Of a stretch of 64,000 nucleotides of DNA, positions 1-64,000 are shown one piece after another. The notes below the pieces were generated by a model that was not told the origin of the DNA, ran no database searches, and was given only the letters and a program-made list of their open reading frames with translations. A program made the translations under genes and the position numbers. How positions within the stretch are numbered: position 1 is the stretch's first letter; the number at the start of each line of letters is the position of its first letter. This DNA is from an uncultured Gemmatimonadales bacterium (lineage in GTDB: Bacteria > Gemmatimonadota > Gemmatimonadetes > Gemmatimonadales > GWC2-71-9), in contig CAVZZO010000001.1 of NCBI GenBank assembly GCA_963779755.1, positions 320,001 through 384,000 on the forward strand. The letters run 5' to 3'.

Positions 1-1170
1 GAATGGGCCGGGATTGCCATCGACCGGGACTTCTTTCAGCGCCTCTCGGGTGAGCTGGCGGACGATCTGCGGCGCCTGGAACGCCGCATTCTCGAGGTCG
101 CGGGAGGCGAGTGCAACCTCAATTCTCCCCGGCAGCTCGCCGCCCTGCTGTTCGAGAGGCTGCAGCTGCCCGTGGTCAAGAAGACCAAGACGGGGCCGTC
201 CACCGACGCGGACGTCCTGCAGCAACTGGCCGGCATGGGCCATGAAATCCCCCAGCTCATTCTGGACTACCGCGAGCTGGAGAAGCTGCGCTCCACGTAT
301 GTCGATGTGCTGCCATCGCGGGTGAATCCCCGGACCGGACGGATCCATACCAGCTTCAACCAGACCGGGGCGGCGACGGGGCGCCTCTCCTCCTCCGAGC
401 CCAACCTGCAGAACATTCCCGTGCGCTCGGAACGGGGCGGGGCGATCCGCCGCGGGTTCGTGGCGGCCCCGGGGTGCCGGTTCGTGGTCGCGGACTATTC
501 CCAGATCGAGCTGCGGCTCATTGCGCATCTCTCGGAAGACCCGGCCTTCATCGAGGCCTTCCGGCGGGGCGGGGACATTCATGTCCAGACGGCGGCGGTG
601 ATCTTCAGTGTGCCGGCGGAGCAGGTCACACCGCAGATGCGGGCGCAGGCCAAGACTATCAACTTCGCGACCATCTATGGCCAGGGGCCGTTCGCCCTCA
701 GCCGGCAGCTGGGGATTTCCATGGAGGAGGCGCGCGCGTTCATCGCACAGTACTTTGAACGCTTCGCGGGCGTCCATGCGTACCGCGAGCGGATGGTCCA
801 CCTGGCCCGGGAGCGGGGCTACGTCGAAACCATCTTCGGGCGGCGGCGCTACATTCCCGAGGTCAGGGACCGCAACTTCAACGTCCGGGCCTTCGGCGAG
901 CGCACCGCCGCCAACTCTCCGGTGCAGGGTTCGGCGGCCGACCTGATCAAGATCGCCATGCGAAATATTCACCAGGCACTGAAGGGCATTCCCGGGGGCG
1001 GCCGCATGCTCCTGCAGGTGCATGACGAGCTGCTGTTCGAGTCACCCGAAGCCGAAGCCTCCGCGCTGGCCGAGCTGGTAACCCGGCATATGCAGGAAGC
1101 CGTGGCGCTGCGCGTCCCGCTGGTGGTGGAGGTCGGGATCGGCCCCAACTGGCTGGAAGCGAAGCATTGA
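1..1170 (+). CDS. polA: DNA polymerase I, C-terminal polymerase domain (5' part outside the window)
   Basis: Open frame from base 1; family A motifs TGRLSSSEPNLQNIP, DYSQIELR, AKTINFATIYG, LQVHDELLFE. Confidence 0.98.
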   Translation, partial: EWAGIAIDRDFFQRLSGELADDLRRLERRILEVAGGECNLNSPRQLAALLFERLQLPVVKKTKTGPSTDADVLQQLAGMGHEIPQLILDYRELEKLRSTYVDVLPSRVNPRTGRIHTSFNQTGAATGRLSSSEPNLQNIPVRSERGGAIRRGFVAAPGCRFVVADYSQIELRLIAHLSEDPAFIEAFRRGGDIHVQTAAVIFSVPAEQVTPQMRAQAKTINFATIYGQGPFALSRQLGISMEEARAFIAQYFERFAGVHAYRERMVHLARERGYVETIFGRRRYIPEVRDRNFNVRAFGERTAANSPVQGSAADLIKIAMRNIHQALKGIPGGGRMLLQVHDELLFESPEAEASALAELVTRHMQEAVALRVPLVVEVGIGPNWLEAKH

Positions 1171-1196
1171 AACGGATCGTTCCGGAGGAGGCCGCG

Positions 1197-1583
1197 ATGA
1201 ACCGGCGCACCCGTGCGGGATATACCATCATCGAAATCCTCATAGTCCTGCTGGTCGTGGGCATCCTCGCCCTGCTGGCACTGCCGCGCCTGCAGAACCA
1301 GAAGGAGAGGGCAACCTTCGCGAGTATGGAGTCGGACCTGCGGAATCTGGCCACCGCGGAGGAGAGCTACCTCTTCAGCAAGGGCACCTACACCACGGAC
1401 CTCGTAGCGCTCCAGGTGACCCTGAGTCCCGGCAATGTGCTGGTGGTGAACGAGGCGACCGATGCCGGCTGGTCCGCAACGGCGACCCATGTGCCGGCAG
1501 TTACCAAGATCTGCTATCTCTTCCACGGGGCCGCCACCCCGGTTGGGTCGGCGGTCAATGAGGGGGTCATCAGCTGCAGCTAG
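1197..1583 (+). CDS. Type IV pilin-like protein
   Basis: GGAGGAGG RBS, basic leader MNRRTRAG|YTIIE with Glu+5, hydrophobic helix, C-terminal Cys pair. Confidence 0.88.
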   Translation: MNRRTRAGYTIIEILIVLLVVGILALLALPRLQNQKERATFASMESDLRNLATAEESYLFSKGTYTTDLVALQVTLSPGNVLVVNEATDAGWSATATHVPAVTKICYLFHGAATPVGSAVNEGVISCS

Positions 1584-3826
1584 CGGCCCCGCACGCCGGG
1601 CCACCAGTTCCACCGGCCGGCCAGATGCATGAAGGCCGGCACCAGCACCATCCGCACGATCGTCGCATCCAGCAGCACCGCCAGGGCCAGCCCGAAGCCC
1701 AGGAACTGCATCGCCAGAACCCGGGCGAAGGCAAAGACCCCGAAGACGATGATCATGATGAGCGCGGCCGAGGTGATCACCGAGGCGGTGGCGCTCAAGC
1801 CCTCCATGGTGGCCTGACTATTGCGGCCCGTTTTGTCGAACGCCTCCCTGATCCGGGTCAGCAGGAAGACTTCATAGTCCATACTGAGGCCGAACACGAC
1901 GGCGAAGACCAGCACCGGCACTACCACATAGATGGCGGATGTCGGCCCCCCCAGCCCGAAGAGGCGGCTGCCCCACCCGTGCTGGAAGACCAGCACCGTT
2001 ACGCCGAAGGTGGCGCTGACCGAGAGCGTGTTCATCACGACGGCCTTGAGGGGCACCAGGAGCGACTTGAACGCGAGGGCCAGCATGATGCTGGTAGTGA
2101 GCAGAATGAGCAGGACCATCATGGGGAAGCGTCCCAGCAGGTCCTTCTGCAGGTCCACGTTGGCCGCGGCGTAGCCGCCGACCAGCACGGTGGCGCCGGC
2201 CAGGCCCCTGATCTCGCTCTGGGCGACCCGCCGCGTCCGGCGCACCAGGTCCATCGAGGAGGTCAGCGAGGTGGTATCGGCCGGCACCACATCCAGCAGG
2301 GTGGCCCGGCCGTCGCGGCTGAGATACGCGTCCAGAAATCCCGGGAACTGCTCCCGGGCCGCAGGCAGGTCGCTGTAGAGCACGGAGTAGCCCAGGACCG
2401 AGCGGCTGGCGCGCAGGTCCACGATGCTTCGCACCCGGTCGACCCGGGGATCGGCCTGGAGAGAATCGGAAAGCGCCATCAGGGCGCGCAGGTGCGCGGC
2501 GCTCACCGCCCGCTGTCCCGCCGGAAACCGCACCATGACGCGGACCGGCTGGATGACGCCGGCCACGCCCATCCTGCTCAGCACTTCGGCCCCGGCCCCC
2601 GACTCGGTGCCCTGCGGCCACCAGTTGTGCGAGGGAAGGCCGATGCGGATCCAGAACAGCGGCGCGCTCATGATGGCGATGGCGGTGCCCCCCAGTGTGA
2701 GCGCCCGCCAGGGATGGCGGCTCAGGCTCCGGGCCCATTTCTCCCAGATGCGGGGAGCGTGGTACCAGGCGAGCCGCCGGGCCACGGCGCGGGGAAAGTC
2801 GATGTGCCGGCCCAGGAGTGCCAGCAGGGCGGGCAGCAGCGTCACCGACAGGGTGACCGCTACCAGGACCACGATGAGCCCGCCCACGCCCACGCTGCGC
2901 GTCTCCACCAGCGGTGTGGTGAGTAGCGCGGCAAAGCCCACCAGGACGGTGAGGCCCGAGGTGAGCACCGCGGCCCCGGCGGTGTGCAGGGTGCGGATTG
3001 CGGCGTCCCGCCGGGAGAGGCCGCGGTTCAGCTCCTCCCGGAACCGGGTAACGATGAGCAGCGAATAGTCGATGCCGACGCCCAGGCCGATCATCGTGGT
3101 CATGTTGAGCACGAAGATCGACATCGGCATCACCCGCGCGACCAGCGAAATGATGGCCAGGCTGATGGTGATCGCCAGAAAGCCCACCAGCAGGGGCAGG
3201 GTGGCGGCGACCAGGGCGCCGAAGGCGAATACCAGGACCACCAGGGTCAGCGGCAGCGAGAACAGCTCGCCCCGCACGCTGTCCTGGGCGGTCACCCGCC
3301 GGACGTCGTGGTCCAGGGGCGAGCGGCCGGTGACCAGTGCGGTATAGCGCGAGCCCGCCGGCGCGGCCGCCAGGGCCGACCGGACCGCCGCGCGTGCCGG
3401 CTCCACCAGCGCCCCCACACTGTCGGGGTTGGGAGCGCGTAGCGCCGCCAGCAGAAAGGTGGTGTGCTGGTCCCGGCTCAGAAACGTGGAATCGCCGGTG
3501 GTGTAGAACGACACGACGCCCTGGATGTAAGGCTGGCGCTCGAGCGCGGCGATGATCGAATCGGCCACCGCATGGCCGGCGGGGGCGGTGAGACTGTCCG
3601 GGCCCTGCAGGGTGACGGCAAAGAACTCGCTCAGCGGGTGGCTGAAGCCTTCCCGCAGCAGCGCCTCCGCCGCGTCCGATTCTGTGGGCCGGTGGCTGCC
3701 GCCCCGGGTGTTGAGAACCTCCTGGACGTGGCGCGCGTAGTGCAATGACGCGAGCGTCACGACCGCCCAGCAGGCGATGGTGGCCCAGCGATAACGAACG
3801 AGGATGCGGGCGAGGTAACGAAGCAT
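1580..3826 (-). CDS. MMPL-family (RND superfamily) transporter
   Basis: Two TM modules with GLGVGIDYSL and FGLSMDYEVF, ending GRWNWWP; start placed at MLRYL. Confidence 0.92.
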   Translation of the reverse strand: MLRYLARILVRYRWATIACWAVVTLASLHYARHVQEVLNTRGGSHRPTESDAAEALLREGFSHPLSEFFAVTLQGPDSLTAPAGHAVADSIIAALERQPYIQGVVSFYTTGDSTFLSRDQHTTFLLAALRAPNPDSVGALVEPARAAVRSALAAAPAGSRYTALVTGRSPLDHDVRRVTAQDSVRGELFSLPLTLVVLVFAFGALVAATLPLLVGFLAITISLAIISLVARVMPMSIFVLNMTTMIGLGVGIDYSLLIVTRFREELNRGLSRRDAAIRTLHTAGAAVLTSGLTVLVGFAALLTTPLVETRSVGVGGLIVVLVAVTLSVTLLPALLALLGRHIDFPRAVARRLAWYHAPRIWEKWARSLSRHPWRALTLGGTAIAIMSAPLFWIRIGLPSHNWWPQGTESGAGAEVLSRMGVAGVIQPVRVMVRFPAGQRAVSAAHLRALMALSDSLQADPRVDRVRSIVDLRASRSVLGYSVLYSDLPAAREQFPGFLDAYLSRDGRATLLDVVPADTTSLTSSMDLVRRTRRVAQSEIRGLAGATVLVGGYAAANVDLQKDLLGRFPMMVLLILLTTSIMLALAFKSLLVPLKAVVMNTLSVSATFGVTVLVFQHGWGSRLFGLGGPTSAIYVVVPVLVFAVVFGLSMDYEVFLLTRIREAFDKTGRNSQATMEGLSATASVITSAALIMIIVFGVFAFARVLAMQFLGFGLALAVLLDATIVRMVLVPAFMHLAGRWNWWPGVRGR

Positions 3827-3934
3827 GGCGAATGTGTCGGACGCCGGCGCGGGCCGGCGGCGGGCCAATCTTAGACGCGCCGGGAGCTGGATGCTAGCGG
3901 TGGCCCCCGGGCGCGGGGCATATTAGGGAGGCCT

Positions 3935-4687
3935 ATGCGGTATCTGCTGCCCCTGCTCATCCTGCTGCTCCTGGTGCTCATTGTGCGGGACCACCTGCCG
4001 GCGGGCTCCGGCCCCCGGGTGGCTCCGCCGGGTGTGGTGCGCTCCGGCGAGGGCGCCCGGGCCGGCGCCGACCTGCGGCTTGCGCCCGACAGCTCGGGCC
4101 TCCGGCTGCGGAGCGCCATCCGTGCCAGCCTCACCATGGAAGGTACGGGGATCTACCTCGACAGCCTGCTGCTGACGGCCGATTCGGTGCTTCGCCGCTG
4201 GCCCGACCCGCTCCCCCGGCTCCTGCACGTCGCCATCGTGACCGGCGGGCCCGACCTCTACGGTCCGCGCATGCTGGACATGGTTCGCGAGGCTCTCGAC
4301 GAATGGGAGCAGCTCGGCGTTGGGCTGCAATTCGATTTCGCCGCCGACAGCAGTCACGCCGACATCGTGGTCCGCTGGGTCGACCACTTCCCCATCGACC
4401 GGACGGGGCAGACCGACCTCACCTGGGACCAGAACGGCCGGATCCGGCACGCGTCCGTCTCGCTGGCCGTACGCGACATGCGGGGTCGGCCCCTGCCGGA
4501 TGCCGCTCTGCGCGCGGTGGCGGTGCACGAGATCGGCCATGCCCTCGGGCTGCCGCACTCCGCCAGCGCCGGCGATGTAATGTTCCCCGAGCCGCGGACG
4601 GTCGATCTCTCCAGCCGCGACCGCCGGAGCGTCCGGCTGTTGTACCGGCTTCCCGCCGGCTCCATCCGGGACAACCCGCTGCCCTGA
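3935..4687 (+). CDS. Matrixin-like secreted zinc metalloprotease
   Basis: N-terminal hydrophobic segment, HEIGHALGLPH (HExxHxxGxxH) and downstream Met-turn VMFP. Confidence 0.9.
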   Translation: MRYLLPLLILLLLVLIVRDHLPAGSGPRVAPPGVVRSGEGARAGADLRLAPDSSGLRLRSAIRASLTMEGTGIYLDSLLLTADSVLRRWPDPLPRLLHVAIVTGGPDLYGPRMLDMVREALDEWEQLGVGLQFDFAADSSHADIVVRWVDHFPIDRTGQTDLTWDQNGRIRHASVSLAVRDMRGRPLPDAALRAVAVHEIGHALGLPHSASAGDVMFPEPRTVDLSSRDRRSVRLLYRLPAGSIRDNPLP

Positions 4688-5835
4688 TGCGCACCGCCCC
4701 CGGTATTCTGCTGGCCCTCCTGCTGGCCGGGCCGCTGCGCGCCCAGTCGTTCGACGCGGCCGACTCGGCCGTGCGGGCCGGCGTCCGGGCCGGGATCTAT
4801 CCCGGAGCGGTGCTGGTCATCGGGCGTGGTGACACCATCCTGCACGCCCGCGGGTTTGGGCATCTGACCTGGTCGTCCCGCAGCGCCACCCCCCGTCCGG
4901 GCGCGACACTCTATGACCTTGCTTCCCTGACCAAGGTCGTCGCCGCCACCGGCGCCGCGCTGCTCCTGGTGGACCAGGGCAAGCTGCTGCTCGATGTGCC
5001 GGTCTCCCGCTATCTGCCGCGCTGGCGTGGCGGCGCCCGGGACCTGGTCACCGTTCGCATGCTGCTGAATCACACCAGCGGCCTGCGCCCCTGGGCGCCC
5101 TACTTCCGCGAGGCGCGCAGCCGGGACGGCGCGCTGGCCCTGCTTTACGACGAAACCCCGCGGTACCCGCCCGGCAGCCGCAGCGAATACAGCGATCTCA
5201 ACGCCATGCTGCTCGGCCTGGTGGTCGAGAAGGCCTCCGGCATGACGCTCGACCGCTATACCGCCGAGGCGCTGTTCCGCCCGCTTGGCATGACCCGGAC
5301 CACCTTCCGTCCCGGCGCCGAGTTCCGGGGCCGGATCGCCCCCACCGGGTTGTGGCACGGGCATCCGGTTTACCAGGTAAACGACCAGAACGCCGCGCGG
5401 CTGGGCGGCGTCTCCGGTCACGCCGGGCTCTTTTCGACCGGACTGGACCTGGCGCGCTACGCCCAGTGGTGGCTGCACCAGGGGATGGCGGGAAACCGCC
5501 GGCTGGTTTCCGCCGGCGTAATGCAGAGCTTCCTCGCGCCCGATCCGGAGGCCGGCACCCGGTTGCTCGGATGGGATTCCCCCGATCCGGAAGAGACCGA
5601 CGTCTCCAGTTTCGGTTCGCTGCTCTCCACCGCGTCGTACGGCCATACCGGGTGGACCGGGACGGAGATGTGGATCGACCCGGCACGGAATCTCTTCGTG
5701 ATCTTCCTGACCAACCGCAGTTATCATCCCCGCACCTCGCGGTCGATCAGCCGCCTGCGCGCCGTTCGGGCCTCCGTCGCCGACGCGACGGTCCGGGCCG
5801 CCGCCGGCTGCGTGGTGGCCAGCGCCACCTGCTGA
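4687..5835 (+). CDS. Serine hydrolase, beta-lactamase class C-like family
   Basis: ATG overlaps upstream TGA; signal peptide, SLTK (SxxK), YSD, GHAGLFST, GHTGWTG. Confidence 0.92.
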   Translation: MRTAPGILLALLLAGPLRAQSFDAADSAVRAGVRAGIYPGAVLVIGRGDTILHARGFGHLTWSSRSATPRPGATLYDLASLTKVVAATGAALLLVDQGKLLLDVPVSRYLPRWRGGARDLVTVRMLLNHTSGLRPWAPYFREARSRDGALALLYDETPRYPPGSRSEYSDLNAMLLGLVVEKASGMTLDRYTAEALFRPLGMTRTTFRPGAEFRGRIAPTGLWHGHPVYQVNDQNAARLGGVSGHAGLFSTGLDLARYAQWWLHQGMAGNRRLVSAGVMQSFLAPDPEAGTRLLGWDSPDPEETDVSSFGSLLSTASYGHTGWTGTEMWIDPARNLFVIFLTNRSYHPRTSRSISRLRAVRASVADATVRAAAGCVVASATC

Positions 5836-5888
5836 GCGGCGCCGTTATCTTTCCTTCTCAGGCCGCCGCGCGGCCGGAAGGAGCGACC

Positions 5889-6188
5889 ATGCTGAACGAG
5901 GAGTACATCCGGAAGGCACTGCGGGCGGTCAAGGATCCCGAGCTGAACCTGAACATTGTGGACCTGGGTCTGGTCTACACTGTCCAGGTCAGCGCCGAGG
6001 GCGATGTGCAGGTGGAGATGACCCTCACCTCGCCGGGGTGCCCCGCCGGTCCCGAGATCGTCACCGATGTCAACCACACCATTCGCGATCTGGACGGCGT
6101 GCGCTCGGTCGACGTGGAGATCGTCTGGGAGCCCTACTGGACCCCGGAGCGTATCGATCCGCGGGTACGGGCCTTTCTGGGCGGCTGA
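5889..6188 (+). CDS. DUF59/SufT-like Fe-S cluster assembly factor
   Basis: DPELNLNIVDLGLVY, MTLTSPGCP and PYWTPE motifs; AGGAG RBS. Confidence 0.92.
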   Translation: MLNEEYIRKALRAVKDPELNLNIVDLGLVYTVQVSAEGDVQVEMTLTSPGCPAGPEIVTDVNHTIRDLDGVRSVDVEIVWEPYWTPERIDPRVRAFLGG

Positions 6189-6194
6189 TCGCCC

Positions 6195-7358
6195 TTACAC
6201 GCCGGTCAGCGCCCGCAGCAGCGCGGGGCCGGTCACCGCCGCCTGCCACTGGCGCAATTCGGGAACGGCGGCCAATTCTTCCATCGAGTGCGGCTCGGCC
6301 CGGGCAATGGCCTCCAGTGTTCCGTTGGGGCAGAGCACCCCCGGCGCCAGGTCCACCTGCTGGGCCAGCGCATTCCGGGCCACCTTGAGCCGCTCCAGCC
6401 GCTCCTGCAGCGCGGGATCGGGCGCGGGCCGTCGCCCCCGTACCAGCTTCGGTACCTCCGCCTCCGGGGTCTCCAGCCCGGCGCGAACGGCCTGCAGCAA
6501 CTCCTTCCCCCGCCGGGAAACCGTATCCGCACCGATCCCCTTGATGGCGCCCAGCGCGGAGGGCGTCTGCGGCTGCTCCCGCGCGAGCGCCAGGAGCGCG
6601 TCGTTGCTCAAGACCCGGAACGCAGCCCGATCCTGCCGCCGGGCCAGATCCTCCCGCCAGCGGTAGACCTCCCGCAGGACGGCGGTCTGGTGACCGCGCA
6701 GCTGCCTTGATCCCTTGACTCTCCAGAACCCCTCGGTATCGTCCGGCGGCGTCCAGCGGAGCGTCTCCAGGCGGCGGAATTCCTCCTGCGCCCAGGCCAG
6801 CCGGGTGGCCTCCCGCAGCCGCTCGCGCAGGATGTCCCGGAGCGACGGCAGATAGCTGGTATCCATGGCGGCGTAGGCCAGCATGTCCGCCGAGAGAGGT
6901 CGGCGGGACCAGTCGGCCCGCTGGAAGCGCTTGTCCAGCCGCACGCCGAGGTGTTTCTCCAGCAGCGCCGCCAGCCCAACGCCCGGCTCATTGAGCAGTT
7001 GGGCCGCAATTCTCGTATCGAAGATGTTGCTGGCACGAAAACCGTAATCGCGATGGAGCAGGCGAAGGTCGTAGTCCGCATCGTGAAAGACGAGCTCGAC
7101 CGCCGGGTCGGCCAGCAGGGTCCCGAGCGGGCCGAGCTCGGTTACCGGCAGCGGGTCGATGACGGCGGTAGTGGATCGTGTGGATAGCTGGATCAGGTAG
7201 ACCCGGTCGTGGAACTTGTGGAAGCTGGCGGCTTCTGTGTCGAGGGCGAGCAGCGGCAGGCCCGCGATTTCCCCGAAAAAATGGCGAACATCCTGGTCGG
7301 TCTGGATGTACCGGGGTGAGGGCGCTTCGGTGTCTGCGGAGGGCATCTTTCCCGTCAT
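6195..7358 (-). CDS. rnd: Ribonuclease D (DEDD 3'-5' exonuclease plus HRDC domains)
   Basis: LALDTE, FHDADYD, DTRIAAQLL, QRADWSRRPLS, YAAMD; HRDC-like C-terminus; start uncertain (7358 or 7346). Confidence 0.88.
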   Translation of the reverse strand: MTGKMPSADTEAPSPRYIQTDQDVRHFFGEIAGLPLLALDTEAASFHKFHDRVYLIQLSTRSTTAVIDPLPVTELGPLGTLLADPAVELVFHDADYDLRLLHRDYGFRASNIFDTRIAAQLLNEPGVGLAALLEKHLGVRLDKRFQRADWSRRPLSADMLAYAAMDTSYLPSLRDILRERLREATRLAWAQEEFRRLETLRWTPPDDTEGFWRVKGSRQLRGHQTAVLREVYRWREDLARRQDRAAFRVLSNDALLALAREQPQTPSALGAIKGIGADTVSRRGKELLQAVRAGLETPEAEVPKLVRGRRPAPDPALQERLERLKVARNALAQQVDLAPGVLCPNGTLEAIARAEPHSMEELAAVPELRQWQAAVTGPALLRALTGV

Positions 7359-7507
7359 TTGCGAAACCTCGCGGGGTCGCGCGTCCCAGGCAACGGTCTC
7401 TTTAGAGTACACGGCTAAGTCAGTGGCGAGACACTAACGCGACAGTCACTGCTACCGGAAGGTTCATGGCGCCGCTACCTTAGCCACCACCGCCACCGGG
7501 AGGTTTC

Positions 7508-8710
7508 ATGCGGGACGTGGACCTGCGGGTCTACCCCGATCAGTGCGATGCCTTTGACCATCTCAATCAGGCCGCTTCACTGGCGCTGTTCGAGCGAGCC
7601 CGCTGGGAGATGCTGGCGCGCGGCCCGGGCATGGACCTCTTTGCACGGGCCGGTACCTGGCCGGTTGTCCGGAAGACCACGATCGAATACCACGCCCCTG
7701 CGCTCGCCGGCGATGTGCTCCGCTTCTCCCAGACGCTGCTGCATCATGGCCGCACCAGCTTCACCATGAGGCAGACCGCCCGGCGCCTGGGCGATGATCT
7801 GCTGATCGCCGCCGCGGAGTTCGTGCTGGTCTGTGTGGACCGGAGCGGTCGGCCGGTGCCGGTGCCGGAGGAGCTGGGGCGGTTCATGGAAACGGCGGGC
7901 GCCGCTTCGGGGCAGCCGCAGCGGCTCACGGTGAACGGAGTCAGCCTGGCGGTGGAGTTGGCCGGCGAAGGCCCCGCCCTTCTTTACATCCACGGCTTCC
8001 CGCTGGACCGGACTATATGGCGCCATCAGCTTGCGGGGATCCCTCACTGGCGGGGGCTGGCGCCGGATCTTCGCGGCCTGGGGCAGTCCGCCGCGCCCGA
8101 TCTGGGTTACAGCATGGGGACCTACGCCGCCGACCTGGCTGCCCTGCTCGATACCCTGGGTATCGAGCAGGTGGTGCTCTGCGGACTGTCCATGGGCGGT
8201 TATGTGGCGTTCGAGTTCCTGCGGCGCTACCGCGAGCGGGTGCGTGGAGTGGTGCTCATTTCCACCCGGGCGGAAGCCGATACGCCGGAAAGCCGGCGAA
8301 CGCGCGATGCGAGTGCCGCGCTGGTGCGGGAGCGGGGGGCCGCAGCCCTGGCGGAGCAGATGTTACCCGGCATGCTGGCGCCGGCGAGCCTGCAGACCCG
8401 GCCGGAGATCGCCGCCGATCTCCGGCGCTTGATGGGGGCCGCGCCCGTTCCGGGCATCGTGGGCGCCCTGGCGGCCATGCGCGACCGGCCCGACAGCCGA
8501 CCCCTGCTTCCCTCGCTCGAGGCCTTGCCGGCGCTGGTTCTCGCCGCGGAAGAAGACCAGATCATCGGACTGGAGAGCGCCCGGGCCATGGCCGAGGCCA
8601 TTCCCCAGGCCAGCCTCCGGATCATCCCCGGGGCGGGGCACGTCTGCACCCTGGAGCAGCCGGGGGCGGTGAACGGCGCGCTGCTGGACTTCCTGAGAGG
8701 GCTGGAATGA
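7508..8710 (+). CDS. Hotdog thioesterase fused to an alpha/beta hydrolase
   Basis: N-terminal DAFDHLN (4HBT/YbgC-like); C-terminal HGFP, PDLRGLGQS, GLSMGG nucleophile elbow, EED, GAGH. Confidence 0.85.
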   Translation: MRDVDLRVYPDQCDAFDHLNQAASLALFERARWEMLARGPGMDLFARAGTWPVVRKTTIEYHAPALAGDVLRFSQTLLHHGRTSFTMRQTARRLGDDLLIAAAEFVLVCVDRSGRPVPVPEELGRFMETAGAASGQPQRLTVNGVSLAVELAGEGPALLYIHGFPLDRTIWRHQLAGIPHWRGLAPDLRGLGQSAAPDLGYSMGTYAADLAALLDTLGIEQVVLCGLSMGGYVAFEFLRRYRERVRGVVLISTRAEADTPESRRTRDASAALVRERGAAALAEQMLPGMLAPASLQTRPEIAADLRRLMGAAPVPGIVGALAAMRDRPDSRPLLPSLEALPALVLAAEEDQIIGLESARAMAEAIPQASLRIIPGAGHVCTLEQPGAVNGALLDFLRGLE

Positions 8711-8848
8711 AACCGCGCCGCAGAGAGGGCCGTACGGACTGAAGCGGTGGTGTGGCAGGCCGCCGTGGCAGTACCTCCCTTCCGGACGGCCCCGGGGTCG
8801 CGGCCACGCAGTACGACCTCGCGGGCCGCTCTCTTTTCAGCAGAAGGC

Positions 8849-8885
8849 AAAGAAACAAGGCAGGGAACACGGGTTCCCTGCCTTG
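8849..8885 (-). terminator. Intrinsic terminator downstream of the ferredoxin gene (possibly bidirectional)
   Basis: Perfect 13-bp stem CAAGGCAGGGAAC/GTTCCCTGCCTTG, 4-nt loop, TTTCTTT tail on the minus strand. Confidence 0.75.
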
Positions 8886-8920
8886 CTCGTCTTTTCTCTT
8901 GCCGCTGTCTCTCCAGAGCG

Positions 8921-9184
8921 CTACTTCTGCGGCGGTCCCGGCGGATTATCCCCGGCAAAGACGTCACGGTTCCTGGCGATATAGGATTCCCACTGCGGCG
9001 GCACGTCCTCTTCGGGGAAGATGGCTGTCACCGGGCACTCCGGCTCGCAGGCCCCGCAGTCGATGCACTCGTCCGGGTGAATGTAGAGCATGTCCTCACC
9101 TTCATAGATGCAGTCGACCGGACAGACATCTACGCAGGCGCGGTCCTTGACGCCGATACAGGGTTCGGCAATTACGTACGTCAT
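8921..9184 (-). CDS. fdxA: FdxA-type dicluster (7Fe-like) ferredoxin
   Basis: [49 protein letters not shown]-like site. Confidence 0.93.
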
Positions 9185-9311
9185 CTGACCTGCTCCTCCG
9201 AAGAAAGCGCCCGGGGGGATGCTCAGGGCGCGGGCGGAAGATTTATACGACGGCCGGGTAGGCAACGCAAGGGGGCGGCCGGGACAACAAACGGCCGCTT
9301 ATCTTCTGCCC

Positions 9312-11359
9312 ATGCGTCTCGCCGCCTCCGCGGTTCTCTGCTGCCTGCTCCTCGTGGCCGGCCCAGAGGCTCGCGCGCAGAGCTGCCCCTCGGGGCCCAC
9401 CGCGCTGGTGCTCTCCGGCGGGGGCGCCAAGGGGCTGGCCCATATCGGGGTGCTCCGGGTGCTGGACAGCCTCGGCGTGCGCCCGGACCTGGTGGTCGGC
9501 ACCAGCATGGGGGCCATTATCGGCGGCCTCTATGCCAGCGGGTATTCGGCCCGGGAGATCGATTCTCTGAGCCGGGCGCTCCCGCTGGGGCGGTTTTTCC
9601 GGCCCTACCAGCCCAGCGCTCCCTCGGCCCTCGGCATGCTCCAGCCATTCGTGGTCTGGGAGCGCCGGGGGGAGCATTCGTGCTGCAGCGCTCGGCGGCG
9701 GACGAGCCGGCCATCAATGCCCTGCTGAACGCCGGTCTGCTCCGCGGGAATCTGCTGGCCCGGGGATCGTTTGATTCTCTGCCGATCCGGTTCCGGGCGG
9801 TCGCCACGGACCTGCGTACCGGAGAGCCGGTGGTGTTTTCCACGGGCGATCTGGCCCGCGCCGTTCGTGCCAGTGCCGCCATCCCCCTGCTCTTCGATCC
9901 GGTGCGCCAGGATGGACGCTACCTGGGCGACGGAGGCCTTTCGGCCAATGTGCCGGTCGGCATCGCCCGCGACGCCGGCGCCGCGCGGGTGATTGTCAGC
10001 TACACCACCGAGCGCGTTCCCGATTCGTTGAACCTGCTCTCGCCCGTGGTCCTGGCCGATCAGCTGATCCGGCTGCTGTTCCGGCAGCCGCCGGATTCGC
10101 TCGGGGCCGCCGACATCGCCATCCACCCCGATGTGGAGGGCTTTCAGAGCCTCAACTTCGGGCGGCAATCGGTCGACAGCCTGATCGACCGCGGGTACCA
10201 GGCCGCTCGCGAGAGCCTTCAGGCTGCTCGTTGCCTGCCCCGTGGCCCCGTCTCCGGACGGGCCCTTCCTACCCGAGTCGGCACCGTGCAGCTGCGGGAC
10301 GTGCGCATGGGAGACACGACCTATCTGCCCCGGATGGTGGGGGTGCACGATCACGGCCCATTGGAGTGGCGCGAGCTGGAACGGCGTCTGCTGCGCCTGG
10401 GCTCGAGCGAGGTGTATGATGCCGTCTGGCTCAACCCTCGCGGAAGCCGCGACACCGTGGATTTCGACCTGCAGCCCCGGTATCCGGCAAAGTGGGTCAT
10501 TGCGCTCGGGCTGGTGTACGACAACGATCTGGGAGCCCGCGCCTGGATAGGGACCGTCGATCGCAGCCTGCTCGGCCGGGAAACCGAGGGAAGCGCCACG
10601 CTCATGCTGGGCGAGTTGCGGCAGGAGCTCGACGCCGGCCTGCGGTATCGCAGCCTCGGAGTGCGATATCCAGTCCCAGCGCTGACGCTGGAGCTGGGCC
10701 GCGAAGCGGTGAGACGATTCGACAGCAACGGCGACGAGCTGCCCATCCTCCGGATTCACGAGGCCCTGGGCACCGCCGGGCTGGAAGGAGATCTGGGCCG
10801 GGGGTGGCGCGCGTTTCTGGGGGCGGAAGCCCACGTGTGGGAGGAGCCCGGCCGGCATGGCCTCAGCGCCGTCGGAGCGCGGCTCCGGCTCAGCAAGACC
10901 GGCCGCAGCGCCGAGCCGCTGTTCCGGCTGGAAGGGGACGAGACCACGGCTTACGGCCGGCTGCTGGCCGAAGGAGTTCTGAGCATCCGCCTGAGCCGCC
11001 TCACCATTCGTCCGCGCCTGCGTTACGGCTACGGCCGCCAGCTTCCTCCGCAGCTGGCCTTCTCTCTTGGCGGCGACGAGGGGTTTCCCGGCCTCCATAT
11101 CGGGGAGTTGCGCGGCGAGCGCGAGGCCCTGGGCGCGCTGGAGCTGAGCTATCCCATTGCCGGTCCCGTCCTCTTCCGGACCGAAGGGATGGTGGGCCGG
11201 ATCACCAGCGGGGGCGGCCTCTTTCCCGGCGGCACCTGGCGCACCGGTATTCGGGTCGGATTCGGCGTCGAGACTTCACTGGGGCCGATCCGGGTGGAAT
11301 ATGGTATCAGCGATGGGGGCCGGGAGGCGATCTTCCTGCGGGTAGGGCGCTGGTTCTGA
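9312..11359 (+). pseudogene. Patatin-like phospholipase with C-terminal outer-membrane beta-barrel (PlpD-like), split by a 1-bp frameshift in a G6 tract
   Basis: Frame A from 9312: signal peptide, [13 protein letters not shown]. Frame B after ~9670: ASAAIP, DGG, barrel strands ending VGRWF. One extra G at 9667-9672 joins them into 682 aa. Confidence 0.82.
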
Positions 11360-11424
11360 CACATCCCGGGCCCCGGCGCTAAATTCAGCGGGGCCGTCCC
11401 GCCCCTCTCCTCGTAGCGGATGCC

Positions 11425-13065
11425 ATGATCTCCATGCCGCGCTTTCAGCCGAGCGTCGTCCTGGCCGTTGCCCTCCTGCTGGCGGTGCCGGCTCGGGTGG
11501 CGCAGGCGCGCCAGCAGGACACGACGCAGGCCGCCGCCGATACGGTGTCGGTCCCCGCCGGCGCGCCGGTCATTTTCGAGGGCGATACCCTCTTCTTCCT
11601 CTATGGCCGCCTGGGGCCGTTCGGCCCCGCCGAACGGGCGGCGGGGGTTGCCCGGCGGCTGCGGGCCGACGCGCATACCACCGGGCTCCGCGACTCGGTG
11701 ACGGTGGCCGAGCACGAAGGCGTTGTGGAGGTGCTGCTGGGAGACGAGGTGTTGATGACGGTGCTGGCGGCCGATGCCGAGGCCGCCGCAACCACACGGC
11801 TCCTGCTGGCGGACTTCTATGGCGGAAAGATCCGCAGTGCCCTCCAGTCGGCCAGTGCGCGCTGGAGTCTGAAGGCGCTCCTGCTGGGGGGCCTCCTTAC
11901 CCTCCTCGCTACCGGTGCGCTCCTCCTGCTGCTCCGGCTGTTGCGGTGGTTCTTCCCCCGGGTTTACGGGAAGCTCGAATCCTGGCGCCAGACCCGGATC
12001 CCTTCCATCCGGGTGCAGCGGCTGGAGCTCATTTCGTCCAGCCGGATCACTGATTTCCTGATGGTCGGCGCGCGGGCGGTGCGGGTCGTGCTGACCGTCG
12101 TGCTCTTCTATTTCTACGTCCCGCTGGTTCTCAGCTTCTTCCCCTGGACCCAGCGGCTTGCCGGCCGGATCGTCGGCTACGTGACCGGTCCCCTGCAGCA
12201 GGTCTGGCTCAGTCTCGTCGGTTACCTGCCCAACCTGTTCTTCATCGCGGTCATCGTCCTGGTGACGCGATATGCCATCGCGGTCATTCATTTCTTCTTC
12301 CGCGCCGTCGAATCAGGAACCATCACCTTCCGGGGATTTCACCGGGACTGGGCGGAGCCCACCTTCAAGATCGTCCGGTTTCTGGTCATCGCGTTCTCCC
12401 TGGTGGTGTTGTTTCCCTATCTTCCGGGCGCCCAGTCGGATGCCTTCAAGGGCATCTCGATCTTTCTGGGCGTGCTGTTCAGCCTCGGCTCGTCGTCCGC
12501 CGTTTCCAACATCGTCTCGGGCGTGGTGCTGACCTACACCCGGGCCTTCCAGGCCGGCGACCGGGTCCAGATCGGGGAGACGATGGGCGACGTGCTGGAA
12601 CGGACGCTTCTGGTCACGCGGTTGCGCACCATCAAGAATGTCGAGGTCACGATTCCCAACGGCATGGTGTTGGGGAGCCACATTCTGAACTACACCAGCG
12701 AGGCGGCGACCCGGGGGCTCATCCTGCATACCACCGTCACGATCGGCTACGACGCCGAGTGGCGGCAGGTGCACCAGCTGCTGATCGATGCCGCCCTGGC
12801 CACCGACCAGGTCCTGGCCGACCCGGCGCCCTTCGTGCTGCAGACCGCGCTGGGCGATTTCTTCGTCTCCTATGAGCTGAACGCCACCACCCGGGCGGCG
12901 GGAAAGATGATCCAGCTCTATTCCGACCTGCATCGCAACATCCAGGACCGGTTCAACGCGGCGGGGGTGGAGATCATGTCGCCGCACTACCGGTCTATCC
13001 GAGACGGCAATGCTCCGGCGATGCCAGCGGGGACCAGAGATAAGGGAGAAGGGACAAGGGCATGA
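11425..13065 (+). CDS. MscS-family mechanosensitive channel with periplasmic N-terminal extension
   Basis: SLGSSSAVSNIVSG, FQAGDRVQIG, VTIPNG, TIGYD, GVEIMSPHY. Confidence 0.92.
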   Translation: MISMPRFQPSVVLAVALLLAVPARVAQARQQDTTQAAADTVSVPAGAPVIFEGDTLFFLYGRLGPFGPAERAAGVARRLRADAHTTGLRDSVTVAEHEGVVEVLLGDEVLMTVLAADAEAAATTRLLLADFYGGKIRSALQSASARWSLKALLLGGLLTLLATGALLLLLRLLRWFFPRVYGKLESWRQTRIPSIRVQRLELISSSRITDFLMVGARAVRVVLTVVLFYFYVPLVLSFFPWTQRLAGRIVGYVTGPLQQVWLSLVGYLPNLFFIAVIVLVTRYAIAVIHFFFRAVESGTITFRGFHRDWAEPTFKIVRFLVIAFSLVVLFPYLPGAQSDAFKGISIFLGVLFSLGSSSAVSNIVSGVVLTYTRAFQAGDRVQIGETMGDVLERTLLVTRLRTIKNVEVTIPNGMVLGSHILNYTSEAATRGLILHTTVTIGYDAEWRQVHQLLIDAALATDQVLADPAPFVLQTALGDFFVSYELNATTRAAGKMIQLYSDLHRNIQDRFNAAGVEIMSPHYRSIRDGNAPAMPAGTRDKGEGTRA

Positions 13066-13104
13066 CCATCCCCTGTCCCTTCTGCCTTGTCCCTGGTCCC
13101 CGCT
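13026..13104. repeat. Palindromic element built from heptamer repeats (GGGACAA-like)
   Basis: 12-bp terminal inverted repeat AGCGGGGACCAG/CTGGTCCCCGCT with mirrored 7-mer units; lies between convergent genes and overlaps the mscS 3' end. Confidence 0.8.
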
Positions 13105-13113
13105 CTTGCCGCT

Positions 13114-13686
13114 CTACAGCAGTCCCGTAAGGGGCGTCGCATAGGTCGCGGTGCGCGGCTCCGGGACGCCATAGCGGCCGTCGGCCGCATAGAGCCGTTC
13201 CCACACGCTCCGGAAACAGAAAGGATCGAGACCGTGGGGACGGTCCACCGTGAGGACGCCGTCCAGGTGGTCGATCTCGTGCTGCAGCAACTCTGCTTCC
13301 GGCCCCTCGAAGTCGGCGGTCTGCCAGTCTCCCCGCCCGTCCTGATAGTTGACCCGGACTCGATAAGCCCGGCTCACCCGCACCAGCAGGTCGGGAATGG
13401 AGAAACAGTCGTCCCAGACGTCGAAATCCTCATTGCCCACGTCGACGATTTCGGGGTTGATCATCGCGAGCGGCCGGGCCAGCTCGAGGTAGATCATCCG
13501 CACCGGCGCCCCGATCTGCGGGGCCGCCAGACCCCGGCCGCGGCCGTGGCGGGCGCGCAGGCCGCGAAGGGTATCGCGCAGGTCGTCGAGGATGATACGA
13601 ACCGCCGACGAACGGGGCCGGCTGATCGGCTCGCATCGGGACCGCAGTATGGGATCGCCCAGCAGTCGGACGGGATGCTCGCTCAT
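13114..13686 (-). CDS. def: Peptide deformylase
   Basis: LLGDPILR, GRGLAAPQIG, QHEIDHLDG; motif 2 reads DDCFS instead of EGCLS. Confidence 0.9.
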   Translation of the reverse strand: MSEHPVRLLGDPILRSRCEPISRPRSSAVRIILDDLRDTLRGLRARHGRGRGLAAPQIGAPVRMIYLELARPLAMINPEIVDVGNEDFDVWDDCFSIPDLLVRVSRAYRVRVNYQDGRGDWQTADFEGPEAELLQHEIDHLDGVLTVDRPHGLDPFCFRSVWERLYAADGRYGVPEPRTATYATPLTGLL

Positions 13687-13983
13687 GGGTACGTTCCGGA
13701 AAAGGCCTCTGCTCCTGCCCGCAATCTTGTGCCTTTCATGGAGGCGTACAATACCCCTCCACCAGGCTGAAGCGGAGCACACCATCCGCCGCCGCCGCCC
13801 CCACAACCTAAGTACATGTCCCGCTGCAGCTTGGCGAACTGCCGGAGAGGCGGCACCGGCCAATAGTAGTTGTTATAGATACTACTTATGAGACCCCGTT
13901 GACGCCGTTCTGCTGATCCATCGCCTGATAGTATCGCCACAAGTCTTTGCTTGATTACATCTTACGGATTCGCACCAAAAACA

Positions 13984-14023
13984 CAACAATATGTTGACAA
14001 ATGGGGTGCACCTCCCTTAGGCT
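13984..14023 (+). promoter_or_regulatory. Sigma70-type suf promoter with overlapping inverted repeat (candidate SufR operator)
   Basis: TTGACA (13994-13999), 18 nt, TAGGCT (14018-14023); CAACA-ATA-TGTTG at 13984-13996 overlaps the -35. Confidence 0.6.
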
Positions 14024-14032
14024 TCTGGCCGT

Positions 14033-14757
14033 ATGGAAGCCTCTGCACCGAAGCCTCGAGAGGGCGTGTCCCTGCCGGTCGGCCATCGCGGCCGTCGGGC
14101 CGATATCCTCCTCGAGCTGAAGCGGGCGGGTGGTCTCACCGCCAGGGACCTGGCGGGGCTGCTGGATCTGTCGCTGAATGCCGTCCGGCACCACCTGAAG
14201 GAGCTGGAAGCCAGCGGTGTGGTCGAGTACCGGCGCGAGCGGCGCGGCGTGGGTGCGCCCTCCCACACCTATGCCCTGACGGCGTCGGGAGAGGCCCTCT
14301 TCCCCCGCCGGTCGGAAGAGCTGGTCGGCCAGATTCTCGACTTCGCCGCCTCGGCCCAGGGGGTTCGAGGGGCCATCGTGGCGGCCCTGGAAGACCGCTA
14401 TGTGCAGATGGCCGATCGTCTCGAGTCGGAGTTGAGCGGCGCGAATGCCAATACCCGTCTCGAAGCCGTGGCCCGCGTGCTGGAAGACGAAGGCTACATG
14501 GCGGAATGGTCGGTGGCCGACGGCCGGATCCGGCTGACGGAGCACCATTGTGCGGTGCGCACCGTCGCCGAGCGCTTCCCCGAGCTGTGCGAAGCGGAGG
14601 CGCGGTTTCTGGAGCAGGTCCTGGGTGCCGGCGTGGAGCGGCGGCTGCACATCCTGGACGGTTGCCGGGCCTGTGAATATCACATCCGGTTCGATGCCGC
14701 CGGGCCCGACGGCGATGCCGGCGGCCCGCCGGCCGATTCTCAGCAGGCGGAACCGGC

Positions 14758-14761
<4 letters not shown>
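14033..14761 (+). CDS. sufR: SufR-like HTH regulator with C-terminal Cys ligands
   Basis: N-terminal HTH ([10 protein letters not shown]), [16 protein letters not shown] and GCRACEY; first gene of the suf operon. Confidence 0.82.
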
Positions 14762-16230
<1,469 letters not shown>

Positions 16231-16232
16231 GA

Positions 16233-16303
16233 CAGTAAGTGGGGGTAAGCGGTGAGCAGTACGCGGGTGCTCCCGCTCACCGCTTACTGCTCACCGTTCA
16301 CCG
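16233..16303. repeat. Heptamer-repeat palindrome (CGGTGAG/CTCACCG-like) between sufB and sufC
   Basis: Perfect 13-bp stem GTAAGCGGTGAGC (16245-16257)/GCTCACCGCTTAC (16275-16287) with further 7-mer units. Confidence 0.78.
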
Positions 16304-16320
16304 ACCAAGGAGTCAGACGA

Positions 16321-17066
<746 letters not shown>

Positions 17067-17070
<4 letters not shown>

Positions 17071-18377
17071 CCGGTACCTACCTCGACGACGCCGTCCGAA
17101 CCTCCGAAGGCGCCGGCATCCGGTTGCCCGCCTGGGCGCAGGCCCTGCGCGAGGAGGGGCGCGAGGCGTTCGGCCGCAAGGGCTTCCCCACCACCCGCGA
17201 CGAAGACTGGAAGTTCACCAGCGTGAATGCGCTGGCGCAGAGTTCCTTCCCCCGCTCCCCGGAGGCGGCCCCGGTCCTGCGGCCCGCCGGCCTGGCCCCG
17301 GCGCTGTTCGGCGAATCGGGCTGGCTCGAGTTGGTGTTCGTCAACGGGCGGCATCAGCCCCAGCTGGGCACCGGCAGCATGCCGGAGGGCCTCGAGGTGA
17401 TGAGCCTGCGCCAGGCCATGGACCGGGACCATCCGGTGGTCAGGCGGTACCTGGGGCAGCTGGCTCGCGCCGCGGCCGGCGGGTTTACGGCCCTGAATGC
17501 CGCCTACCTGGAGGACGGGGCCTTCGTGCGCGTTCCGGCCGGTGTGGCACTGCCCGGGCCGGTGCACCTGGTCTTTCTCACGGATGAGGCGGGCGAGCAG
17601 GGCTCGAGTCACCCCCGCAACCTCCTGGTGCTGGAGCGGGGAGCGGAGGCCGCCGTAGTGGAGACGTATCTCTCCCTGGGCACGGAGGCCGCCTACTTCT
17701 GCAACGCCGTAACCGAAGCGGTGGTGGGAGACAACGCCCGGCTCCAGCACCTGAAGATCCAGCGGGAAAACGAGGCGGCGTTCCACGTGGGCACCGCCGA
17801 GGTGCGCCAGGGGCGGGACAGCGCCTATACCTCCTTCTCCTTCGCCACCGGTGGCCGGCTGAGCCGGACCAATATCTATACGGTCATGGAGGGTGAAGGG
17901 GCCGAGTGTGTGATGAACGGCCTCTACCTTCCGCACGGCCACCAGCATATCGACCATCAGACGCGGATCGAGCACGCGGCCCCCCGCTGCGCCAGTCGCG
18001 AGGTCTACAAGGGCATTCTCGAGGGCCGCGGGCACGCGGTATTCAACGGGAAGGTCTATGTCCGCGCGGAGGCGCAGCAGACCGACGGCAAGCAGACCAA
18101 CAAGAACCTGTTGCTCTCCGAGCATGCCCGGGTCGATACCAAGCCGCAGCTCGAGATCTTCGCCGACGACGTCAAGTGCACTCATGGCGCTACGGTCGGC
18201 CGCCTGGACCCGCTCTCCGTGTTCTATCTCGAGAGCCGGGGGATCCCCTCGCCGGCGGCGCGGCGGATCCTCACCTACGGGTTTGCCGCCGAGGTGATCG
18301 AAACCGTATCACTGCCCGCCGTGCGCGACCGGCTCGAGCGGCTGGTGTTCGAGCGCCTGGAGGCAGACGCCGGCTGA
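17067..18377 (+). CDS. sufD: Fe-S assembly protein SufD
   Basis: [42 protein letters not shown] overlap with sufC. Confidence 0.97.
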
Positions 18378-18395
18378 GAGGAAGGCCCATTGGTC

Positions 18396-19643
18396 ATGAC
18401 TGCCACGGGTAACCCGCCCAAACCCGAATCCGCTATCCCCGGCGTCCGGGAGGATTTTCCCATCCTGGCCACCCGGGTGCACGGACACCCCCTGGTCTAC
18501 CTCGATAACGCCGCGACCACCCAGAAGCCGCAGCCGGTGCTTGATGCCCTGCTGGGGTTCTACACCAGAGAGAACGCCAACATCCACCGTGGGGTGCACC
18601 AGCTGAGCGAAAAGGCCACCCTGGCGTTCGAGGCCGTCCGGGCCCGGGTCCGGCGGTTCGTCAACGCCCGGGACAGCCGGGAAATCGTCTTCCTGCGCGG
18701 CGCGACCGAGGCGGTGAATCTGGTGGCGTTTTCCTGGGGCCGCGCCAACGTCCATGAGGGCGATGAGCTGGTCGTTTCCGGGATGGAGCACCACTCGAAC
18801 TTCGTCCCCTGGCAGATCCTGGCCCGCGACACCGGGGCCACGCTGCGGATTCTGGCGGTTCAGGAGGACGGAACGCTCGATCTGGACCAGGCGCGGCGCC
18901 TGATCGGCGAGCGGACCCGCCTGGTGGCGGTGGCGCACGTCTCCAACGTGCTGGGAACCATCAACCCGGTCCGGCAGTTGGCCGACCTGGCGCATGCGGC
19001 CGGCGCGCTGATTCTGGTGGACGGCGCGCAGGCGGCGGTGCATGTGCCTGTGGATGTGGAGGCGCTGGGCGCCGATTTCTTCGTTTGCTCCGGGCACAAG
19101 ATGCTGGGGCCCACCGGCAGCGGCTTTCTCTACGGACGGGCCGGTCTGCTGGAGGCGATGCCGCCCTGGCAGACCGGCGGCGGGATGATCTCGCGGGTGG
19201 GCCTGGAGAAGACCACGTTTGCTCCCATTCCCCAGCGATTCGAGGCGGGTACGCCCGCGATCGGCGAGGTCATCGGGCTTGGCGCCGCGATAGACTATCT
19301 CGCCGGCGTCGGGTTCGAAGCCATCACGCGGCACGAGCGCGATCTCCTGGCCTACGCCCATGAGCGGCTGGCCCGGGTGCCCGGCCTGCGCATCTTCGGG
19401 ACAGCCGCGGAGAAGACCGGGGTGGTATCCTTCGCCCTGGAAGGGTGCCACCCTCACGATATCGGCACCATTCTCGACCGCGAGGGCGTGGCCATCCGGG
19501 CGGGGCATCATTGTGCCCAGCCCCTGATGGAGCGCTTCGGGGTGCCGGCCATGGCCAGGGCTTCGTTCTGTCTCTACAACAACCGACAGGACGTGGACGC
19601 GCTGGTGCACGGACTGGAGCGGGTCCGGAAGGTCCTGGGCTGA
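18396..19643 (+). CDS. sufS: Cysteine desulfurase SufS
   Basis: YLDNAATTQKP, EHHSN, SGHKMLGP (PLP Lys), RAGHHCAQP. Confidence 0.98.
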   Translation: MTATGNPPKPESAIPGVREDFPILATRVHGHPLVYLDNAATTQKPQPVLDALLGFYTRENANIHRGVHQLSEKATLAFEAVRARVRRFVNARDSREIVFLRGATEAVNLVAFSWGRANVHEGDELVVSGMEHHSNFVPWQILARDTGATLRILAVQEDGTLDLDQARRLIGERTRLVAVAHVSNVLGTINPVRQLADLAHAAGALILVDGAQAAVHVPVDVEALGADFFVCSGHKMLGPTGSGFLYGRAGLLEAMPPWQTGGGMISRVGLEKTTFAPIPQRFEAGTPAIGEVIGLGAAIDYLAGVGFEAITRHERDLLAYAHERLARVPGLRIFGTAAEKTGVVSFALEGCHPHDIGTILDREGVAIRAGHHCAQPLMERFGVPAMARASFCLYNNRQDVDALVHGLERVRKVLG

Positions 19644-20110
19644 TGGCGGAACTCGACGAGCTGTACCAGTCGGTCATCCTCGACCATAACCGCAATCCCC
19701 GGAACTTCCGGCAGATCCCGGATGCCGCGGGTGAGGCGGAGGGCTACAATCCGCTCTGCGGCGACCAGCTCAAGGTCTGGCTGCAGACCGAGGGGGACCG
19801 CATCACCGACGTGAGCTTCGAGGGGAGCGGATGCGCCATCTCCCGGGCCTCGGCCTCGATGATGACCGCGGCGGTGAAGGGCAAGACCCGAGCCGAGGTC
19901 GAGGCGATGTTCGAGCTGTTTCACCGGCTTGTCACGGGCCGCCTGCCGCCCGACCAGCAGCGCTCGGCGCTGGGCAAGCTCGCGGTCTTCGCCGGGGTGT
20001 CGGAGTTCCCCATCCGGGTGAAGTGCGCCAGCCTGGCCTGGCATGCGCTGAAGGCCGCGCTGGCAGGCAGGCAGGCGGTCAGCACCGACACGGTGGACGA
20101 GGAGCGGTAG
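19643..20110 (+). CDS. sufU: SufU-type sulfur acceptor (NifU-like)
   Basis: LYQSVILDH, NPLCGD, GCAISRAS, RVKCASLAW. Confidence 0.96.
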   Translation: MAELDELYQSVILDHNRNPRNFRQIPDAAGEAEGYNPLCGDQLKVWLQTEGDRITDVSFEGSGCAISRASASMMTAAVKGKTRAEVEAMFELFHRLVTGRLPPDQQRSALGKLAVFAGVSEFPIRVKCASLAWHALKAALAGRQAVSTDTVDEER

Positions 20111-20165
20111 TCCCGGTCGTCAGTTGTGAACCTCTGGATATTGGTCGCTCAGACTGGAGTGGAAA

Positions 20166-20597
20166 ATGCCGTACGATGAACGCTTGGTCGCGCCCATGCG
20201 CGCGGAAGTCACCGACATGGGAGTCCGCGAGCTCCGCACTCCCGAAGAGGTCGACAGGGTGTTGGGGGATGCGCCCGGCACCGTGCTGGTCTTCGTGAAT
20301 TCTGTCTGCGGCTGCGCGGCCGGGAATGCCCGGCCGGCGCTGCGACAGGCCCTGAAACACGGGACGGTCCCCCAGAGCACCGTCAGCGTCTTCGCGGGGC
20401 AGGATACCCAAGCGACGCAGCGCGCCCGGCAGTACTTCGCCCAGTATCAGCCCAGCTCGCCCAGCTTTGCCCTGCTGCGCGAGGGCGAGCCGGTGGCCAT
20501 GGTCCACCGGCACCAGATCGAAGGCCAGCCCCCCGAAGCAGTCGCCCGGCGGCTGACGGATATCTTCGACAAGTTCTGCGCGGCGGAGGTCGGATGA
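20166..20597 (+). CDS. BrxA/BrxB-family bacilliredoxin
   Basis: VNSVCGCAAGNARP (CGC motif), VFAGQD, PSSPSFAL, HRHQIEG. Confidence 0.92.
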   Translation: MPYDERLVAPMRAEVTDMGVRELRTPEEVDRVLGDAPGTVLVFVNSVCGCAAGNARPALRQALKHGTVPQSTVSVFAGQDTQATQRARQYFAQYQPSSPSFALLREGEPVAMVHRHQIEGQPPEAVARRLTDIFDKFCAAEVG

Positions 20598-20881
20598 GCG
20601 GGCACGTCTTTCACCCGGGCCATGACGCCCTGCATGGCGTCACGGTCGTCCTGGAGACGACCGGCATACGCACCTACGTCGGCCGCTTCGACAAACGCGA
20701 GGCCGGCGTAGTGCACCTGTTGCAGGTCGGCATTCATGAGTCGGCCTCGGCGCCGGAACCGCGCGAGGCTTACCTGCGGCAGGCGGATGAATTCGGTGTC
20801 AGGGTGGATCGGCCGCACGTGACCGTGCCGGAGTCCGAGATCGTCCGCATCACGCCGCTGGGAGAGTTCGCGGCCGGGTAA
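20594..20881 (+). CDS. Hypothetical protein, His-rich N-terminus, possibly Sm/LSm-like beta fold
   Basis: ATGA overlap with brx gene, GGAGG RBS, typical codon usage. Confidence 0.75.
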   Translation: MSGHVFHPGHDALHGVTVVLETTGIRTYVGRFDKREAGVVHLLQVGIHESASAPEPREAYLRQADEFGVRVDRPHVTVPESEIVRITPLGEFAAG

Positions 20882-21040
20882 GGGCCGGAACGGCCAGGGA
20901 AAACAGCAGGGGAATCTGGGAAGCTCACTTTCCCGGGTTCCCCTTTCTTTTTCCCGCGGTCGGCACGATCGAGAGCCCCCGGCTATCTTCTTGCCGTACT
21001 CCGGCGTAAATACACGTTTCGCCTCCGGCCAGGACGGGCC

Positions 21041-21991
21041 ATGTCTGCCAACGTTCTCGAATTGTCGCACGTCACCAAGCGCTATTCCGGTCATGTGGCA
21101 GTCGATGACTTGGATCTCGCGGTCCCCGCGGGCGGAATCTTCGGGCTGCTGGGGCCGAACGGGGCGGGGAAGACGACCACCATCCGGATGATCATGAACA
21201 TCCTGACTCCGGATGACGGAACGGTCACCCTGTTCGGGGGCGGCGGGTCGGGCCGGGACTATTCCAACCGGATCGGCTACCTGCCCGAGGAACGCGGCCT
21301 CTATCCCAGGATGAAGGTGCTGGACCAGCTCACCTTCCTGGGCGAAACCAAGGGCATCAAGCGCGCCACGGCCGCCGGGCGGGCGAAGCACTGGCTCGAG
21401 CGGCTGGGACTCGCCGAGTGGGGCCAGCGCAAGGTACAGGATCTCTCCAAGGGCATGCAGCAGAAGGTCCAGTTCATCGGCGCCCTGATGCACGAGCCGG
21501 ATCTGGTCATTCTGGATGAGCCCTTCAGCGGCCTGGATCCGGTGAACAGCCAGGTCATGAAGGATATCGTGGTGGAGACCGCCCGCTCCGGGCGCACCGT
21601 CATCTTCTCCACCCACATCATGGAGCAGGCGGAGCGGATGTGCGACCGGATCGCCATCATCGCCCGCGGGCGCAAGGTGCTGGATGGCACGCTGACGGAG
21701 ATCAAGCGTTCGACCGGTCATCTCAACGTGATGCTCGCCTTCAGCCGGGAACCGTCCCTGGCCCGGCCGGTCCTTCAGAATCGCAGCCTGATTGGCCGCA
21801 TCGACGATTACGGCTCCAGTGCCGAGGTCGAGCTGGCCCCCGGCGCCGATGCGGAGCAGCTGCTGCGCGATCTGGTCGCGACGGGTGTCGGCCTCAGCCG
21901 CTTCGAGGTGGTGGAGCCTTCTCTCCAGTCCATCTTCATCGCCCGTGTCGGCGCCGATGCGGCGGCTGCGCCGGCAGAGGTTTCGGCATGA
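21041..21991 (+). CDS. ABC-2 type exporter ATP-binding subunit
   Basis: GPNGAGKTT, YLPEERGLY, LSKGMQQK, LDEPFSGLDP. Confidence 0.95.
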   Translation: MSANVLELSHVTKRYSGHVAVDDLDLAVPAGGIFGLLGPNGAGKTTTIRMIMNILTPDDGTVTLFGGGGSGRDYSNRIGYLPEERGLYPRMKVLDQLTFLGETKGIKRATAAGRAKHWLERLGLAEWGQRKVQDLSKGMQQKVQFIGALMHEPDLVILDEPFSGLDPVNSQVMKDIVVETARSGRTVIFSTHIMEQAERMCDRIAIIARGRKVLDGTLTEIKRSTGHLNVMLAFSREPSLARPVLQNRSLIGRIDDYGSSAEVELAPGADAEQLLRDLVATGVGLSRFEVVEPSLQSIFIARVGADAAAAPAEVSA

Positions 21992-23304
21992 ACAAACTCT
22001 GGGCCATCATCCGGCGGGAATTCCTTGCACGGGTGCAGAGTCGGGCGTTTGTCATCAGCACGGTCCTCGGCCCGGTGATCATGGGCGTCTTCTTCATCCT
22101 GCCGGTGGTGCTGACCAACCGGAATACCGGGGCGAAGCATATCGCGGTGGTGGATGCCAGCGCCCAGGGGGTGGGGGGGCGGGTTGCCGAGGCCTTGGGG
22201 GCGGAACGGCGGGGCAGCGATTCCGCCGGCGCGTTACGCTATTCGGTCGTGCGGGTGGATGCCCGGGGACGGCTGGAGCAGGTGCGCGATTCCCTGGTCG
22301 CGCTCACCGGCCTGCCCCGGAAGCAGGAGCGGGCAGGGCTGAACGGCATCCTGATCGTGACCGACTCCGGGCTGGCCAGCGGGCGACTGCTCTATCTGGG
22401 TGACAACGTCGGCAGTCCGCAGCAGATGCGCCAGCTGGAGCTGGCCCTCAATCCGGTGCTCCTGGCTGTCCGCCTGGAGCAGGCAGGGGTGGATCCGGCG
22501 GTCGTCCGCGAGGCGTCCGGGGGCGTGGATCTCGAAACCGCCAAGGTGGTGGACGGGAGGCTGACGGGAGTCAGCGGCGAGGCGTCCTTTGCCCTCGCCT
22601 ATGGGATGCTGTTCGTGCTCTACATAGCGCTCCTGCTCTACGGCATCCAGGTCATGAACTCCATCATCGAGGAGAAGAACACCCGGGTGGTGGAGGTGCT
22701 GGTGTCGAGCGTGACCCCACTGCAGCTGATGCTGGGTAAGGTGATCGGGGTTGGCTCGGCCGGGCTGCTGCAACTGGCGATCTGGGTCGGCTCGGCCATG
22801 TACATCACCGCCAATCTTGCGGCGATCACCCGGGGGTTTGGCGCCAGTCCGGCAACCGCCGGGTCGATGTCCGTCCCGGTCATCACCCCGGAGCTCCTGA
22901 TCGTCTTTCTGCTCTTCTTCGTGCTCGGCTTCTTCCTGTATTCCGCCGCCTACGCGGCGGTCGGCGCCATGTGCAACTCCACTCAGGAGGCGCAGCAGTC
23001 CTCCGTCATCGTGACCATGTTCGTGGCGGTGGGATTCCTGCTGGTGATCTCGATGCTGGGAGAACCCGACAGCGTCCTGGCGCAGGGCCTGAGCTTCGTG
23101 CCCTTCTTCGCTCCACTGCTGGTGCCGGTGCGCTACTCGATCGCGCCTATCCCTCTGGGGCAGCTGCTCGGCTCTGTCGGCTCGACCATCCTGGGGGTGC
23201 TGGCGGTGGCCTGGGTCGCCTCCCGGATCTACCGGGTGGGCATCCTGAGTTACGGCAAGCGTCCCGGCCTCAGGACGCTGGCACGCTGGATCCGGACGGG
23301 ATGA
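21988..23304 (+). CDS. ABC-2 type exporter permease (NatB/YhaP-like)
   Basis: ATGA overlap; IEEKNTRVVEVL, GKVIG, IYRVGILSYGKRP; large periplasmic loop. Confidence 0.93.
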   Translation: MNKLWAIIRREFLARVQSRAFVISTVLGPVIMGVFFILPVVLTNRNTGAKHIAVVDASAQGVGGRVAEALGAERRGSDSAGALRYSVVRVDARGRLEQVRDSLVALTGLPRKQERAGLNGILIVTDSGLASGRLLYLGDNVGSPQQMRQLELALNPVLLAVRLEQAGVDPAVVREASGGVDLETAKVVDGRLTGVSGEASFALAYGMLFVLYIALLLYGIQVMNSIIEEKNTRVVEVLVSSVTPLQLMLGKVIGVGSAGLLQLAIWVGSAMYITANLAAITRGFGASPATAGSMSVPVITPELLIVFLLFFVLGFFLYSAAYAAVGAMCNSTQEAQQSSVIVTMFVAVGFLLVISMLGEPDSVLAQGLSFVPFFAPLLVPVRYSIAPIPLGQLLGSVGSTILGVLAVAWVASRIYRVGILSYGKRPGLRTLARWIRTG

Positions 23305-23317
23305 GACGAGCTCCCGG

Positions 23318-23926
23318 TCAGGGCGCCGCGGTATCCGGAGGGGATGCGGGCATTTCCGATTCCGCGGAAAACGCTGGGTGCCCGTTCGCATCCACCCCGA
23401 AGCCCGACTGGGTCTTGCCCAGCCTGTCGGCGAACACCAGCGTGGAGGACTCGTCCGGGGCGAGCCCCAGCACGGTGCGCGTACGGCCGTTGCGGTCGGC
23501 AAACGCCATCGTTGCCGTCTCGTCGGCCAGCAGGCCAAGCACGGCGCGGGAGTGGCCGGCGCTGTCGGCGAGCACCAGGCCGGTAGAGCCGTCGGCCATC
23601 AGGGCCACGCTGATCCGGTCGCGCCCTCTGATGTCCTTGAGCAGCAGGCGGGGCTCGCCCTCGCTGGTGAGGCCAAACATTCCGCGAATCGTGCCATGCG
23701 CGTCGCGCAGTACGAAATTCTGCGCGTCCACCGATTGCCGGATGGTTCCGGGGAACCCGGCCCGCGCGTAGACGACCACCAGCGCGGCCGCGATTCCGAG
23801 AACCGCCGTGGTGCCGATCAGGGCCAGCACACTGAGGCGTCGGGAGCGGCGGCTCTCGCTTTCCGCAGTGATCAGGCGCAAGAGTAGATCCTGCGGAATA
23901 TGCGAGCGCGAGGCCGTGTCCGTCAT
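23318..23926 (-). CDS. Membrane-anchored protein with five 23-aa beta repeats, last gene of the tad operon
   Basis: CAGGAGGAG RBS, ATGA overlap with upstream gene, single TM, repeats L.L.D..G..R..LGL..D. Confidence 0.75.
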   Translation of the reverse strand: MTDTASRSHIPQDLLLRLITAESESRRSRRLSVLALIGTTAVLGIAAALVVVYARAGFPGTIRQSVDAQNFVLRDAHGTIRGMFGLTSEGEPRLLLKDIRGRDRISVALMADGSTGLVLADSAGHSRAVLGLLADETATMAFADRNGRTRTVLGLAPDESSTLVFADRLGKTQSGFGVDANGHPAFSAESEMPASPPDTAAP

Positions 23927-24318
23927 GGGCTCCTCCTGAGATCCTGTTGGGCCGGGGCGGGAGTTACCGGCTGCCAGGCCAGGCGGTCTCCCGCCATCGT
24001 CCCGCTGCGGCAAATAGTTCCGTCAGGCACCTCCAGCGCCGAGCGGGCGGTGCGGTGCCATTTCGTGCGGGAGGCAGGACCCAGGCCTTCGTAGGTGGCG
24101 ACCACCGTGCCGGAAGAGTCCACGAACAGCACATCCAGCCTCGTCCGCAGTCCCAGCGTGTGCACCGCCTGGCAGGGGGTAATGAGCAATCCCCCGCCTT
24201 CCGGCAACGAGCCACGCCCGATCAAGCCCCGGAGTCGTGCCCACCATCGATCGGCCACACCGATGCGGCCTCCCAGACAGGTGGACCGGCTGACGTTGCG
24301 GACCTCCAGCCACTGCAT
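23923..24318 (-). CDS. DUF192-family protein
   Basis: VAD.WWARLRGLIGR, GLLITPCQAVHT, LDVLFVD, ALEVPDG. Confidence 0.85.
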   Translation of the reverse strand: MQWLEVRNVSRSTCLGGRIGVADRWWARLRGLIGRGSLPEGGGLLITPCQAVHTLGLRTRLDVLFVDSSGTVVATYEGLGPASRTKWHRTARSALEVPDGTICRSGTMAGDRLAWQPVTPAPAQQDLRRSP

Positions 24319-25244
24319 CAGAACGACTTGAGCGAGCTGACCAGAAGGAGGACCGCCGGACCGAGCACCACCACGAACATCGCCGGAAATTCAAAAAACA
24401 CGAGCGGAAAGACCAGCTTGACTGTGGTCTTGGCCCCGGCTTCCTCCGCCCGCTGCCGCCGTTTGGTACGCAGGGTGTCGGCATGTACCCGGAGGGCCTG
24501 GGCGATAGAGGTGCCGAAGCGGTCGGTCTGGATCAGCATGGTGACCAGGGAGGTAACCTCCGTCACGCCGGTGCGATCCGCCAGGTGCCGCAGGGCATCT
24601 TCCCGGGGAGTGCCCGCCCGGATCTCGAGATTCACCAGCATGAGCTGCTGGCTGGTCACCGGGCTCAGCGCGCCGATCTCCTCCGCCACCCGAAGCATCG
24701 CCTGGTTCAATCCGAGCCCGGCCTCAACGCACACGACCAGCAGATCAAAGACGTCCGGCAGTGCACGCTCGATTTCCCGCTGCCGGCTGCGTACCCGCTG
24801 GCGCAGCAGGAACACCGGCGCCACCCAACCCATGGCCACGAGCCACAACATGATTCCCAGGAGCTGGAACATGCTGCCACGGAGCGGAAGCGCCACCAGG
24901 CCCAGGAGCCCCAGGCCGAGGACCAGACCGACCCGGATTCCCCAGTAGATCGCAGGTGCGTTCGGCCCGTGATAACCGGCCTGCAGCAACAGCCGGCGCA
25001 CCGCCGGCAGGTCGGCCCGTCGCTCGCTCAGTCGTTCGCCGAGCGCCAGCAGGAGGTTATTGATCCGCTCGGCCTGCTTGCGCCGCTCGCGCCGCCGCCG
25101 CACTTCCAGGGGCAGATCCGCCTCCTCCCGGAACTGGTCCAGCCGCTGGGCCAACTCGTTGGGGGGAGCGGCGAGCGTCTGGGACAGGAAGAGCACCAGA
25201 GAGAAGGCCGAAATGGCGATGCAGAAGATCGCGACATAGAGCAT
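24318..25244 (-). CDS. tadC: Tad pilus platform protein TadC
   Basis: LPDVFDLLVVCVEAGLGL, QTDRFGTSIAQALR, KLVFPLV. Confidence 0.93.
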   Translation of the reverse strand: MLYVAIFCIAISAFSLVLFLSQTLAAPPNELAQRLDQFREEADLPLEVRRRRERRKQAERINNLLLALGERLSERRADLPAVRRLLLQAGYHGPNAPAIYWGIRVGLVLGLGLLGLVALPLRGSMFQLLGIMLWLVAMGWVAPVFLLRQRVRSRQREIERALPDVFDLLVVCVEAGLGLNQAMLRVAEEIGALSPVTSQQLMLVNLEIRAGTPREDALRHLADRTGVTEVTSLVTMLIQTDRFGTSIAQALRVHADTLRTKRRQRAEEAGAKTTVKLVFPLVFFEFPAMFVVVLGPAVLLLVSSLKSF

Positions 25245-25249
25245 GGGCG

Positions 25250-26227
25250 CTACACCTCGATCGAAATGATCCGGCGGATCCAGAGAAATCCGCAGATCTG
25301 CATGATGACCGCCGAGGTCAGCATGAGCCGGCCCATCGGCTCGGTGAAGAGCAGCCGGATGTAGGTCGGATCCAGCAGGTAGATCACCCCGCCCACCACC
25401 GGCGGTAGCACGGCAAGGATGTACCCGCTCATCCTGCCCTGGGCGGTATACACCCGCAACTGGCGGCGGAGGGTGAAGCGCGATCGGATGGTAGCGGCGA
25501 TATTGTCCAGCGTCTCGGCCAGGTTCCCGCCGACCTCGTGCTGGACCAGCATGGCGGTGGTGAGAATCCGGACGTCCACCGTGGGAACGCGGTCCACGAG
25601 GGAGAGGAGGGTGTCTTCAAAGGGAATGCCGAACCGTTGCTCCTCGGCTACCCGGCGGAATTGACCCGCGACCGGCTCCGGGGATTCATCGCCCACCATT
25701 CGCAGGCCCATGGAGAGCGGATGACCCGCCCGGACGGCGCGCGTCAGCAGGTCGATCGCTTCGGGCAGCTGCTCCTCGACGGCGGCGAGGCGGCGGGCCC
25801 GCCTCCGAAACGCGATCATGGTCGGGATGAGCCCGACGATCAGCCCGATGAGAAGGGCAACCGTCGTGGCCTGTGAGACCAGCGCTGCGGCCAGCGCGGC
25901 GCCCACGCCCAGGCCAAGAGACAAGCCGAGGAACCCCCCGAGCTCCAGCGGGAGTTCTGCCTGCTTCAACAGAGCCGCGAGGTCGGACGCCCGGGGCAGC
26001 CGGCTGAGCAGGATGTCCAGCCGGGAATAGCGCTTGCTCGGCCGGAGGATGGACGTGCCCGGATCGCCGGTTCCCAGCGGGTCGGCGAGGGTGCGAAAGC
26101 TCCGCCGGATGTCCCGCTCTCGCCGGTATTCCCCCCACCACTGGATCAGGAGGACCGCCGCCACCGCTCCCAGGGTGACGGTCAGGAACATCGCGGCGGA
26201 CGACCGCCAGACCTGATTGCCGATCAT
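25250..26227 (-). CDS. tadB: Tad pilus platform protein TadB
   Basis: [32 protein letters not shown]. Confidence 0.93.
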
Positions 26228-27609
26228 CGCTCGCTGCGGGCCGCGTTGTCGAACAGGAGGGCGGGCAGGTCGATACCGTGGGCCAGGAGGCGCTCGGCGA
26301 AGCGGGGACGAACACCCGTCGCCGCGAAGCGGCCCTGTATGGTGCCGTCCTTGGCCACGCCGGTGCGCTCGAAGCGGAAGATATCCTGCATGGTGACCAC
26401 GTCGCCTTCCATGCCCACTAGCTCGGCCAGGGTGATGACCTTCCGCGTGCCGTCCGGCAGGCGGGTCAACTGAATCACCACCTGGATGGCGCTGGCGATT
26501 TGCTGGCGTACGGCGCGATCGGGCAGGTTCAGGTTGGCCATGGAAACCATGGTCTCGAGGCGGCTGAGCGCCTCCCGGGTGCCGTTGGCGTGCAAGGTGG
26601 TGAGGGAGCCGTCGTGCCCCGTGTTCATTGCCTGCAGCATGTCGATGGCCTCGGACCCGCGTACCTCGCCCACGATGATGCGATCGGGCCGCATGCGGAG
26701 CGCGTTGATCACCAGCATTCGTTGGGTCACCTCTCCATGGGCTTCGATGTTGGGCGGCCGCGTTTCCAGGCGAACGACATGAGGCTGCTGCAACTGCAGT
26801 TCGGCCGAATCTTCGACGGTGATGATGCGCTCGGTCACCGGAATGAACGAGGACAGCACATTGAGCAGGGTGGTCTTCCCGCTGCCGGTCCCACCGGAAA
26901 TCAGTACGTTGAGCCTCGCCTTGACGATGCTGCGCAGCAGGGTCAGCATGTTGGGAGTGAGGCTGTTGTTGCGAACGAGATCCTCGCCGCTCAGGGTGTC
27001 GCGCTTGAACCGGCGAATCGACACATGCGGTCCGTCGACGGCCAGCGGCCGGATGATGGCGTTGACGCGGGAACCGTCGGGGAGTCGCGCATCCACCATG
27101 GGCGAGGAATCGTCGATCCGGCGCCCCACGGCCGATACGATGCGATCGATCACCCTGAGCAGATGCCGATCGTCCTGGAAGCGGACGTCGGTCGGCTCCA
27201 GCATGCCCCGGCGCTCCACATACACCTGCCGGTGGGTGTTGACCAGGATATCGGAAACTTCCGGGTCCTGGAGCAGCGGCTCGATCGGTCCATACCCGAA
27301 GATTTCGTCCAGCACCTGGCTGACCAGCAGCTCGCGCTCGTCGAAGTTCAGGGGCACGGTTTCGGAGAGCAGAAGCTCCTGCACCACGCGCTGGATGACC
27401 TCGCCGGCTTCGGGGCGCTGCATCTTTTCCAGATTCGACAGATTCAGGCGTTCCAGCAGCCGCCGGTGGATCCGGGCCTTGAGGTCGAGCATGGCGGAAG
27501 GATCGGCATGCTTCCCGGGCTCGCCGTGTTCGGCGGTTTCCCAGGGGAGCTGCGGGGCTTCCCGCTCCGCGCCGGCGCCGTCGGGCGAGGGATTAGTCGG
27601 CATTGCCAC
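26224..27609 (-). CDS. cpaF: Tad pilus ATPase CpaF/TadA
   Basis: [46 protein letters not shown]. Confidence 0.97.
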
Positions 27610-28837
27610 GAGTGGTGTCCTTCCGTCGCATGAGCGACCCGAGTCGATGGACCAGGCTGGGGCGGTCCTGCCGCCGCTTGACCCCGTCCTGGGCGGGGGA
27701 GTCCAGCACGGCCGCCGTCATCTCCCGGAGATCGCGGCTATAGCGTGAGCTCCCGTTGAGCACCACCGGCTTGCCGGTATTCAACGCATGTGCCACCGGC
27801 TGGTATTCGTTGGCCAGACGCCAGAACACCGTGGTGCCGACGGATCGTTCGATTTCGGCAACGGAAATCGGGTCCTGTTGCGACTGCCGATTCACGACCA
27901 GGCGGAATTGTTCATCCCAGTTCCGCATACGCTGCCGGAGCAGGGGCAGAAACCGCTGGACATTCCGCAGCGAGGGCAGATCGACGGTGGTCATCATGAA
28001 CAACTGGTCGGCAGACTCGAAGACCGCCAGGGCGGTCGGCGAGAACGCGGTGACATCGACCACGATCTGTTCGTAATGGTCGCGAAGAAAGAGGAGGAGC
28101 CGTCGAACCTGATCCGGTGTGACCGTCAGCGCCTTTTCGGGGTGAAAGGGGGCCGACAGGAGGTGCACCCCGGAGGAGTGGTGCTCGACGTAGGACTCGA
28201 GCAGCTCGCCGTCGAGGCGGTGAAAGTTCTGCACCACATCGAGGAAGGTGTATCGGGGCCGGAGGCCCAGGGCCAGCGCCGCCTCTCCCAGATGGGGGTC
28301 CAGATCCAGCAGCAGGGTGCTGCGGGAGGTGATCTGGTAGGCCAGAATGGCGAAATTCACGGCCGTCGTCGTGACGCCGGTACCGCCTTTGGCTCCGAAG
28401 AAGGCAAAGGAGCGCCCGGGCTGCTGCTGCAGGTCAGCCCCATGGCCGAGCTTCTGGTACACCCGCTCCAGCGTCGCTCGCACCGTCTCCACGTCATGGG
28501 GCGGGGTCAAATACTCGGAAATACCGACCCGCATCGCCTGAAGCAGGAACTCCGGAGCGGGCGCCGGGCCGAATCCGAGGAGCCGGACCTTCGGAGCCGA
28601 CTCGACCAGTGTCGCCGCCAGATGCAAGCCCAGGTCGCTTTCCCGGCTCAGATCGAGCAGCACAAGGTCCGGGGCAAGCTTGCGCAGCTCCCGGACGTTC
28701 GCGTCGCTCAATCGGGAATAGGGAGCTTCGATCTCCATCTCGACGCGCACGATGTTCCCGGCGGCATGGCGCACGGTTTCGCGCAGGGCCGGGTCGCTCG
28801 AGAGGATCGCGGCGCGGAGGGGCTGGGGAGCGGGCAT
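27593..28837 (-). CDS. cpaE: CpaE/TadZ (receiver-like plus MinD-like ATPase)
   Basis: Atypical receiver domain followed by KGGTGVTT and LLDLD. Confidence 0.9.
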
Positions 28838-28854
28838 GGGCGAGTTCGTTTCCC

Positions 28855-30027
28855 TCAGCGGATGAGCCGGGGAACCTTGGCGAGGGTCGCGCTGGTGCTG
28901 CCGGAGCTCCCCGGCAGGCCAGTGGCGAAGTACATGAACCGCCCCACTACAGGCGATCCCTGCCCGGGCTGAACCCCCTCGAGAAAGAAGAGGGCAAAAT
29001 TGTTGAAGCGTATCTGCAGGTTGCCGCCGCCCTGAATGCCGGCGATCTGGCTCGGATCGAAGAGCCCGATGGTGAGCACCCGGGGGCTGTTGGCCCCTGA
29101 GCCATAGGCCGAGTTGATCACCTGGCTGGTGCTGGCGTCCCAGGTGGCCCCGGGGTCCAGCGCGATCAGATCTCTGACCGCCTGCTGCGTGGGGCCCACC
29201 ATGTTGCCGTTCTCGATGTCGTAGGGGACGTTCAGCTGGATCTGGGCCGGATTGCAGGTACCGAAATTGTTCCTGTAGTCCGCGGCGCCGTTACTGGTGC
29301 CGATGCGCCAGGGGTAGAAGAATCCGCTGGTCAGCGACTGGCTCGGATCCTGAGCCTTCATGATGATCGGGCGTCCCACGTCATCGCTGTACCCGGTCCC
29401 GTTGCGGAACGAGCTGCCGTATCCGGTGGCTGTGGTGCTTCCCGGAGCATAGCGGGCGTAGACATCTCCCTGGCCGGGTTCGTAGGCCCATCCCTCGGTC
29501 GCATCCCAGACCCGGTCGGAATTCGCGTCCTGCCCCCCGGGGCCGGTGCTCGATTCGTACCAGATATCGGGCACCGCCAGCGGCGCCAGGCAGGTTCCGA
29601 TGCCCGCCGGCCCGGCCTCGGCTGTGGCGCTGGCCCCGATGGCCACCGACCGGATGCCGAAGATGCGGGCGAACCAGGTGGCCACGGAGGCGCGGTTGAC
29701 GACGACCTGCACGGTGTCCTGCCAGACCGTCACCGTTACCTCGGTACTCGAGTCGATTGCGGTGCCCCGCATGGTGTTGCGGGCGGCGTACTCCATGGCG
29801 CGGTCGTGGGCGGCGACGAACGGGTTGGAGGGAGGAAGCACGTTGATGAACGCGGAAACGCCCGCCAGGGCCGCCGCATCGGCCGCGCGCTGGGCCTCTC
29901 CGCGCGTGTCGTACAGCATGCCCAGATCGATGGCCAGGGCAAGCATGGCAATCAGCATGGCGGAGAGAACGGCCATGAGCACCATGGTCGCACCGCGCTC
30001 ATTCCTCCAGGCTGCAGGATCAGTCAT
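28855..30027 (-). CDS. TadG-like pseudopilin/tip protein
   Basis: RNERG|ATMV prepilin-type site, LAIDLG, AQRAADAAALAG; TGGAGG RBS. Confidence 0.85.
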   Translation of the reverse strand: MTDPAAWRNERGATMVLMAVLSAMLIAMLALAIDLGMLYDTRGEAQRAADAAALAGVSAFINVLPPSNPFVAAHDRAMEYAARNTMRGTAIDSSTEVTVTVWQDTVQVVVNRASVATWFARIFGIRSVAIGASATAEAGPAGIGTCLAPLAVPDIWYESSTGPGGQDANSDRVWDATEGWAYEPGQGDVYARYAPGSTTATGYGSSFRNGTGYSDDVGRPIIMKAQDPSQSLTSGFFYPWRIGTSNGAADYRNNFGTCNPAQIQLNVPYDIENGNMVGPTQQAVRDLIALDPGATWDASTSQVINSAYGSGANSPRVLTIGLFDPSQIAGIQGGGNLQIRFNNFALFFLEGVQPGQGSPVVGRFMYFATGLPGSSGSTSATLAKVPRLIR

Positions 30028-30055
30028 TCGTCCTCCATGCCCCGGTCGCGGCCGG

Positions 30056-31372
30056 TCAGGGCTTGCCGCCCGGCGTTCCTTCCGCCGGCTGCTTGAGTGA
30101 TCCAACCCATTTCCAGTGGTCCGTCTCGCCCGTGGGGAGCGCGGGCATCGCATCCATGGGCTGTACCAGCCGCGGAGTGACAATGACCACGAGCTCGGAG
30201 CGGTTCTGGCGGATATCGCGAGACTTGAAGAGCTCTCCCAGAATCGGGAGATCGCCCAGGATGGGAATCTTGGTGACGTTCTTCAAAGTCGAATTGTCCA
30301 GCAGACCCGCGATCGCCAGATGCTGGCCGGGCATGAGCTCGATATCGGTCTCTGCACGCCGCGTGAGCAGGCTGGGGATGGTAAAGCCGCTGATCACCAG
30401 CGCGTTCGCGAAATCGAGCGAGGACACTTCGGGCGCCAGGTGCAGCCGGATCGCTCCGCCGCGGACCAGGTTGGGCGTGAAGCGGAGCCGGACCCCGAAC
30501 TCCTTGAAGACAATGATGACGGCATTGTTGTTGGTGCCGCCCTGGACACTGGGATAGGGAAACTCACCGCCGGCCAGGAAGTACGCCTCTTTGCCGGGGA
30601 GCGTGAGCAGGTTCGGCTCGGCCAGGGTGCGCAGCTCTCCCTTGCTGGAGAGGGCCCGGAACAGAGCGTGGAGCGAATCGCCGCCGCTCAGGAGCGACAG
30701 CGTGAGCTGCCCGTCGGAGAGGCTCTCGCCGAACCAGTCGCCTTTATCGTTGAGGAGATGCGGGTTCAGCGTGGCAATCTGGGTGGACAACCGGCGCATG
30801 GCGGAACGGTTGATCTCCGCGATCCGGACCTCGAGCAGGATCTGGACCGACGGCGGGGCGCTCAGGTTGTCGACGATGGTTGCGCCCGTTGCCTTGGCAA
30901 TGTCGACCGCCTGAGCGGCGGCTTCGGCATTGGTGAGGCGGCCGCTCAGCGTCACGGAGTTGCCGCTCGCGCTGACGGAGATGCTTTCGCCCGGCATCTG
31001 GGTCCGGAGCGTTCGCTCGAGCGCCGCGGCGTCGGGCGTGACCTCGACGGCGTAGAGCCGGGGGTTTCCCGCCTGGTCCCAGAGGAGCAGGCTGGTGGAG
31101 CCCAGGGTCTTCCCGTTCACCACCAGCTCGGTGGGTGATACGATGACCGCTTCGGCCACGTTTGGATTGCCCACCGAAAAGCGCTGCAGCGGCGAGCCGT
31201 TAACCAGCAGCAGCGACCCGCCGGCCGAGACGGAGAGCGTGCGCTGCGGCTGGTCGATCACCTGCTGCGCACCGAGCGGCAACGGGCGCCATCCGGCCAG
31301 CAACAGGAGCGCACATGGGACGGCGAATATCCAGTTCTTCCGGCGTCGGTGTCGCTCTGGAGAGAAGATCAT
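30056..31372 (-). CDS. cpaC: Tad secretin CpaC/RcpA
   Basis: LAEPNL, FLAGGEFP, KEFGVRL, PEVSSLD, IPILGDLPILGELF; start after AAGGAG. Confidence 0.93.
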   Translation of the reverse strand: MIFSPERHRRRKNWIFAVPCALLLLAGWRPLPLGAQQVIDQPQRTLSVSAGGSLLLVNGSPLQRFSVGNPNVAEAVIVSPTELVVNGKTLGSTSLLLWDQAGNPRLYAVEVTPDAAALERTLRTQMPGESISVSASGNSVTLSGRLTNAEAAAQAVDIAKATGATIVDNLSAPPSVQILLEVRIAEINRSAMRRLSTQIATLNPHLLNDKGDWFGESLSDGQLTLSLLSGGDSLHALFRALSSKGELRTLAEPNLLTLPGKEAYFLAGGEFPYPSVQGGTNNNAVIIVFKEFGVRLRFTPNLVRGGAIRLHLAPEVSSLDFANALVISGFTIPSLLTRRAETDIELMPGQHLAIAGLLDNSTLKNVTKIPILGDLPILGELFKSRDIRQNRSELVVIVTPRLVQPMDAMPALPTGETDHWKWVGSLKQPAEGTPGGKP

Positions 31373-31388
31373 GAGATGGACCGGCTCC

Positions 31389-32249
31389 TTATTCCGGTGT
31401 CGGCCGGCCCGCGCCGAATCGTGTGATGGTACGCTGGCCTCCCATGAAGCCTTCGACCACGGTCGCCCGGGCTTCGGGCGTCGGTGTCGGGACCATCCGG
31501 ACGCGTCGCGGCCCACTGGGCCGGGGTGTCGGCCGGGCGCCCAGGAGCGCCGCGAGGGTTGCGCCGGACGTCGCGACCTGGACGGTGTCGAGGGCAGGGC
31601 GCAGAGCCATCTGAATCCGGCCTTCATTGGATGCGAGGGCGAGCATCTCCGCATCGGCCGGCGTGGCGAGCAAGGTGATGACGGTGACGGTCTTGGGCTT
31701 CTCGTCCGTGCCCCGCTCGACCGACTGGCCGGCGGCCAGGACCACCATGTTCTGCAGAATGACCCGGGTGGAGACGTTCCGTTCGCCACCGCCGCCGGAC
31801 AGGGTCACCATGACATCGACCCGGGTGCCGGGCAGGACGAACCCCGCGACCCCGACGATTTCATCGACCCGGACGCTCACCGCGCGCATGCCTACGGGTA
31901 TGGCCACCGGCAGTCCGCCCCCGGCTCCCTGCCCCGCCAGCTTGGACGCCAGCAGCGGCTCATTGGTCTGCACCGGGGCGATGACCCCATGGCCGACCGC
32001 CTGGTCGCTTGCCGTGAGGTATCCCTCCGGGATGGCCTGCGAGGGCCACTCGACCATCCGGACGTCGTTCTTGCCCACGACCGTCCCGACCGGGAGCGGA
32101 TGGGTTGCAACCACCACCCGGCCCGGGTCCGCGGTGGTATGGAGCTGATCCAGCGCCCGGGGCCGGAGGTACTGCAGCGCAATGAATGCCGCGGCCGTAC
32201 CTGAGGCCAGCGCCAGCAGCAACAGAAGCCAGGGTCGAAATCCTTTCAT
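31389..32249 (-). CDS. cpaB: Flp pilus assembly protein CpaB
   Basis: SAF domain, GMRAVSVRV, GVAGFVLPGTRVDV, MALR. Confidence 0.95.
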   Translation of the reverse strand: MKGFRPWLLLLLALASGTAAAFIALQYLRPRALDQLHTTADPGRVVVATHPLPVGTVVGKNDVRMVEWPSQAIPEGYLTASDQAVGHGVIAPVQTNEPLLASKLAGQGAGGGLPVAIPVGMRAVSVRVDEIVGVAGFVLPGTRVDVMVTLSGGGGERNVSTRVILQNMVVLAAGQSVERGTDEKPKTVTVITLLATPADAEMLALASNEGRIQMALRPALDTVQVATSGATLAALLGARPTPRPSGPRRVRMVPTPTPEARATVVEGFMGGQRTITRFGAGRPTPE

Positions 32250-32264
32250 GCGTTCCCTCGACTC

Positions 32265-32681
32265 TCACTCATTGCGCATAATGCTCAGGGAGGTCAGCGT
32301 GATTGACCGCTGCCCCGTGGTCCACCCGATGACCGGCCCCAGCAGAAGAAACTGATAGGGGTAATCAACTCGGACTGAGTCCGCTGTCCCCGCTCCGGCA
32401 CGCCACCCGCCGATGGTCACGATGGTCGAAGCGGCGTAGCCATTCAGGCCGCCATTCTTCAGGACGTTACGAACTGCCGAGTCTACCGTCGCCGGCGTTG
32501 CGGCAGGGTTGGCGACCGCTGCCGTGCGGGCGCCTTCGCGGGCCGCGTTGGTGACCACCTGATGGTTGCGCCAGGCGCGAGCCATCTCGATCAAGCCGAT
32601 CGACAGCAGCAGGATCACCGGTAGGATGATTGCCAGCTCTACGGCCGCCTGCCCTCGGTCGCGCCGTCTGTCTCGCTTCAC
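32265..32681 (-). CDS. tadE: TadE-like pseudopilin
   Basis: RG|QAAVELAIILP, AAREGAR, C-terminal MRNE; GTGA overlap with upstream gene. Confidence 0.9.
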   Translation of the reverse strand: MKRDRRRDRGQAAVELAIILPVILLLSIGLIEMARAWRNHQVVTNAAREGARTAAVANPAATPATVDSAVRNVLKNGGLNGYAASTIVTIGGWRAGAGTADSVRVDYPYQFLLLGPVIGWTTGQRSITLTSLSIMRNE

Positions 32682-33211
32682 GGCCAGGTACCTCCCAGGA
32701 ACCACCACAGCACGGCTCCCAACGCGATCGGCACTCCGTAGGGAAGGGTCAGCGCCCGGTCGAGCGAGATGTGCGGCTGCAACCGTCTTCGTTCGACCGT
32801 GGTGAACAGACGCCGGACATTGAGAAGCGCGGGCACGATCACCCCCCGCCGTCCGGCCTCGAACACCGCCATCAGGCCACCGAGCAGGGCGATGAGCAGC
32901 ATCGCACCCGGCAGCCGGCTCAACCCCAGAAATGCGCCCATCACCACCAGCAACTTGCCGTCTCCGGCTCCCCACACGCGCAGAGCGTAGAGCGAAAGTC
33001 CGACCGCCAGCGCGAGGCCCATTCCCTCGAGTCCTTCCAGCACTCCCCGCGTGCTCAGACCCAGGCGGAGAAGGAATGCGAGAAGTACGCCACTAACGAC
33101 AAGCGCATTCGGAATCCGCCGGCTCCGGATGTCCCACAGGGCGGCCGCACCGGCAACGGCGGTCAGCGCCCCACCCTGCAGCAGTACGATCGTCTCTCTG
33201 CTCACCGACAT
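32678..33211 (-). CDS. cpaA: Prepilin peptidase CpaA/TadV (A24 family)
   Basis: WDIRSRRIPN, GAGDGKL, PYGVPIALG. Confidence 0.92.
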   Translation of the reverse strand: MSVSRETIVLLQGGALTAVAGAAALWDIRSRRIPNALVVSGVLLAFLLRLGLSTRGVLEGLEGMGLALAVGLSLYALRVWGAGDGKLLVVMGAFLGLSRLPGAMLLIALLGGLMAVFEAGRRGVIVPALLNVRRLFTTVERRRLQPHISLDRALTLPYGVPIALGAVLWWFLGGTWP

Positions 33212-33233
33212 CGTTCGCCCGATTCCGGTCGGC

Positions 33234-33256
33234 AAAGGGCCGGGGTGGCCGGCCCT
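33234..33256 (-). terminator. Hairpin after flp (weak terminator or mRNA stabiliser)
   Basis: AGGGCCGG/CCGGCCCT 8-bp stem, short T tail on the minus strand. Confidence 0.5.
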
Positions 33257-33280
33257 CGTCCGACAGGATTCCGGATGACC

Positions 33281-33454
33281 TCAGGGCGCGGAGTTCAGCG
33301 AGTCCTTGGCCGTGCTGAACACGTTGCTGATGGAGTTGCGGAAGATGATCACGATTGCGATCAGGAACACGGCGACCAGAGCCACCATCAAGGCGTACTC
33401 GGTCATGGTCTGCCCACTCTCTTCCTGCCAGAAACTTTTGAGCAGCGCGCTCAT
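33281..33454 (-). CDS. flp: Flp type IVb pilin
   Basis: EESG|QTMTEY Flp motif, hydrophobic helix, GGAGG RBS. Confidence 0.95.
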   Translation of the reverse strand: MSALLKSFWQEESGQTMTEYALMVALVAVFLIAIVIIFRNSISNVFSTAKDSLNSAP

Positions 33455-34006
33455 GTTGCCCCCTCCGGCCTTCAGGCCACTATTGGTGATTAGATCCTCG
33501 ACACTGTTGTACGGCTGGACGTCCACAGCTTATGCAGATTGCGTGCGTGATTCGTCGCTCCTTTTCTAAACGCTTGTACCAGAATGGGTTTAGCTAACCG
33601 TGTGCCGGCCATATCTGCTGTGGCGTGCAGGCCGGGGTGTTTCACGATGCCAACATTCGGTCCAATACCCCCTTATCGCCGCTCTGCCGGGAGTCCTTCC
33701 GGCCGTCGACCTCCGGCTAACTAGCTGCTTTGTCATGGGCTTGATCTGTTTTGGCGGCACCGCACTCGCGGATTCGTCATTTTGCAACAAGTGTTGGTGG
33801 CGTGCCTCAAGGGAGTCTGACCGCAGGGATTCGGGCAGATAGAGGCACTTCCGAGGGTCTGTTCTCCGTTGCACCCTGTCGAGTCCGGAGCCGCGGGTGG
33901 CCCGGTTCCTGCTTTGCAATGAGGATTTCCGGGTGTGCCTTGGTGTGCGCTTGCGTCTGGCTCCCTTTCATAGTTTCAGGAATACGCATCCCCGAAATCT
34001 CTCTTA

Positions 34007-34690
34007 ATGCCTGAACCCATTCTTGTAGCCCTTCACACTCCTGTAACGGCCCCGCACCAGCGGCGACACTGGTCCGACTGGGGGGGGCTCGTTTTCTGGA
34101 GCGCGCTGGCGGCGCTGACCTGGCGCCGGTCTGGCGGGCTGGGTCTGCTGATGCTACCGGTGTTTGCGGGAGAGATCCTTCTGGCGCTGGCGTTTCTCAC
34201 CCGGGCACCTTCGGTGCGACAGCTCCCCGGCTGGGCGCCCAGGCTCCGCGCCTACGCCTGTACTTTTCTCTTCCCCATAGGCCTCCTGGTGGCGGCGCAC
34301 TACCGGCCGGCCTGGGTCAGCCCCACCCCATGGTTTACCGTCCGGGCGTTCGGCCTCCTGCTGTGGGCGCTTGGTCTTCTGTTCCTGCTCTGGCCTCTGT
34401 TCTATCTCCGACGCGCCTTCAGCATCATCCCGGCGGCGCGAGTGCTCATTCGTGAGGGTCCCTACCGCTTCGTGCGCCATCCGATGTATACGATTTATGT
34501 GCTCAGTTATACCGCGACCGTACTGGTGCGGCTGACGCCGGCCATGGCGCTCCTGCTCACAGCATGGGGAGTGCTGCTGGCAGCGCGCATCCGGGACGAG
34601 GAACGCGTGCTCAGTGCGGCCTTTCCGGAGTACGACGAGTACCGGCGGCGGGCGGGCGCGATTCTGCCCCGTCCGGGTGTGCTGCACTGA
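34007..34690 (+). CDS. Isoprenylcysteine carboxyl methyltransferase/PEMT-family membrane protein
   Basis: GPYRFVRHPMY and EERVL..AFPEY..Y motifs; start uncertain. Confidence 0.85.
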   Translation: MPEPILVALHTPVTAPHQRRHWSDWGGLVFWSALAALTWRRSGGLGLLMLPVFAGEILLALAFLTRAPSVRQLPGWAPRLRAYACTFLFPIGLLVAAHYRPAWVSPTPWFTVRAFGLLLWALGLLFLLWPLFYLRRAFSIIPAARVLIREGPYRFVRHPMYTIYVLSYTATVLVRLTPAMALLLTAWGVLLAARIRDEERVLSAAFPEYDEYRRRAGAILPRPGVLH

Positions 34691-36204
34691 TGTCTGCCGG
34701 CCCCTCGGCGGCTCAGCGACCCCGCGATTCGCTCCAGCCGGCGGTGTTCGATCTGGTATTCGTGCTCTGGGCGGTGGTGCTCCCCCTCGGATTTCACCGG
34801 CGACTTCTCAATAGCGACGGCGATCTGGCCCGGCACCTTCGCGTGGGCCAGTGGATGCTGGGCCATGGGTCGGTGCTGCGCACCGACATCTTCTCCTATC
34901 CCATGGCGGGGCGCCCGCTGGTTCCTTTCGAATGGCTGAGCGAGATCGCTTTCACGCTTGCCTGGCGGCTGGGCGGGCTTCCCGGGGTGGCGATTTTCTC
35001 CGGGCTCCTGATCGGACTGATCTATGCCCTCCTGGCCCGGTTTCTACTCCGGCGCGGGGTGGATCCGCTGCTGGCCTATCTCGTTACCATGGCGGCAGCG
35101 GTCGGCGGTGCGGCGCACTGGCTCGCGCGGCCCCATCTGTTCACCCTCCTGGGCACGGTCCTCCTGCTGCACCTGCTCGAACCGCGAGGACGGGCGCGGC
35201 TCTGGCCCTTCGCTCTCCTTTTCCTCTTCTGGGCCAACCTGCACGGCGGCTTCCTGTATGGCCTCGGACTGATCGGCGTCTACCTGGCGGGAAGCCTGAT
35301 CGAAGCCCTCGAGCGGCCTCGCCGTTCCGCCGCACTGGCCCGTGCGCGGCATCTGGGAGCCGCGCTCCTGGCGGGACTGCTGGCCTCACTGGTGACGCCG
35401 TCCGGAACCCGCCTCTACACCCATCTTCTCGGAGCGCTGGCGCAGCCGGGGGTGGTCAATAACACCTCGGAGTACCTGTCCCCCGATTTCCACGGGTCGA
35501 CTGCTCGTATCTTCCTGGCCCTGCTGCTTCTGACGATTGCCGCCATTTCGCTGGCGGGACGGCGAATGTCGTGGCCTCGCCTGCTGGCGGTGCTGGCGAA
35601 TCTCGCGCTGGCGCTGATGGCGCGCAGGAACATTCCGCTTTACGCCGCAACCGTGCTGCCGCTGCTGGCTCTGGAATACGATGACGCGTGGCGGCGGTTG
35701 CCGGAGTTCGGGGTGCGGCGAGTCTTCGCCCGGGATGAAGCGCGCCGCCGTTCCGGTGTGTGGTCTGCCGCCATAACCATCTGCATGGTGACACTGGCCC
35801 TGCTCCATGGCCGGATAGGCGGACGGCAACTCCTGCCCTCCGGTTTTGACCGGAGAGACTTCCCGGTCGATGCCGTCGCCCGGGCCCGTCAGGCCGGTCT
35901 CCGGGGACGGCTGTTCAATGAGTTCCTCTGGGGGGGCTATCTCATCTACTCCTGGCCGGAGCAGCGGGTGTTCATCGATGGCGGTTCCTACGATGACAAG
36001 ATGGTCCATGCCTATGCCCAGATCCTGTTTCGCACCCCGGGCTGGCGCGAAGCTCTGCGACGATGGGACGTCTCCCTGGTGCTGGTGCCGCCGGAGTCCG
36101 CCCTGGCCGACGAACTGGAGGCGGACCCCGAATGGAGCAGCTGGTACCGCGACAGCACGGCCATCCTGCTTCGACGACGGGAGCGTGACGCCGCGAGTCG
36201 CTAG
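34690..36204 (+). CDS. Polytopic membrane protein, probable GT-C fold glycosyltransferase
   Basis: DGDLARHL..G, EWL, ARPH, WANLHGGF, VFIDG; many TM segments and a soluble C-terminal domain. Confidence 0.65.
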   Translation: MSAGPSAAQRPRDSLQPAVFDLVFVLWAVVLPLGFHRRLLNSDGDLARHLRVGQWMLGHGSVLRTDIFSYPMAGRPLVPFEWLSEIAFTLAWRLGGLPGVAIFSGLLIGLIYALLARFLLRRGVDPLLAYLVTMAAAVGGAAHWLARPHLFTLLGTVLLLHLLEPRGRARLWPFALLFLFWANLHGGFLYGLGLIGVYLAGSLIEALERPRRSAALARARHLGAALLAGLLASLVTPSGTRLYTHLLGALAQPGVVNNTSEYLSPDFHGSTARIFLALLLLTIAAISLAGRRMSWPRLLAVLANLALALMARRNIPLYAATVLPLLALEYDDAWRRLPEFGVRRVFARDEARRRSGVWSAAITICMVTLALLHGRIGGRQLLPSGFDRRDFPVDAVARARQAGLRGRLFNEFLWGGYLIYSWPEQRVFIDGGSYDDKMVHAYAQILFRTPGWREALRRWDVSLVLVPPESALADELEADPEWSSWYRDSTAILLRRRERDAASR

Positions 36205-36205
36205 A

Positions 36206-36298
36206 TAACTGCAACACGGAGACCCGGAGCACCGGAGATTCACGCAGAAGCAGTTTCTCCGTGGCCCTCCGAAGCTCCGTGTCACCGTGTTGCAGTTA
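36206..36298. repeat. MITE/REP-like palindromic element with CACGGAGA-like octamers
   Basis: Perfect 14-bp terminal inverted repeats TAACTGCAACACGG/CCGTGTTGCAGTTA, 93 bp in total. Confidence 0.8.
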
Positions 36299-36439
36299 CG
36301 GGACCTGAGCCAACCCGCAGTACCAAGACGCCGGCAGGGTCCACAACGCGTCCTTCCAGATTGGTTCCGTGACCCACCATTGCTCCGACCATCTGCCTTT
36401 TCCCCACACGATTTCCGGAAGCGCCGCTAGATTCTCTGC

Positions 36440-38326
36440 ATGAACCGCTACGATGTCATCATCGTCGGAGGGGGCCACGCCGGAGCCGAGGCAGCTACCG
36501 CCGCCGCGCGCTCAGGCGCCGCGACACTTCTCCTGACGCAGAATCTCGAAACCATCGGCCAGATGTCCTGCAACCCCGCGATCGGCGGGATCGCCAAGGG
36601 CACGGTGGCCCGCGAGGTCGACGCGCTGGGCGGCATCATGGGGCGCGCCACCGACCGGGCGGGGATTCAGTTCCGCATGCTCAACCTTTCCAAGGGGCCG
36701 GCCGTGTGGTCACCCCGTGCGCAGTGCGATCGCGCCCTCTACCGCCGGGCAGTGCGGACGCTGCTGGAGGAGCAGCCGCGTCTGGATTTTGTCCAGGCCA
36801 CCGTCGCCGGGCTGGAGATGCAAGGAGCCAGAGTGGTGGGCGTGCGGACGTCCGAGGGGCGTACCTTTCATGCGCGGGCGGTGGTGATCACCGCAGGGAC
36901 CTTTCTGCGAGGGCGGATCCACCTGGGACTCGATACCAGGATCGCCGCAGGCCGGGCAGGGGATCCTCCTTCAGTTGAGCTTGCGCAAGTTATTGAAGGA
37001 CTTGGACTTACAGTAGAACGCTTCAAGACGGGAACCCCACCAAGAATCGATGGGCGCACGGTAGATTTCTCTCGGCTCACCCGTCAGGACGGCGATGCGT
37101 CTCCCTTCTGGTTTTCCTTCTATGCCCGGGCTCGCCACCCGGAGCAGCGACCCTGCTACCTGACCTGGGCCGGGGAGGAAGTGAAGGAGATCATTCTCCG
37201 CCACCTGAACGAGTCAGCTCTCTACGGGGGTGTGATCAGTGGGCGTGGTCCACGCTACTGTCCCTCGGTCGAAGACAAGGTGGTGAAGTTCCCCGATGCG
37301 CCGCGGCACCAAGTATTTCTCGAGCCCGAGGGCCTGGACACAGCCGAGCTGTACGTTAACGGCCTTTCCACGTCGCTGCCGGCGGCAGTCCAGCTGGCGT
37401 TTCTGCGGCGGGTTCCTGGCCTGGAACGGGCCAGAATGACGCGGCCCGGGTACGCCATCGAGTACGACTACTTCCCGCCAACCCAGCTGCGGCCCACGCT
37501 GGCGCTGCGGGAGGTCGAGGGGCTGTACTTTGCCGGCCAGATCAACGGCACCACCGGCTACGAGGAAGCCGCCGGCCAGGGAGTGCTGGCCGGGCTCAAT
37601 GCCGCCGCCGAGGCGCTGGAACAGGAGCCGGTGGTACTGGGGAGAGATGAGGCCTATCTGGGGGTGCTGATCGACGATCTGGTTACGCGCGGGGTGGACG
37701 AGCCATACCGGCTGTTCACCTCGAGGGCCGAGTACCGACTCCTGCTGAGGCAGGACAATGCCTTGCGCCGTCTCCTTCCCCTGGCCGACCGCCGCGGGTT
37801 ACTGAACGACGCAGAATTGCGAGCAGGGTATGCGAGGCTGGAGGAGGAAGAGCGCATCATGGGGCTGGCCCGCTCGACGGCGGTGCCTCCGATGATGGCG
37901 AATCCCATCCTGCTCTCCGCGGGGAGCAGCCCGGTCTCGGAGCCGGTGCGGGCGTTCGAGCTGGCTCGGCGCCCCGGGGTGTCTTTGTCGGACCTGCTCC
38001 AGGCGGCGGGCGTTCCCGCGGACCCCGAGCACGCTTCCTGGGCCGAGGTCGAACTGAAATATCAGGGGTATATCCAGCGGGAGCGGGAATCCGCCAGACG
38101 TCTGGTGGAGATGGACGCGTTCAACCTCCCTGAAGACCTGCCTTGGCTCAGCCTGAGCGCAATATCCTACGAAGCGCGAGAAAAGCTGGCGCGTAGCCGC
38201 CCAGTCTCGCTGGGCCAGGCGAGCCGGATTCCTGGCGTATCCCCCAGCGACCTTCAGGGGCTGGTGCTGGAGGTAACCCGTCGTGGCGTTTCACGTGAAA
38301 CACCGCCAGCCCAGTCCGGGACCTGA
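36440..38326 (+). CDS. mnmG: tRNA U34 modification enzyme MnmG (GidA)
   Basis: [50 protein letters not shown]. Confidence 0.99.
38287..38302. promoter_or_regulatory. parS site 1 (inside the mnmG 3' end)
   Basis: CGTTTCACGTGAAACA, 15/16 match to TGTTTCACGTGAAACA. Confidence 0.92.
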
Positions 38327-38333
38327 TCGAGCA

Positions 38334-38349
38334 CGTTTCACGTGAAACA
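38334..38349. promoter_or_regulatory. parS site 2
   Basis: CGTTTCACGTGAAACA, identical to site 1, directly upstream of parA. Confidence 0.92.
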
Positions 38350-38478
38350 CTCTTGGTCCCACCCCGTAACCCGTAGCTCCTGGTTTCTTCTTCCCCTATA
38401 TTGCCCTGGCCACGCGAGAGCCACTCGGGTGGATGCCTTAGGATAAGTTAATATATAACAACGAGTTGTGAACGAAGC

Positions 38479-39306
38479 ATGGGACGGGTCATCGCTATCG
38501 CCAATCAGAAGGGCGGCGTGGGGAAGACCACCACCGCCATTAATCTCTCCGCTTCCCTCGCCATCGCCGAGAAGAAAACCCTGCTGGTGGACGCCGATCC
38601 CCAGGGCAACGCGACGAGCGGGATCGGGGTCGAACGGGATCAGCTGCGGTATTCGCTCTACGACGTGCTGATCGATGGCCGGCCGGTGACCGAGGTTCTC
38701 CGCACCGACGAGCGCCTGAGCGCGCTCAGCGTCGTGCCCGCCACGCAGGACCTGGTGGGCGCGGAGCTGGAACTGGTAGACCGGTTGCAGCGTGAGTATG
38801 TGCTGCGGCGCGCGCTGGATGAAGTACGGGACGACTATGATTTCATTCTGATCGATTGTCCACCGTCGCTCGGACTGCTCACGCTGAACGTGCTGACCGC
38901 GGCGGACGGGGTCATCATTCCCATCCAGTGCGAGTACTACGCGCTGGAAGGCATCAGCCAGTTGCTCAATACCATCAAGCTGGTGCAGCAGAACTTCAAT
39001 ACGGATCTCGCCATCGACGGCGTCCTGCTCACGATGTACGACTCGCGGCTCAATCTCTGCCGCCAGGTAGCGGGAGACGCCAAGGAGTACTTCGCGCAGC
39101 GGATGTTCGGGACCGTCATCCCGCGCAACGTGCGGCTGGCCGAGGCGCCCAGCTTCGGCAAGCCGATTCTGCTCTACGATGTGCAATCCGTCGGCGCCAA
39201 GAGCTACCTCGCGGTCGCCCAGGAGTTGATGCGTCGCGCCGCCGCGCCGCCGCCGCCCGAGGAACTCCCGGGGCAGGCGGCGTCCCACGCCCTGCCGGAG
39301 ATGTGA
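38479..39306 (+). CDS. parA: Chromosome partitioning ATPase ParA/Soj
   Basis: NQKGGVGKTT, DPQGNAT, DCPPSLG, QCEYYALEG, PRNVRLAEAPS. Confidence 0.98.
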   Translation: MGRVIAIANQKGGVGKTTTAINLSASLAIAEKKTLLVDADPQGNATSGIGVERDQLRYSLYDVLIDGRPVTEVLRTDERLSALSVVPATQDLVGAELELVDRLQREYVLRRALDEVRDDYDFILIDCPPSLGLLTLNVLTAADGVIIPIQCEYYALEGISQLLNTIKLVQQNFNTDLAIDGVLLTMYDSRLNLCRQVAGDAKEYFAQRMFGTVIPRNVRLAEAPSFGKPILLYDVQSVGAKSYLAVAQELMRRAAAPPPPEELPGQAASHALPEM

Positions 39307-39308
39307 AC

Positions 39309-40187
39309 ATGAGCGAGACTCGCCGGTTGGGCCGAGGACTGGAGGCGTTGCTGGGACCGATCTCGAAGGAACAGGCTGAGCGCTCGGGCGAGCTCACCGA
39401 GGTGCCGGTGGCGGCGGTTCGTCCCAACCCTTACCAGCCCCGGAGGGAAATCAACGAGGAAGCGCTGCAGGAGCTGACCGCCTCACTGCAGGCCTCCGGT
39501 CTGCTGCAGCCGATCGTGGTGCGGAACAATCACGGCTCGTTTCAGCTCATTGCCGGTGAACGGCGCTGGCGCGCGGCGCAGCGGCTGGGCTGGAACCGGA
39601 TCCCCGCGGTGGTTAAAGATGTGGACGACCGGACGCTGCTGACTCTCGCGCTGATCGAGAACATTCAGCGCGATCAGCTGAGCGCGGTGGAAGCGGCCAC
39701 CAGCTATCAGCGGCTGATCGACGAGTTCAAGATGACGCAGGCGGAGGTGGCGCGGCTGGTGGGCAAGGACCGCTCGACCGTGGCCAACGCCCTGCGCCTT
39801 CTGGCGCTGCCGGAGCAGGTCCGCACTCTGCTCCACCAGGGACAGATCAGCGAAGGGCACGCGCGAGCCCTGCTGGGGCTCTCCGATCATACCGCGATGA
39901 CCCGGCTGGCCCAGGACGTCACCGCCCATGGCTGGTCGGTCCGCGACCTGGAAGCCCGGGTCCGTGGTGAACGCCCGGGCCGCCGGATCCGCCTGACCCC
40001 CAAGGAGCGGCCGGCCGGCTCGCCGGAGCAGCGCAAGGTGGAAGAGGTGCTGCGCCGGCGCCTGGGCACCGACGTACGGGTCACCGCCAAGCGGCGGGGG
40101 CGGGGCCTGCTGTCCATCAGCTACTACTCCAACGACGACCTCAGCAGGATCCTGGAGCTGATTCTGGGAGAGCCATTCGAGGGATGA
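39309..40187 (+). CDS. parB: Chromosome partitioning protein ParB/Spo0J
   Basis: LGRGLEALL, NPYQPR, AGERRWRA, ENIQR, RSTVANALRLL. Confidence 0.98.
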   Translation: MSETRRLGRGLEALLGPISKEQAERSGELTEVPVAAVRPNPYQPRREINEEALQELTASLQASGLLQPIVVRNNHGSFQLIAGERRWRAAQRLGWNRIPAVVKDVDDRTLLTLALIENIQRDQLSAVEAATSYQRLIDEFKMTQAEVARLVGKDRSTVANALRLLALPEQVRTLLHQGQISEGHARALLGLSDHTAMTRLAQDVTAHGWSVRDLEARVRGERPGRRIRLTPKERPAGSPEQRKVEEVLRRRLGTDVRVTAKRRGRGLLSISYYSNDDLSRILELILGEPFEG

Positions 40188-40981
40188 ACGACCAGCGGCA
40201 ACCCGGCTACACCGTCATCGTGCACCGGGACGGACGGATCGAATCACGCTCCTTCCATGTCCCCTTCTGGGCCTGGCGGTCGGGTATGATCGGCGGCGGC
40301 GTCCTGGCCGCGGTCCTGTTGCTGGGTCTCGCATTGTACCTGCCAGTCATACGCCTTGCGGCACGGGTCCCGGGCCTGCAGGCCGAGGTGGCCCGGCTCC
40401 GGAGCGATAACGAGAAGATCCGGACCCTGGCGGTGGAGCTGGACAGCCTGGAATCCCAGTACGGAAAGGTGCGCCAGATGCTCGGCGCCGACACCCGCGA
40501 CTCCGACCGGGCGGATACCACCCAACTTGCGGTCGCACCGCGCATTGTCGTTCGAGGCGACCGGGCGGCAGACTACTACCCCGCCGGTCCGGGGATTCCT
40601 GCCTTCTGGCCGCTGGACGATTCAGGGTTTGTCACCCGCGGCTATCTCGATTCCCGCAACGCCGACGAGCCGCACGCTGGCATCGATATCGCGGTGCCGG
40701 TAGGGACGATGGTCCGCGCGTCCGGCGGCGGCAGCGTGGCCGAGACGGGCAGCGATCCGGAGTACGGCACCTACGTGCTGATTCAGCATCCCGACAACTA
40801 CCAGTCCATGTATGGCCATCTCTCTCGCAGCCTGGTGGCGGCGGGAGACTCGGTCGCCGCGGGCGCGGTCATCGCACTGTCGGGCAACAGCGGCCGGTCG
40901 AGCGCGCCGCATCTTCACTTTGAAATCCGGCGCTCGGGCCGCACGCTCGACCCATTGACGCTGGTGAAGGAGGGACAGTAG
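40184..40981 (+). CDS. M23 metallopeptidase with TM and coiled coil
   Basis: HAGID and PHLHFE zinc motifs; ATGA overlap with parB. Confidence 0.93.
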   Translation: MNDQRQPGYTVIVHRDGRIESRSFHVPFWAWRSGMIGGGVLAAVLLLGLALYLPVIRLAARVPGLQAEVARLRSDNEKIRTLAVELDSLESQYGKVRQMLGADTRDSDRADTTQLAVAPRIVVRGDRAADYYPAGPGIPAFWPLDDSGFVTRGYLDSRNADEPHAGIDIAVPVGTMVRASGGGSVAETGSDPEYGTYVLIQHPDNYQSMYGHLSRSLVAAGDSVAAGAVIALSGNSGRSSAPHLHFEIRRSGRTLDPLTLVKEGQ

Positions 40982-40983
40982 CC

Positions 40984-41478
40984 ATGGCGATCTTCTCGCA
41001 ACAGCCCCAGCAGCGGCCGGACCGCCCGGCCGAGGAGCCGCGCAAGCGCAGCGACGGCAGCACCGGTTTCTCTATCGTGGGGCCGGGCATGTCGATCGTC
41101 GGCGATCTCACCACCGACGGCGTGGTGAAGGTCGAAGGACGGATCCAGGGGTCGGTCAAGGCAGCCCAGCAGGTGCTGGTGGCCCAGGGAGCAGTCATCG
41201 AGGGCGACATCGAGACCCGCGAGGCCATCGTGGGTGGTGAGGTGCGTGGAGTGGTGCGTGCCACTGAGCGGATCGAGATCCAGGGTACCTGCCTGGTGGA
41301 GGGGGACATCGTCACGCCCCGCCTCACCATTCTTGAGGGAGGGCAGGTTAACGGCGAGATCAAGATGGGTGACCGGGCCCGCCCCCAGCCTGAGCCGGCG
41401 GTCAAGAAGGAGTCAAACGTTCCGGCGGGGCTGCCGGGCAAGCCGGTCGAAAAGCCCGAGCTTTCCCACATTCGTTGA
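40984..41478 (+). CDS. Bactofilin (polymer-forming cytoskeletal protein)
   Basis: SIVGPGMSIVGDL, VEGRIQG, GAVIEGDI, EGGQVNGEIKM. Confidence 0.93.
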   Translation: MAIFSQQPQQRPDRPAEEPRKRSDGSTGFSIVGPGMSIVGDLTTDGVVKVEGRIQGSVKAAQQVLVAQGAVIEGDIETREAIVGGEVRGVVRATERIEIQGTCLVEGDIVTPRLTILEGGQVNGEIKMGDRARPQPEPAVKKESNVPAGLPGKPVEKPELSHIR

Positions 41479-41606
41479 TAAGTGCCCCGAATCTGTGGAT
41501 ATACAAGAGCTTACGCTGCCAGCCTTCGCACGATCATATCGGCTCAATGCCTAAGTATTGCTATCGTGGCGCCATTATGTCGTTATAGTGGCGCCATGAG
41601 AGCGCA

Positions 41607-42386
41607 ATGAGCGGCGCAAGTCTGGGGGAAATCACCGGGTATCTCGACCGGTACCTCCGGATCGCTGAGGTCCCCGATTCGCCGGGCGCAGTGAACGGTC
41701 TCGAAGTAGCGAACCAGGGGCGAGTGGGGCACGTGATTGCCGCGGTGGATGCCTGCCAGGCCAGCGTCGATTACGCCGCCCACCAGGCCGGCAGCCGGCC
41801 GGGGGAACCGCCCCTGCTGCTGGTCCACCACGGCCTCTTCTGGGACGGTGCGGTGCCGGTGACCGGCCGCCATTATCGTCGGCTGCGCCAGCTTCTCACC
41901 CACGACGTGGCCGTTTACGCCGCCCATATTCCGCTGGACCTGCACCCCGAAATCGGAAACAACGTTGTCCTGGCAGGCGAGCTGGGGCTTCCCGTTGCGG
42001 GGTGGTTCGGTGACTACCGGGGCGTTGCGCTGGGCGTCTGGGGTGGAATGGCCGTTTCCCGGGAGGGTCTGGCCGACCGGCTGCGGGAATTGCTGCAGGG
42101 GCAGGTGCGTCTCATCCCGGGCGGGCCGGCAATGACCGAGCGGATCGGGATCATCACCGGAGCCGGAGGCAGCATGATCGCCCAGGCCAGGGCGGCCGGG
42201 ATCGACACGCTGGTGACCGGGGAGGGGGCCCACCATACCTTCTTCGACGCCATGGAAGAATGCGTCAACGTCCTCTACGCCGGTCACTATGCCACCGAGC
42301 AGTGCGGCGTGAAGGCTCTGGCCGGGCACCTGGCGGAACGATTCGGGTTGAGCTGGGAATTCCATCACCACCCCACCGGACTCTGA
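41607..42386 (+). CDS. Nif3-like dinuclear metal-centre protein
   Basis: NGLEV, VHHGLFW, AHIPLDLHPEIGNN, TGE, GHYATE. Confidence 0.95.
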   Translation: MSGASLGEITGYLDRYLRIAEVPDSPGAVNGLEVANQGRVGHVIAAVDACQASVDYAAHQAGSRPGEPPLLLVHHGLFWDGAVPVTGRHYRRLRQLLTHDVAVYAAHIPLDLHPEIGNNVVLAGELGLPVAGWFGDYRGVALGVWGGMAVSREGLADRLRELLQGQVRLIPGGPAMTERIGIITGAGGSMIAQARAAGIDTLVTGEGAHHTFFDAMEECVNVLYAGHYATEQCGVKALAGHLAERFGLSWEFHHHPTGL

Positions 42387-42508
42387 GGCAGCCCGCCCGC
42401 CGCACACATTCCGCGTGACAGGGGCTACAGCCTCCGCCCGTCTCTCCCGCCTATTCTGCTGGTCCTCAGCACTGCTGAATTCTGAACCGCTGGCGGAGGC
42501 GGGTACGC

Positions 42509-43624
42509 ATGGCCATCTCGAGCAAGGGTGGGGTGGGCGCGGGCAGCCCCGCGCCACGCCCGGTTGACCGGCGCCGGAGTGATTTCCATCGTCCCCCGAT
42601 CCGCACCCTGCTGCTCGCCGGCGTTCTCCTGCTCGGGGTGCTGTATACGTTGTACTTCGCCCGGGCCGTGCTGGTGCCCGTCACCGTCGCCATCCTCCTG
42701 AACTTCGTGCTCAGCCCCGCCATCCGCACCCTGGGTCGGCTGCGCATTCCGGCGGCACTCGGCGCGGCAATCATCCTCGTGGTCTTTCTCGGATCGGCCG
42801 GCTACCTGACCTACCGTCTGGCGGCGCCCGCCAGCGAGTGGATGGCGCGCGGGCCCCAGAGTCTTCGCAGGGTCGAATCGAAACTGCGAAAGCTGAAGAA
42901 GCCGGTGGAGCAGGTCTCCCGGACGGCGGACCAGGTCCAGAAGATGACCAGCACGGATGATTCCCAGACGCCCAAGGTGCAGGTGCAGGGCCCCACGCTG
43001 AAGGACATCGTCGTGGGCAGCACCCAGGCGCTGATTACCCAGTCGATCGTCATCTTCACGCTGCTGTATTTCCTGCTGGCCGGCGGGGATCTCTTTCTCC
43101 GGAAGCTGGTCAAGATTCTCCCCCGCGTGCGCGACAAGCGGCTGGCGGAGGAAATCGCCCACGAGACGGAACGCAGCGTGTCGTCCTACATGTTCACCAT
43201 CACGGTCATCAATATCTGCCTCGGGATCGCTACCGGGATCGCCATGTTCTTTATCGGGCTGCCCAACCCGGTACTCTGGGGGGTGGTGGGCGGGCTGCTC
43301 AACTTCATCCCCTACCTGGGGGGCTTTATCGCGGTGGCGGTGCTGGGGCTCGCCGGGATGCTCACGTTCGACCACCTCTGGCAAGCCCTGCTGCCGGCCT
43401 TTGCCTACCTCGTGCTGACCAATCTCGAGAGCTTCATTACGCCGGTTGTCCTGGGCCGGCGTTTTACCATGAACCCGGTGGTGGTCTTCCTGTCGGTGAT
43501 TTTCTGGGGCTGGATGTGGGGGATCGCGGGAGCACTGCTCGCCGTACCGCTGCTGGCGTCATTCAAGATCGTGTGCGATCACGTCGAATCGCTCAGCTAT
43601 ATCGGGGAGTTCCTGGGTCAGTGA
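42509..43624 (+). CDS. AI-2E-family transporter
   Basis: LNFIPYLG, WGWMWGIAGALLAVPL. Confidence 0.93.
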   Translation: MAISSKGGVGAGSPAPRPVDRRRSDFHRPPIRTLLLAGVLLLGVLYTLYFARAVLVPVTVAILLNFVLSPAIRTLGRLRIPAALGAAIILVVFLGSAGYLTYRLAAPASEWMARGPQSLRRVESKLRKLKKPVEQVSRTADQVQKMTSTDDSQTPKVQVQGPTLKDIVVGSTQALITQSIVIFTLLYFLLAGGDLFLRKLVKILPRVRDKRLAEEIAHETERSVSSYMFTITVINICLGIATGIAMFFIGLPNPVLWGVVGGLLNFIPYLGGFIAVAVLGLAGMLTFDHLWQALLPAFAYLVLTNLESFITPVVLGRRFTMNPVVVFLSVIFWGWMWGIAGALLAVPLLASFKIVCDHVESLSYIGEFLGQ

Positions 43625-43781
43625 GTCCACAGATGGCACAGATGGCCGAGACGGCTGAGATGACGCAGATAGGCCGGATGGCGAGAGGCAACTCTCTGCT
43701 GAGCAGGTGAGAGCGGGCGCGTCCGGATCCGGCGTCATTCATTGTTCCTGTCATCTGTACCATCTGCGTCATCTGTGGACT
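43624..43781. repeat. Palindromic element of nonamer repeats (CACAGATGG-like)
   Basis: 12-bp terminal inverted repeat AGTCCACAGATG/CATCTGTGGACT; about 6 left units and 3-4 mirrored right units. Confidence 0.8.
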
Positions 43782-44136
43782 GCCACAGAGCGATGACGTT
43801 GCCGTCCGGATCTTCCACCATCGCCATGATTCCCCACGACTGCCGGGTCGGCTCGGCCTGGAAGCGGACGCCGTGTTCGTGAAGTCGTTCGCAGAGCGGA
43901 AGGATGTCGTCGGCCTGGAAGGTGATGCCGGTATGGCGACCCACCATGGCCTGCGCGTCGGGATGGACGGCGGGATGCAGGCCCAGCCGTGCTTCCGGGG
44001 TGCCCAGTTCCGCTCCGAAGCTTCCCTGCCGCAGGATTTCCAGGCCCAGGAGCTGGTGATAGAACTCCAGCGCCGCCGGCATTTCCCGGACGAAGATGGC
44101 GATGCTGTACAGACGGGTGGGGGCGATGGGACTCAT
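43735..44136 (-). CDS. VOC/glyoxalase-family protein
   Basis: AIFVR..ALEFY..LGL, ITFQADD, DPDGNVIAL. Confidence 0.9.
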   Translation of the reverse strand: MSPIAPTRLYSIAIFVREMPAALEFYHQLLGLEILRQGSFGAELGTPEARLGLHPAVHPDAQAMVGRHTGITFQADDILPLCERLHEHGVRFQAEPTRQSWGIMAMVEDPDGNVIALWQSTDDADGTDDRNNE

Positions 44137-45092
44137 GACTCCTCCAGATCCCCCGGGCCGGCGTCGCGGGCGGGGGCCTTCTGAAATACGGCGTGCCAGT
44201 TCCGGCGCATTCCGGCGAGCCCGGGCCGCTCGAGGGGGGTATCACCGTAGCGGGACTCGAACTCCTCCGGGCTCATGTGGTCGAACCAGTCGGGACGGCG
44301 CTCTCCGGGCTCTTCCGCCCGGCCGCGGTAGGCGGCGACGGGATCGGCCGCGGCAGCGAAGCGGACATTCCAGGGGCACACTTCGTTGCAGATGTCGCAC
44401 CCGAACGCCCAACCGTGCAGGTCGGTGTCCGGTTCGAACTCTCCACGGTATTCGATGGTGAGGTAGCTGATGCAGCGGGTGGCATCGAGCACGCGCGGCT
44501 CGGGAAAGGCGCCGGTGGGGCACGCATCAAGGCAGCGGGTGCAGGTGCCGCAGCGGTCGGCTTCGAAGGGCTTATCGGCCGGGAGTGAGAGGTCGGTGAG
44601 AATGGACCCGATGAAAAACCAGGATCCCGCACCGGGACGAATCAGCATGGTATTCTTGCCAATCCAACCCAGCCCGGCCCGTTGGGCCAACTCGCGCTCG
44701 GGCACCGGGCCGGCGTCGGCGTAGCAACGAACCTGGGCGGCGCCTCCCTCGCGCAGCACCTCCGCCAACTGCTCGAGCCGCTCGATCAGGGCCAGGTGAT
44801 AATCCCGTCCCCGGGCGTAGCGCGCGATGCGCGGGGGCGGGCCGGCAGCATCGTCTGCCCCGGCATAGACGTCGAGGATCACCACGGCGGTGCGGGCGCC
44901 TTCCAGGATGCGCGCGGGCTCCCGGCGCCGGGCGGCCTGGCGGTGCAGATAGCGCATCGTGCCGGCGTAACCCTGCTCCAGCCAGGAGGTGAGGACCTCC
45001 CCGTGCGGGATGGGGCTGAGGTCGGTGATGCCGCAGGCGAGGAAGCCGAGATCTCCGGCTCGTCGCCGGAGGCTGGAGACTACCTGGTTCAC
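44133..45092 (-). CDS. queG: Epoxyqueuosine reductase QueG
   Basis: ARYARGRDYH, AGLGWIGKN, CGTCTRCLDACPT, CISYLTIE, FGCDICNEVCPWN; GTG start overlaps upstream stop. Confidence 0.96.
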   Translation of the reverse strand: MNQVVSSLRRRAGDLGFLACGITDLSPIPHGEVLTSWLEQGYAGTMRYLHRQAARRREPARILEGARTAVVILDVYAGADDAAGPPPRIARYARGRDYHLALIERLEQLAEVLREGGAAQVRCYADAGPVPERELAQRAGLGWIGKNTMLIRPGAGSWFFIGSILTDLSLPADKPFEADRCGTCTRCLDACPTGAFPEPRVLDATRCISYLTIEYRGEFEPDTDLHGWAFGCDICNEVCPWNVRFAAAADPVAAYRGRAEEPGERRPDWFDHMSPEEFESRYGDTPLERPGLAGMRRNWHAVFQKAPARDAGPGDLEES

Positions 45093-46369
45093 GGTCCCGG
45101 CCGGCTCGGCGGTCCGGGCGGCAGGGGCCGGGGCAGCCCGGTGATCAGGCGGGCGCCGCGCTGGAACGTGGCATAGGACCACGCCCACTCGAAGAGCACG
45201 ATCACCCGGTTACGGAAACCGATCAAGAAGAAGATGTGGACGAAGATCCAGAGAAGCCATGCGAAGAACCCCGCCAGTTTCAGCCGGCTGAAGTTGGCCA
45301 CGGCCCGGCCCCGGCCGATCACGGCCAGCTCGCCCTTGTCGTGATAGCGGAAGACCGGCCGGGGCCGCCCGGCCAGATCGGCCCGGATTACCCGGGCGGC
45401 GTGGCGCCCCATCTGCATGGCGGCCGGCGCGAGGGCGGGGACTGTGCTGCCGTCCTTCTGTCTCAGCGCGGCGGCATCGCCCAGGACGAGGATGTTGGGC
45501 GATCCGGGGACGCAGCAATCGGGCAGCACCTCCACCCTTCCCTGGCGATCAAGGGGAACCCGCAACGAGGCCAGCAGCGGACTCGCATGGTTGCCTGCTG
45601 CCCAGACCACGGTTTCGGAGGGGATGGTCCAGCCCGCCGCCTCCACGGCGCCGGGCCGGATGGCGGTGACCATGGTCTGTTCACGGACGTCCACGCCGAG
45701 GCCGCGCAGCGTCTGTTTGGCTTTCCGGCTCAGGCTGGGCGGGTAGGCCGGCAGTATCCGCTCACCCCCCTCCAGCAGCATCACCGTGGCTTCACGCGAG
45801 TCGATGTGCCGGAAATCGCGCAGCAGGGCGTAGCGACGCAACTCGGCCAGCGCGCCGGCCACCTCGACGCCGGTGGGACCGCCGCCGACGATCACAAACG
45901 TGAGCTGGGCATGGCGGCGGACCGGATCGGTTTCCCGCTCGGCGTGCTCGAAGGCCAGGAGGACACGCCGCCTGACGTCGAGGGCGTCCTCGATGCTCTT
46001 GAGTCCGGGCGCCAGCGGTTCCCACTCGGGATGTCCGAAATAGGAATGTCGGGCGCCGGTTGCAATGACCAGATAGTCGTAGTCAATGCTACTTCCATCG
46101 GCGAGGGTGACGGCCCGCTCGACGCAGTCGACAGACGCCGCTTCCCCGAGCACGACCTCCACGTTTTCCTGGCGCCGGAGAATGGAACGGATGGGCGAAG
46201 CGATATCGCTGGGGGCGAGGGCTGCGGTCGCCACCTGATACAACATAGGCTGGAACAAGTGGTGGTTGCGGCGGTCGATCAGGGTGATGCGAACGTCCGC
46301 GTGGCGCAGTCCGCGGGCGGCGTGGATTCCGGCGAATCCACCGCCCAGGATGACGACCTTGGCGGTCAC
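45089..46369 (-). CDS. ndh: Type II NADH dehydrogenase
   Basis: GGGFAG, HLFQPMLYQVAT, GGGPTGVE, WAAG, LIGFRNR. Confidence 0.93.
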   Translation of the reverse strand: MTAKVVILGGGFAGIHAARGLRHADVRITLIDRRNHHLFQPMLYQVATAALAPSDIASPIRSILRRQENVEVVLGEAASVDCVERAVTLADGSSIDYDYLVIATGARHSYFGHPEWEPLAPGLKSIEDALDVRRRVLLAFEHAERETDPVRRHAQLTFVIVGGGPTGVEVAGALAELRRYALLRDFRHIDSREATVMLLEGGERILPAYPPSLSRKAKQTLRGLGVDVREQTMVTAIRPGAVEAAGWTIPSETVVWAAGNHASPLLASLRVPLDRQGRVEVLPDCCVPGSPNILVLGDAAALRQKDGSTVPALAPAAMQMGRHAARVIRADLAGRPRPVFRYHDKGELAVIGRGRAVANFSRLKLAGFFAWLLWIFVHIFFLIGFRNRVIVLFEWAWSYATFQRGARLITGLPRPLPPGPPSRPGP

Positions 46370-46620
46370 AGTCCCATGACCTGCCGGCGCCAGCGGGCAA
46401 AGCGGATGATCTCATCCGGCCGAGGCAGCGCATCGGCTTCGCCGTAGGCGGTGTACATGCGCCAGCGGAGATAGGTGCGGTCGGGCAGCGGCAGAAAAGG
46501 AGAAGAGGCCCACCAGCGCCGGCGGCGAAAGGCCCACGCGGTTCGCAGCAGGTCCACCGCCAGGCGAGGGCGGAGCGCCGCCCGGAGCGCGAGCCTCAGG
46601 ATGAGTGTCGGCCACTGCAT
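46366..46620 (-). CDS. Small basic hypothetical protein
   Basis: GTGA overlap with ndh; -10-like TAGCTT 6 nt before the ATG; PFLPLPD..YLRWR..TAYG. Confidence 0.75.
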   Translation of the reverse strand: MQWPTLILRLALRAALRPRLAVDLLRTAWAFRRRRWWASSPFLPLPDRTYLRWRMYTAYGEADALPRPDEIIRFARWRRQVMGL

Positions 46621-46729
46621 GCCGCAAAGCTAGCGGGAGGCCCCGATCAGGCGCGAGGCCGCCGGTCCCCGGACCTTCCCGACCGGCTATATTGCGGCCC
46701 TGAGTTCCCCCAACCGGGACCGTATTTTC

Positions 46730-47458
46730 GTGACTGAACGCAAACGGCACCGCAGCCCCGACTTCAAGCGGCCCACCGAAGACGAGGCACTCCTCGAGAG
46801 CGAGCCATTCCGCCCCGACGCGCTGGTCAAGACCGATCCCTGGCGCGTGTTCCGGATCATGGGCGAATTCGTGGAGGGGTTCGACTCGCTGGCCGACGTC
46901 ATGGACGGGGTGGCGATCTTCGGTTCCGCGCGGACGGCGGCATCCGACCCGCACTATGACGCGGCTGTGGAAACCGCGCGGCTGCTGGCCGAGGCCGACT
47001 TCCCCATCATCACCGGGGGCGGCCCCGGCATCATGGAGGCGTCCAACAAGGGGGCGCTGGAGGGGGACGGGCTCTCCATCGGGTGCAATATCGAGCTGCC
47101 CTTCGAGCAGGGCACGAACCCCTACGTCCGTCGCAGCATCAACTTCCGCTTCTTCTTCGTGCGAAAGATGATGTTCGCGAAATACTCCATCGGGTTCGTG
47201 GTGTTCCCCGGCGGCTTCGGCACGATGGATGAGCTGTTCGAGGCCCTGACGCTCATCCAGACCGGCAAGATGAAGCACTTCCCGGTGGTGCTCTTCGGCA
47301 GCCGTTACTGGAGCGGCCTGCTGGACTGGTTGCGGAACACGGTGGCGAATGAGGGAAAGGTGGATCATCGCGACCTGGACCTTTTCCAGGTGACGGACGA
47401 TCCGAAAGAAGTCGCGCGTATCATGATCGAAGCCCGCAAGGCGCCCTCGGGCGACTGA
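46730..47458 (+). CDS. LOG-family nucleotide phosphoribohydrolase (TIGR00730-like)
   Basis: [25 protein letters not shown]. Confidence 0.94.
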
Positions 47459-47493
47459 CGGGCCGGCCCTCCACCCTCTTCTACTCTCCCATC

Positions 47494-48633
47494 ATGGAAT
47501 CCAGGGCCTCTTATCTGCGTGGCCGCCGGATCAACCCGGCGCCGCTCACCGGCGGGGAAACGGTCGCCGACCTGGTCGACCAGGCGTTTCTGGCCTACAA
47601 CGCGGGGCGCCTGCGGGAGGGTTGCCAGCTATTCGCCGAACGGATGCTGGCGCCCGAAGTGACGGTAGGGATGAGCCTCACCGGAGCGATGACCCCCGCG
47701 GGGCTGGGGATGAGCTGTCTCATTCCCCTGATGGAAGCCGGTTTCGTGGACTGGATCATCTCCACGGGCGCGAACCTCTATCACGACGCGCATTTCGGCC
47801 TGGGGCTCGCCATGCACCAGGGAACACCGCATGTGGACGACGTGGAACTGCGCGATGCGGGAGTCGTGCGGATCTACGACGTGTTTTTCGACTATTCCGT
47901 GCTGCTCAGCACCGACGCCTTCATGCGCGAGATCTCGGCGCTGGAGGAATTCCAGCGTCCCATGAGTACGGCGGAGTATCACTACCGGCTGGGCGGCTAT
48001 GTGCTGGAGCGGGAGAAGGCGCTGAAGCTCACGCGCCGTTCGGTGCTGGCGGCGGCGCACCAGCTGGGCGTGCCGATCTATACCAGCTCACCGGGCGACA
48101 GCTCCATCGGGATGAATGTGGCGGAGCTGGCGCTGGGCGGGCACGCGTTGCGGTTCGACGTCAGCGCCGACGTGAACGAGACCGCGGCGATCGTGCTCGA
48201 CGCCAAGCGCTCGGGCGGGCTGAGCGGGTGTCTTATCGTAGGCGGCGGCAGCCCCAAGAACTTTCTCCTCCAGACGGAACCGCAGATCCAGGAAGTGCTG
48301 GGCATCGACGAGAAGGGCCACGACTATTTCCTGCAGCTGACCGATGCGCGCCCCGACACGGGCGGCCTTTCCGGCGCCACCCCGGCCGAGGCGGTGAGCT
48401 GGGGCAAGATCGATCCCTCCAAGCTCCCCAGCACGGTGGTCTGCTATACCGACAACACCATCGCCCTGCCGATCCTCACCGCGTACGCGCTGAGCCGCCG
48501 GGCCCCGCGCCCGCTCAAGCGGCTGTATGAGCGGCGGGGTGAGTTGATGCAGCGGCTGGAGAAGGAGTACCAGGCTGCGCGCGATTTCCGGGACCAGCGC
48601 GCGCGTGAGGCCCAGGGCCCGGGCAGCCGATGA
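47494..48633 (+). CDS. Deoxyhypusine synthase-like protein
   Basis: [39 protein letters not shown] with the catalytic Lys. Confidence 0.93.
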
Positions 48634-50144
48634 GCGAGGCGGGGGCGCCCGCCACGCGGCTGCCGGCGGGCTACCGCGCCTATGCGCTGGGCCTGCTGGC
48701 GTTCATCAATCTGCTGAACTACCTCGACCGCAACGTCATCTTCGCCCTGTTCGAACCGATCAAGCGCGAACTGTCGCTGAGCGATGCCCAGCTGGGCTGG
48801 CTCGGTTCCGCCTACATCCTGGTGTTTTCGCTTGCCGCCCTTCCCCTGGGCGTGCTGAGCGACCTGCGTAGCCGCCGCGCCGTGATCTCGGCGGGTGTTG
48901 CCCTCTGGAGCGGGTTCACCGTGCTGAGCGGTCTGGTTCGCGGCTTCGGGCAGCTGTTTGCCTGCCGGGCCGCGGTGGGGATCGGCGAGGCGGCATTCGG
49001 GCCGGCCGGATCGTCACTGGCGGCGGACTATTACCCCGGCCGCGGCCGGGCGGTGGCGATGGGGATTCTCTCCGCCGGCCTCGCCGTGGGCGGGGTGCTC
49101 GGTATCCTGTTGGGCGGGATCCTGGAGAGTGCCTACGGCTGGCGGGTGGCGTTCATGACGGTGGGGGTTCCCGGATTTCTCTGCGCCGTCCTGGTTTCGC
49201 GGCTTCACGATCCCACCCGGGCGCCGCGCCGGATCAGCGTCAGGCGCTACCTGCGCGACATCGAACTGGGCCTGACCACCGTGGCGCGCCAGTTTCTGCC
49301 GGCCCTGGTGGGCACCGGCGTAGGAGCGATCCTCGCCTTCATTCTGGACCGTCAGTTCGGGGCCGACTCGAAGCTCGACATGGCGGCTCTGGGGGCAGCC
49401 GTGGGCATCGGGTTCATCGTCAACATCTGGCGGTGGGTCAGGCAGATTCAGGCGAACCAGATTGACGAAACGCCATTTGGGGGCCAGGTGGGGGATGCGT
49501 TCGAGGATCTGCTCGACGCGGCGCGTCTGGTGTTGCGCACGCCGACGCTGGTCTACGCCTTCGCGGGCGGCGCGCTCATTTCGTTCGGGCTGAACGGGCT
49601 GGTCGGATGGGGGCCGACCTTCCTGTCGCGGGAAATGGGCCTCTCGGCGGGCGCGGCGGCGGCGCTGCTGGGCAAGTACGGGTTCATCTTCGGCACCGCC
49701 GGCACCCTCGCTGGCGGGTTCATCGCGGAATGGCTGGGGAAATACACGCCGTCCGGCCGGGTGATCACGGTCGTGGCCGGGTTGCTGATCGGCGGCCCGC
49801 TGGCCATGTGGCTGCTCACGCTGCGGGACCTGTCGATCTTCGTCCCGGTGGCCTGCGGTGCGTTCTTCTTTCTCTCGTGGTACAACGGCCCGCTCACCGC
49901 TCTCATCTTCGATGTAGTGCCCGCGAGCATCGGCGCCACCGTCATGGGCGCCTACCTGTTGTTCATCCACCTGGCGGGCGACGCCATCGCCTTCCCGCTG
50001 ATCGGGACGCTCTCGGATGTCTTCGGCCTGGACCGCGCGGTGCTCCTGCTACCGGCCGCGAGCCTGCTGGGCGGGCTGGTGATGCTGGGGGCGGTGCGCA
50101 CCGTGCTGCCCGACATGGCGAGGTGCGGGCAGGCGGTGACTTAG
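48630..50144 (+). CDS. Spinster-like MFS transporter
   Basis: LNYLDR, motif A-like [19 protein letters not shown]. Confidence 0.9.
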
Positions 50145-50160
50145 GGATTGGCAGCGGCCG

Positions 50161-50188
50161 GCAGGGGCGCGGCATGCCGCGCCCCTAC
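50161..50188. repeat. GTAG-type REP-like palindrome between convergent genes
   Basis: Perfect 24-bp palindrome AGGGGCGCGGCATGCCGCGCCCCT (50163-50186); reads GTAGGGGCG... on the minus strand. Confidence 0.7.
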
Positions 50189-50562
50189 CGGCCGCTCCGC
50201 TCCATCAGCTGCAGCAGCTCGCGGTACATGGCTTCGGCCTGGTCCGGGTCGCCGGAGCGGATGGCCTGGGTGGCGCAATGCCGGAGGTGGTTCTGCAGCA
50301 GCGCGCGGGACACACTGCGGAGCGCCTCCTGTACCGAGGCCACCTGGGTCACCACGTCGGTGCAGTAGCGCTCTTCCTCGACCATTCGCTGCAGCCCGCG
50401 CACCTGGCCCTCGATGCGCTTCAGCCGGTTCTGCACCGACCGTTTCAGCGCCGGATCGACTCCCACGGCATGTTCCCCGTCGCCCGGGCGGACGCCGCAG
50501 GCGCAGGCGGCGCTCGTACTGGCCAGATCTCCCCGGCGGGTTCCGTTACTGTTCGCGTTCAT
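50185..50562 (-). CDS. csoR: CsoR-family copper-sensing repressor
   Basis: RLKRIEGQVRGLQRMVEEERYC and HLRHC (Cys-His-Cys ligands); extra N-terminal CAC. Confidence 0.93.
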   Translation of the reverse strand: MNANSNGTRRGDLASTSAACACGVRPGDGEHAVGVDPALKRSVQNRLKRIEGQVRGLQRMVEEERYCTDVVTQVASVQEALRSVSRALLQNHLRHCATQAIRSGDPDQAEAMYRELLQLMERSGR

Positions 50563-50575
50563 GTGCTCTCCACTG

Positions 50576-50652
50576 GAAGGAATCGGGAATCGGGAGTCAG
50601 GGTGTGGTGCTGTCCCTGAATCCCGACTCCTGATTCCTGATTCCTGATTCCT
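50576..50652. repeat. Heptamer-repeat palindrome (GGAATCG/TTCCTGA-like) between copA and csoR
   Basis: GGAATCG x2 plus GGAGTCA, mirrored by ATCCCGA CTCCTGA TTCCTGA TTCCTGA. Confidence 0.78.
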
Positions 50653-50655
50653 CCC

Positions 50656-52980
50656 TCAGGCACTTCTCAATCTCAACGAGTTGGACACCACGCTGACGCT
50701 GCTCACCGCCATGGCGGCGGCGGCCATGGCCGGCGAGAGCAGCAGGCCGAGCGCGGGATAGAGGATGCCCGCCGCCACCGGGATGCCGACCACGTTGTAG
50801 ATGAAGGCCCAGAAGAGGTTCTGCCGGATGACCCGCAGAGTCTGCCGGGCCAGCCGGATGGCCCGTTCCACCCCGCGCAGGTCGCCCTGCATCAGGGTGA
50901 TGGCGCCGGTTTCCATGGCGACGTCGGTTCCGGTGCCCATGGCAATACCGACATCGGCCTGGGCCAGCGCCGGGGCGTCGTTGATCCCGTCGCCCACCAT
51001 GGCCACGACGAGGCCCGACTCCTGGAGCCGTTTCACTTCGCGCAACTTGTCCTGCGGCAGCACTTCTGCGATGACCCGATCGGCTCCGATCTCGCGTCCG
51101 ACCGCCTGGCCAGTGGCCCCGCTGTCGCCGGTGAGGAGAATGACCTGGAGCCCGAGCGCGTGCATCCGCTCCACCGCCTCCCGGCTGGTGGGCTTTATGG
51201 GGTCGGCCACGCCGAGAATGCCGATCAGCTTCCCCGCGCGGGCGACATAGACCGGGGTGCTGGCGCTGGCCGCCAGCCGGTCGGTATCGGCGGCGGTGGC
51301 AGGATCCACGCCGTGTTCCCGCATGAGGGCGGCGTTGCCAACCATGATTACGTCGCCGCCCACCTTACCGCCGACACCCTGCCCGGGATAGAGCGTGAAG
51401 TCGCGGGCGGGAGGGAGGCTGATCCCGTCATGCTCGGCGGCGCGGACGATCGCTTCGGCCAGGGGGTGTTCGCTCAGCCGGTCCACCGCGGCGGCGGCGG
51501 CGAGCAACTCGGGCGCGGCAATCCCGTACGGCAGCACGCTGGTCACGGCCGGCTTGCCCTGGGTGACCGTCCCGGTCTTGTCGAGCACGACGACGTCTAT
51601 CTGAGTCGTGCGCTCCAGTACCTCGCCGCCCTTGATGAGCACGCCCAGCTCCGCGCCGCGGCCGGTCGAAACCATGACGGCCGTCGGCACCGCCAGCCCC
51701 ATGGCGCAGGGGCAGGCGATGATGAGCACGGTGACGGCGGCGATCAGGGCATGCAGGTAGTTCGGCCCCGGGCCGAAGTCGTACCAGATGACGAAGGTGG
51801 CGATCGCCAGGGACATCACGACGGGCACGAACACGGCGGCGATGCGGTCGGCCAGCCGCTGGATGGGAGCCTTGGAGCCCTGGGCCTCCTGCACCAGCTG
51901 CACGATGCGTGACAGCATGGTGTCGGCCCCCACGCGGGCGGCCTGGAAGCGGAAGGCCCCGTTGCCGTTGAGCGTGCCGCCGACCACCTGTGCGCCCGGC
52001 TCCTTGCGCACCGGCATGGGCTCGCCGGTGAGCATGGATTCGTCCACGCTGCTGGTGCCTTCGGTCACCACGCCGTCCACCGGAATCCGCTCCCCCGGCC
52101 GTACCAGGATGAGATCGCCCACCCGGAGCGTTTCGACGGCGACGTCGATCTCCCGGCCATCGCGCACTACGCGGGCCGTGGTGGGCCGGAGGCCGATCAG
52201 CCGCCGGATGGCCCCAGACGTCCGCCCCTTGGCGGTGGCCTCCAGCAGGTTGCCCAGCAGAATGAGCGCGATGATCCAGACCACGGCCTCGTAGTACACC
52301 TGGGGGGTCACGCCGTGGGCCGCGAACCAGCCTGCCCCCAGCGTCATCGCCGCGCTGAAGAGAAACGCCGCGCCGGTGCCGACCGCGATGAGGGTGTTCA
52401 TGTCGGCGCTGTGGTGGCGGAACGCCGCCCAGGCCCGGACGTAGAAATGCCGGCCCGCCCAGAACACTACCGGCAGCGTGACGCCCAGCAGCACCAGCCG
52501 CAGCACTTCTGGGGGGAGTGCAAAGACGGCGGGGAAGACGCCCTCGAGCCAGCGGCCGACCGGCATCATGAGCCGCATCAGGGGATCGGCCGTGCCGCCC
52601 TCGGACTGCATGAGCGGTATGGACAGCAGCATGGTCAGCACCGCCGCCACCGCGCTCACGATGAGCTTGCGGCGGAGGAGGGTGATCTCGCGCGCGCGTT
52701 CCTCGTCCTGTTCGGCGACCCGCGCTTCCGGTGTGCTCGCTCCGGCCGGCACGGAGGATTCGTAGCCGGTATCCCGGATGGCGCCGACCAGCTGCTCGGG
52801 GGTTACGACCGCGGGGTCGTAACTGACCGTCGCCGAGCCGGTCATCAGGTTGACGTTGGCGGAAACGACGCCGGAGGACTTCTCCAGGGCACGCTGCACC
52901 CGGGCGCTGCAGGCGGCGCAGGTCATGCCGCCGACGGGCAGGGTGCAGGTCTCGGGGGTGGGCGTCAGCGTGGAGCTCAT
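50656..52980 (-). CDS. copA: Cu(I)-translocating P1B-1 ATPase CopA
   Basis: GMTCAAC metal-binding domain, [28 protein letters not shown]. Confidence 0.97.
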
Positions 52981-52987
52981 CAGGGGA

Positions 52988-53107
52988 CTAATGGTGAGGC
53001 GTGAGGGGTGAGGCGTGGTTCTGCCGATGGGTTCCCAGGAAATACCAGAGAACCCAGGTGATCAGGGCGACCCCGGCCAGCGTGACGATAATGCGGTCCA
53101 GGCTCAT
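52988..53107 (-). CDS. 39-aa single-TM small protein between copZ and copA (absent from the ORF track)
   Basis: [42 protein letters not shown] overlaps the copZ TGA; stop 7 nt before the copA start. Confidence 0.72.
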
Positions 53108-53319
53108 GACTGGCTCAGGGGGAGGGCGTTGTAGCCGACTTCATTCAGGGAGTTGCAGATGGCTTCGATGCTGGTCTGTGACTCGTCGAAGGCTACTTCC
53201 GCCTGGCCCAGCTTGACGCTCTTCGTCTGGACTCCGGGCATCGCGGCCAAGGTCTTGTTGACGGTATTGAGGCAGTGCCCGCAGCTCATGCCCTGGATAT
53301 GAAGCACCAGTTCCTTCAT
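53104..53319 (-). CDS. copZ: Copper chaperone CopZ
   Basis: IQGMSCGHC HMA motif, 71 aa. Confidence 0.93.
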   Translation of the reverse strand: MKELVLHIQGMSCGHCLNTVNKTLAAMPGVQTKSVKLGQAEVAFDESQTSIEAICNSLNEVGYNALPLSQS

Positions 53320-53379
53320 GGAGTTACCCTCGGCGTTGGGGTGACGGGGCCCGTATCAGTCCCGGGCCTCACGCCCTGA

Positions 53380-53408
53380 ATCGTAAATAGGGGTGGGGGG
53401 TATGTCAA
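53380..53408 (-). promoter_or_regulatory. cop operon promoter with a CsoR-type operator in the spacer
   Basis: Minus strand TTGACA-17 nt-TACGAT; spacer carries ATACCCCCCACCCCTAT (ATA..C-tract..TAT). Confidence 0.82.
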
Positions 53409-53415
53409 TTCCTCT

Positions 53416-53443
53416 AAAAAGGGGGCGGCCCGAGGCCGCCCCC
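53416..53443 (-). terminator. Intrinsic terminator of the metal-uptake operon
   Basis: GGGGGCGGCC-TCG-GGCCGCCCCC followed by TTTTT. Confidence 0.88.
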
Positions 53444-53457
53444 CGGTTCGAGCCGGG

Positions 53458-54303
53458 TCAATCCGCGGCGGCGAGGCTCGCGGCGTCCGGCGCGCGGCTG
53501 CTCAGCCGCCGGCCGATATAGGCCAGCAGCAGCAGCAGGCCGAACATGCAGACGATGACCGGCCCGGTGGGGAGATCGTACCGGAAGGAGAAAGCCAGCC
53601 CGCCCGCCGAGGCGACCAGGCCGGTGAGCCAGCTGAGCGCGACCAGGACCCGCTGGCTGCGGCTGAATTGGAACGCCACGGCGGCCGGCACCACCAGGAA
53701 GGAGAACACCAGGAGCACGCCGGCGATGGGGACGGAGAAGGTGATCACGATGCCGAAGGAGAGATAGAAGAGGAAGTCCCACCAGCGGATGCGCCACCCC
53801 AGGCCCAGGGCTTTCTCCGGCTCGAAGGAGATGGTGAGGAAGCGGCGGCGCAGGGCAAAATGGAACAGCCCCAGCGCGGCGTAAATGATGGCCAAACGGA
53901 TGATGGTGGGCCAGGTGACCCAGAGGAGGCTGCCGACCAGGATGTCCTTGATGGCCTCGCTGCCGCGCGGTGCCTTGTCGGCGACGAGTATGGCGGCGGC
54001 GGAGGCCACGACATAGACGATGCCGATGATGGCCTCCTGCGGCACCCGGCCCCGTTCGTGGGTGCGGGTCAGGCTGAAGATGAGTGCGCCGATGGAGGTA
54101 AAGGCCAGGGCGTAGATGAAGGCGGTGGTGGAATCGGGCATGGCGCCGGCCAGCACCGCCACCGTCGAGCCCAGCGCCGCCATCTGCGCCAGGGAGAGAT
54201 CCACGAAGATCACCTCCCGGGCAATGATGTGGAGGCCCAGATAGGCGTGGATCGCCACGATCACCATGCAGGCCACCAGGGGCGGCAGGATCAGGTCGAG
54301 CAT
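53458..54303 (-). CDS. Metal ABC transporter permease (ZnuB/MntB-like)
   Basis: FVDLSLAQMAALG, EAIIGIVY, LVGSLL, GVLLVFSFLVVPA, DLPTGP. Confidence 0.9.
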   Translation of the reverse strand: MLDLILPPLVACMVIVAIHAYLGLHIIAREVIFVDLSLAQMAALGSTVAVLAGAMPDSTTAFIYALAFTSIGALIFSLTRTHERGRVPQEAIIGIVYVVASAAAILVADKAPRGSEAIKDILVGSLLWVTWPTIIRLAIIYAALGLFHFALRRRFLTISFEPEKALGLGWRIRWWDFLFYLSFGIVITFSVPIAGVLLVFSFLVVPAAVAFQFSRSQRVLVALSWLTGLVASAGGLAFSFRYDLPTGPVIVCMFGLLLLLAYIGRRLSSRAPDAASLAAAD

Positions 54304-54333
54304 CGAGGGTCCTTTCGGGGAGCGGGCGGCCGG

Positions 54334-55380
54334 CTACTTGAATACGGCGGTGAGGCCGTTGACCCAGGTATTGACCAGATCGAAATAGGTGTCGACGCCG
54401 GGCGCGCCCTGGGTGTTCTCGGGGACGATGACGGCCGTGGCACCGGTCTTCTGCGCCACCTGCTCGACGGCGCTCCGCGGGTAGTAGTTGGCGGAGAACA
54501 GCGCGGGAATATGGCGCGCCTGCATCAGGCTGATCACCTCCCGGACGTGCCTCGGCGTGGGCGGGATGCCCGGTTTCGGCTCGACGAAGGCGATGCAGGG
54601 AATGCCGAACCGGTCGCTGAAGTACACCCATTCCCGGTGGTAGCAGACCATTTCCTTCCCCCGCAGGATTTCCGTCTGCTTCAGCCAGCCGCCCAGCCGG
54701 TCGCTCAGCGGCCTGCCCTGGTACTGCTTGCCGCCCACGAAATCGAGAAACTTGTCGCTTCGCAGCAGGTCGAGCGTGGTCTCCGGGGTCAGCAGCTGCA
54801 CCAGATCGGAGCCGACCGTGGCCTCCAGAACCCGGCGCTCAAAATCCTTTTCACGCTGGGTGAAGAACCCGGCGTCCGCCGGTGCGATCCGCTGCAGGCC
54901 GGTGAGGATGTTCCGGGCGATGATGATGCCGTTGACCGGGTCGGTGTGAATGTGCGGGTTGCCCTCGGCGTGGATATCCCCCTGCGAACGATCGGTGGAC
55001 GTGGGGATCTCCAGCAGGTGGATGCCGGTGTAGGCCGTCACATACCCGGGGCCGCCCTCGATGACCTTGCGGTTGTTGGCCCGGTCGAGCAGCGGCGGGA
55101 CCCAGAGCTCAAGATCGAGCCCGGTGGTGACGAACAGGTCTGCGTTGCGCAGAATGGCAACGAAACTCGGCTTGGGCTGAACGAAATGCGGATCCTCGTC
55201 TCCCTGGGCGATGGCGGTGACCGTGCCGCGATCGCCCACGATCTCCCGGGCAATGGCGGCGTAGGTGGTGAGGCTGGTGACGACCCGGAGCGGGGCTTTT
55301 CTGGAGTGGGCAGAGGGGGCGGAGTCGGCGCTCATCAGCCCGATCGTCGTCGCGGCCGCCAGCAATGTCTGAAGTAGCAT
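54334..55380 (-). CDS. Metal ABC substrate-binding protein (ZnuA/TroA family)
   Basis: Signal peptide, DPHF, GLDLE.W, GNPHIHTDP, YH, EPKPGIPPTPRH. Confidence 0.93.
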   Translation of the reverse strand: MLLQTLLAAATTIGLMSADSAPSAHSRKAPLRVVTSLTTYAAIAREIVGDRGTVTAIAQGDEDPHFVQPKPSFVAILRNADLFVTTGLDLELWVPPLLDRANNRKVIEGGPGYVTAYTGIHLLEIPTSTDRSQGDIHAEGNPHIHTDPVNGIIIARNILTGLQRIAPADAGFFTQREKDFERRVLEATVGSDLVQLLTPETTLDLLRSDKFLDFVGGKQYQGRPLSDRLGGWLKQTEILRGKEMVCYHREWVYFSDRFGIPCIAFVEPKPGIPPTPRHVREVISLMQARHIPALFSANYYPRSAVEQVAQKTGATAVIVPENTQGAPGVDTYFDLVNTWVNGLTAVFK

Positions 55381-55411
55381 GTCGCTCTCCTGAAATACGG
55401 CCCGGGGGCCG

Positions 55412-56806
55412 TCAGTAGGTCTCGTGCTTGTGGGGACCCATGGCCCAGACGACCTGGAGCGTCAGGGTGTTGTCCGATGAGCCGTCCTGCATGCGGTGGT
55501 GCTGCCCCTGCAGGCGGAGGTAGACGAATTCGCTTTCCCACCAGGTAATGACCGGGGTGAGCATCCATTCGTCGGCATAGGGGCCGCGGGGTGCCTCGAC
55601 GTAATCGTACCGGGCGCCCAGGACCCAGCGCTGCCCGGCCCTGGCCTGCACGTCGGCGAACATGCCATAGCGGCTGCTGCGCGCCCCCGCCTCGCGGGCG
55701 TGCAGGCGGTACCCCTCCAGGCGCAGCGTCACATCACGCCGCGTTCCCGCCTCGGGGGGGCGCCAGGTGAACCGGAAGTCGGCGCCGAGAATGTTGCTGG
55801 TGAGGCTGCTGTCGCGGTTGCTGCCGACGGCGCCGGTGAAGCCCAGCTGGGCGTAGCTGCTGCGGGAGAGTTGCCAGAAGTTCTGCAGCCGAGCGAGTCC
55901 CACGGGCTGTGCGCTGCCGGCCAGGAAGGGGTCGCTGGCGGTGGTGGTACCCTGCAGCCACAACTCGTGCGCACCGCCGGCCAGGGACAGTGGCAGCAGG
56001 CTGTAGACCGAGATGCCGACCCCGGCCAGGCCCTCCGAGCCGAAGAACCGCTGATACACCAGCGGGTATTCGGTCTCCGGCAGAGCGTGCAGATGCCAGC
56101 GGTTGAGGTCTCCCACCTCCTGGCGGAACTTGCCGACGTCCAGCCGCAGCTTGCCGGGAAGGCCGGACCAGTAGATGTAGCCTTCCTCCACCCCGACTTC
56201 GTCCTGCTCGAAGGTGAGGAAGACCTTGGTGTTGGAATAGGGATCGAGAGAAGATTGAAAGGCCAGCTCGAACTCCCGCGCGTCGAAGTTGTTCCGCTGC
56301 ACCCCGCGGTCTTTGGCCGAGATGCGGATATCGCCGGTGGCGCTGATCTCCGGATTGAAGCTGTTGAGATTGCGCTGCTTGCTCACGAACTGAGTGCCGC
56401 GGGCCCCCGCATCGCCGCGGGCGGCCGGCTGCGCCGCTGCATCCCCGGCCGCCCCGGCGGCGGCGGCGCGCAGGGCCGCCAGGTCATCCGCCCCGCCGGT
56501 GTCGGCGGCAAGCGAGGGCGCGGCGGGAGCACAACGGGCTTGTTGCAGCCGGGCAACCCGGTCGCGCAGGCGGCGCAGCGCCGAGCTCATCGAGTCGGTG
56601 GCGGCATCGCCGGTGGGGCCCGGCAGCTTGAGCTGCAGAGGACCCCGGGGACAGCTGCCGGCGTCGAGTGAATCGAGCCGGGCCTGGAGCTGCTCTACGC
56701 CGTGCCGGAGGGAGTCGAGTCCGGCGGCGGGTTGCTGGGCCTGCAGCGCGGGTGCGGCGCCACTCAGCAGTGCCGCCAGCGCCAGAACGCCTGATGATGT
56801 ACGCAT
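55412..56806 (-). CDS. Outer-membrane beta-barrel/porin with N-terminal coiled coil, putative metal uptake
   Basis: Signal peptide, NPEIS..GD, amphipathic strands, His-containing C-terminus MGPHKHETY; GGGAG RBS. Confidence 0.78.
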   Translation of the reverse strand: MRTSSGVLALAALLSGAAPALQAQQPAAGLDSLRHGVEQLQARLDSLDAGSCPRGPLQLKLPGPTGDAATDSMSSALRRLRDRVARLQQARCAPAAPSLAADTGGADDLAALRAAAAGAAGDAAAQPAARGDAGARGTQFVSKQRNLNSFNPEISATGDIRISAKDRGVQRNNFDAREFELAFQSSLDPYSNTKVFLTFEQDEVGVEEGYIYWSGLPGKLRLDVGKFRQEVGDLNRWHLHALPETEYPLVYQRFFGSEGLAGVGISVYSLLPLSLAGGAHELWLQGTTTASDPFLAGSAQPVGLARLQNFWQLSRSSYAQLGFTGAVGSNRDSSLTSNILGADFRFTWRPPEAGTRRDVTLRLEGYRLHAREAGARSSRYGMFADVQARAGQRWVLGARYDYVEAPRGPYADEWMLTPVITWWESEFVYLRLQGQHHRMQDGSSDNTLTLQVVWAMGPHKHETY

Positions 56807-56946
56807 GTTGTCTCCCAGCCTGTGCGGAGTCCCCCGCAAGCGTCTTTGCGGAGCTCCCGCGCTTCGTCATCCCGGCGGTTCCTGCCGGTGCATTTCCACC
56901 GCCGCGCCTCTCTGGCGACGGGGGTGGAGGGGCTGCAGATGTCGAG

Positions 56947-57297
56947 TCAGACCAGGAAGGAGGGAGGGGCTCGGGAGAGGGTACTGGTATGGATCGTGAC
57001 CCCCGACCACCAGATGATCTCCGGGGAAGTGATCGGGAGGATACGCGTTTCGGGGAGGACGATGGCCCCGGAGGCCACCTGCCAGACGTGACGGGGGACG
57101 GACCACGCCAGGCCGAGGAGACAGCGCTCGGCGTGGCAGCCGCCCTCGTCGGACGATTCGAAGTGCGGACCGACGGCCTGTTCGGCGTGGCCCCGATGGT
57201 GGGCGAAGGCGTCGAACACCGGCACGCCCAGACTGCTGCCGACGAAGGCCAGCAGGAGGAGCAGGGCGAGGGCGCGGCGAGCCGAGCGGAAGCGCAT
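56947..57297 (-). CDS. Putative metal-sensing leader/arrest peptide 1 (116 aa, C-terminal SRAPP)
   Basis: Signal/TM segment, AHHRGH..PH..GGCHAERCLLG, LSRAPPSFLV-stop; paralogue of 63110-63448. Confidence 0.8.
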   Translation of the reverse strand: MRFRSARRALALLLLLAFVGSSLGVPVFDAFAHHRGHAEQAVGPHFESSDEGGCHAERCLLGLAWSVPRHVWQVASGAIVLPETRILPITSPEIIWWSGVTIHTSTLSRAPPSFLV

Positions 57298-57380
57298 GGT
57301 CAAGCGCAAGATAGCCGGGCGGCCGGGGCCGGAACACCGGGACGGCATACCCGTACGACGGTGGTCCGGCCCCACGGGAT

Positions 57381-60300
57381 TCAGACCTCCAGCCGGTCGC
57401 CGTCGCGGGCGACCACGGCATAGAGCGCGGGCATCAGCAGCACACTGATGAAGAGCCGGGAGAAGAGACCGCCGACGATCACCAGGGCAAAGGGCTTCTG
57501 CGAGTCCGATCCCACGCCGGTAGAGAGCGCCGCCGGCAGCAGGCCGAAAGCCGCCACCAGTGCCGTCATCATGATGGGCCGGAGCCGGAGCACGGCGGCG
57601 GTGCGGGTGGCTTCGGCGATACTGGAACCGGCCCGGCGCAGCTCGTTGGCGTAGGAGATGTAGACCACCGCGGTCTGCACCGAGACGCCGAAGAGGGCGA
57701 GGAAGCCGATCCCCGAGGACACCGAGAAGGGAGTCCCGGTCACCGCCAGTGCCACCAGGCCGCCGATGGGGGCGGAGAGCACGACGCCGGCCACGGTAAT
57801 GAAGGGAAACTTGAAATTGCTGTAGAGCGCAAACAACAAGAGGAAGATGATGAACAGGGTCAGCGGCACGATGATGCGGAGCTGGTGGCGTGAGCTGGTG
57901 TATTCCTGGTACTCGCCACCCCAGACTACCCGATACCCGGCGGGCAGATGGACGGTGGAGGTCACCTGTCGCTGGGCGTCCTGCACCGCGCCGGCCAGGT
58001 CGCGGCCTTCGACCGAGTACTGTACCCCGATGAACCGGGCGTTATCCTGGCGGTAGATGAACGAGGCTCCGTTGGAGAGCGCAATGGTCGCCAGCTCCTT
58101 GAGCGGGACCTGCGCCCCGCCCGGCGTGGCCACGAGAATGTTGCCGATCTCCTCAGGCGTCTGCCGGAAGCGCGGCTGGAGGCGGACCACCAGGTCGAAG
58201 GTCCGCTCTCCCTGCACCACGCCGGTAGCCGACACCCCGCCCACCGCCGCTTCGATGAGGCCGTTGATGTCATCCACGCCCAGGCCATACCGGGCGATCT
58301 TCGAGCGGTCCACCTGGATCGTCAGGCTGGGCTGGCCCAGCTCCTGGACCAGGGTGACGTGGCGGATGCCGTGCACCCGCTGGAGCACATTGCGGATCTG
58401 CTGCCCCTCGGTCTGCAGCGTGTCGAGGTTGGGACCGAACACCTTGACGTCCAGGGCGCTCTTGAGGCCGGTCTCGGCTTCGTCCACCGCATCCTCGGCG
58501 GGCTGGGTGTAGTTGAAGATGATACCGGGAAATTGCCGCAGCCGCTGATTGATGTCGTCGATCAGCTGGGCCTTGGTGTGGATCTTCCCCTGCCATTCAC
58601 CGTACGGCTTCAGCCCGACGTAGAACTCGGCGTTGAAGAAGCCGGTGGGATCGGTGCCGTCGTCGGGCCGGCCGTGCTCGGATGCGACCACGGTCACCTG
58701 GGGATAGGAGCGGAGAATGGCGCGAATCCGCGGAACGATCTGCGACGATTCTTCGAAGGAAATCGTGTACGGCATGGTGGCGCGAACCCAGAGCGCTCCC
58801 TCATCCAGGTGAGGCATGAACTCCGCGCCGATCAGGGGCAGCAGGAGCAGCGAGAGGGCGAAGATCGCCACCGAGCCGCCGATGGCGGGCCAGCGGTGCG
58901 CCAGGGTCCAGTCGAGCGAGCGTTCGTACGAGCGGCGCAGTGCCTCATAGAACGGGTTCCGCCGCTCCCGCACGCCGTGGCGCAGAATCCAGGAGCAGAG
59001 CACGGGCACCAGGGTCAGGGTGAGCAGCAGCGAGCCGATCAGCGCGAAGATCGTGGTGTCGGCCATGGGGCGGAAGAGCTGGCCCGAGGGACCCTTCAGC
59101 ACGTAGATAGGCAGGAAACCGGCAATGATGACCGCCACGGCATAGAAGATGGGCCGGTCCACCTCGGCGGCGGCCGCCGCGATGACCTCACGCAGGCGAT
59201 ACTGGGTGCCGTACCTGAGGGCGAGCTGGCGGTGGATGTTTTCCACCATCACTACCGCGCCGTCCACCAGGATGCCGAAGTCTATCGCGCCGATGGAAAG
59301 CAGGTTGGCCGGAATGTGCCGCAGGTCCAGGCAGATGAAGGCGAAGAGCAGGGCGATGGGTATGGTCACCGCCACGATCAATCCGCTCCGGATGTCATAG
59401 AGGAAAAGGATCAGCACGGCGATGACCAGGCTGATCCCCCGCAGCAGGTTGTCTTCCACCGTGCGGGTGGTGAGTGCGATCAGGTCGCTGCGGTCGTAGA
59501 ACGGATGGATCTTCACATCCTTCGGCAGAATGTGCTCGTTCAGTTCGCGGGTCTTCGCCTCCACCTGCTTGAGCACGGTCTGGGCCTGCTCGCCTTTCCG
59601 GAGCAGGATGACGCCTTCGACGGCATCGTTCTGCGCGTTGTAGCCGAACTGCCCCAGGCGCGGGGCATGGCCGATCACCACGCTGCCGATGTCCTTGACC
59701 AGCACGGGCGTGCCGTTGTGGACCGCGAGCACGGTGTTGCCGATGTCGTCCAGGGTGTTGAGCCGCCCCAGGCCGCGCACGTAGTAGAACTGGCCGCCCT
59801 CGGAGTAGAACCCGCCGCCGGCGTTGCTGTTGCCCTTGCCCAGGGCATCCACGACGTCGCTCACCGCCAGCCCGGCGGCCGCCAGGCGGGTCGGGTCGAT
59901 CTGGACCTGGTACTGCATGGTCTCGCCGCCCAGCGGGGAATCGTCGGCCACACCGGGGACCGACCGGTACTGCCGCACGATGACCCAGTCGTTCAGCACC
60001 TTGAGGTCCATCGCCGTCCGGTCGGGACTCTGCAGCACGTAGCGGTAGACCAGGCCCGAGGGAGAGAAGAGCGGCGATACGCCGGGGGCGACACCATCGG
60101 GCAGCTCCGCATCGGGCAGGCGTTCGAAGACCTGTTCCCGGGCGAAGTAGTTGTCGGTGCCGTCCTCGAAGGTGAGCCGGATGTTGGAGAGGCCGTAGAG
60201 CGAGATGGACCGGATGACCCGCAGGTGGGGCAGCCCGTTCATCTCGACTTCAAGCGGCACGGTGATGAGGCGTTCCACCTCCTCCGCGGCGTGGCCCGGC

Positions 60301-60497
60301 CACTGGGTGGTGATCTCCACCATCGGGGGAGAGAGATCGGGATAGGCGTCCACCGGCAGCCGGGTGAAGGACCAGATGCCCCCGCCGATCAGAATGAGCG
60401 CGCAGAGCACGACCAGGAACCGCTGATTCAGGCTGGTCCCGACGATCCGGTGAATGAACGAGGTGGCCGGCGGCGTCCCGGCGGGGCTCCCGGTCAC
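57381..60497 (-). CDS. czcA: CzcA-type heavy-metal RND efflux transporter
   Basis: LPVDAYPD, EEVERLITVPLE, TM4 GAIDFGILVDGAVVMVEN, RLRPIMMTA. Confidence 0.93.
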   Translation of the reverse strand: MTGSPAGTPPATSFIHRIVGTSLNQRFLVVLCALILIGGGIWSFTRLPVDAYPDLSPPMVEITTQWPGHAAEEVERLITVPLEVEMNGLPHLRVIRSISLYGLSNIRLTFEDGTDNYFAREQVFERLPDAELPDGVAPGVSPLFSPSGLVYRYVLQSPDRTAMDLKVLNDWVIVRQYRSVPGVADDSPLGGETMQYQVQIDPTRLAAAGLAVSDVVDALGKGNSNAGGGFYSEGGQFYYVRGLGRLNTLDDIGNTVLAVHNGTPVLVKDIGSVVIGHAPRLGQFGYNAQNDAVEGVILLRKGEQAQTVLKQVEAKTRELNEHILPKDVKIHPFYDRSDLIALTTRTVEDNLLRGISLVIAVLILFLYDIRSGLIVAVTIPIALLFAFICLDLRHIPANLLSIGAIDFGILVDGAVVMVENIHRQLALRYGTQYRLREVIAAAAAEVDRPIFYAVAVIIAGFLPIYVLKGPSGQLFRPMADTTIFALIGSLLLTLTLVPVLCSWILRHGVRERRNPFYEALRRSYERSLDWTLAHRWPAIGGSVAIFALSLLLLPLIGAEFMPHLDEGALWVRATMPYTISFEESSQIVPRIRAILRSYPQVTVVASEHGRPDDGTDPTGFFNAEFYVGLKPYGEWQGKIHTKAQLIDDINQRLRQFPGIIFNYTQPAEDAVDEAETGLKSALDVKVFGPNLDTLQTEGQQIRNVLQRVHGIRHVTLVQELGQPSLTIQVDRSKIARYGLGVDDINGLIEAAVGGVSATGVVQGERTFDLVVRLQPRFRQTPEEIGNILVATPGGAQVPLKELATIALSNGASFIYRQDNARFIGVQYSVEGRDLAGAVQDAQRQVTSTVHLPAGYRVVWGGEYQEYTSSRHQLRIIVPLTLFIIFLLLFALYSNFKFPFITVAGVVLSAPIGGLVALAVTGTPFSVSSGIGFLALFGVSVQTAVVYISYANELRRAGSSIAEATRTAAVLRLRPIMMTALVAAFGLLPAALSTGVGSDSQKPFALVIVGGLFSRLFISVLLMPALYAVVARDGDRLEV

Positions 60498-61627
60498 TGG
60501 TTCTCCGCGAACCGCAGAAACAGTCCGCCCTCGGCCACGATGCGCTCGCCCGGCGCCAGGCCGGAGGTGATTTCGTAGCTGTCATCCACGTGCGAACCGA
60601 GGGTGATCTGGCGGCGCTCGAAGCCTTTTCCTGAATCGGCCACAAACAGGAACGGCAGGTTATTCTCGTCGCGCTGCACCGCCGAGGCGGGCACCAGAAT
60701 GCCCCGGCGGCCGTGACGCGAGTAGATGGTGACACGGACGAACATATCGCGCTTGAGGACATCGCCAGGGTTGGGCGTCAGGATCCGGACAGAGGTCGCC
60801 CGGGTGTCCGGGTCTACCAGCGAGGCGACGTAGGTGACGCGCCCGGGGAAGACGCGGTTGTCGTCGGTGGGGCTGATGCTGGCCGAGTCGCCTTCGGTCA
60901 CGTCGGGCAGGTCGGATTCGAAGACGTTGGCCATGACCCAGACGGTGCCCAGGTCGGCAATGGTGAAGCAGGGTGTGGCGCCGCTCTCCAGCAGCTGGCC
61001 CGGGGTGATGAGCTTCTCCACCACCACCCCGGCGATGGGCGCGCGGATCACGGCCTGGGCGGCCTCGACCGCACGTCCCTGGCGGATGTCTTCGATGGTG
61101 GCGGAGTCGACGCCGAGCGAGCGCAGCTGCTCCCGTGCGGCATCCCGGTCGGCGGCGGCCGAGGCGGCGTCCGTCTGGGCCTGTTCCAGATCCCGCCGCG
61201 CCAAGGCGTCGGTGTCGAAGAGTTTCTGGTCAAGGTCGGCGATGTGCTGGGCGTTGTGCGCGGCCACCACCGCCTTGCGGTAGTCGGCGATGGCAGTGGC
61301 AAAGTCAGGGGACGCGACCACCGCCAGGGCCTGGCCCGCCGCCACGTGGGCGCCCGGCTGGACCAGGATACGTACCACCGGGCCCGAGATGGGCGCGAGT
61401 ACCTGCGTGCTGCGGTCGCCGTTGAAGGCCACGGTGCCGGTGACCGTGACGGACGGCTGAAAGGCCACGGGGGCAACCGGCGTGATCCGGAGCTGGTGGC
61501 GCTGGGCCGGAGTGAGAACGAACTCCGAATCGGCCGCGCCGTCGCCGCCGGCCGGCTCGGCACGGTGGCAGGCGCCCGCCAGCAGCAGGCAAGCGAGGGC
61601 GGCAAGAGCCCCGATCCTAGTGGTCAT
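60494..61627 (-). CDS. RND periplasmic adaptor (CzcB-like lipoprotein)
   Basis: Lipobox-like LAGAC, APISG, IRAPIAG, IADLGTVWV, GLAPGERIV. Confidence 0.92.
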   Translation of the reverse strand: MTTRIGALAALACLLLAGACHRAEPAGGDGAADSEFVLTPAQRHQLRITPVAPVAFQPSVTVTGTVAFNGDRSTQVLAPISGPVVRILVQPGAHVAAGQALAVVASPDFATAIADYRKAVVAAHNAQHIADLDQKLFDTDALARRDLEQAQTDAASAAADRDAAREQLRSLGVDSATIEDIRQGRAVEAAQAVIRAPIAGVVVEKLITPGQLLESGATPCFTIADLGTVWVMANVFESDLPDVTEGDSASISPTDDNRVFPGRVTYVASLVDPDTRATSVRILTPNPGDVLKRDMFVRVTIYSRHGRRGILVPASAVQRDENNLPFLFVADSGKGFERRQITLGSHVDDSYEITSGLAPGERIVAEGGLFLRFAENQ

Positions 61628-62939
61628 GCTGTTCTCCAGACGAGACGGTATCGAGCGGAGCGCCAATCGCGCGCTCCAGGTCGGCGCGGGCATCGTTGGC
61701 GGCGCCCAGGGCTTCGGCATACTGGCTTTTGGCGTCGAGCATGGTGCGACGGGCATCCAGCACCTCCAGGCTGGAGGACCCTCCCAGCCCGTAACTCTGG
61801 AGCGCGATCTGATAGGCACGGGTGGCTTCCGGCAGCAGCTCGTCACGCAGGTACACTGCCTGAGCGAGCGCGGTGGCGGCCGTGGCATAGGTGGCGCGGA
61901 CATCCTGCTCCACCTGGGCTTCGAGGTCGCGGTAGGTGGCCGCCAGCTCCTGCTCGTGGTGTTTCGATTCGGCAACCTCTCCGCCGATATGATTCCAGAA
62001 GAAGAGCGGGAGGGTGAACCCGATCGACGTGGTGTAGCTGTTGGGGGCTCCGCTCACCACGTTCTTTTCGACGCTGACACCCAGGTCGGGAACCCAGAAC
62101 TCCTTGGCCAGCGAGGTGGCCGCGGCGGCCCCGGAGCGGACGCGGGCCAGCCCCTGCAACTCGGGACGGTCGCGCAGGGCAATGCCGACCAGCAGGGACA
62201 GCTCCGGCAGGCTGTCGGGGACGCTCAGGGTATCGGTGGTGGCGATGCCGCCACCTACCGTGCGGCCGAGGAGACGATTGAGGTTGGCCCGGGCGGTGGC
62301 GAGGTCACGCTGGTTGGCCAGCAGGTTGTTGGCGGCCTGGGCGACATCTACCCGCGCCTTGATGACGTCGAGGCGCGGCACGGTGCCTCCCTCGAAGCGC
62401 GCCTCGGTCTTCTTCAGAAAATCCTCCGCCAGCGCCTTGCCCTCCTCCAGATCCGACTGGTGCTGCAGCGCGACCAGAATGGCGTCATAGGTCTGCGCCG
62501 TCGCCGAGGTCATCTGCTGCACCAGCTGGACGTAGGCGAATTCGGTGCTGCCCACCTCCGCCCGGCCGATCCGGCCCAGGAGCAGGAACTTGGAGGGAAA
62601 GGGCAGGGTCAATCCGACGCTGACGTCGCTGCCGGTCCGGGTGCCGGGCTGGAAGGGCTTGGCCAGCCCGGCGTAGTCGCCCGCGATCTGGGGATCGGGA
62701 AAGGCGGTGAGCTGGACCTTCCGGGCCCGGGCCTGGGCGATCTGCTGCCGCGCTGCCTCGAGCGCCGGGTTGTGGGCCAGCACGCTGTCGATCGCCTGCT
62801 GCCGGGTCAGGGCCAGGGCGCCCGGCGCCCCGCTCTGGGCGCGGGCGGACCTGCCCACCACCACACTGCAGCCGAGTACGATCGCCAGGCCGCGCAGTCG
62901 TCTGAAGCCGGGGATCAGGTATCCCCGTTGGTGTCTCAT
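61617..62939 (-). CDS. TolC-family outer-membrane factor (CzcC-like)
   Basis: HNPAL, RFEGG, RPEL, LPLFFWN, SSLEVLDARR; start placed at MRHQ after AGGGGA. Confidence 0.9.
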   Translation of the reverse strand: MRHQRGYLIPGFRRLRGLAIVLGCSVVVGRSARAQSGAPGALALTRQQAIDSVLAHNPALEAARQQIAQARARKVQLTAFPDPQIAGDYAGLAKPFQPGTRTGSDVSVGLTLPFPSKFLLLGRIGRAEVGSTEFAYVQLVQQMTSATAQTYDAILVALQHQSDLEEGKALAEDFLKKTEARFEGGTVPRLDVIKARVDVAQAANNLLANQRDLATARANLNRLLGRTVGGGIATTDTLSVPDSLPELSLLVGIALRDRPELQGLARVRSGAAAATSLAKEFWVPDLGVSVEKNVVSGAPNSYTTSIGFTLPLFFWNHIGGEVAESKHHEQELAATYRDLEAQVEQDVRATYATAATALAQAVYLRDELLPEATRAYQIALQSYGLGGSSSLEVLDARRTMLDAKSQYAEALGAANDARADLERAIGAPLDTVSSGEQHDH

Positions 62940-63109
62940 GCCATCCCCTGTGTCAGGATGCTCCGGGTGAAGTCGCAGCATCCGTCGCGGCCGCGCCACC
63001 GCCCCCGCTAGGCCGGGAGCTGCACGACGGCGTGCCGGATGTACACCCTGCGGTCAACGTCCTGGGGGACGCCTGCCGCGTACCTCATGTCAGTTTGTGA
63101 TGGGAAACT

Positions 63110-63448
63110 TCAGACGGCGGGAGGGGCCCGGCTCTGCGTGGTGCGGATGGCGGCGGCCCGGGGGGGCAGCGGCGCCGGCTCCGCCTGGGGACGGGAAGCA
63201 AGCTCGGCCAGCGACTGGATGCCGGAGACGGACGCCCCCACCACCTGCGGCTGCATGGTGACCACACCGAGAACACAGTGCTCGGCGTGGTTGTGGCATC
63301 CTCCGGCGGGATCGTAGTGCGGCCGAAGCGGCTGCTGGTGGTCGGAGCCAAGATGATGGGCCAGCAGGTCAAATCCGGGCAGGCCGATGCCGCTCCCCAC
63401 AAACGCGGTGAGGAGAAGGAGGGCGGCCAACCTCTGGAAGCGACGCAT
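63110..63448 (-). CDS. Putative metal-sensing leader/arrest peptide 2 (112 aa, C-terminal SRAPP)
   Basis: Signal/TM segment, AHHLGSDH..PHY..GGCHNHAEHCVLG, QSRAPPAV-stop; paralogue of 56947-57297. Confidence 0.8.
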   Translation of the reverse strand: MRRFQRLAALLLLTAFVGSGIGLPGFDLLAHHLGSDHQQPLRPHYDPAGGCHNHAEHCVLGVVTMQPQVVGASVSGIQSLAELASRPQAEPAPLPPRAAAIRTTQSRAPPAV

Positions 63449-63557
63449 GGCGGAGCAATGTAGTAGAACGCCTGCGGGGCTTACAACCCGTTGCACGCCG
63501 GCAGGTGCGGAATGCTCCCGGCACTCAAGACCCGCGAGACATCGGTCGGCTGCCGGC

Positions 63558-63599
63558 TTGACGAGCCGTTCCATCGTTGTAGCTTCAATGTATCTACAT
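63558..63599 (+). promoter_or_regulatory. mazEF promoter and autoregulatory operator
   Basis: TTGACG-16 nt-TAGCTT; palindromes ATGTA-TC-TACAT (63588-63599) and TGTAG..CTACA. Confidence 0.6.
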
Positions 63600-63615
63600 A
63601 GACAGCAGGTTCAGG

Positions 63616-63855
63616 ATGTTAGCCCGTATTTCAAAGTGGGGAAACAGTTTAGCTGTGCGGATCCCCCGTGCCTTCGCCGCCGAGCTGGGCATTCAGGAGG
63701 GTGTGGAGGTGGAGATGTCCGTGGAGGACGGCCGCCTGGTGATCGCGCCGGCCCGGCCGGAGTACGGACTGGAAGAGCTGAGCGCCGGGATCACGCCGGA
63801 AAACCGCCACGATGAAACCGACTGGGGCCGCCCCACCGGTGGTGAGGTGTGGTGA
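63616..63855 (+). CDS. mazE: AbrB/MazE-family antitoxin
   Basis: KWGNSLAVRIP, LEEL.AGITPENRH.E.DWG.P.G.E.W. Confidence 0.95.
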   Translation: MLARISKWGNSLAVRIPRAFAAELGIQEGVEVEMSVEDGRLVIAPARPEYGLEELSAGITPENRHDETDWGRPTGGEVW

Positions 63856-64000
63856 CTCCCGACCGGGGAGACCTGGTATGGATCAGCACCGAGCCCCGGG
63901 ATGGGGGTCCCGTGTCCCGCCGACCCGCGCTGGTCGTTTCTCCGGCGCGGTATAATGAACGCTCCGGCCTGGCGCTTATGTGCGCCATCGCCAGCCGGGT
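63852..64000 (+). CDS. mazF: PemK/MazF-family toxin (partial, runs off the window)
   Basis: GTGA overlap; MTPDRGDLVWI..RRPALVVSP..YN..SGLALMCAIASR. Confidence 0.88.
   Translation, partial: MTPDRGDLVWISTEPRDGGPVSRRPALVVSPARYNERSGLALMCAIASR

Follow-up and report, generated by a model that had tools for sequence, protein, structure and literature searches.

Leader 1, a small open reading frame (ORF) ahead of a porin-like gene, probably encodes a divergent exported metal-sensing arrest peptide of the DUF2946 (CruR/CutF) kind, and stalling of its ribosome on a C-terminal RAPP motif would unmask the porin gene's Shine-Dalgarno (SD) sequence. It lies in the window, the whole 64,000-nucleotide stretch of DNA that was analysed. 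In the proposed mechanism the N-terminus would send the nascent chain to export, a putative Asp/His/His/Cys site would precede the RAPP motif by a constant 47–49 residues, and on RAPP the ribosome would stall, its P site occupied by the first proline (Pro1) and its A site by the second (Pro2). The codons of the stall site and a short tail would be able to base-pair with the SD region of the gene that follows, which at this locus encodes a 16-strand porin. A parked ribosome would keep this anti-SD arm in its mRNA channel, so that the downstream ribosome-binding site (RBS) would open more easily, and the helix would re-form once the ribosome terminated and departed. The duration of the stall would be tuned by binding of metal to the nascent chain, and the controlled step would be translation rather than Rho-dependent termination of transcription.

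Leader 1 and its family

The leader 1 ORF (56947..57297, minus strand) encodes 116 amino acids plus the stop, starting MRFRSARRALALLLLLAFVGSSLG and ending TLSRAPPSFLV. Read directly, codons 1–24 (57226..57297, minus strand) specify a basic N-terminus followed by a hydrophobic run, ALALLLLLAFVGSSLG, of a signal-peptide- or signal-anchor-like character; by eye, the pattern was kept across the alignment. The putative metal site (57121..57213, minus strand) consists of D29 (57213-57211), H34 (57198-57196), H55 (57135-57133) and C59 (57123-57121). C59 was invariant among the 82 aligned sequences, and D29, H34 and H55 were each at least 90% conserved. The conserved Cys/His motif, putatively metal-binding, has the variant form HxxxC, unlike the CXXC of CruR and the CXXXC of CutF; still other clusters of the class combine Cys and His. 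The RAPP codons, CGA GCC CCU CCC (56962..56973, minus strand), stand four residues ahead of the stop. The in vitro stall of CruR, as described in the available parts of PMC12992588, has Pro1 at the P site and Pro2 at the A site, and from that toeprint a ribosome stalled on leader 1 would be expected to place codon 56967-56965 (Pro1) in its P site and codon 56964-56962 (Pro2) in its A site.

A word-index homologue search with leader 1 returned one outside relative only, P0002, and the family was for that reason gathered by profile searches. Metagenome and genome contig searches with P0001 as the sole query gave no confirmed relative. Of 91 family ORFs, 87 carried R[AG]PP (84 RAPP, 3 RGPP) at a distance of 1–7 residues from the stop, the distance being four residues in 51, which bears out the earlier placing of leader 1 among arrest-motif leaders. 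Judged from its sequence, leader 1 shares with the known class a RAPP or proline-rich motif a few residues from the C-terminus. The motif of 149 library representatives was RAPP in 140, RGPP in 4, RPPP in 2, RSPP in 2 and absent in 1; the sole representative without it was a 92-aa sequence. HxxxC occurred in 146 of 148 library representatives with a Cys-to-Arg gap of 47–49 residues, exactly 48 in 118 of the 146. The stretch separating the metal site from RAPP was hypervariable in sequence and constant in length, both in the 82-sequence alignment and in the library. The leaders have the fixed spacing from metal motif to arrest motif that marks the DUF2946/CruR/CutF class, which in DUF2946 is 45 residues, within 1–2, according to the parts of PMC9426467 that were available.

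Leader 1 itself had no match in Pfam, even at E 10. PF11162 was matched weakly by 26 of the 82 aligned relatives (best E 2e-4), and a language-model look-alike search of leader 1 gave, at rank 17, a cluster with 14% DUF2946 members. Because of these weak matches and the look-alike cluster, the sequence data point to leader 1 as a distant branch of DUF2946, not a member by curated threshold.

The genes downstream of 78 loci were TonB-receptor-like (TBDR) in 43, OEP in 16 and of the porin family in 19. Median intergenic length was 75–101 nt across the family; at the leader 1 locus the gap was 140 nt. By annotation, the leaders stand upstream of metal-homeostasis genes across a long intergenic gap.

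Downstream porin, leader 2 and neighbourhood

The gene downstream of leader 1 (55412..56806, minus strand) has a signal peptide, N-terminal helices and a 16-strand beta-barrel of porin fold; no Pfam or NCBIfam family was found for it. The best of five AF2 models had a mean pLDDT of 76.8, and Foldseek with this model retrieved chitoporin, OprP, OmpM1 and Omp32 (E 1e-10 to 1e-8).

A paralogous leader, leader 2 (63110..63448, minus strand; 45% identity to leader 1), ends TQSRAPPAV and is followed by OEP (61617-62999), MFP (60494-61975) and RND (57381-60497) genes. For leader 2, no pairing with its own downstream SD was predicted. The window also contains RND, MFP, OEP, ZnuA, ABC-3, HMA and P-type ATPase genes.

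Helices at the leader 1 locus

The initial annotation had proposed that the L-S-R-A codons of leader 1 (CUC UCC CGA GCC) pair with the SD region of the porin gene over 10 bp with a single bulged G. Reading of the sequence agreed. The anti-SD arm is UCUCCCGAGCC (56968..56978, minus strand), and the SD arm is CAGGCUGGGAGA (56811..56822, minus strand), which holds the porin SD, GGGAGA, 4 nt ahead of the AUG at 56806. Within the latter, GGCUGGGAGA (56820-56811, minus strand) is followed by CAAC and the AUG; its reverse complement is UCUCCCAGCC, and it pairs with UCUCCCGAGCC as described. The duplex was calculated at −17.7 kcal/mol, and that of the porin SD with the 16S tail at −7.3 kcal/mol.

RNAfold of 56790-57000 placed the helix 56978-56968/56820-56811 in both the MFE structure (−81.6 kcal/mol) and the centroid, together with all three intergenic hairpins that had been named as drawing the two arms together (56895-56928, 56872-56888 and 56824-56860, minus strand). 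In a 287-nt fold the SD was paired with the 56978-56968 arm at a probability of 0.97. Locally, then, the helix was favoured as claimed.

The z-score of the 211-nt fold was −1.17. Dinucleotide shuffles of the leader arm gave duplexes of −16.0 +/- 2.5 kcal/mol against −17.7 for the native one, and 23% were equal or better. Foreign partners paired equally well with the arms of this locus in 27 of 78 cases for SD windows and in 30 of 78 for leaders. Taken singly, the helix at this locus is no better than chance; support for it comes from comparing 79 related loci.

A second anti-SD arm, UUCCUGGUCUG (56948..56958, minus strand), spans the F-L-V-stop codons, the position favoured by most relatives. 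It pairs with CAGGCUGGGAG (56822-56812) over 11 bp, four of them G.U, at −15.9 kcal/mol. A scan of 56600-57600 for promoters and terminators gave 0 sites of either kind, which says little because this phylum may have promoters of another form.

The local helix did not hold once the fold took in the entire leader ORF. In folds of 371 or 561 nt the SD was paired with 57121-57111 at a probability of about 1.0 and with 56978-56968 at 0.0. The competing arm, UGUCUCCUCGGCCUGGCGUGG (57102..57124, minus strand; codons C59-W65), forms 18 bp with 56828-56807 at −31.6 kcal/mol, an energy matched by 0.4% of shuffled SD windows. Shielding of the SD at this locus is thus seen in the local MFE structure, yet full-length folds favour the long-range helix, whose upstream arm would be left uncovered by a ribosome at RAPP. 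The long-range helix had no counterpart in the family, with −23.7 kcal/mol for own SD and −23.4 for foreign SD, and in the region of its arm (offsets −180 to −150) z was about 0 across the 79 loci. The arm is situated in translated RNA.

Complementarity of arrest-site codons to the downstream SD

The comparison set comprised 79 related loci, whose downstream start codons were picked by an automatic rule and may in some cases be wrong. The 30-nt window beginning at the R codon of the arrest motif paired with its own SD at −17.19 kcal/mol and with permuted partners at −14.45 (z −9.0, 79 loci). The window beginning 15 nt before the R codon gave z −4.6, and 18 other offsets from −225 to +60 all gave |z| below 2.3 over the same loci. 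With near-duplicates removed, z was −7.6 for 63 loci. By class of downstream gene, z was −7.7 for TBDR (n=43), −3.9 for porin (n=19) and −2.1 for OEP (n=16). The SD was paired with the footprint window at a probability above 0.5 in 38 of the 79 loci; when partners of the SD were ranked by raw energy, a noisy measure, the arrest-site window came first in no more than 12 of the 79.

Coverage by pairing was highest at +1 to +22 from the R codon. The anti-SD of most relatives consists of the P-P codons and the tail, and the placing of the anti-SD in the L-S-R-A codons does not hold for most of the family.

Covariation among relatives had been named as a test of the helix, and was found at a single position. 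In a fixed register, 50% of loci had a pair between the base following CCUCC and the one 5' of GGAG, compared with 32% after permutation (p 0.006), the Watson-Crick pairs at this first position being C-G in 7, G-C in 5 and A-U in 4. Positions +2 to +5 after CCUCC were not significant (p 0.24-0.50), and the weakness of the fixed-register signal beyond +1 is attributed to shifts of the helix register among loci.

Codon choice at the arrest site was strongly skewed. CCU was the first Pro codon in 49% of loci against a background of 7% (binomial p 9e-25), whereas CCC was used in 4% against 38%. The Ala codon of RAPP was GCU in 33% against 6%, and the R, A and Pro1 codons avoided G endings. The choices at these three codons produce CUCC, which is complementary to GGAG. 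Covariation, together with the bias among synonymous codons, is comparative evidence suggesting that masking of the SD by arrest-site codons is under selection.

Modelled ribosome at RAPP

A ribosome was modelled as a folding constraint. It lowered the probability of a paired SD across the family only from 0.81 to 0.74, with a loss above 0.3 in 3 of 79 loci. This measure is insensitive because the GC-rich RNA always finds another partner, and opening energy was taken as the readout instead. The cost of opening the RBS over the 79 loci was 12.5 kcal/mol in the free RNA and 10.55 with a ribosome at RAPP, and it stayed at 12.5 with control ribosomes 30 or 45 nt upstream (Wilcoxon p about 1e-8). 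About 10.5 kcal/mol of opening cost remained with the ribosome in place. At the leader 1 locus the cost fell from 9.5 to 6.3 kcal/mol with the stall and to 6.2 and 7.4 with the control positions, and the modelled drop there is not specific to RAPP. The suggestion that a ribosome at RAPP frees the RBS is thus supported in the model for the family, where controls were flat, and lacks RAPP specificity at the locus for which it was made. In the model, shielding of the SD of the CutF type would extend across the family, as judged from the arrest-site-specific complementarity and the drop of 2.0 kcal/mol.

Comparison with known arrest peptides

In SecM-secA of E. coli and MifM-yidC2 of B. subtilis, a signal for export or insertion at the N-terminus goes with an arrest motif at the C-terminus, and stalling of the ribosome opens a helix that masks the downstream SD. 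Their release comes from the pulling force of the monitored machinery, whereas leader 1 has a metal-binding-type motif, a metal-homeostasis cluster around it and outer-membrane channel targets. In peptides that monitor Sec or YidC (SecM, MifM, VemP, ApdA/ApdP) the regulated gene belongs to that machinery; here the gene downstream has a porin fold, and its counterparts in relatives encode TonB receptors, OEPs or porins. SecM and MifM, to which the initial annotation likened the system, therefore serve as analogies only, since the downstream gene is no Sec or YidC component.

Unmasking of a shielded SD in dependence on a stall has been shown experimentally for CutF (PMC9973294; bioRxiv 10.1101/2025.02.05.636593). 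As described in the available parts of these sources, CutF of Rhodobacter capsulatus (cutFOG operon, DUF2946) is small and exported, has a Sec signal, and carries a metal motif based on Cys and, at its C-terminus, a proline-rich stall site; leader 1 would resemble it through its signal-peptide-like start, putative metal site and RAPP, and the switch logic of CutF matches that inferred for leader 1. CutF carries a PPP stall motif and a CxxxC metal motif, in contrast to RAPP and HxxxC plus D/H in the leader family. The cutF-cutO stem-loop is placed between the genes, whereas the 5' arm of leader 1 lies inside the codons of the arrest motif and tail. The target of CutF is a periplasmic multicopper oxidase and that of leader 1 an outer-membrane channel. 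Copper induces stalling in CutF, a polarity opposite to that of CruR.

CruR (Bp2923 of Bordetella pertussis; DUF2946, PF11162) needs its RAPP motif to express the downstream TonB receptor, according to the available parts of PMC9426467. It has a signal peptide, which the start of leader 1 resembles, and shares with leader 1 a conserved distance from metal motif to RAPP (45 intervening residues, compared with 47–49). RAPP stands 3 residues from the C-terminus in CruR and 4 in leader 1; the GC-rich long intergenic region measures 162 bp and 140, respectively, and each operon opens with an outer-membrane transporter. The polarity proposed in the initial annotation, in which absence of metal means arrest and the downstream gene is on, is that of CruR (PMC9426467). 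CruR differs in working through Rho-dependent transcription termination, and masking of the SD is not discussed in the parts of PMC9426467 that were available. It also has CXXC and a RAPP written in frequent codons, where the leader family has HxxxC and strongly biased RAPP codons, and it belongs to PF11162, of which leader 1 has no match.

A survey (EMBO J 2025; PMC12992588) describes, in the parts available, small proteins that combine a signal sequence with RAPP or RGPP at the C-terminus and that are encoded upstream of TonB-dependent receptors across Gram-negative bacteria. The 43 TBDR-linked loci found here are of the same class as these uORFs, which are linked to TonB receptors and copper genes. 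The main text of PMC12992588 makes no mention of Shine-Dalgarno sequences, stem-loops, secondary structure or Gemmatimonads, and in the parts available porin or OEP targets and RNA pairing are not described. No mention of Gemmatimonads was found in the supplement files searched.

Alternative explanations

Control of the CruR type, in which arrest permits transcription of the porin operon and release terminates it, is unlikely but is the strongest of the alternatives. The RAPP-stalled ribosome would prevent Rho from loading on RNA that is rich in C and poor in G, or would bar its way to the polymerase, and the SD helix would be incidental or an added layer. Rho control has been demonstrated for CruR of B. 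pertussis (PMC9426467, available parts), which, among characterised relatives situated upstream of an outer-membrane transporter, is the closest. From −15 to +15 around the arrest site the family has 52-59% C and 16-23% G, the first 30 nt of the leader 1 intergenic region hold 17 C and 4 G, the 140-nt intergenic region is long, and a rut site, too, would fit with the avoidance of wobble G in the R, A and Pro1 codons. The zone in which C exceeds G is, however, merely about 45-60 nt and lies mostly within the footprint of the stalled ribosome. A rut site leaves unexplained why complementarity is greater for own than for foreign SDs, and why CCU is preferred to CCC at Pro1 when both codons are free of G.

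Compositional chance, with C-rich Ser/Pro/Leu codons meeting a G-rich SD, is a less probable account still. Some different structure, for instance the 18-bp helix formed with 57124-57102, would then mask the SD, and translation of the leader would matter only through ordinary unwinding by ribosomes, or not at all. Shuffled and foreign partners do equal the energy of the local helix, the long-range helix (−31.6 kcal/mol) dominates full-length folds, predicted pairing of the SD stays at about 0.8 under any constraint in these GC-rich RNAs, and the pairing is missing in leader 2. Against these stand a family signal that is specific to the arrest site and includes the porin class, of which this locus is a member (z −3.9), and a long-range helix that is peculiar to this locus (−23.7 own against −23.4 foreign kcal/mol; z about 0) and whose upstream arm sits in RNA that is translated. 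Very improbable is the reading that the small protein matures in the periplasm to serve as a metal chaperone or an accessory of the channel, with RAPP acting in the protein itself, for binding or degradation. A periplasmic metal binder would fit with conservation of the D/H/H/C residues and with the signal-peptide-like start, and CutF was initially conjectured to be a chaperone (PMC9426467, discussion, as available); yet a hypervariable stretch of fixed length better suits a spacer or ruler than a folded domain. RAPP and RGPP are, moreover, the strongest known arrest variants and the RAPP of CruR arrests in vitro (PMC12992588, available parts), and RNA-level signals would not be expected from a purely protein-level motif.

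Significance

Unmasking of the porin SD by an arrest at RAPP, the preferred reading, reveals no new principle. The leader 1 system is probably a new divergent branch of the known copper-sensing CruR/CutF switch and not a new kind of system; stall-controlled SD unmasking (CutF) and RAPP uORFs upstream of TonB receptors were already known. What may be particular to it, as a tentative proposal to which we give slightly less than even chances, is that RAPP is dual-coded, probably in Gemmatimonadota. The peptide would stall the ribosome, and the same codons with the tail, held C/U-rich by synonymous selection (CCU at Pro1), would be the anti-SD of the next gene. One compact Asp/His/His/Cys-sensor module would then gate outer-membrane channels of three classes, namely TonB receptors, RND outer-membrane factors and a porin family not named before, often with 2–4 tandem modules in a genome. 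As uptake-type and efflux-type genes stand under the same architecture, either metal polarity is opposite among copies or it is one and the same for all three classes. It may also be that the His-rich site senses some metal different from copper.

The metal-sensing arrest peptides CruR and CutF were characterised only recently, and they differ in mechanism (Rho termination as against SD unmasking) and in polarity. The leader family extends this set by about 585 cluster representatives, unnamed in standard annotation, with arms that are specific and mutable, and it links such sensors to RND outer-membrane factors and to a porin family that has no Pfam or NCBIfam model. Recognition of these leaders would aid the annotation of metal-homeostasis islands in a poorly studied phylum.

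Gene order and the porin-fold protein

The relevant genes of the window were located on the minus strand throughout, with leader 2 first and a P-type ATPase last. Leader 2 is a small ORF (63110-63448) ending ...TQSRAPPAV; it is 45% identical to leader 1 and heads a set of efflux genes encoding an OEP (61617-62999), an MFP (60494-61975) and an RND pump (57381-60497). Leader 1 (56947-57297; 116 aa, ending ...TLSRAPPSFLV), the candidate arrest-peptide ORF, is followed by a porin-fold ORF of 464 aa (55412-56806, AUG at 56806). Directly after the porin, in the region 52980-55380, are genes for a ZnuA-family binding protein (54334-55380) and an ABC-3 permease (53458-54303), followed by an HMA protein (53104-53319) and the P-type ATPase (50656-52980), whose domains are HMA and E1-E2 ATPase; uptake-type and export-type genes stand in one minus-strand string. 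Between the ZnuA/ABC-3 and the HMA/P-type ATPase genes, the same strand offers no candidate for an ABC ATPase subunit among ORFs of 110 aa or more.

Among 78 proteins encoded downstream of related leaders, 43 carried CarboxypepD_reg and/or Plug domains (TonB-receptor-like, TBDR), 16 were OEP, and 19 without a Pfam family aligned to the 464-aa protein of the window at 31-61% identity. No Pfam or NCBIfam model was found for this last family. An AlphaFold2 model of the 55412-56806 product, built from the alignment of the 19, had a mean pLDDT of 76.8 (the other four models scored 46-60) and a pTM of 0.62 and contained N-terminal helices and 16 beta-strands. The top PDB matches by Foldseek were chitoporin, OprP, OmpM1 and Omp32 (E 1e-10 to 1e-8, target-normalised TM 0.57-0.65), and the predicted structure therefore supports the name "porin" at the level of fold. 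Members of the family have a signal peptide, N-terminal helices with invariant C52 and C92, then the 16-strand barrel, and all 19 loci found (the window's own, L005, L011, L019, L020, L038 and 13 more) lie behind a RAPP leader.

The leader family

Leader 1 had no match in Pfam or NCBIfam, and a word-index search returned a single relative. A profile made from leader 1, leader 2 and this relative matched 74 of 401 sampled genomes of the phylum and 65 of 165 genomes of the window's own family, and 92 family loci were collected. Copies often numbered 2-4 per genome at 3-6 kb spacing, an arrangement that points to tandem units of leader plus channel, of which the window would hold two. Such copies on one contig and strand were seen, for example, at G108:C108 (74686/78465/82357), G045:C3 (272088/275830) and G146:C54 (59181/62924; genome:contig).

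The stalling motif R[AG]PP, with the stop 1-7 residues further on, was present in 87 of 91 family ORFs (84 RAPP, 3 RGPP; four trailing residues in 51). The other four were L030, truncated where its contig ends, L044, which has RSPP, and L068 and L084, which lack a terminal motif. L044 ends ...LPRSPPA, and L068 and L084 extend beyond the expected end; decay, a frameshift or a fusion might explain each of these three. In an alignment of 82 sequences M1, C59, R109, P111 and P112 were invariant, D29, H34, H55 and A110 were conserved at 90% or above, and the C59-R109 interval was hypervariable.

Searching 1.84 billion representatives with the profile gave 585 proteins at E<=1e-3 (356 at E<=1e-10). 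The best 149 of the 585 carried RAPP (140), RGPP (4), RPPP (2), RSPP (2) or, for one 92-aa sequence, none of these; HxxxC was present in 146 of 148 best representatives, with a Cys-Arg gap of 47-49 residues (exactly 48 in 118). PF11162 (DUF2946) matched 26 of the 82 members weakly (best E 2e-4). In a language-model look-alike search, the one source of the Gemmatimonadota label used here for the subfamily, the listing included clusters commonest in Gemmatimonadota and one cluster with 14% DUF2946 members. From these sequence comparisons leader 1 is read as a probable distant branch of the DUF2946 class.

Pairing at the leader 1-porin junction

The initial annotation had proposed that the L-S-R-A codons of leader 1 pair with the porin SD region across three hairpins, and its observations were reproduced. 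On the minus strand UCUCCCGAGCC (56978-56968) spans the L-S-R-A codons, GGCUGGGAGA (56820-56811) contains the SD GGGAGA 4 nt upstream of the AUG, and the duplex between them has 10 bp and a single bulged G. RNAfold of 56790-57000 recovered this helix in the MFE (-81.6 kcal/mol) and centroid structures, together with all three hairpins; the z of the whole fold against shuffles was only -1.17. The SD paired with the L-S-R-A arm at a probability of 0.97 in a 287-nt context. A second local register joins the tail codons UUCCUGGUCUG (56958-56948) to CAGGCUGGGAG (56822-56812) by 11 bp, including 4 G.U (-15.9 kcal/mol). Taken alone, the L-S-R-A/SD helix is unexceptional at this locus: its duplex energy was -17.7 vs -16.0 +/- 2.5 for dinucleotide shuffles, 23% of which equalled it, and when partners from 78 other loci were substituted, 27 of the SD windows and 30 of the leader windows paired as well.

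In folds extended over the entire leader ORF (371 or 561 nt) the partner of the SD became 57124-57102 (P ~1.0; 0.0 for the L-S-R-A arm). This 18-bp helix (57124-57102 x 56828-56807, minus strand, -31.6 kcal/mol) joins codons C59-W65, which encode the conserved residues C-L-L-G-L-A-W, to the SD/start region of the porin. A ribosome stalled at RAPP would leave its upstream arm uncovered, and this is the main result against a simple two-state picture at leader 1. Just 0.4% of shuffled SD windows matched its energy; among 78 foreign partners of each kind, 4 SDs and no leader ORF did so. The helix has no counterpart in related loci. It may lock the porin RBS while the leader is untranslated, or it may have arisen by chance.

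Complementarity of the arrest site across relatives

The comparison was restricted to loci in which R[AG]PP was terminal and an SD-bearing start lay no more than 230 nt downstream. This left 79; 12 were dropped because no start met the rule (L006, L022, L024, L064, L079), the motif was absent or the ORF open (L030, L084), the motif was non-terminal (L044, L068), or the gap exceeded 230 nt (L049, L062, L087). Successive 30-nt windows at offsets of -225 to +60 from the R codon were scored by duplex energy, both against the SD window (-20 to +3) of the same locus and against permuted partners.

At offset 0 (RAPP codons, tail and stop) the energy was -17.19 for own vs -14.45 for permuted partners (z -9.0). 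Offset -15 gave z -4.6, and the remaining 18 offsets had |z| below 2.3. With near-duplicates removed (63 loci) z was -7.6, and 0 of 20,000 permutations were as low. Each downstream class showed the signal on its own, with z values of -7.7 (TBDR), -3.9 (porin) and -2.1 (OEP). Paired bases were densest in two stretches, +1 to +22 counting from the R codon (A-P-P codons and tail) and -16 to -4 counting from the start, which places the anti-SD of most relatives just 3' of L-S-R-A. The proposal of an anti-SD in the stall-site codons is thus supported family-wide and specifically for the arrest site, but with A-P-P and tail, not L-S-R-A, as the usual arm. Long near-perfect helices were found in many loci (e.g. 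L091, L040, L032, L046, L055); uninterrupted helices of at least 8 bp were more frequent in native than in cross pairs (32% vs 13%), as were those of at least 10 bp (6 of 79 native pairs vs 2%). For leader 2 no pairing of the stall-site codons with its own downstream SD was predicted (P ~0; duplex -16.6 vs -17.1 for shuffles).

Covariation, suggested in the initial annotation as a check, gave more modest evidence in a fixed register. In the 34 loci that combine CCUCC at the Pro-Pro codons with a GGAG, the base after CCUCC could pair with the one preceding GGAG in 50% vs 32% permuted (p 0.006; C-G 7, G-C 5, A-U 4), but positions +2 to +5 were non-significant. At two loci upstream of OEP (L008, L027) the SD lies in a tight hairpin, CCCUCCC...GGGAGGG, immediately before the start codon; in some members the masking arm may thus be intergenic, in the way reported for cutF-cutO.

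Synonymous codon usage at RAPP was biased. Pro1 of RAPP was CCU 49%, CCA 27%, CCC 4% and CCG 20%, against 7%, 6%, 38% and 49% among Pro codons of the downstream genes (n=1798; binomial p 9e-25). The Ala codon was GCU in 33% (background 6%) and GCG in 4% (39%), and the Arg codon CGG in 6% (39%). The zone flanking the arrest site is C-rich and G-poor, and Rho may also act there. CCU followed by CCN yields CUCC, the complement of GGAG, and the equally G-free CCC, which would not, was avoided. We infer that a role in RNA pairing is favoured over a pure rut-site role.

Modelled ribosome at RAPP

A stalled ribosome was modelled by keeping 30 nt around the P site unpaired, and the energy needed to open the RBS (-15 to +4) was calculated. 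Over the 79 loci the mean cost fell from 12.5 to 10.55 kcal/mol with the RAPP footprint, whereas control footprints 30 or 45 nt upstream left it unchanged (Wilcoxon p ~1e-8). Drops above 3 kcal/mol were seen in 23 of 79 loci vs 5-6 of 79 with controls. The footprint effect expected from the initial annotation was therefore RAPP-specific across the family, but at leader 1 the control footprints cut the cost as much as the stall did. Over the family as a whole P(SD paired) changed only from 0.81 to 0.74, with a residual opening cost of ~10.5 kcal/mol.

Relation to known arrest peptides

In the published account of CruR, DUF2946 is defined by CXXC and RAPP at conserved spacing, and CruR (Bp2923) lies upstream of the TonB receptor BfrG with a 162-bp intergenic region between; without copper, arrest at RAPP blocks Rho-dependent termination, and copper relieves the arrest (PMC9426467). 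For CutF, copper on a CxxxC motif is described as leading to a stall at the proline-rich C-terminus, and exposure of a shielded SD by the stall has been demonstrated experimentally; CutF-like proteins, whose motifs are Cys, His or mixed, occur mostly upstream of OEP, TonB-like and PCuAC genes (PMC9973294; bioRxiv 10.1101/2025.02.05.636593). A proteome-wide survey reports small signal-sequence RAPP/RGPP proteins upstream of TonB-dependent receptors across Gram-negative bacteria, and in vitro arrest of CruR with Pro1 and Pro2 occupying the P and A sites, respectively (PMC12992588). The principle put forward in the initial annotation had thus already been established for relatives. The texts and part of the supplements covered by our literature search contained no description of the Gemmatimonadota-type leader subfamily, of an anti-SD within arrest codons with covariation and codon bias, or of a porin as an arrest-peptide target.

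The observation of the initial annotation is thus confirmed and its interpretation partly supported. The likeliest reading, which we hold with somewhat better than even confidence, is that a metal-tuned stall at RAPP would expose the downstream RBS by keeping the anti-SD arm within the ribosome; copper would be the metal suggested by the HMA and P-type ATPase genes nearby.

Follow-up and report, generated by a model that had tools for sequence, protein, structure and literature searches.

Two small open reading frames lie on the minus strand of the 64-kb window (the whole stretch of DNA that was analysed), each directly ahead of a set of metal-transport genes, and the question which they raise is whether they encode working proteins or leaders that control the genes behind them. 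Based upon sequence comparison we judge, with a probability of roughly 0.7, that both are cis-acting regulatory leader peptides which sense metal as nascent chains, after the fashion of CruR and CutF. The features are listed in Table 1.

Table 1. Features of the two leader-headed operons (positions are those of the window)
Feature	Position	Strand	Remarks
Intrinsic terminator closing the importer operon	53415..53444	minus	11-bp stem then UUUUU, z = -2.54
ABC-3 metal permease	53458..54303	minus	Pfam and NCBIfam
Cluster A-I metal-binding protein (ZnuA family SBP)	54334..55380	minus	Pfam ZnuA family, 153.9 bits
464-aa putative outer-membrane protein, unnamed family	55412..56806	minus	no Pfam or NCBIfam match
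Spacer 1, 140 nt	56807..56946	minus	no significant fold, Rfam family or terminator-like site
Rut-like C-rich, G-poor stretch over candidate arrest site of leader 1	56913..56990	minus	C-G = +0.37, strand maximum
Leader 1 (P0001, 116 aa, Cx4C subgroup)	56947..57297	minus	at head of importer operon
Leader 1 RAPP codons CGA GCC CCT CCC	56962..56973	minus	stop 4 codons on
Leader 1 putative ligand cluster D29...H34...H45...C54,H55,C59	57121..57213	minus	sequence and family alignment
Heavy-metal RND pump, ZneA/CzcA-like	57381..60497	minus	TIGR00914, 897.5 bits (cut-off 701.45)
Periplasmic adaptor (HlyD-type), best match CzcB/NccB	60494..61627	minus	likely start 61627
Outer-membrane efflux protein, CzcC/TolC-like	61617..62939	minus	Pfam OEP, 177.8 bits
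Spacer 2, 170 nt	62940..63109	minus	no significant fold, Rfam family or terminator-like site
Rut-like C-rich, G-poor stretch over candidate arrest site of leader 2	63093..63170	minus	C-G = +0.27, exceeds window 99th percentile (0.231)
Leader 2 (P0002, 112 aa, Cx6C subgroup)	63110..63448	minus	at head of efflux operon
Leader 2 RAPP codons CGG GCC CCT CCC	63119..63130	minus	stop 2 codons on
Leader 2 linker, 48 aa, sequence unconserved, length fixed	63131..63274	minus	46-49 aa in 150/150 members
Leader 2 putative ligand cluster D27...H32...H44...C51,H52,H54,H57,C58	63275..63370	minus	columns invariant or >=90% conserved in family
Leader 2 putative export signal or N-in anchor, residues 1-26	63371..63448	minus	read from sequence

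The first-pass annotation had placed ORFs of 116 and 112 residues at these positions and had described them as closely alike, and both points are borne out. Pairwise alignment of the two gives 48/114 identities (42%; E=2e-16), a similarity which is well beyond chance, and they are paralogues. Leader 1 begins 83 nt past the stop codon of the RND pump, and the start of leader 2 was set by the family alignment, in which the Met is kept in 89% of members. The motifs attributed to the pair were all recovered: a basic N-terminus followed by a hydrophobic run, D-x4-H and PH[FY] in both, a cysteine motif, which is GGCHAERC (Cx4C) for leader 1 and GGCHNHAEHC (Cx6C) for leader 2, an unconserved linker of 49 or 48 residues, and SRAPP close to the stop, after which only SFLV (four residues) in leader 1 and AV (two residues) in leader 2 remain. 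Six-frame translation of the window yields 21 occurrences of RAPP; three are situated at most eight residues from a stop, two of which are those of the leaders. In leader 2 the basic n-region and hydrophobic run are read as a predicted export signal. The AlphaFold model of leader 1 consists of a single N-terminal helix at residues 2-34 with the remainder as coil (pTM 0.37), and by analogy a helix is predicted at the N-terminus of leader 2. The leader 1 model presents no fold worth comparing with structure libraries, and its richness in coil agrees with the description of CruR as poorly structured.

The leaders belong to a family of 385 clusters at E<=1e-3, or 177 at E<=1e-10, in a library clustered at 50% identity. 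The family carries no annotation, its genes being left unnamed ("hypothetical") by annotation pipelines; all of the named records are from Gemmatimonadota, and a cluster look-up of ten homologues gave the single name Gemmatimonadales. A profile search of a 90%-identity collection returned 47 matches, all of them devoid of Pfam domains and informative names; a tblastn search of a plasmid collection with leader 2 (E<=10) returned none. The hallmarks of the family are an N-terminal export helix, a near-invariant Asp/His/His/His/Cys set, a linker of fixed length, and R-A-P-P three to four codons before the stop. Positions D29, H34, H45, H55 and C59 (leader 1 numbering) and the SRAPP motif were invariant in a first alignment of 21 sequences; among 150 full-length members D29, C59, R109, P111 and P112 are still invariant, and H34, H45, H55 and A110 are at least 90% conserved. 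Conservation of RAPP had been proposed as a check on the arrest-peptide interpretation, and R-x-P-P is indeed retained in essentially all full-length homologues: RAPP lies one to six residues from the C-terminus in 148 of 168 proteins (P0001-P0168), and another 12 possess RGPP, RPPP or RSPP. Four residues follow RAPP in 100 of the 150 selected members and three in 32. The distance from Cys to Arg is equally constrained, at 48 residues in 116 of the 150, 47 in 30, 49 in three and 46 in one. The ligand set had been given as Cx4C/Cx6C plus several histidines. Both motifs are present in the window, but across the family invariance is confined to the second Cys, the first being found in 127/150 members and absent from 23/150; as read from the alignment, the conserved ligand set is Asp, three His and one Cys, with a further Cys optional.

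Conserved ligand residues and an export helix would also be expected of ordinary small periplasmic proteins which bind metal or regulate in trans, and in which the RAPP tail is incidental. Such a role has been proposed for CzcI, encoded upstream of czcCBA, and CzcI-type proteins in this position are described in the extracts of PMC9973294 as devoid of the proline motif. Such proteins would hardly require R-x-P-P to be fixed three to four residues ahead of the stop, nor a linker which keeps its length and not its sequence; the predicted structure lacks a globular fold, and RAPP is otherwise avoided in proteomes (PMC12992588). We therefore consider a trans-acting role for the two proteins unlikely, and return to the reading of both ORFs as cis-acting leaders.

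The genes behind leader 2 are, in order, those for the outer-membrane efflux protein, the HlyD-type adaptor and the RND pump. The pump is nearer to ZneA (755 bits) than to CusA (544 bits) and possesses the string DFGILVDGAVVMVEN in TM4, which we take to be a divalent-cation signature; on sequence grounds it has the characters of a divalent-cation-type heavy-metal efflux RND of the CusA/CzcA family. Leader 1 is followed by the 464-aa protein, the ZnuA-family substrate-binding protein (SBP) and the ABC-3 permease. The 464-aa protein had been called a porin, a name which we do not retain: it matches nothing in Pfam or NCBIfam, and the sole, weak lead in that direction comes from a nearby Atlas cluster, 22% of which is labelled Porin_O_P. 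A gene situated between a RAPP leader and ZnuA in a related locus (L009) encodes a protein that shares 46% identity with it. The SBP falls under the cut-off of every NCBIfam equivalog (AztC, 87 against 350; ZnuA, 30 against 268); among solved structures it comes closest to YfeA, Lmb and MntA, relatives of a kind that bind Mn, Fe or Zn, and the His at its third ligand position (CYHREW) presumably suggests zinc. The terminator which closes this operon was not among the sites returned by a separate terminator pattern scan.

Position ahead of transporter operons, another point raised by the first-pass annotation, is upheld: in the window each leader is the first gene before one for an outer-membrane protein, a putative one in the case of leader 1, and in ten related loci the next gene encodes an intact TonB-dependent receptor in eight and a fragmented one in one, the tenth having none. 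These loci were retrieved with a pattern fitting only the Cx6C subgroup, and thus the context of the Cx4C subgroup, to which leader 1 belongs, is known from this window alone. The constant presence of an outer-membrane protein gene next in line, together with a RAPP motif and an export signal, would be in keeping with arrest peptides of the SecM, ApdA and ApdP kind, which would gauge the capacity for secretion or outer-membrane biogenesis rather than metal. The invariant Asp/His/Cys cluster would then have no role, and the operons encode metal transporters, not Sec or YidC components, which makes a monitor of this type quite improbable. That a small His/Cys peptide gene adjoins TonB-dependent receptors also recalls precursors of a ribosomally made metal-chelating peptide imported by the adjacent receptor, a notion we regard as scarcely credible, there being no maturation or export enzymes in the ten loci or the window, and the C-terminal RAPP and fixed linker length being left unexplained.

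If the ORFs are leaders, the RNA around their 3′-ends should be considered. The first-pass annotation described structured spacers of 140-170 nt. The lengths hold, given that the downstream genes start at the ATGs at 56806 and 62939, which were assigned from a Shine-Dalgarno (SD) sequence and signal peptide; the structure does not, as single-sequence folds were no more stable than those of shuffled sequences (z = -1.14 and -0.28) and neither spacer matches Rfam. No known riboswitch or other RNA family was found in the spacers, the Rfam scan of positions 53000-64000 having yielded one unrelated match only (E=0.47), and a pattern scan found neither an intrinsic terminator nor a sigma-70 promoter in either spacer. 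A consensus fold of eight related spacers contains five pairs only (-0.7 kcal/mol). The consensus of the five alignable spacers has a stem-loop approximately 30 nt before the start codon, with double changes in eight pairs, from which no conclusion is drawn because two of the five rows are almost identical.

A compositional feature is found instead in the leaders themselves. A rut-like stretch in which C exceeds G (a C>G bubble) is present at the 3′-end, over the presumed arrest site, in 14/14 leaders examined, each at or above the 98.8th percentile of its own locus, and the value for leader 1 is the highest on the minus strand across the window (maximum 0.372); this bias is partly a result of Pro/Ala/Ser-rich coding in a genome of 68% GC. 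Pairing between the 3′-end of the leader and the SD sequence of the next gene is better than the average control window in each of the 12 cases but never extreme, the fraction of controls that are equally good or better ranging from 0.01 to 0.38; C-rich Pro codons favour such pairing anyway and confound the result, and we treat it as a minor alternative.

The closest counterpart among known systems is CruR (Bordetella pertussis Bp2923; DUF2946). In both CruR and the present family a small upstream ORF encodes an exported product with RAPP some three residues from its C-terminus, and the coding sequence has a C>G bubble in its 3′-end. The spacer is long in either case, at 162 nt for CruR as against 140 and 170 nt for the two leaders, and the ORF is the first gene before an outer-membrane transporter, which is a TonB-dependent receptor in eight of the ten related loci. 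In CruR the RAPP motif is needed for regulation, and arrest has been seen in vitro, the two Pro codons then occupying the P and A sites (PMC9426467; PMC12992588); its metal motif and RAPP are separated by 45 residues, to within one or two, and this spacing is functionally important (PMC9426467). The corresponding distance of 46-49 residues in the family is likewise fixed and differs by about three from that of CruR. The first-pass interpretation, by which the ORFs are exported leaders that arrest the ribosome in the manner of CruR and CutF, thus gains comparative support from the R-x-P-P motif and its spacing, and further from the C>G bubble and the first-gene position, all of which are read from sequence. 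The family differs from CruR in that it lacks CxxC, having Asp, three His and one Cys, in that its hosts are Gemmatimonadota rather than Proteobacteria, and in that the targets in the window are zinc-type systems, not copper.

The proposed match to DUF2946 fell short of the Pfam threshold: against PF11162 leader 2 scores 17.4 bits (E=0.0078), under the gathering score of 23.7, and leader 1 does not match. Neither leader contains the CxxC metal motif, in place of which leader 1 has Cx4C and leader 2 has Cx6C. Among the 150 family members 13 match DUF2946 at E<=0.01 (best 6.3e-4), the label occurs on 11% of the members of one nearby Atlas cluster, and the profile search of the 90%-identity collection reached no bona fide DUF2946 protein.

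The filter by which CutF-like proteins were collected (PMC9973294) selects proteins of <150 aa which begin with a signal peptide, have PP among their final 15 residues and possess a neighbouring gene on the same strand no more than 1000 nt away. At 116 and 112 aa, with PP four and two residues from the end, a predicted signal and spacers of 140 and 170 nt, both leaders fall within it. CutF of Rhodobacter capsulatus itself differs in possessing CxxxC and a PPP motif, in that its stall is prolonged by copper, and in its short spacer with an SD-masking stem-loop, no comparable stem being supported at the present leaders. The genes next to those for CutF-like proteins most often encode the OEP of an RND metal pump and, after that, TonB-like proteins; variants of the motif containing His, along with specificity for metals other than copper, were proposed earlier (PMC9973294). 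RAPP and RGPP, the motifs of the arrest peptides ApdA and ApdP, are excluded from proteomes, yet small secreted proteins are enriched in them at the C-terminus, as in the present family. The genes for such proteins lie ahead of TonB, copper and RND genes, and the neighbours surveyed include TonB receptors, TolC-family proteins, RND adaptors and CusA/CzcA genes (PMC12992588). In the available part of the protein list of that paper, motif searches matched only unrelated proteins and no member of our family, and its extracts hold no mention of a ZnuA-type importer as a target. In Caulobacter a small gene, CC2720, of DUF2946 type by its description, lies directly upstream of the czrCBA Zn/Cd RND pump, which belongs to a zinc-responsive gene set; it is known there as an annotation only, with no arrest role proposed in the extracts (PMC4176598). 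The suggestion of an undescribed branch is hence only partly sustained. The family is unnamed and falls under the DUF2946 cut-off, but earlier papers already describe non-copper CutF-like groups as well as neighbours of the OEP/RND and TonB types (PMC9973294; PMC12992588). Because the CruR/CutF kind of sensor, including its non-copper branches and RND/TonB contexts, has been published, the family would follow an established design and not a new principle.

How, then, would such leaders act? The N-terminal helix would bring the chain into the Sec translocon. R-A-P-P is known to block peptide-bond formation, and the ribosome, on getting to this motif, would presumably arrest. At that point the Asp/His/His/His/Cys cluster, 47-48 residues upstream, would have newly emerged on the periplasmic side, where the binding of a divalent metal, or its failure to bind, may alter the pull on the chain and hence the duration of the arrest; zinc is our best guess for the metal sensed. 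The arrested ribosome would be standing on the C-rich, G-poor stretch, and its dwell time could govern whether transcription and translation proceed as far as the transporter genes. By analogy with CruR, it would most likely shield a Rho loading site; alternatively, the ribosome-binding site of the next gene might be freed, as in CutF.

The first-pass annotation supposed that metal binding releases the arrest at both leaders, which we do not follow, as one polarity cannot suit importer and exporter alike. Leader 2 stands before an exporter and leader 1 before an importer, and it is therefore probable that they are opposed in polarity or differ in the metal which they read. A fuller version is tentative and, in our estimation, rather doubtful: a zinc-sensing, non-copper arrest-peptide family built on the Asp/His3/Cys cluster, with two old paralogues of opposite polarity gating one 10-kb transcript. 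At the first gate, zinc would prolong arrest at the Cx6C leader and the ZneA-like pump would be switched on; at the second, zinc would release arrest at the Cx4C leader and Rho would cut off the importer. Import and export alike would then be governed by a single nascent-chain mechanism, with no protein regulator involved.

To our knowledge, copper is the only metal whose sensing by a stalled nascent chain has been established, and the demonstrations are confined to two proteins, both from Proteobacteria. If the reading of these ORFs as cis-acting leaders is right, a further, little-studied phylum has fitted the same design with another ligand set and put it to use in importers and exporters of the zinc type, at the scale of hundreds of clusters which share that ligand set and a strict ruler of 47-48 residues. 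It would also supply a function for genes which annotation pipelines leave unnamed as "hypothetical". Two divergent copies stand before transporters of opposite direction, and the locus is therefore a compact natural system for the question of polarity, that is, of release versus prolongation of arrest.

Leader 1 (P0001, Cx4C type) and leader 2 (P0002, Cx6C type) are paralogous, as the first-pass annotation had proposed, with 48/114 identities (E=2e-16). They have in common a basic N-terminus with a hydrophobic run, an Asp-x4-His element, a further His in PHF (one leader) or PHY (the other), a Cys/His box that reads GGCHAERC in leader 1 and GGCHNHAEHC in leader 2, and a linker of 49 or 48 residues; both indeed end in SRAPP, with 4 or 2 residues left before the stop. 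Sequence comparison indicates old paralogues and no recent duplication, because each ranks low among the matches of the other (P0002 is the sixth-best match of P0001 after self; P0001 lies at rank 32 for P0002) and they group with different subgroups, P0001 with Cx4C proteins (nearest relative 75% identical) and P0002 with Cx6C proteins.

A word-indexed search recovered 19 further proteins of 112-127 aa, and a profile built from these and run against 1.84 billion representatives gave 385 matches at E≤1e-3, 177 at E≤1e-10 and 7 at E≤1e-30. In the annotated collection, the family matches all lack both a Pfam domain and an informative name. All taxon-named records (10/10 genome loci and four named proteins) belong to Gemmatimonadales or Gemmatimonadota, and the Atlas neighbours of the family are mostly Gemmatimonadota. 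RAPP had been expected to be conserved in homologues, and 148 of 168 proteins (P0001-P0168) end with it 1-6 residues before the C-terminus; RGPP, RPPP or RSPP replaces it in 12, and eight are fragments, fusions or without the motif. In a 150-member set chosen by length (100-135 aa) and terminal R[AGPS]PP, where conservation of R, P and P is partly by construction, residues D29, C59, R109, P111 and P112 (leader 1 numbering) are invariant, and H34, H45, H55 and A110 are at least 90% conserved. Within this set the first Cys is not always present (Cx6C in 81, Cx4C in 42, Cx5C in 4, absent in 23) and the linker holds no conserved residues. The number of residues from the invariant Cys to the Arg, which played no part in the selection, is 48 in 116 members, 47 in 30, 49 in 3 and 46 in 1. 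AlphaFold, run on the family alignment, returns one N-terminal helix (residues 2-34) and coil for the rest (mean pLDDT 74, pTM 0.37). The leader pair and its family are a real, conserved and well-delimited feature. A third six-frame segment of the window with RAPP near its stop (8622-8946, minus strand) has neither a hydrophobic N-terminus nor similarity to the family, and is probably an ORF that the GC-rich DNA has produced by chance.

Layout of the two leaders, their operons and the adjoining genes
Feature	Position	Strand	Length or description
Leader 2	63448..63110	minus	112 aa
Spacer after leader 2		minus	170 nt
OEP/TolC-like gene	62939..61617	minus	
HlyD-type adaptor	61627..60494	minus	
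RND pump	60497..57381	minus	
Gap, RND pump to leader 1		minus	83 nt
Leader 1	57297..56947	minus	116 aa
Spacer after leader 1		minus	140 nt
Putative outer-membrane protein	56806..55412	minus	464 aa
ZnuA-family binding protein	55380..54334	minus	
ABC-3 permease	54303..53458	minus	
Strong intrinsic terminator	3′ of ABC-3 permease	minus	11-bp GC stem then UUUUU
CopZ-like HMA / P1B-type ATPase stretch	53104-53319 and 50656-52980	minus	

Leaders and operons are all read in the same direction, from high to low coordinates. From leader 2 to the terminator of the importer operon, a pattern scan detected only chance-level terminator-like matches inside coding sequence; the whole 10 kb may therefore be a single transcript with two internal checkpoints. 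The importer operon (53458-56806, minus) has genes for the outer-membrane protein, the binding protein and the permease and none for an ABC ATPase before its terminator, so the ATPase would have to be encoded elsewhere or shared. Directly past that terminator lie a small hydrophobic ORF and the genes for a CopZ-like HMA protein (with MxCxxC) and for a P1B-type ATPase that has an HMA domain at its N-terminus; with these adjoining genes the region is a metal-homeostasis island of about 13 kb. Divergent from leader 2 are a MazE-like antitoxin (63616-63855, plus) and the start of a PemK/MazF-like toxin (63849-64000, plus); an AT-rich palindrome, ATGTAGATACAT, is located near 63590-63610 in the upstream region common to leader 2 and the antitoxin. 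A deoxyhypusine-synthase-family gene (47494-48633, plus; Pfam DS, 227 bits), unusual for bacteria and with no shown link to the leaders, adjoins an MFS transporter.

A genome scan with the pattern [GN]GC[GHD]xH[AS]E[HR]C, which fits the Cx6C subgroup only, yielded 46 candidate stretches and 10 confirmed loci (L001-L010). A family leader with SRAPP is present in all ten, with 3-6 residues after the motif in nine and 19 in L003. In eight (L001, L002, L004, L005, L006, L008, L009 and L010) the leader's next same-strand neighbour is an intact TonB-dependent-receptor-type gene, the product of which matches a CarboxypepD_reg N-domain plus Plug and/or barrel. Heme/hemoglobin-type and ZnuD models score these receptors best and the copper-receptor model lower, every score being below cut-off. 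The receptor gene after the L003 leader (L003:6381-8700) is broken up among five or more reading frames, which may reflect frameshift errors in the assembly or a decaying locus; a frameshift artefact may also account for the 19-residue tail. L007 has no receptor gene, and Lgt follows the leader by some 450 nt. L005 carries a second, divergent family member ahead of a second receptor (hhalign probability 97.8%). In L006, the opposite strand holds another RAPP-ending ORF (189-716, minus; LRAPP, CPHC motif), without a Pfam match.

L009 also contains an operon homologous to the importer operon of the window, with the same middle gene (46% identical) followed by ZnuA. This operon is headed by a different leader (L009:1055-1411, plus), with C-x8-C-x2-C and two tandem RAPP motifs, which represents another, likewise unnamed family of 23 proteins (relatives P0209-P0231) with conserved PRAPP-x5-RAPP and 3-4 residues between the last RAPP and the stop. 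None of the 23 matches DUF2946, and the profile matches that of the present family in the N-terminal 50 columns only (probability 93.9%, E=1.6e-7). Gemmatimonadota thus seem to possess several related RAPP leaders in which the ligand box is exchangeable.

With the 78-nt window size applied to cruR, the excess of C over G is greatest over the predicted arrest site in both leaders: +0.37 at 56990-56913 for leader 1, the maximum for the strand across the whole window, and +0.27 at 63170-63093 for leader 2, above the 99th percentile. Across 14 leaders (two in the window, ten in the loci, the second L005 family member and the L009 CxxC leader) the peak is at or above the 98.8th percentile of its own locus in 14/14, a figure tempered by its being a maximum over about 32 windows per site and by the Pro/Ala-rich coding sequence. 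The spacers had been described as structured, a description that we drop, their folds being no better than those of shuffles (z = -1.14 and -0.28). Spacers 1 and 2 contain no Rfam family and no terminator-like site. An alignment of only five spacers, too few for a judgement, has a putative stem-loop with some double changes some 30 nt ahead of the start of the receptor gene. The last codons of the leader show a slight, unconvincing preference for pairing with the next Shine-Dalgarno. No recognisable Shine-Dalgarno precedes the ATG of either leader (57298-57330 and 63449-63481, minus), which may mean low or unusual initiation; the genes downstream of both carry clear GGAG-type sites.

The RND pump scores 897.5 bits against the CusA/CzcA family model (cut-off 701.45), resembles the zinc pump ZneA (755 bits) far more than CusA (544 bits), and has a TM4 of DFGILVDGAVVMVEN, which we take to be a divalent-cation signature. 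The binding protein belongs to cluster A-I, and its nearest solved structures bind Mn, Fe or Zn; it falls below the cut-offs of all NCBIfam equivalogs, and the His at its third ligand position presumably suggests the three-His zinc type. On these grounds zinc is favoured, though not established, with Ni, Co, Cd, Mn and Cu as alternatives.

PMC9973294 describes 5,334 "CutF-like" proteins that fall into 29 clusters and carry Cys, His or mixed motifs, some probably not copper-specific; RND-pump OEPs are their commonest neighbours, followed by TonB-like proteins, and CzcI, upstream of czcCBA, is placed among them. RAPP uORFs occur upstream of TonB receptors, TolC-family proteins, RND adaptors and CusA/CzcA genes (PMC12992588), and a DUF2946 gene lies directly upstream of Caulobacter czrCBA (PMC4176598). 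Of the suggestion that the leaders form an undescribed branch, the principle and much of the breadth are thus already published, but nothing was found in print, with the PMC12992588 supplements covered in part, on the family, its Asp/His3/Cys signature or the placement of a RAPP leader ahead of a ZnuA-type importer. "Gemmatimon" occurs neither in the main text of PMC12992588 nor in the searched part of its supplements, where family motif searches returned unrelated proteins only. As to DUF2946, the profile score is too low and CxxC is missing, but the position of RAPP and its fixed spacing from the metal motif agree, and the family passes the rule-based CutF-like filter. It is therefore filed with CruR/CutF as probably working in a like manner, and is probably a distant relative, not a demonstrated DUF2946 member.

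By analogy, the leaders are very probably nascent-chain metal sensors. Their predicted anatomy fits the CruR model point for point: the chain would be exported, the distance that separates the ligand box from RAPP is fixed, the predicted stalled ribosome would have a rut-like stretch beneath and behind it, and the spacer is long. Arrest would occur at RAPP with two Pro codons in the P and A sites, and the approximately 52 residues from the invariant Cys to the peptidyl-transferase centre would then place the ligand box just past the translocon, judging by tunnel and channel lengths. The CruR model, with the same placement of the Pro codons, is that of PMC9426467 and PMC12992588, the latter of which reports arrest and a toeprint for CruR in vitro. 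Copper releases the arrest in CruR and Rho terminates; in CutF, copper makes the stall last longer and exposes the ribosome-binding site of the next gene (bioRxiv 10.1101/2025.02.05.636593). One polarity cannot serve both an importer and an exporter of seemingly the same metal class; the Cx4C and Cx6C subgroups would differ either in polarity or in ligand. The main value of the system lies in this paired importer/exporter arrangement and in its distinct ligand set.

Follow-up and report, generated by a model that had tools for sequence, protein, structure and literature searches.

Sister His-rich RAPP leader peptides upstream of two divalent-type metal-transport operons in a Gemmatimonadales genome, candidate relatives of the DUF2946/CruR arrest leaders

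Two sister leaders and their operons

The window (the whole 64,000-nucleotide stretch analyzed, from an uncultured Gemmatimonadales bacterium) contains two short ORFs that are, judged from sequence, sister paralogues within a Gemmatimonadales family. On balance, they are probably cis-acting ribosome-arrest leaders of the DUF2946/CruR clan, in which the stall turns the downstream operon on and metal releases the stall. They are most likely a His-rich variant of copper-sensing leader peptides that have already been described, and may be tuned to zinc. The features are as follows.

56947..57297, minus strand: leader 1, 116 aa; D29, H34, H45, H55, and C59 plus variable C54; RAPP at residues 109 to 112
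56962..56973, minus strand: RAPP codons of leader 1, which together with neighboring codons have predicted pairing to the ribosome-binding region of the porin gene
57308..57313, minus strand: TANNNT -10-like box of leader 1, 10 nt 5' of the ATG; no Shine-Dalgarno word
56807..56946, minus strand: 140-nt spacer between leader 1 and the porin gene, containing the porin Shine-Dalgarno sequence GGGAG (56812-56816)
55412..56806, minus strand: porin-like outer-membrane protein of 464 aa, matched by no Pfam or NCBIfam family; the nearest Atlas cluster that has a family assignment is Porin_O_P (22% of members)
54334..55380, minus strand: ZnuA-family (cluster A-I) metal-binding protein (SBP), His65/His143/His248; best NCBIfam model AztC, below cut-off
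53458..54303, minus strand: ABC-3 (ZnuB/AztB-like) permease, in an operon without an ATPase gene
63110..63448, minus strand: leader 2, 112 aa; D27, H32, H44, H54, and C58 plus variable C51; RAPP at residues 107 to 110; weak DUF2946 match
63119..63130, minus strand: RAPP codons of leader 2, with no predicted pairing to the downstream ribosome-binding site
63457..63462, minus strand: TANNNT -10-like box of leader 2, 8 nt 5' of the ATG
62940..63109, minus strand: 170-nt spacer between leader 2 and the outer-membrane efflux gene
61617..62939, minus strand: outer-membrane efflux protein (OEP), CzcC-like by profile match
60494..61627, minus strand: periplasmic adaptor; CzcB/NccB scores best among the NCBIfam models but stays under its cut-off
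57381..60497, minus strand: heavy-metal RND transporter (CusA/CzcA), DFG-D-EN motif of the divalent type; nearer ZneA than CusA

The earlier note had placed both ORFs, with these lengths, at these positions without naming the strand, and its spacer range of 140 to 170 nt agrees with the 140 and 170 nt measured here. Its close alignment of the two (42% identity over 114 columns; BLASTP E value, 2e-16), the SRAPP sequence near the stop (followed by 4 residues in leader 1 and 2 in leader 2), and the outer-membrane gene at the head of each operon (porin-like protein, SBP, and permease after leader 1; OEP, CzcB-type adaptor, and CusA/CzcA RND transporter after leader 2) were all borne out. The spacers had been called structured, a description at odds with their folding z scores of -0.11 and -1.13 against shuffles of the same 68% GC sequence. 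The linker between Cys and SRAPP, described as unconserved, measured 47 to 48 aa and not about 45 aa.

The two leaders group as sisters with support of 99/96. Among the RAPP/RGPP-ending frames of the 4.2-Mb genome, 7/200 passed a hydrophobic-stretch filter and only the window pair was leader-like, while a family profile search recovered exactly these two (n = 2), which together rule out a chance occurrence. In the family, a basic N terminus is followed by a hydrophobic helix at residues 2 to 18, and a cleavage site is not evident. The NCBIfam search gave no match for either leader, and the Atlas neighbors are unnamed Gemmatimonadota clusters, one of which carries DUF2946 on 11% of its members. 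The AlphaFold2 model (143 sequences) consisted of helices only (pTM, 0.35), with no folded metal site. Because a -10-like box lies 8 to 10 nt from each ATG, the leader transcripts are probably leaderless.

The RND transporter of the second operon scored 755 bits with ZneA and 542 to 544 bits with CusA, and in a second comparison the putative ZniA (733 bits) ranked above ZneA (654 bits) and CzcA (615 bits). By these scores, the nearest relatives of the pump are the Zni/Zne pumps, which are induced by starvation; Zni and Zne of Cupriavidus metallidurans are upregulated under EDTA (PMC11647595). The zni/zne and czc regions of C. metallidurans CH34 that were examined contain no RAPP leader. The CusA pump of the same genome has its own leader before cusCBA, which is Cys/Met-rich, PPP-ending, and CutF-like. 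A copZ-copA-csoR cluster lies downstream of the first operon, and the genome has two Fur-family genes.

A conserved leader family

The C-terminal arrest motif is kept in 85/89 genomic copies (83 RAPP and 2 RGPP, with varied codons), lies 1 to 6 residues from the stop in 84/85, and is present in 154 of the 168 family proteins. All 86 copies with downstream DNA precede a metal operon, of which the first gene encodes a TonB receptor in 48 loci; porin-SBP-permease operons follow in 20 and OEP-MFP-CzcA operons in 18, with median spacers of 76 to 98 nt. The core of the earlier proposal, that RAPP leaders akin to DUF2946/CruR are conserved ahead of metal-transport operons with divalent-type targets, is supported. 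Selection was detected on RAPP, its spacing, and its codons and not on the 47-aa linker.

Across the 168 proteins (leader 2 numbering), D27 and C58 are present in 168, H54 in 167, H32 in 165, and H44 in 159, the conservation of His and Cys being partly built into the profile that collected the members. The resulting pattern is D-x4-H...H...H-x3-C, in which a single invariant Cys is followed by x-L. Cx4C/Cx6C, previously proposed as the ligand set, is not what is conserved, since one Cys is invariant (168/168) and the upstream one is dispensable, being missing in 43/83 copies. The distance from HxxxC to the Arg of RAPP is 48 to 49 residues in 76/83 copies (50 and 49 in the window leaders) and, measured from the invariant Cys, equals that between C90, the first Cys of the CruR CxxC, and R139 (49 residues).

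These constraints bear on two readings that do without metal-gated arrest. SecM-like monitors coupling outer-membrane protein synthesis to Sec capacity would share the N-terminal hydrophobic segment and RAPP, and the first target is always an outer-membrane protein; however, His, Cys, and Asp are invariant at a fixed distance, a sec or yidC gene is the first target in 0/86 loci, and a component of a metal-type transporter is found in 86/86, making this reading very unlikely. We give even less credence to a role in trans, as exported metal chaperones or modulators of a pump, of the kind described for CzcI, a reported CzcCBA quencher with the same layout (signal, His-rich, CxxC, and first gene before czcC). 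CzcI ends in RAPD and not RAPP, the selection seen here falls on RAPP, its spacing, and its codons and spares the linker, and one and the same peptide is found ahead of three transporters that are unrelated.

Relation to DUF2946 and the metal sensed

Homology to DUF2946 was supported by hhalign, and the Pfam PF11162 gathering score of 23.7 bits was not reached. PF11162 gave 17.4 bits with leader 2 (E value, 0.0078) and no match with leader 1, and 19/143 family members matched at an E value of ≤0.05 (best, 6.3e-4). Since the leaders fall under the Pfam and NCBIfam cut-offs, such control would be invisible to routine annotation. Aligned by hhalign to the CxxC-bearing DUF2946 matches, the family gave a probability of 97.7% (E value, 2.2e-12; a score to which RAPP and the hydrophobic segment contribute), with D, HxE, H, C, and RAPP in register, and the family profile also recovered several loci of these relatives.

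The Gemmatimonadales family lacks the CxxC motif and has probably lost the second Cys of a DUF2946/CruR-clan leader. The changed ligand set had been taken, together with the divalent-metal targets, as a possible sign of an undescribed Zn/Ni/Co-type branch. However, the CxxC-bearing DUF2946 relatives of sister families precede the same operon types, so the ligand change tracks lineage and not target, and the ligands do not reveal the metal.

We regard zinc as the most likely divalent metal, at about even odds. That copper (or Ni/Co) is sensed, the leaders being CruR orthologues with a degenerate CxxC, is possible but less probable. Register and spacing equal those of CruR, CxxC relatives precede orthologous operons, and copper genes adjoin both in the window and in 7/48 TonB loci, where CopZ-like genes follow. 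Against copper stand the ZnuA/ABC-3 and DFG-type RND targets and the separate Cys/Met-rich leader that serves cusCBA. In addition, among eight receptors tested, the ZnuD model (123 to 237 bits) outscored the copper receptor model (55 to 92 bits) in five and neither matched in three, no score being above cut-off.

RAPP codons and the downstream ribosome-binding site

The RAPP codons are predicted to pair with the ribosome-binding site of their own locus in preference to those of others (z = -6.2; five controls from leaders and four from coding regions gave -1.3 to +0.4). After dereplication at 50% identity, the z score was -4.9 to -6.1, and one control segment gave -1.6 to -2.2. The first Pro codon is CCT or CCA in 63/85 copies (background, 14%), and CCTCC occurs in 33/69 loci (6.3 expected). 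For a stem that would mask the downstream Shine-Dalgarno sequence, the evidence is divided, with covariation across the family in favor, the leader 1 result in favor as well, and the leader 2 result against. The RAPP region of leader 1 has 7.3 expected base pairs with the porin ribosome-binding site, which a stall opens in 36/36 fold settings; for leader 2, the pairing is 0 bp and the site opens in 12/36 settings and closes in 9. Pairing of at least 3 bp was found in just 5/15 pump loci, and native codons outdid recoded ones significantly in the TonB class only (P = 4e-6; porin, 0.43; OEP, 0.25). In the CxxC relatives, the pairing result was not reproduced (z = -0.4; 13/20 loci used), the start codons there being unreliable.

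Intrinsic terminators are unlikely in the spacers, because a T4 run occurs in only 6/83. Output through Rho-dependent termination, as shown for CruR, would turn the unusual RAPP codons into a C-rich rut site and not an anti-Shine-Dalgarno sequence; the rho gene is present and the 30 nt around RAPP are 52 to 60% C and 16 to 23% G. A rut site does not explain locus-specific complementarity to the cognate ribosome-binding site, and we consider this reading rather unlikely, although Rho termination and masking could coexist.

Proposed mechanism and polarity

In the arrest model, each leader would be transcribed from its own -10 box, and the ribosome would stall at RAP|P, as shown for CruR. The stalled ribosome would cover RAPP codons that, as covariation suggests, are paired with the ribosome-binding site of the transport operon when free, and the operon would in this way be translated during the stall. 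Binding of a divalent metal by D-x4-H...H...H-x3-C, about 50 to 80 residues upstream, could then compact the nascent chain, releasing the stall and turning the operon off. Metal sensing in the periplasm, as formerly envisaged, is doubtful, because the invariant Cys lies ~51 residues from the stalled P site, periplasmic folding of LepB exerted pull at ~70 residues, and CruR, with the same spacing, functions without its signal segment.

The importer would thus be on when metal is scarce and, by parsimony, so would the Zni/Zne-like pump. Pump polarity is the weakest step of the model. With the same arrest leader, the pump might be on in metal excess if metal prolonged the stall, as in CutF, or if the spacer inverted the signal. 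Excess normally induces efflux pumps, Caulobacter CC2720 (DUF2946) precedes the zinc-activated czrCBA, and leader 2 lacks anti-Shine-Dalgarno pairing, its site being closed by stalling in some fold settings. However, ligands and spacing are common to importer and pump leaders (49 residues in 17/18 pump loci), the window leaders are sisters, and the nearest C. metallidurans pumps are upregulated in starvation. Importer and pump loci did not differ in the predicted opening energy of the ribosome-binding site (P = 0.49). Because truncating the sequence on the upstream side tilts such energies towards opening, they were left out of the family-level support. We hold an inverted pump to be possible but improbable.

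More speculatively, and with rather low confidence, the zinc-sensing arrest peptide (3His-1Cys(-Asp)) might form a portable translational regulon, repeatedly duplicated before zinc importers and a Zni/Zne-like RND pump, with the stall codons as anti-Shine-Dalgarno sequence and all targets, the pump included, on in zinc starvation. If so, it would have no zinc-gated forerunner among the ribosome-arrest switches in the literature searched, in which copper is the only metal shown to gate such leaders, and would offer a genetic handle on the starvation-time production of some efflux pumps. A His-rich form that lacks CxxC and precedes divalent-metal operons makes a clean candidate for nascent-chain zinc sensing. 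With one sister before an importer and the other before a pump, it can be tested directly how one sensor sets outputs that are opposite or equal, and whether Zni-type pumps have the role in starvation that has been reported.

Comparison with known systems

To speak of a possibly undescribed branch, as the earlier note did, went too far. Published work already covers clusters of mixed Cys/His and of His-only Ni/Co type, OEP/CzcC neighbors, and leaders ending in RAPP ahead of CzcA/TolC and of zinc receptors. Our analysis adds the predicted pairing of RAPP codons with the ribosome-binding site (clear for leader 1 and not for leader 2), the apparent leaderless starts, the Zni/Zne-like pump, and the separate CutF-like copper-efflux leader. 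The catalogue of RAPP/RGPP uORFs (PMC12992588, Fig. 4B source data) has RAPP uORFs ahead of TonB receptors (5450), RND adaptors (620), TolC (530), DUF2796 (137), and CusA/CzcA (50), with rows also before zinc-regulated outer-membrane receptors; the passages covered assign these classes neither a ligand set nor a metal or an RNA switch.

The monitoring substrates SecM, ApdA, and ApdP (PMC10987492) resemble the leaders in a RAPP-like arrest by which a masked Shine-Dalgarno sequence is exposed, but their targets are sec/yidC genes and they lack a metal site. CzcI of C. metallidurans and CC2720 of Caulobacter are likewise DUF2946/CutF-like first genes of Zn/Cd RND operons, and czcI2 is leaderless, as predicted for the window leaders; CzcI differs in its CxxC, its RAPD end, and its description as a trans-acting quencher. 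CutF and CutF-like proteins (PMC9973294; bioRxiv 2025.02.05.636593) resemble the Gemmatimonadales family in having a Cys/His site and a Pro-rich end and in preceding metal genes; they are exported, an OEP gene (CusC/CzcC) is their commonest neighbor, and a stem masks the Shine-Dalgarno sequence. CutF itself has CxxxC and PPP, and its stall is induced by Cu. The Gemmatimonadales family may be included in the CutF-like set of PMC9973294, but it has neither CxxxC nor a C-terminal PPP, and the CutF-like gene of the same genome is separate, before cusCBA.

The closest likeness is to CruR (Bp2923; DUF2946/PF11162) of Bordetella (PMC9426467), for which a stall has been shown (PMC12992588), with a toeprint and dependence on RAPP. 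Both are small first genes with an export-like N terminus, a C-terminal RAPP, a Cys 49 residues before the Arg, and a long spacer, have the TonB receptor as the commonest target, and are predicted to be on when stalled. The family differs in having one invariant Cys with three His and Asp in place of CxxC, in scoring under the Pfam cut-off, in its divalent-type targets, including a pump, and in its evidence for masking of the ribosome-binding site, whereas CruR uses Rho.

The two leaders and their operons

Both of the paralogous ORFs claimed in the earlier note are real. They are 42% identical to each other and are the only two matches to the family profile in the 4.2-Mb source genome; their named relatives come from MAGs of Gemmatimonadales/Gemmatimonadota. 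The window features are as follows.

63448-63110, minus strand: leader 2 (112 aa), ORF confirmed
57297-56947, minus strand: leader 1 (116 aa), ORF confirmed
55412-56806: 464-aa porin-like protein, kept before ZnuA-like genes in Gemmatimonadales (41-65% identity)
50185-53319, minus strand: copZ, copA-type P1B ATPase and CsoR/RicR-family repressor genes, directly behind operon 1
63616-64000, plus strand: MazE antitoxin (Pfam) and the start of an overlapping frame

Leader 1 is followed after 140 nt by the porin-like gene and then by genes for a ZnuA-family protein and an ABC-3 permease (operon 1), and leader 2 is followed after 170 nt by OEP, adaptor, and CusA/CzcA-family RND genes. Leader 1 starts 83 nt past the RND stop, and the two units are therefore in tandem. 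The spacers, previously described as structured, fold no better than shuffled sequences (z -0.11 and -1.13).

The porin-like protein has no Pfam or NCBIfam family; it is about as large as the zinc-regulated outer-membrane receptors that the published RAPP table lists. In 17 of 18 porin-SBP-ABC-3 loci (window 53458-56806, L041-L116), no ABC ATPase gene lies within ~4.5 kb downstream of the leader, locus L113 being the sole exception; either the permease borrows its ATPase or it works in another way. The MazE gene is followed by an overlapping frame, probably for its MazF-type partner, that continues past the window edge.

Conserved residues and target operons

A 21-sequence profile yielded 385 representatives (E<=0.001), the best 150 of which were aligned with the first hits (168 proteins). 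In leader 2 numbering, D27 and C58 were present in all 168, H54 in 167, R107 and P109 in 166, H32 in 165, P110 in 163, H44 in 159, and C51 in only 118. The profile is biased towards the columns that are invariant in it, yet C51 fell from 20/21 in the seed, so its contrast with C58 is informative. The first profile matched 66 of 251 genomes of the order; a larger one matched 102 of 301 in the phylum and 71 of 124 in the family to which the source genome belongs.

Conservation of RAPP, an earlier proposed check, was borne out: RAPP/RGPP is C-terminal in 154/168 proteins and ends 85 of 89 genomic copies (87 non-own hits of the order search plus the window pair), the other four being truncated by a contig end (one) or reading on without the motif (three). 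The Cys of H-x3-C sits 48-49 residues before the RAPP Arg in 76 of 83 classified copies, and 43 of the 83 have no other Cys in the nine residues that precede it. This makes D-x4-H, H, and H-x3-C the conserved site, in place of the Cx4C/Cx6C ligand set proposed earlier.

The position upstream of metal transporters held without exception: all 86 copies with downstream DNA (three of the 89 have none) head a TonB-dependent receptor (48), porin-SBP-permease (20), or OEP-adaptor-CzcA (18) operon, three loci having been classed by hand from tblastn hits. Two to four copies occur in 19/66 genomes, mostly on different targets. On a tree of 83 leaders, which rests on 116 columns and leaves many forks unresolved, the window leaders are sisters (support 99/96). 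The tree has 18 changes of target class, of which supported branches force at least 5-6 per class, so the cassette has repeatedly switched between importers and pumps.

RNA pairing, codons, and promoters

The first Pro of RAPP is encoded by CCT in 36 and CCA in 27 of 85 copies, compared with 7% each in neighbouring coding sequence. Pairing was assessed at 69 loci (83 with a called start, less 14 dropped by eye beforehand for a doubtful start or no RAPP). CCTCC occurs in 33 of these versus 6.3 expected after synonymous recoding, and the 21 nt starting at the Arg codon show stronger pairing with the RBS of their own locus than with those of other loci (z -6.2), while five upstream leader and four coding control segments gave z -1.3 to +0.4. 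After dereplication, z was -4.9 to -6.1 (45-47 loci) and -3.3 to -4.8 (32-34 loci), with one control segment at about -2. In full folds, at least three such RBS pairs formed at 27/38 receptor, 11/16 porin, and 5/15 pump loci, and native codons beat recoded ones significantly only at receptor loci. Leader 1 has 7.3 pairs with the RBS, and a modelled stalled footprint opens the site in 36/36 settings; leader 2 showed no RAPP-RBS pairs in folds, and there the footprint had no consistent effect across the settings. A replicate on 13 CxxC loci, where start calls were poor, failed. Around RAPP the sequence is also rich in C and poor in G, and the genome has rho, so that Rho control could replace or supplement RBS masking.

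Of the 76 leaders whose upstream DNA was usable, 47 have a TANNNT box 5-10 nt ahead of the ATG; the box occurs at 1 of 83 target genes and at 137 of 1919 genome ORFs, which were roughly called. SD words precede 9/76 leaders versus 69/83 target genes. The leaders are thus probably leaderless. In family f3 (L046, L049, L054, L055, L061, L072-L075), leader promoters carry GGAACC ~17 nt before a TATACT-like box, by eye an ECF-like -35 with a sigma70-like -10.

Which metal

In the ZneA alignment, and by ZneA numbering, the window RND keeps D602, E610, and D654, with D658 replaced by E and E136 by L. Three ligand positions of the window SBP hold His, a pattern that marks zinc-type proteins. The RND scored 755 bits against ZneA versus 542-544 against CusA; within C. 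metallidurans, the best match was a zne-adjacent pump (733), identified by position as ZniA, followed by ZneA (654) and CzcA (615). It also carries the DFG-D-EN motif of divalent exporters (PMC11647595). Among eight receptors tested, the ZnuD model outscored the copper receptor model in five, none above the cut-off, and heme models ranked top in four. Against zinc stand copZ-copA-csoR behind operon 1, CopZ-like genes behind 7/48 receptor loci, and leader ligands that do not track targets.

The true CusA of the source genome (G000) scored 1150 bits, and its pump has its own Cys/Met-rich leader ending in PPP.

G000:C1:1499286-1499714 (L164:7287-7715), minus strand: CutF-like leader before cusC-cusB-cusA, 81 nt upstream of cusC

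This leader has a signal-like N-terminus, four Cys, a Met-rich composition, and the terminal PPP; an NCBIfam search gave no match at E<=1e-20. A pyrimidine run just past its stop complements the Shine-Dalgarno sequence of cusC.

Proposed mechanism

The sequences themselves show conservation, spacing, context, codon bias, and covariation; the stall would be the ON state and would be released by metal binding. In CruR, RAPP arrests the ribosome with Pro3 occupying the P site and Pro4 the A site (PMC12992588). Stalled ribosomes free masked SD sites (PMC10987492). At the putative stall, C58 would be separated from the P site by ~51 residues, H44 by 65, and D27/H32 by 77-82. In LepB, segments arrive at SecYEG at ~45-50 residues, and the pull of periplasmic folding comes at ~70 (bioRxiv 2021.02.06.430026). 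A site containing C58 therefore cannot be simply periplasmic, as the earlier note had it; either its last part would be added where the tunnel ends or at the mouth of the translocon, or it would draw the Cys out. The signal is dispensable in CruR (PMC9426467) and required in CutF (bioRxiv 2025.02.05.636593). One sensor in front of both importer and pump would be paradoxical unless starvation induces the pump, as it does ZniCBA and ZneCBA (PMC11647595); by parsimony only, we favour such induction for the window pump.

Relation to known arrest leaders

Leader 2 scored 17.4 bits against PF11162 (DUF2946), below the 23.7-bit cut-off, and leader 1 gave no match. PF11162 matched in 57/301 genomes of the phylum; of 30 loci taken, 21 end in RAPP. 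One of these belongs to the window leader family, and the other 20 have CxxC, the first Cys lying 47-50 residues before the Arg, as in CruR (49; PMC9426467). In sixteen of these 20, the downstream genes are homologous to the same receptors, to OEP-CzcBA (RND 70-76% identical), or to porin-SBP-permease; four (L127, L129, L135, L145), from other families of the class, precede an ABC ATPase gene and not an outer-membrane gene. The expected DUF2946 relationship held in hhalign (97.7%, Cys in register with the CxxC set) but not at the Pfam cut-off, and CxxC is absent. Given the same operons, the Cys register, and the CruR spacing, the window leader family is a lineage-specific CxxC-less form, predicted to work like CruR. 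In CzcI of C. metallidurans (L123:15177-15524; treated in PMC10127602), CxxC and RAPD are spaced much as in CruR; RAPD, possibly a degenerate arrest motif, stands nine residues before the stop.

RAPP uORFs have been tabulated upstream of TolC (530), RND adaptors (620), CusA/CzcA (50), DUF2796 (137), and zinc-regulated receptors (PMC12992588); the source list, which gives no taxon names, may include the window family. The DUF2946 gene CC2720 heads Zur-activated czrCBA (PMC4176598). Three supplements of PMC9426467 held no Gemmatimonad match, and literature mostly outside subscription papers yielded neither zinc gating of a RAPP leader nor this ligand set. Judged by sequence, the window leaders are genuine: they form a CxxC-less variant of the CruR/DUF2946 arrest leaders that annotation misses and that heads divalent-metal transport operons. 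Of the undescribed Zn/Ni/Co-type branch suggested earlier, the arrest-leader principle and target classes were already known, whereas the ligand set, the anti-SD that covaries, and the sister pair split between importer and pump are new and testable.
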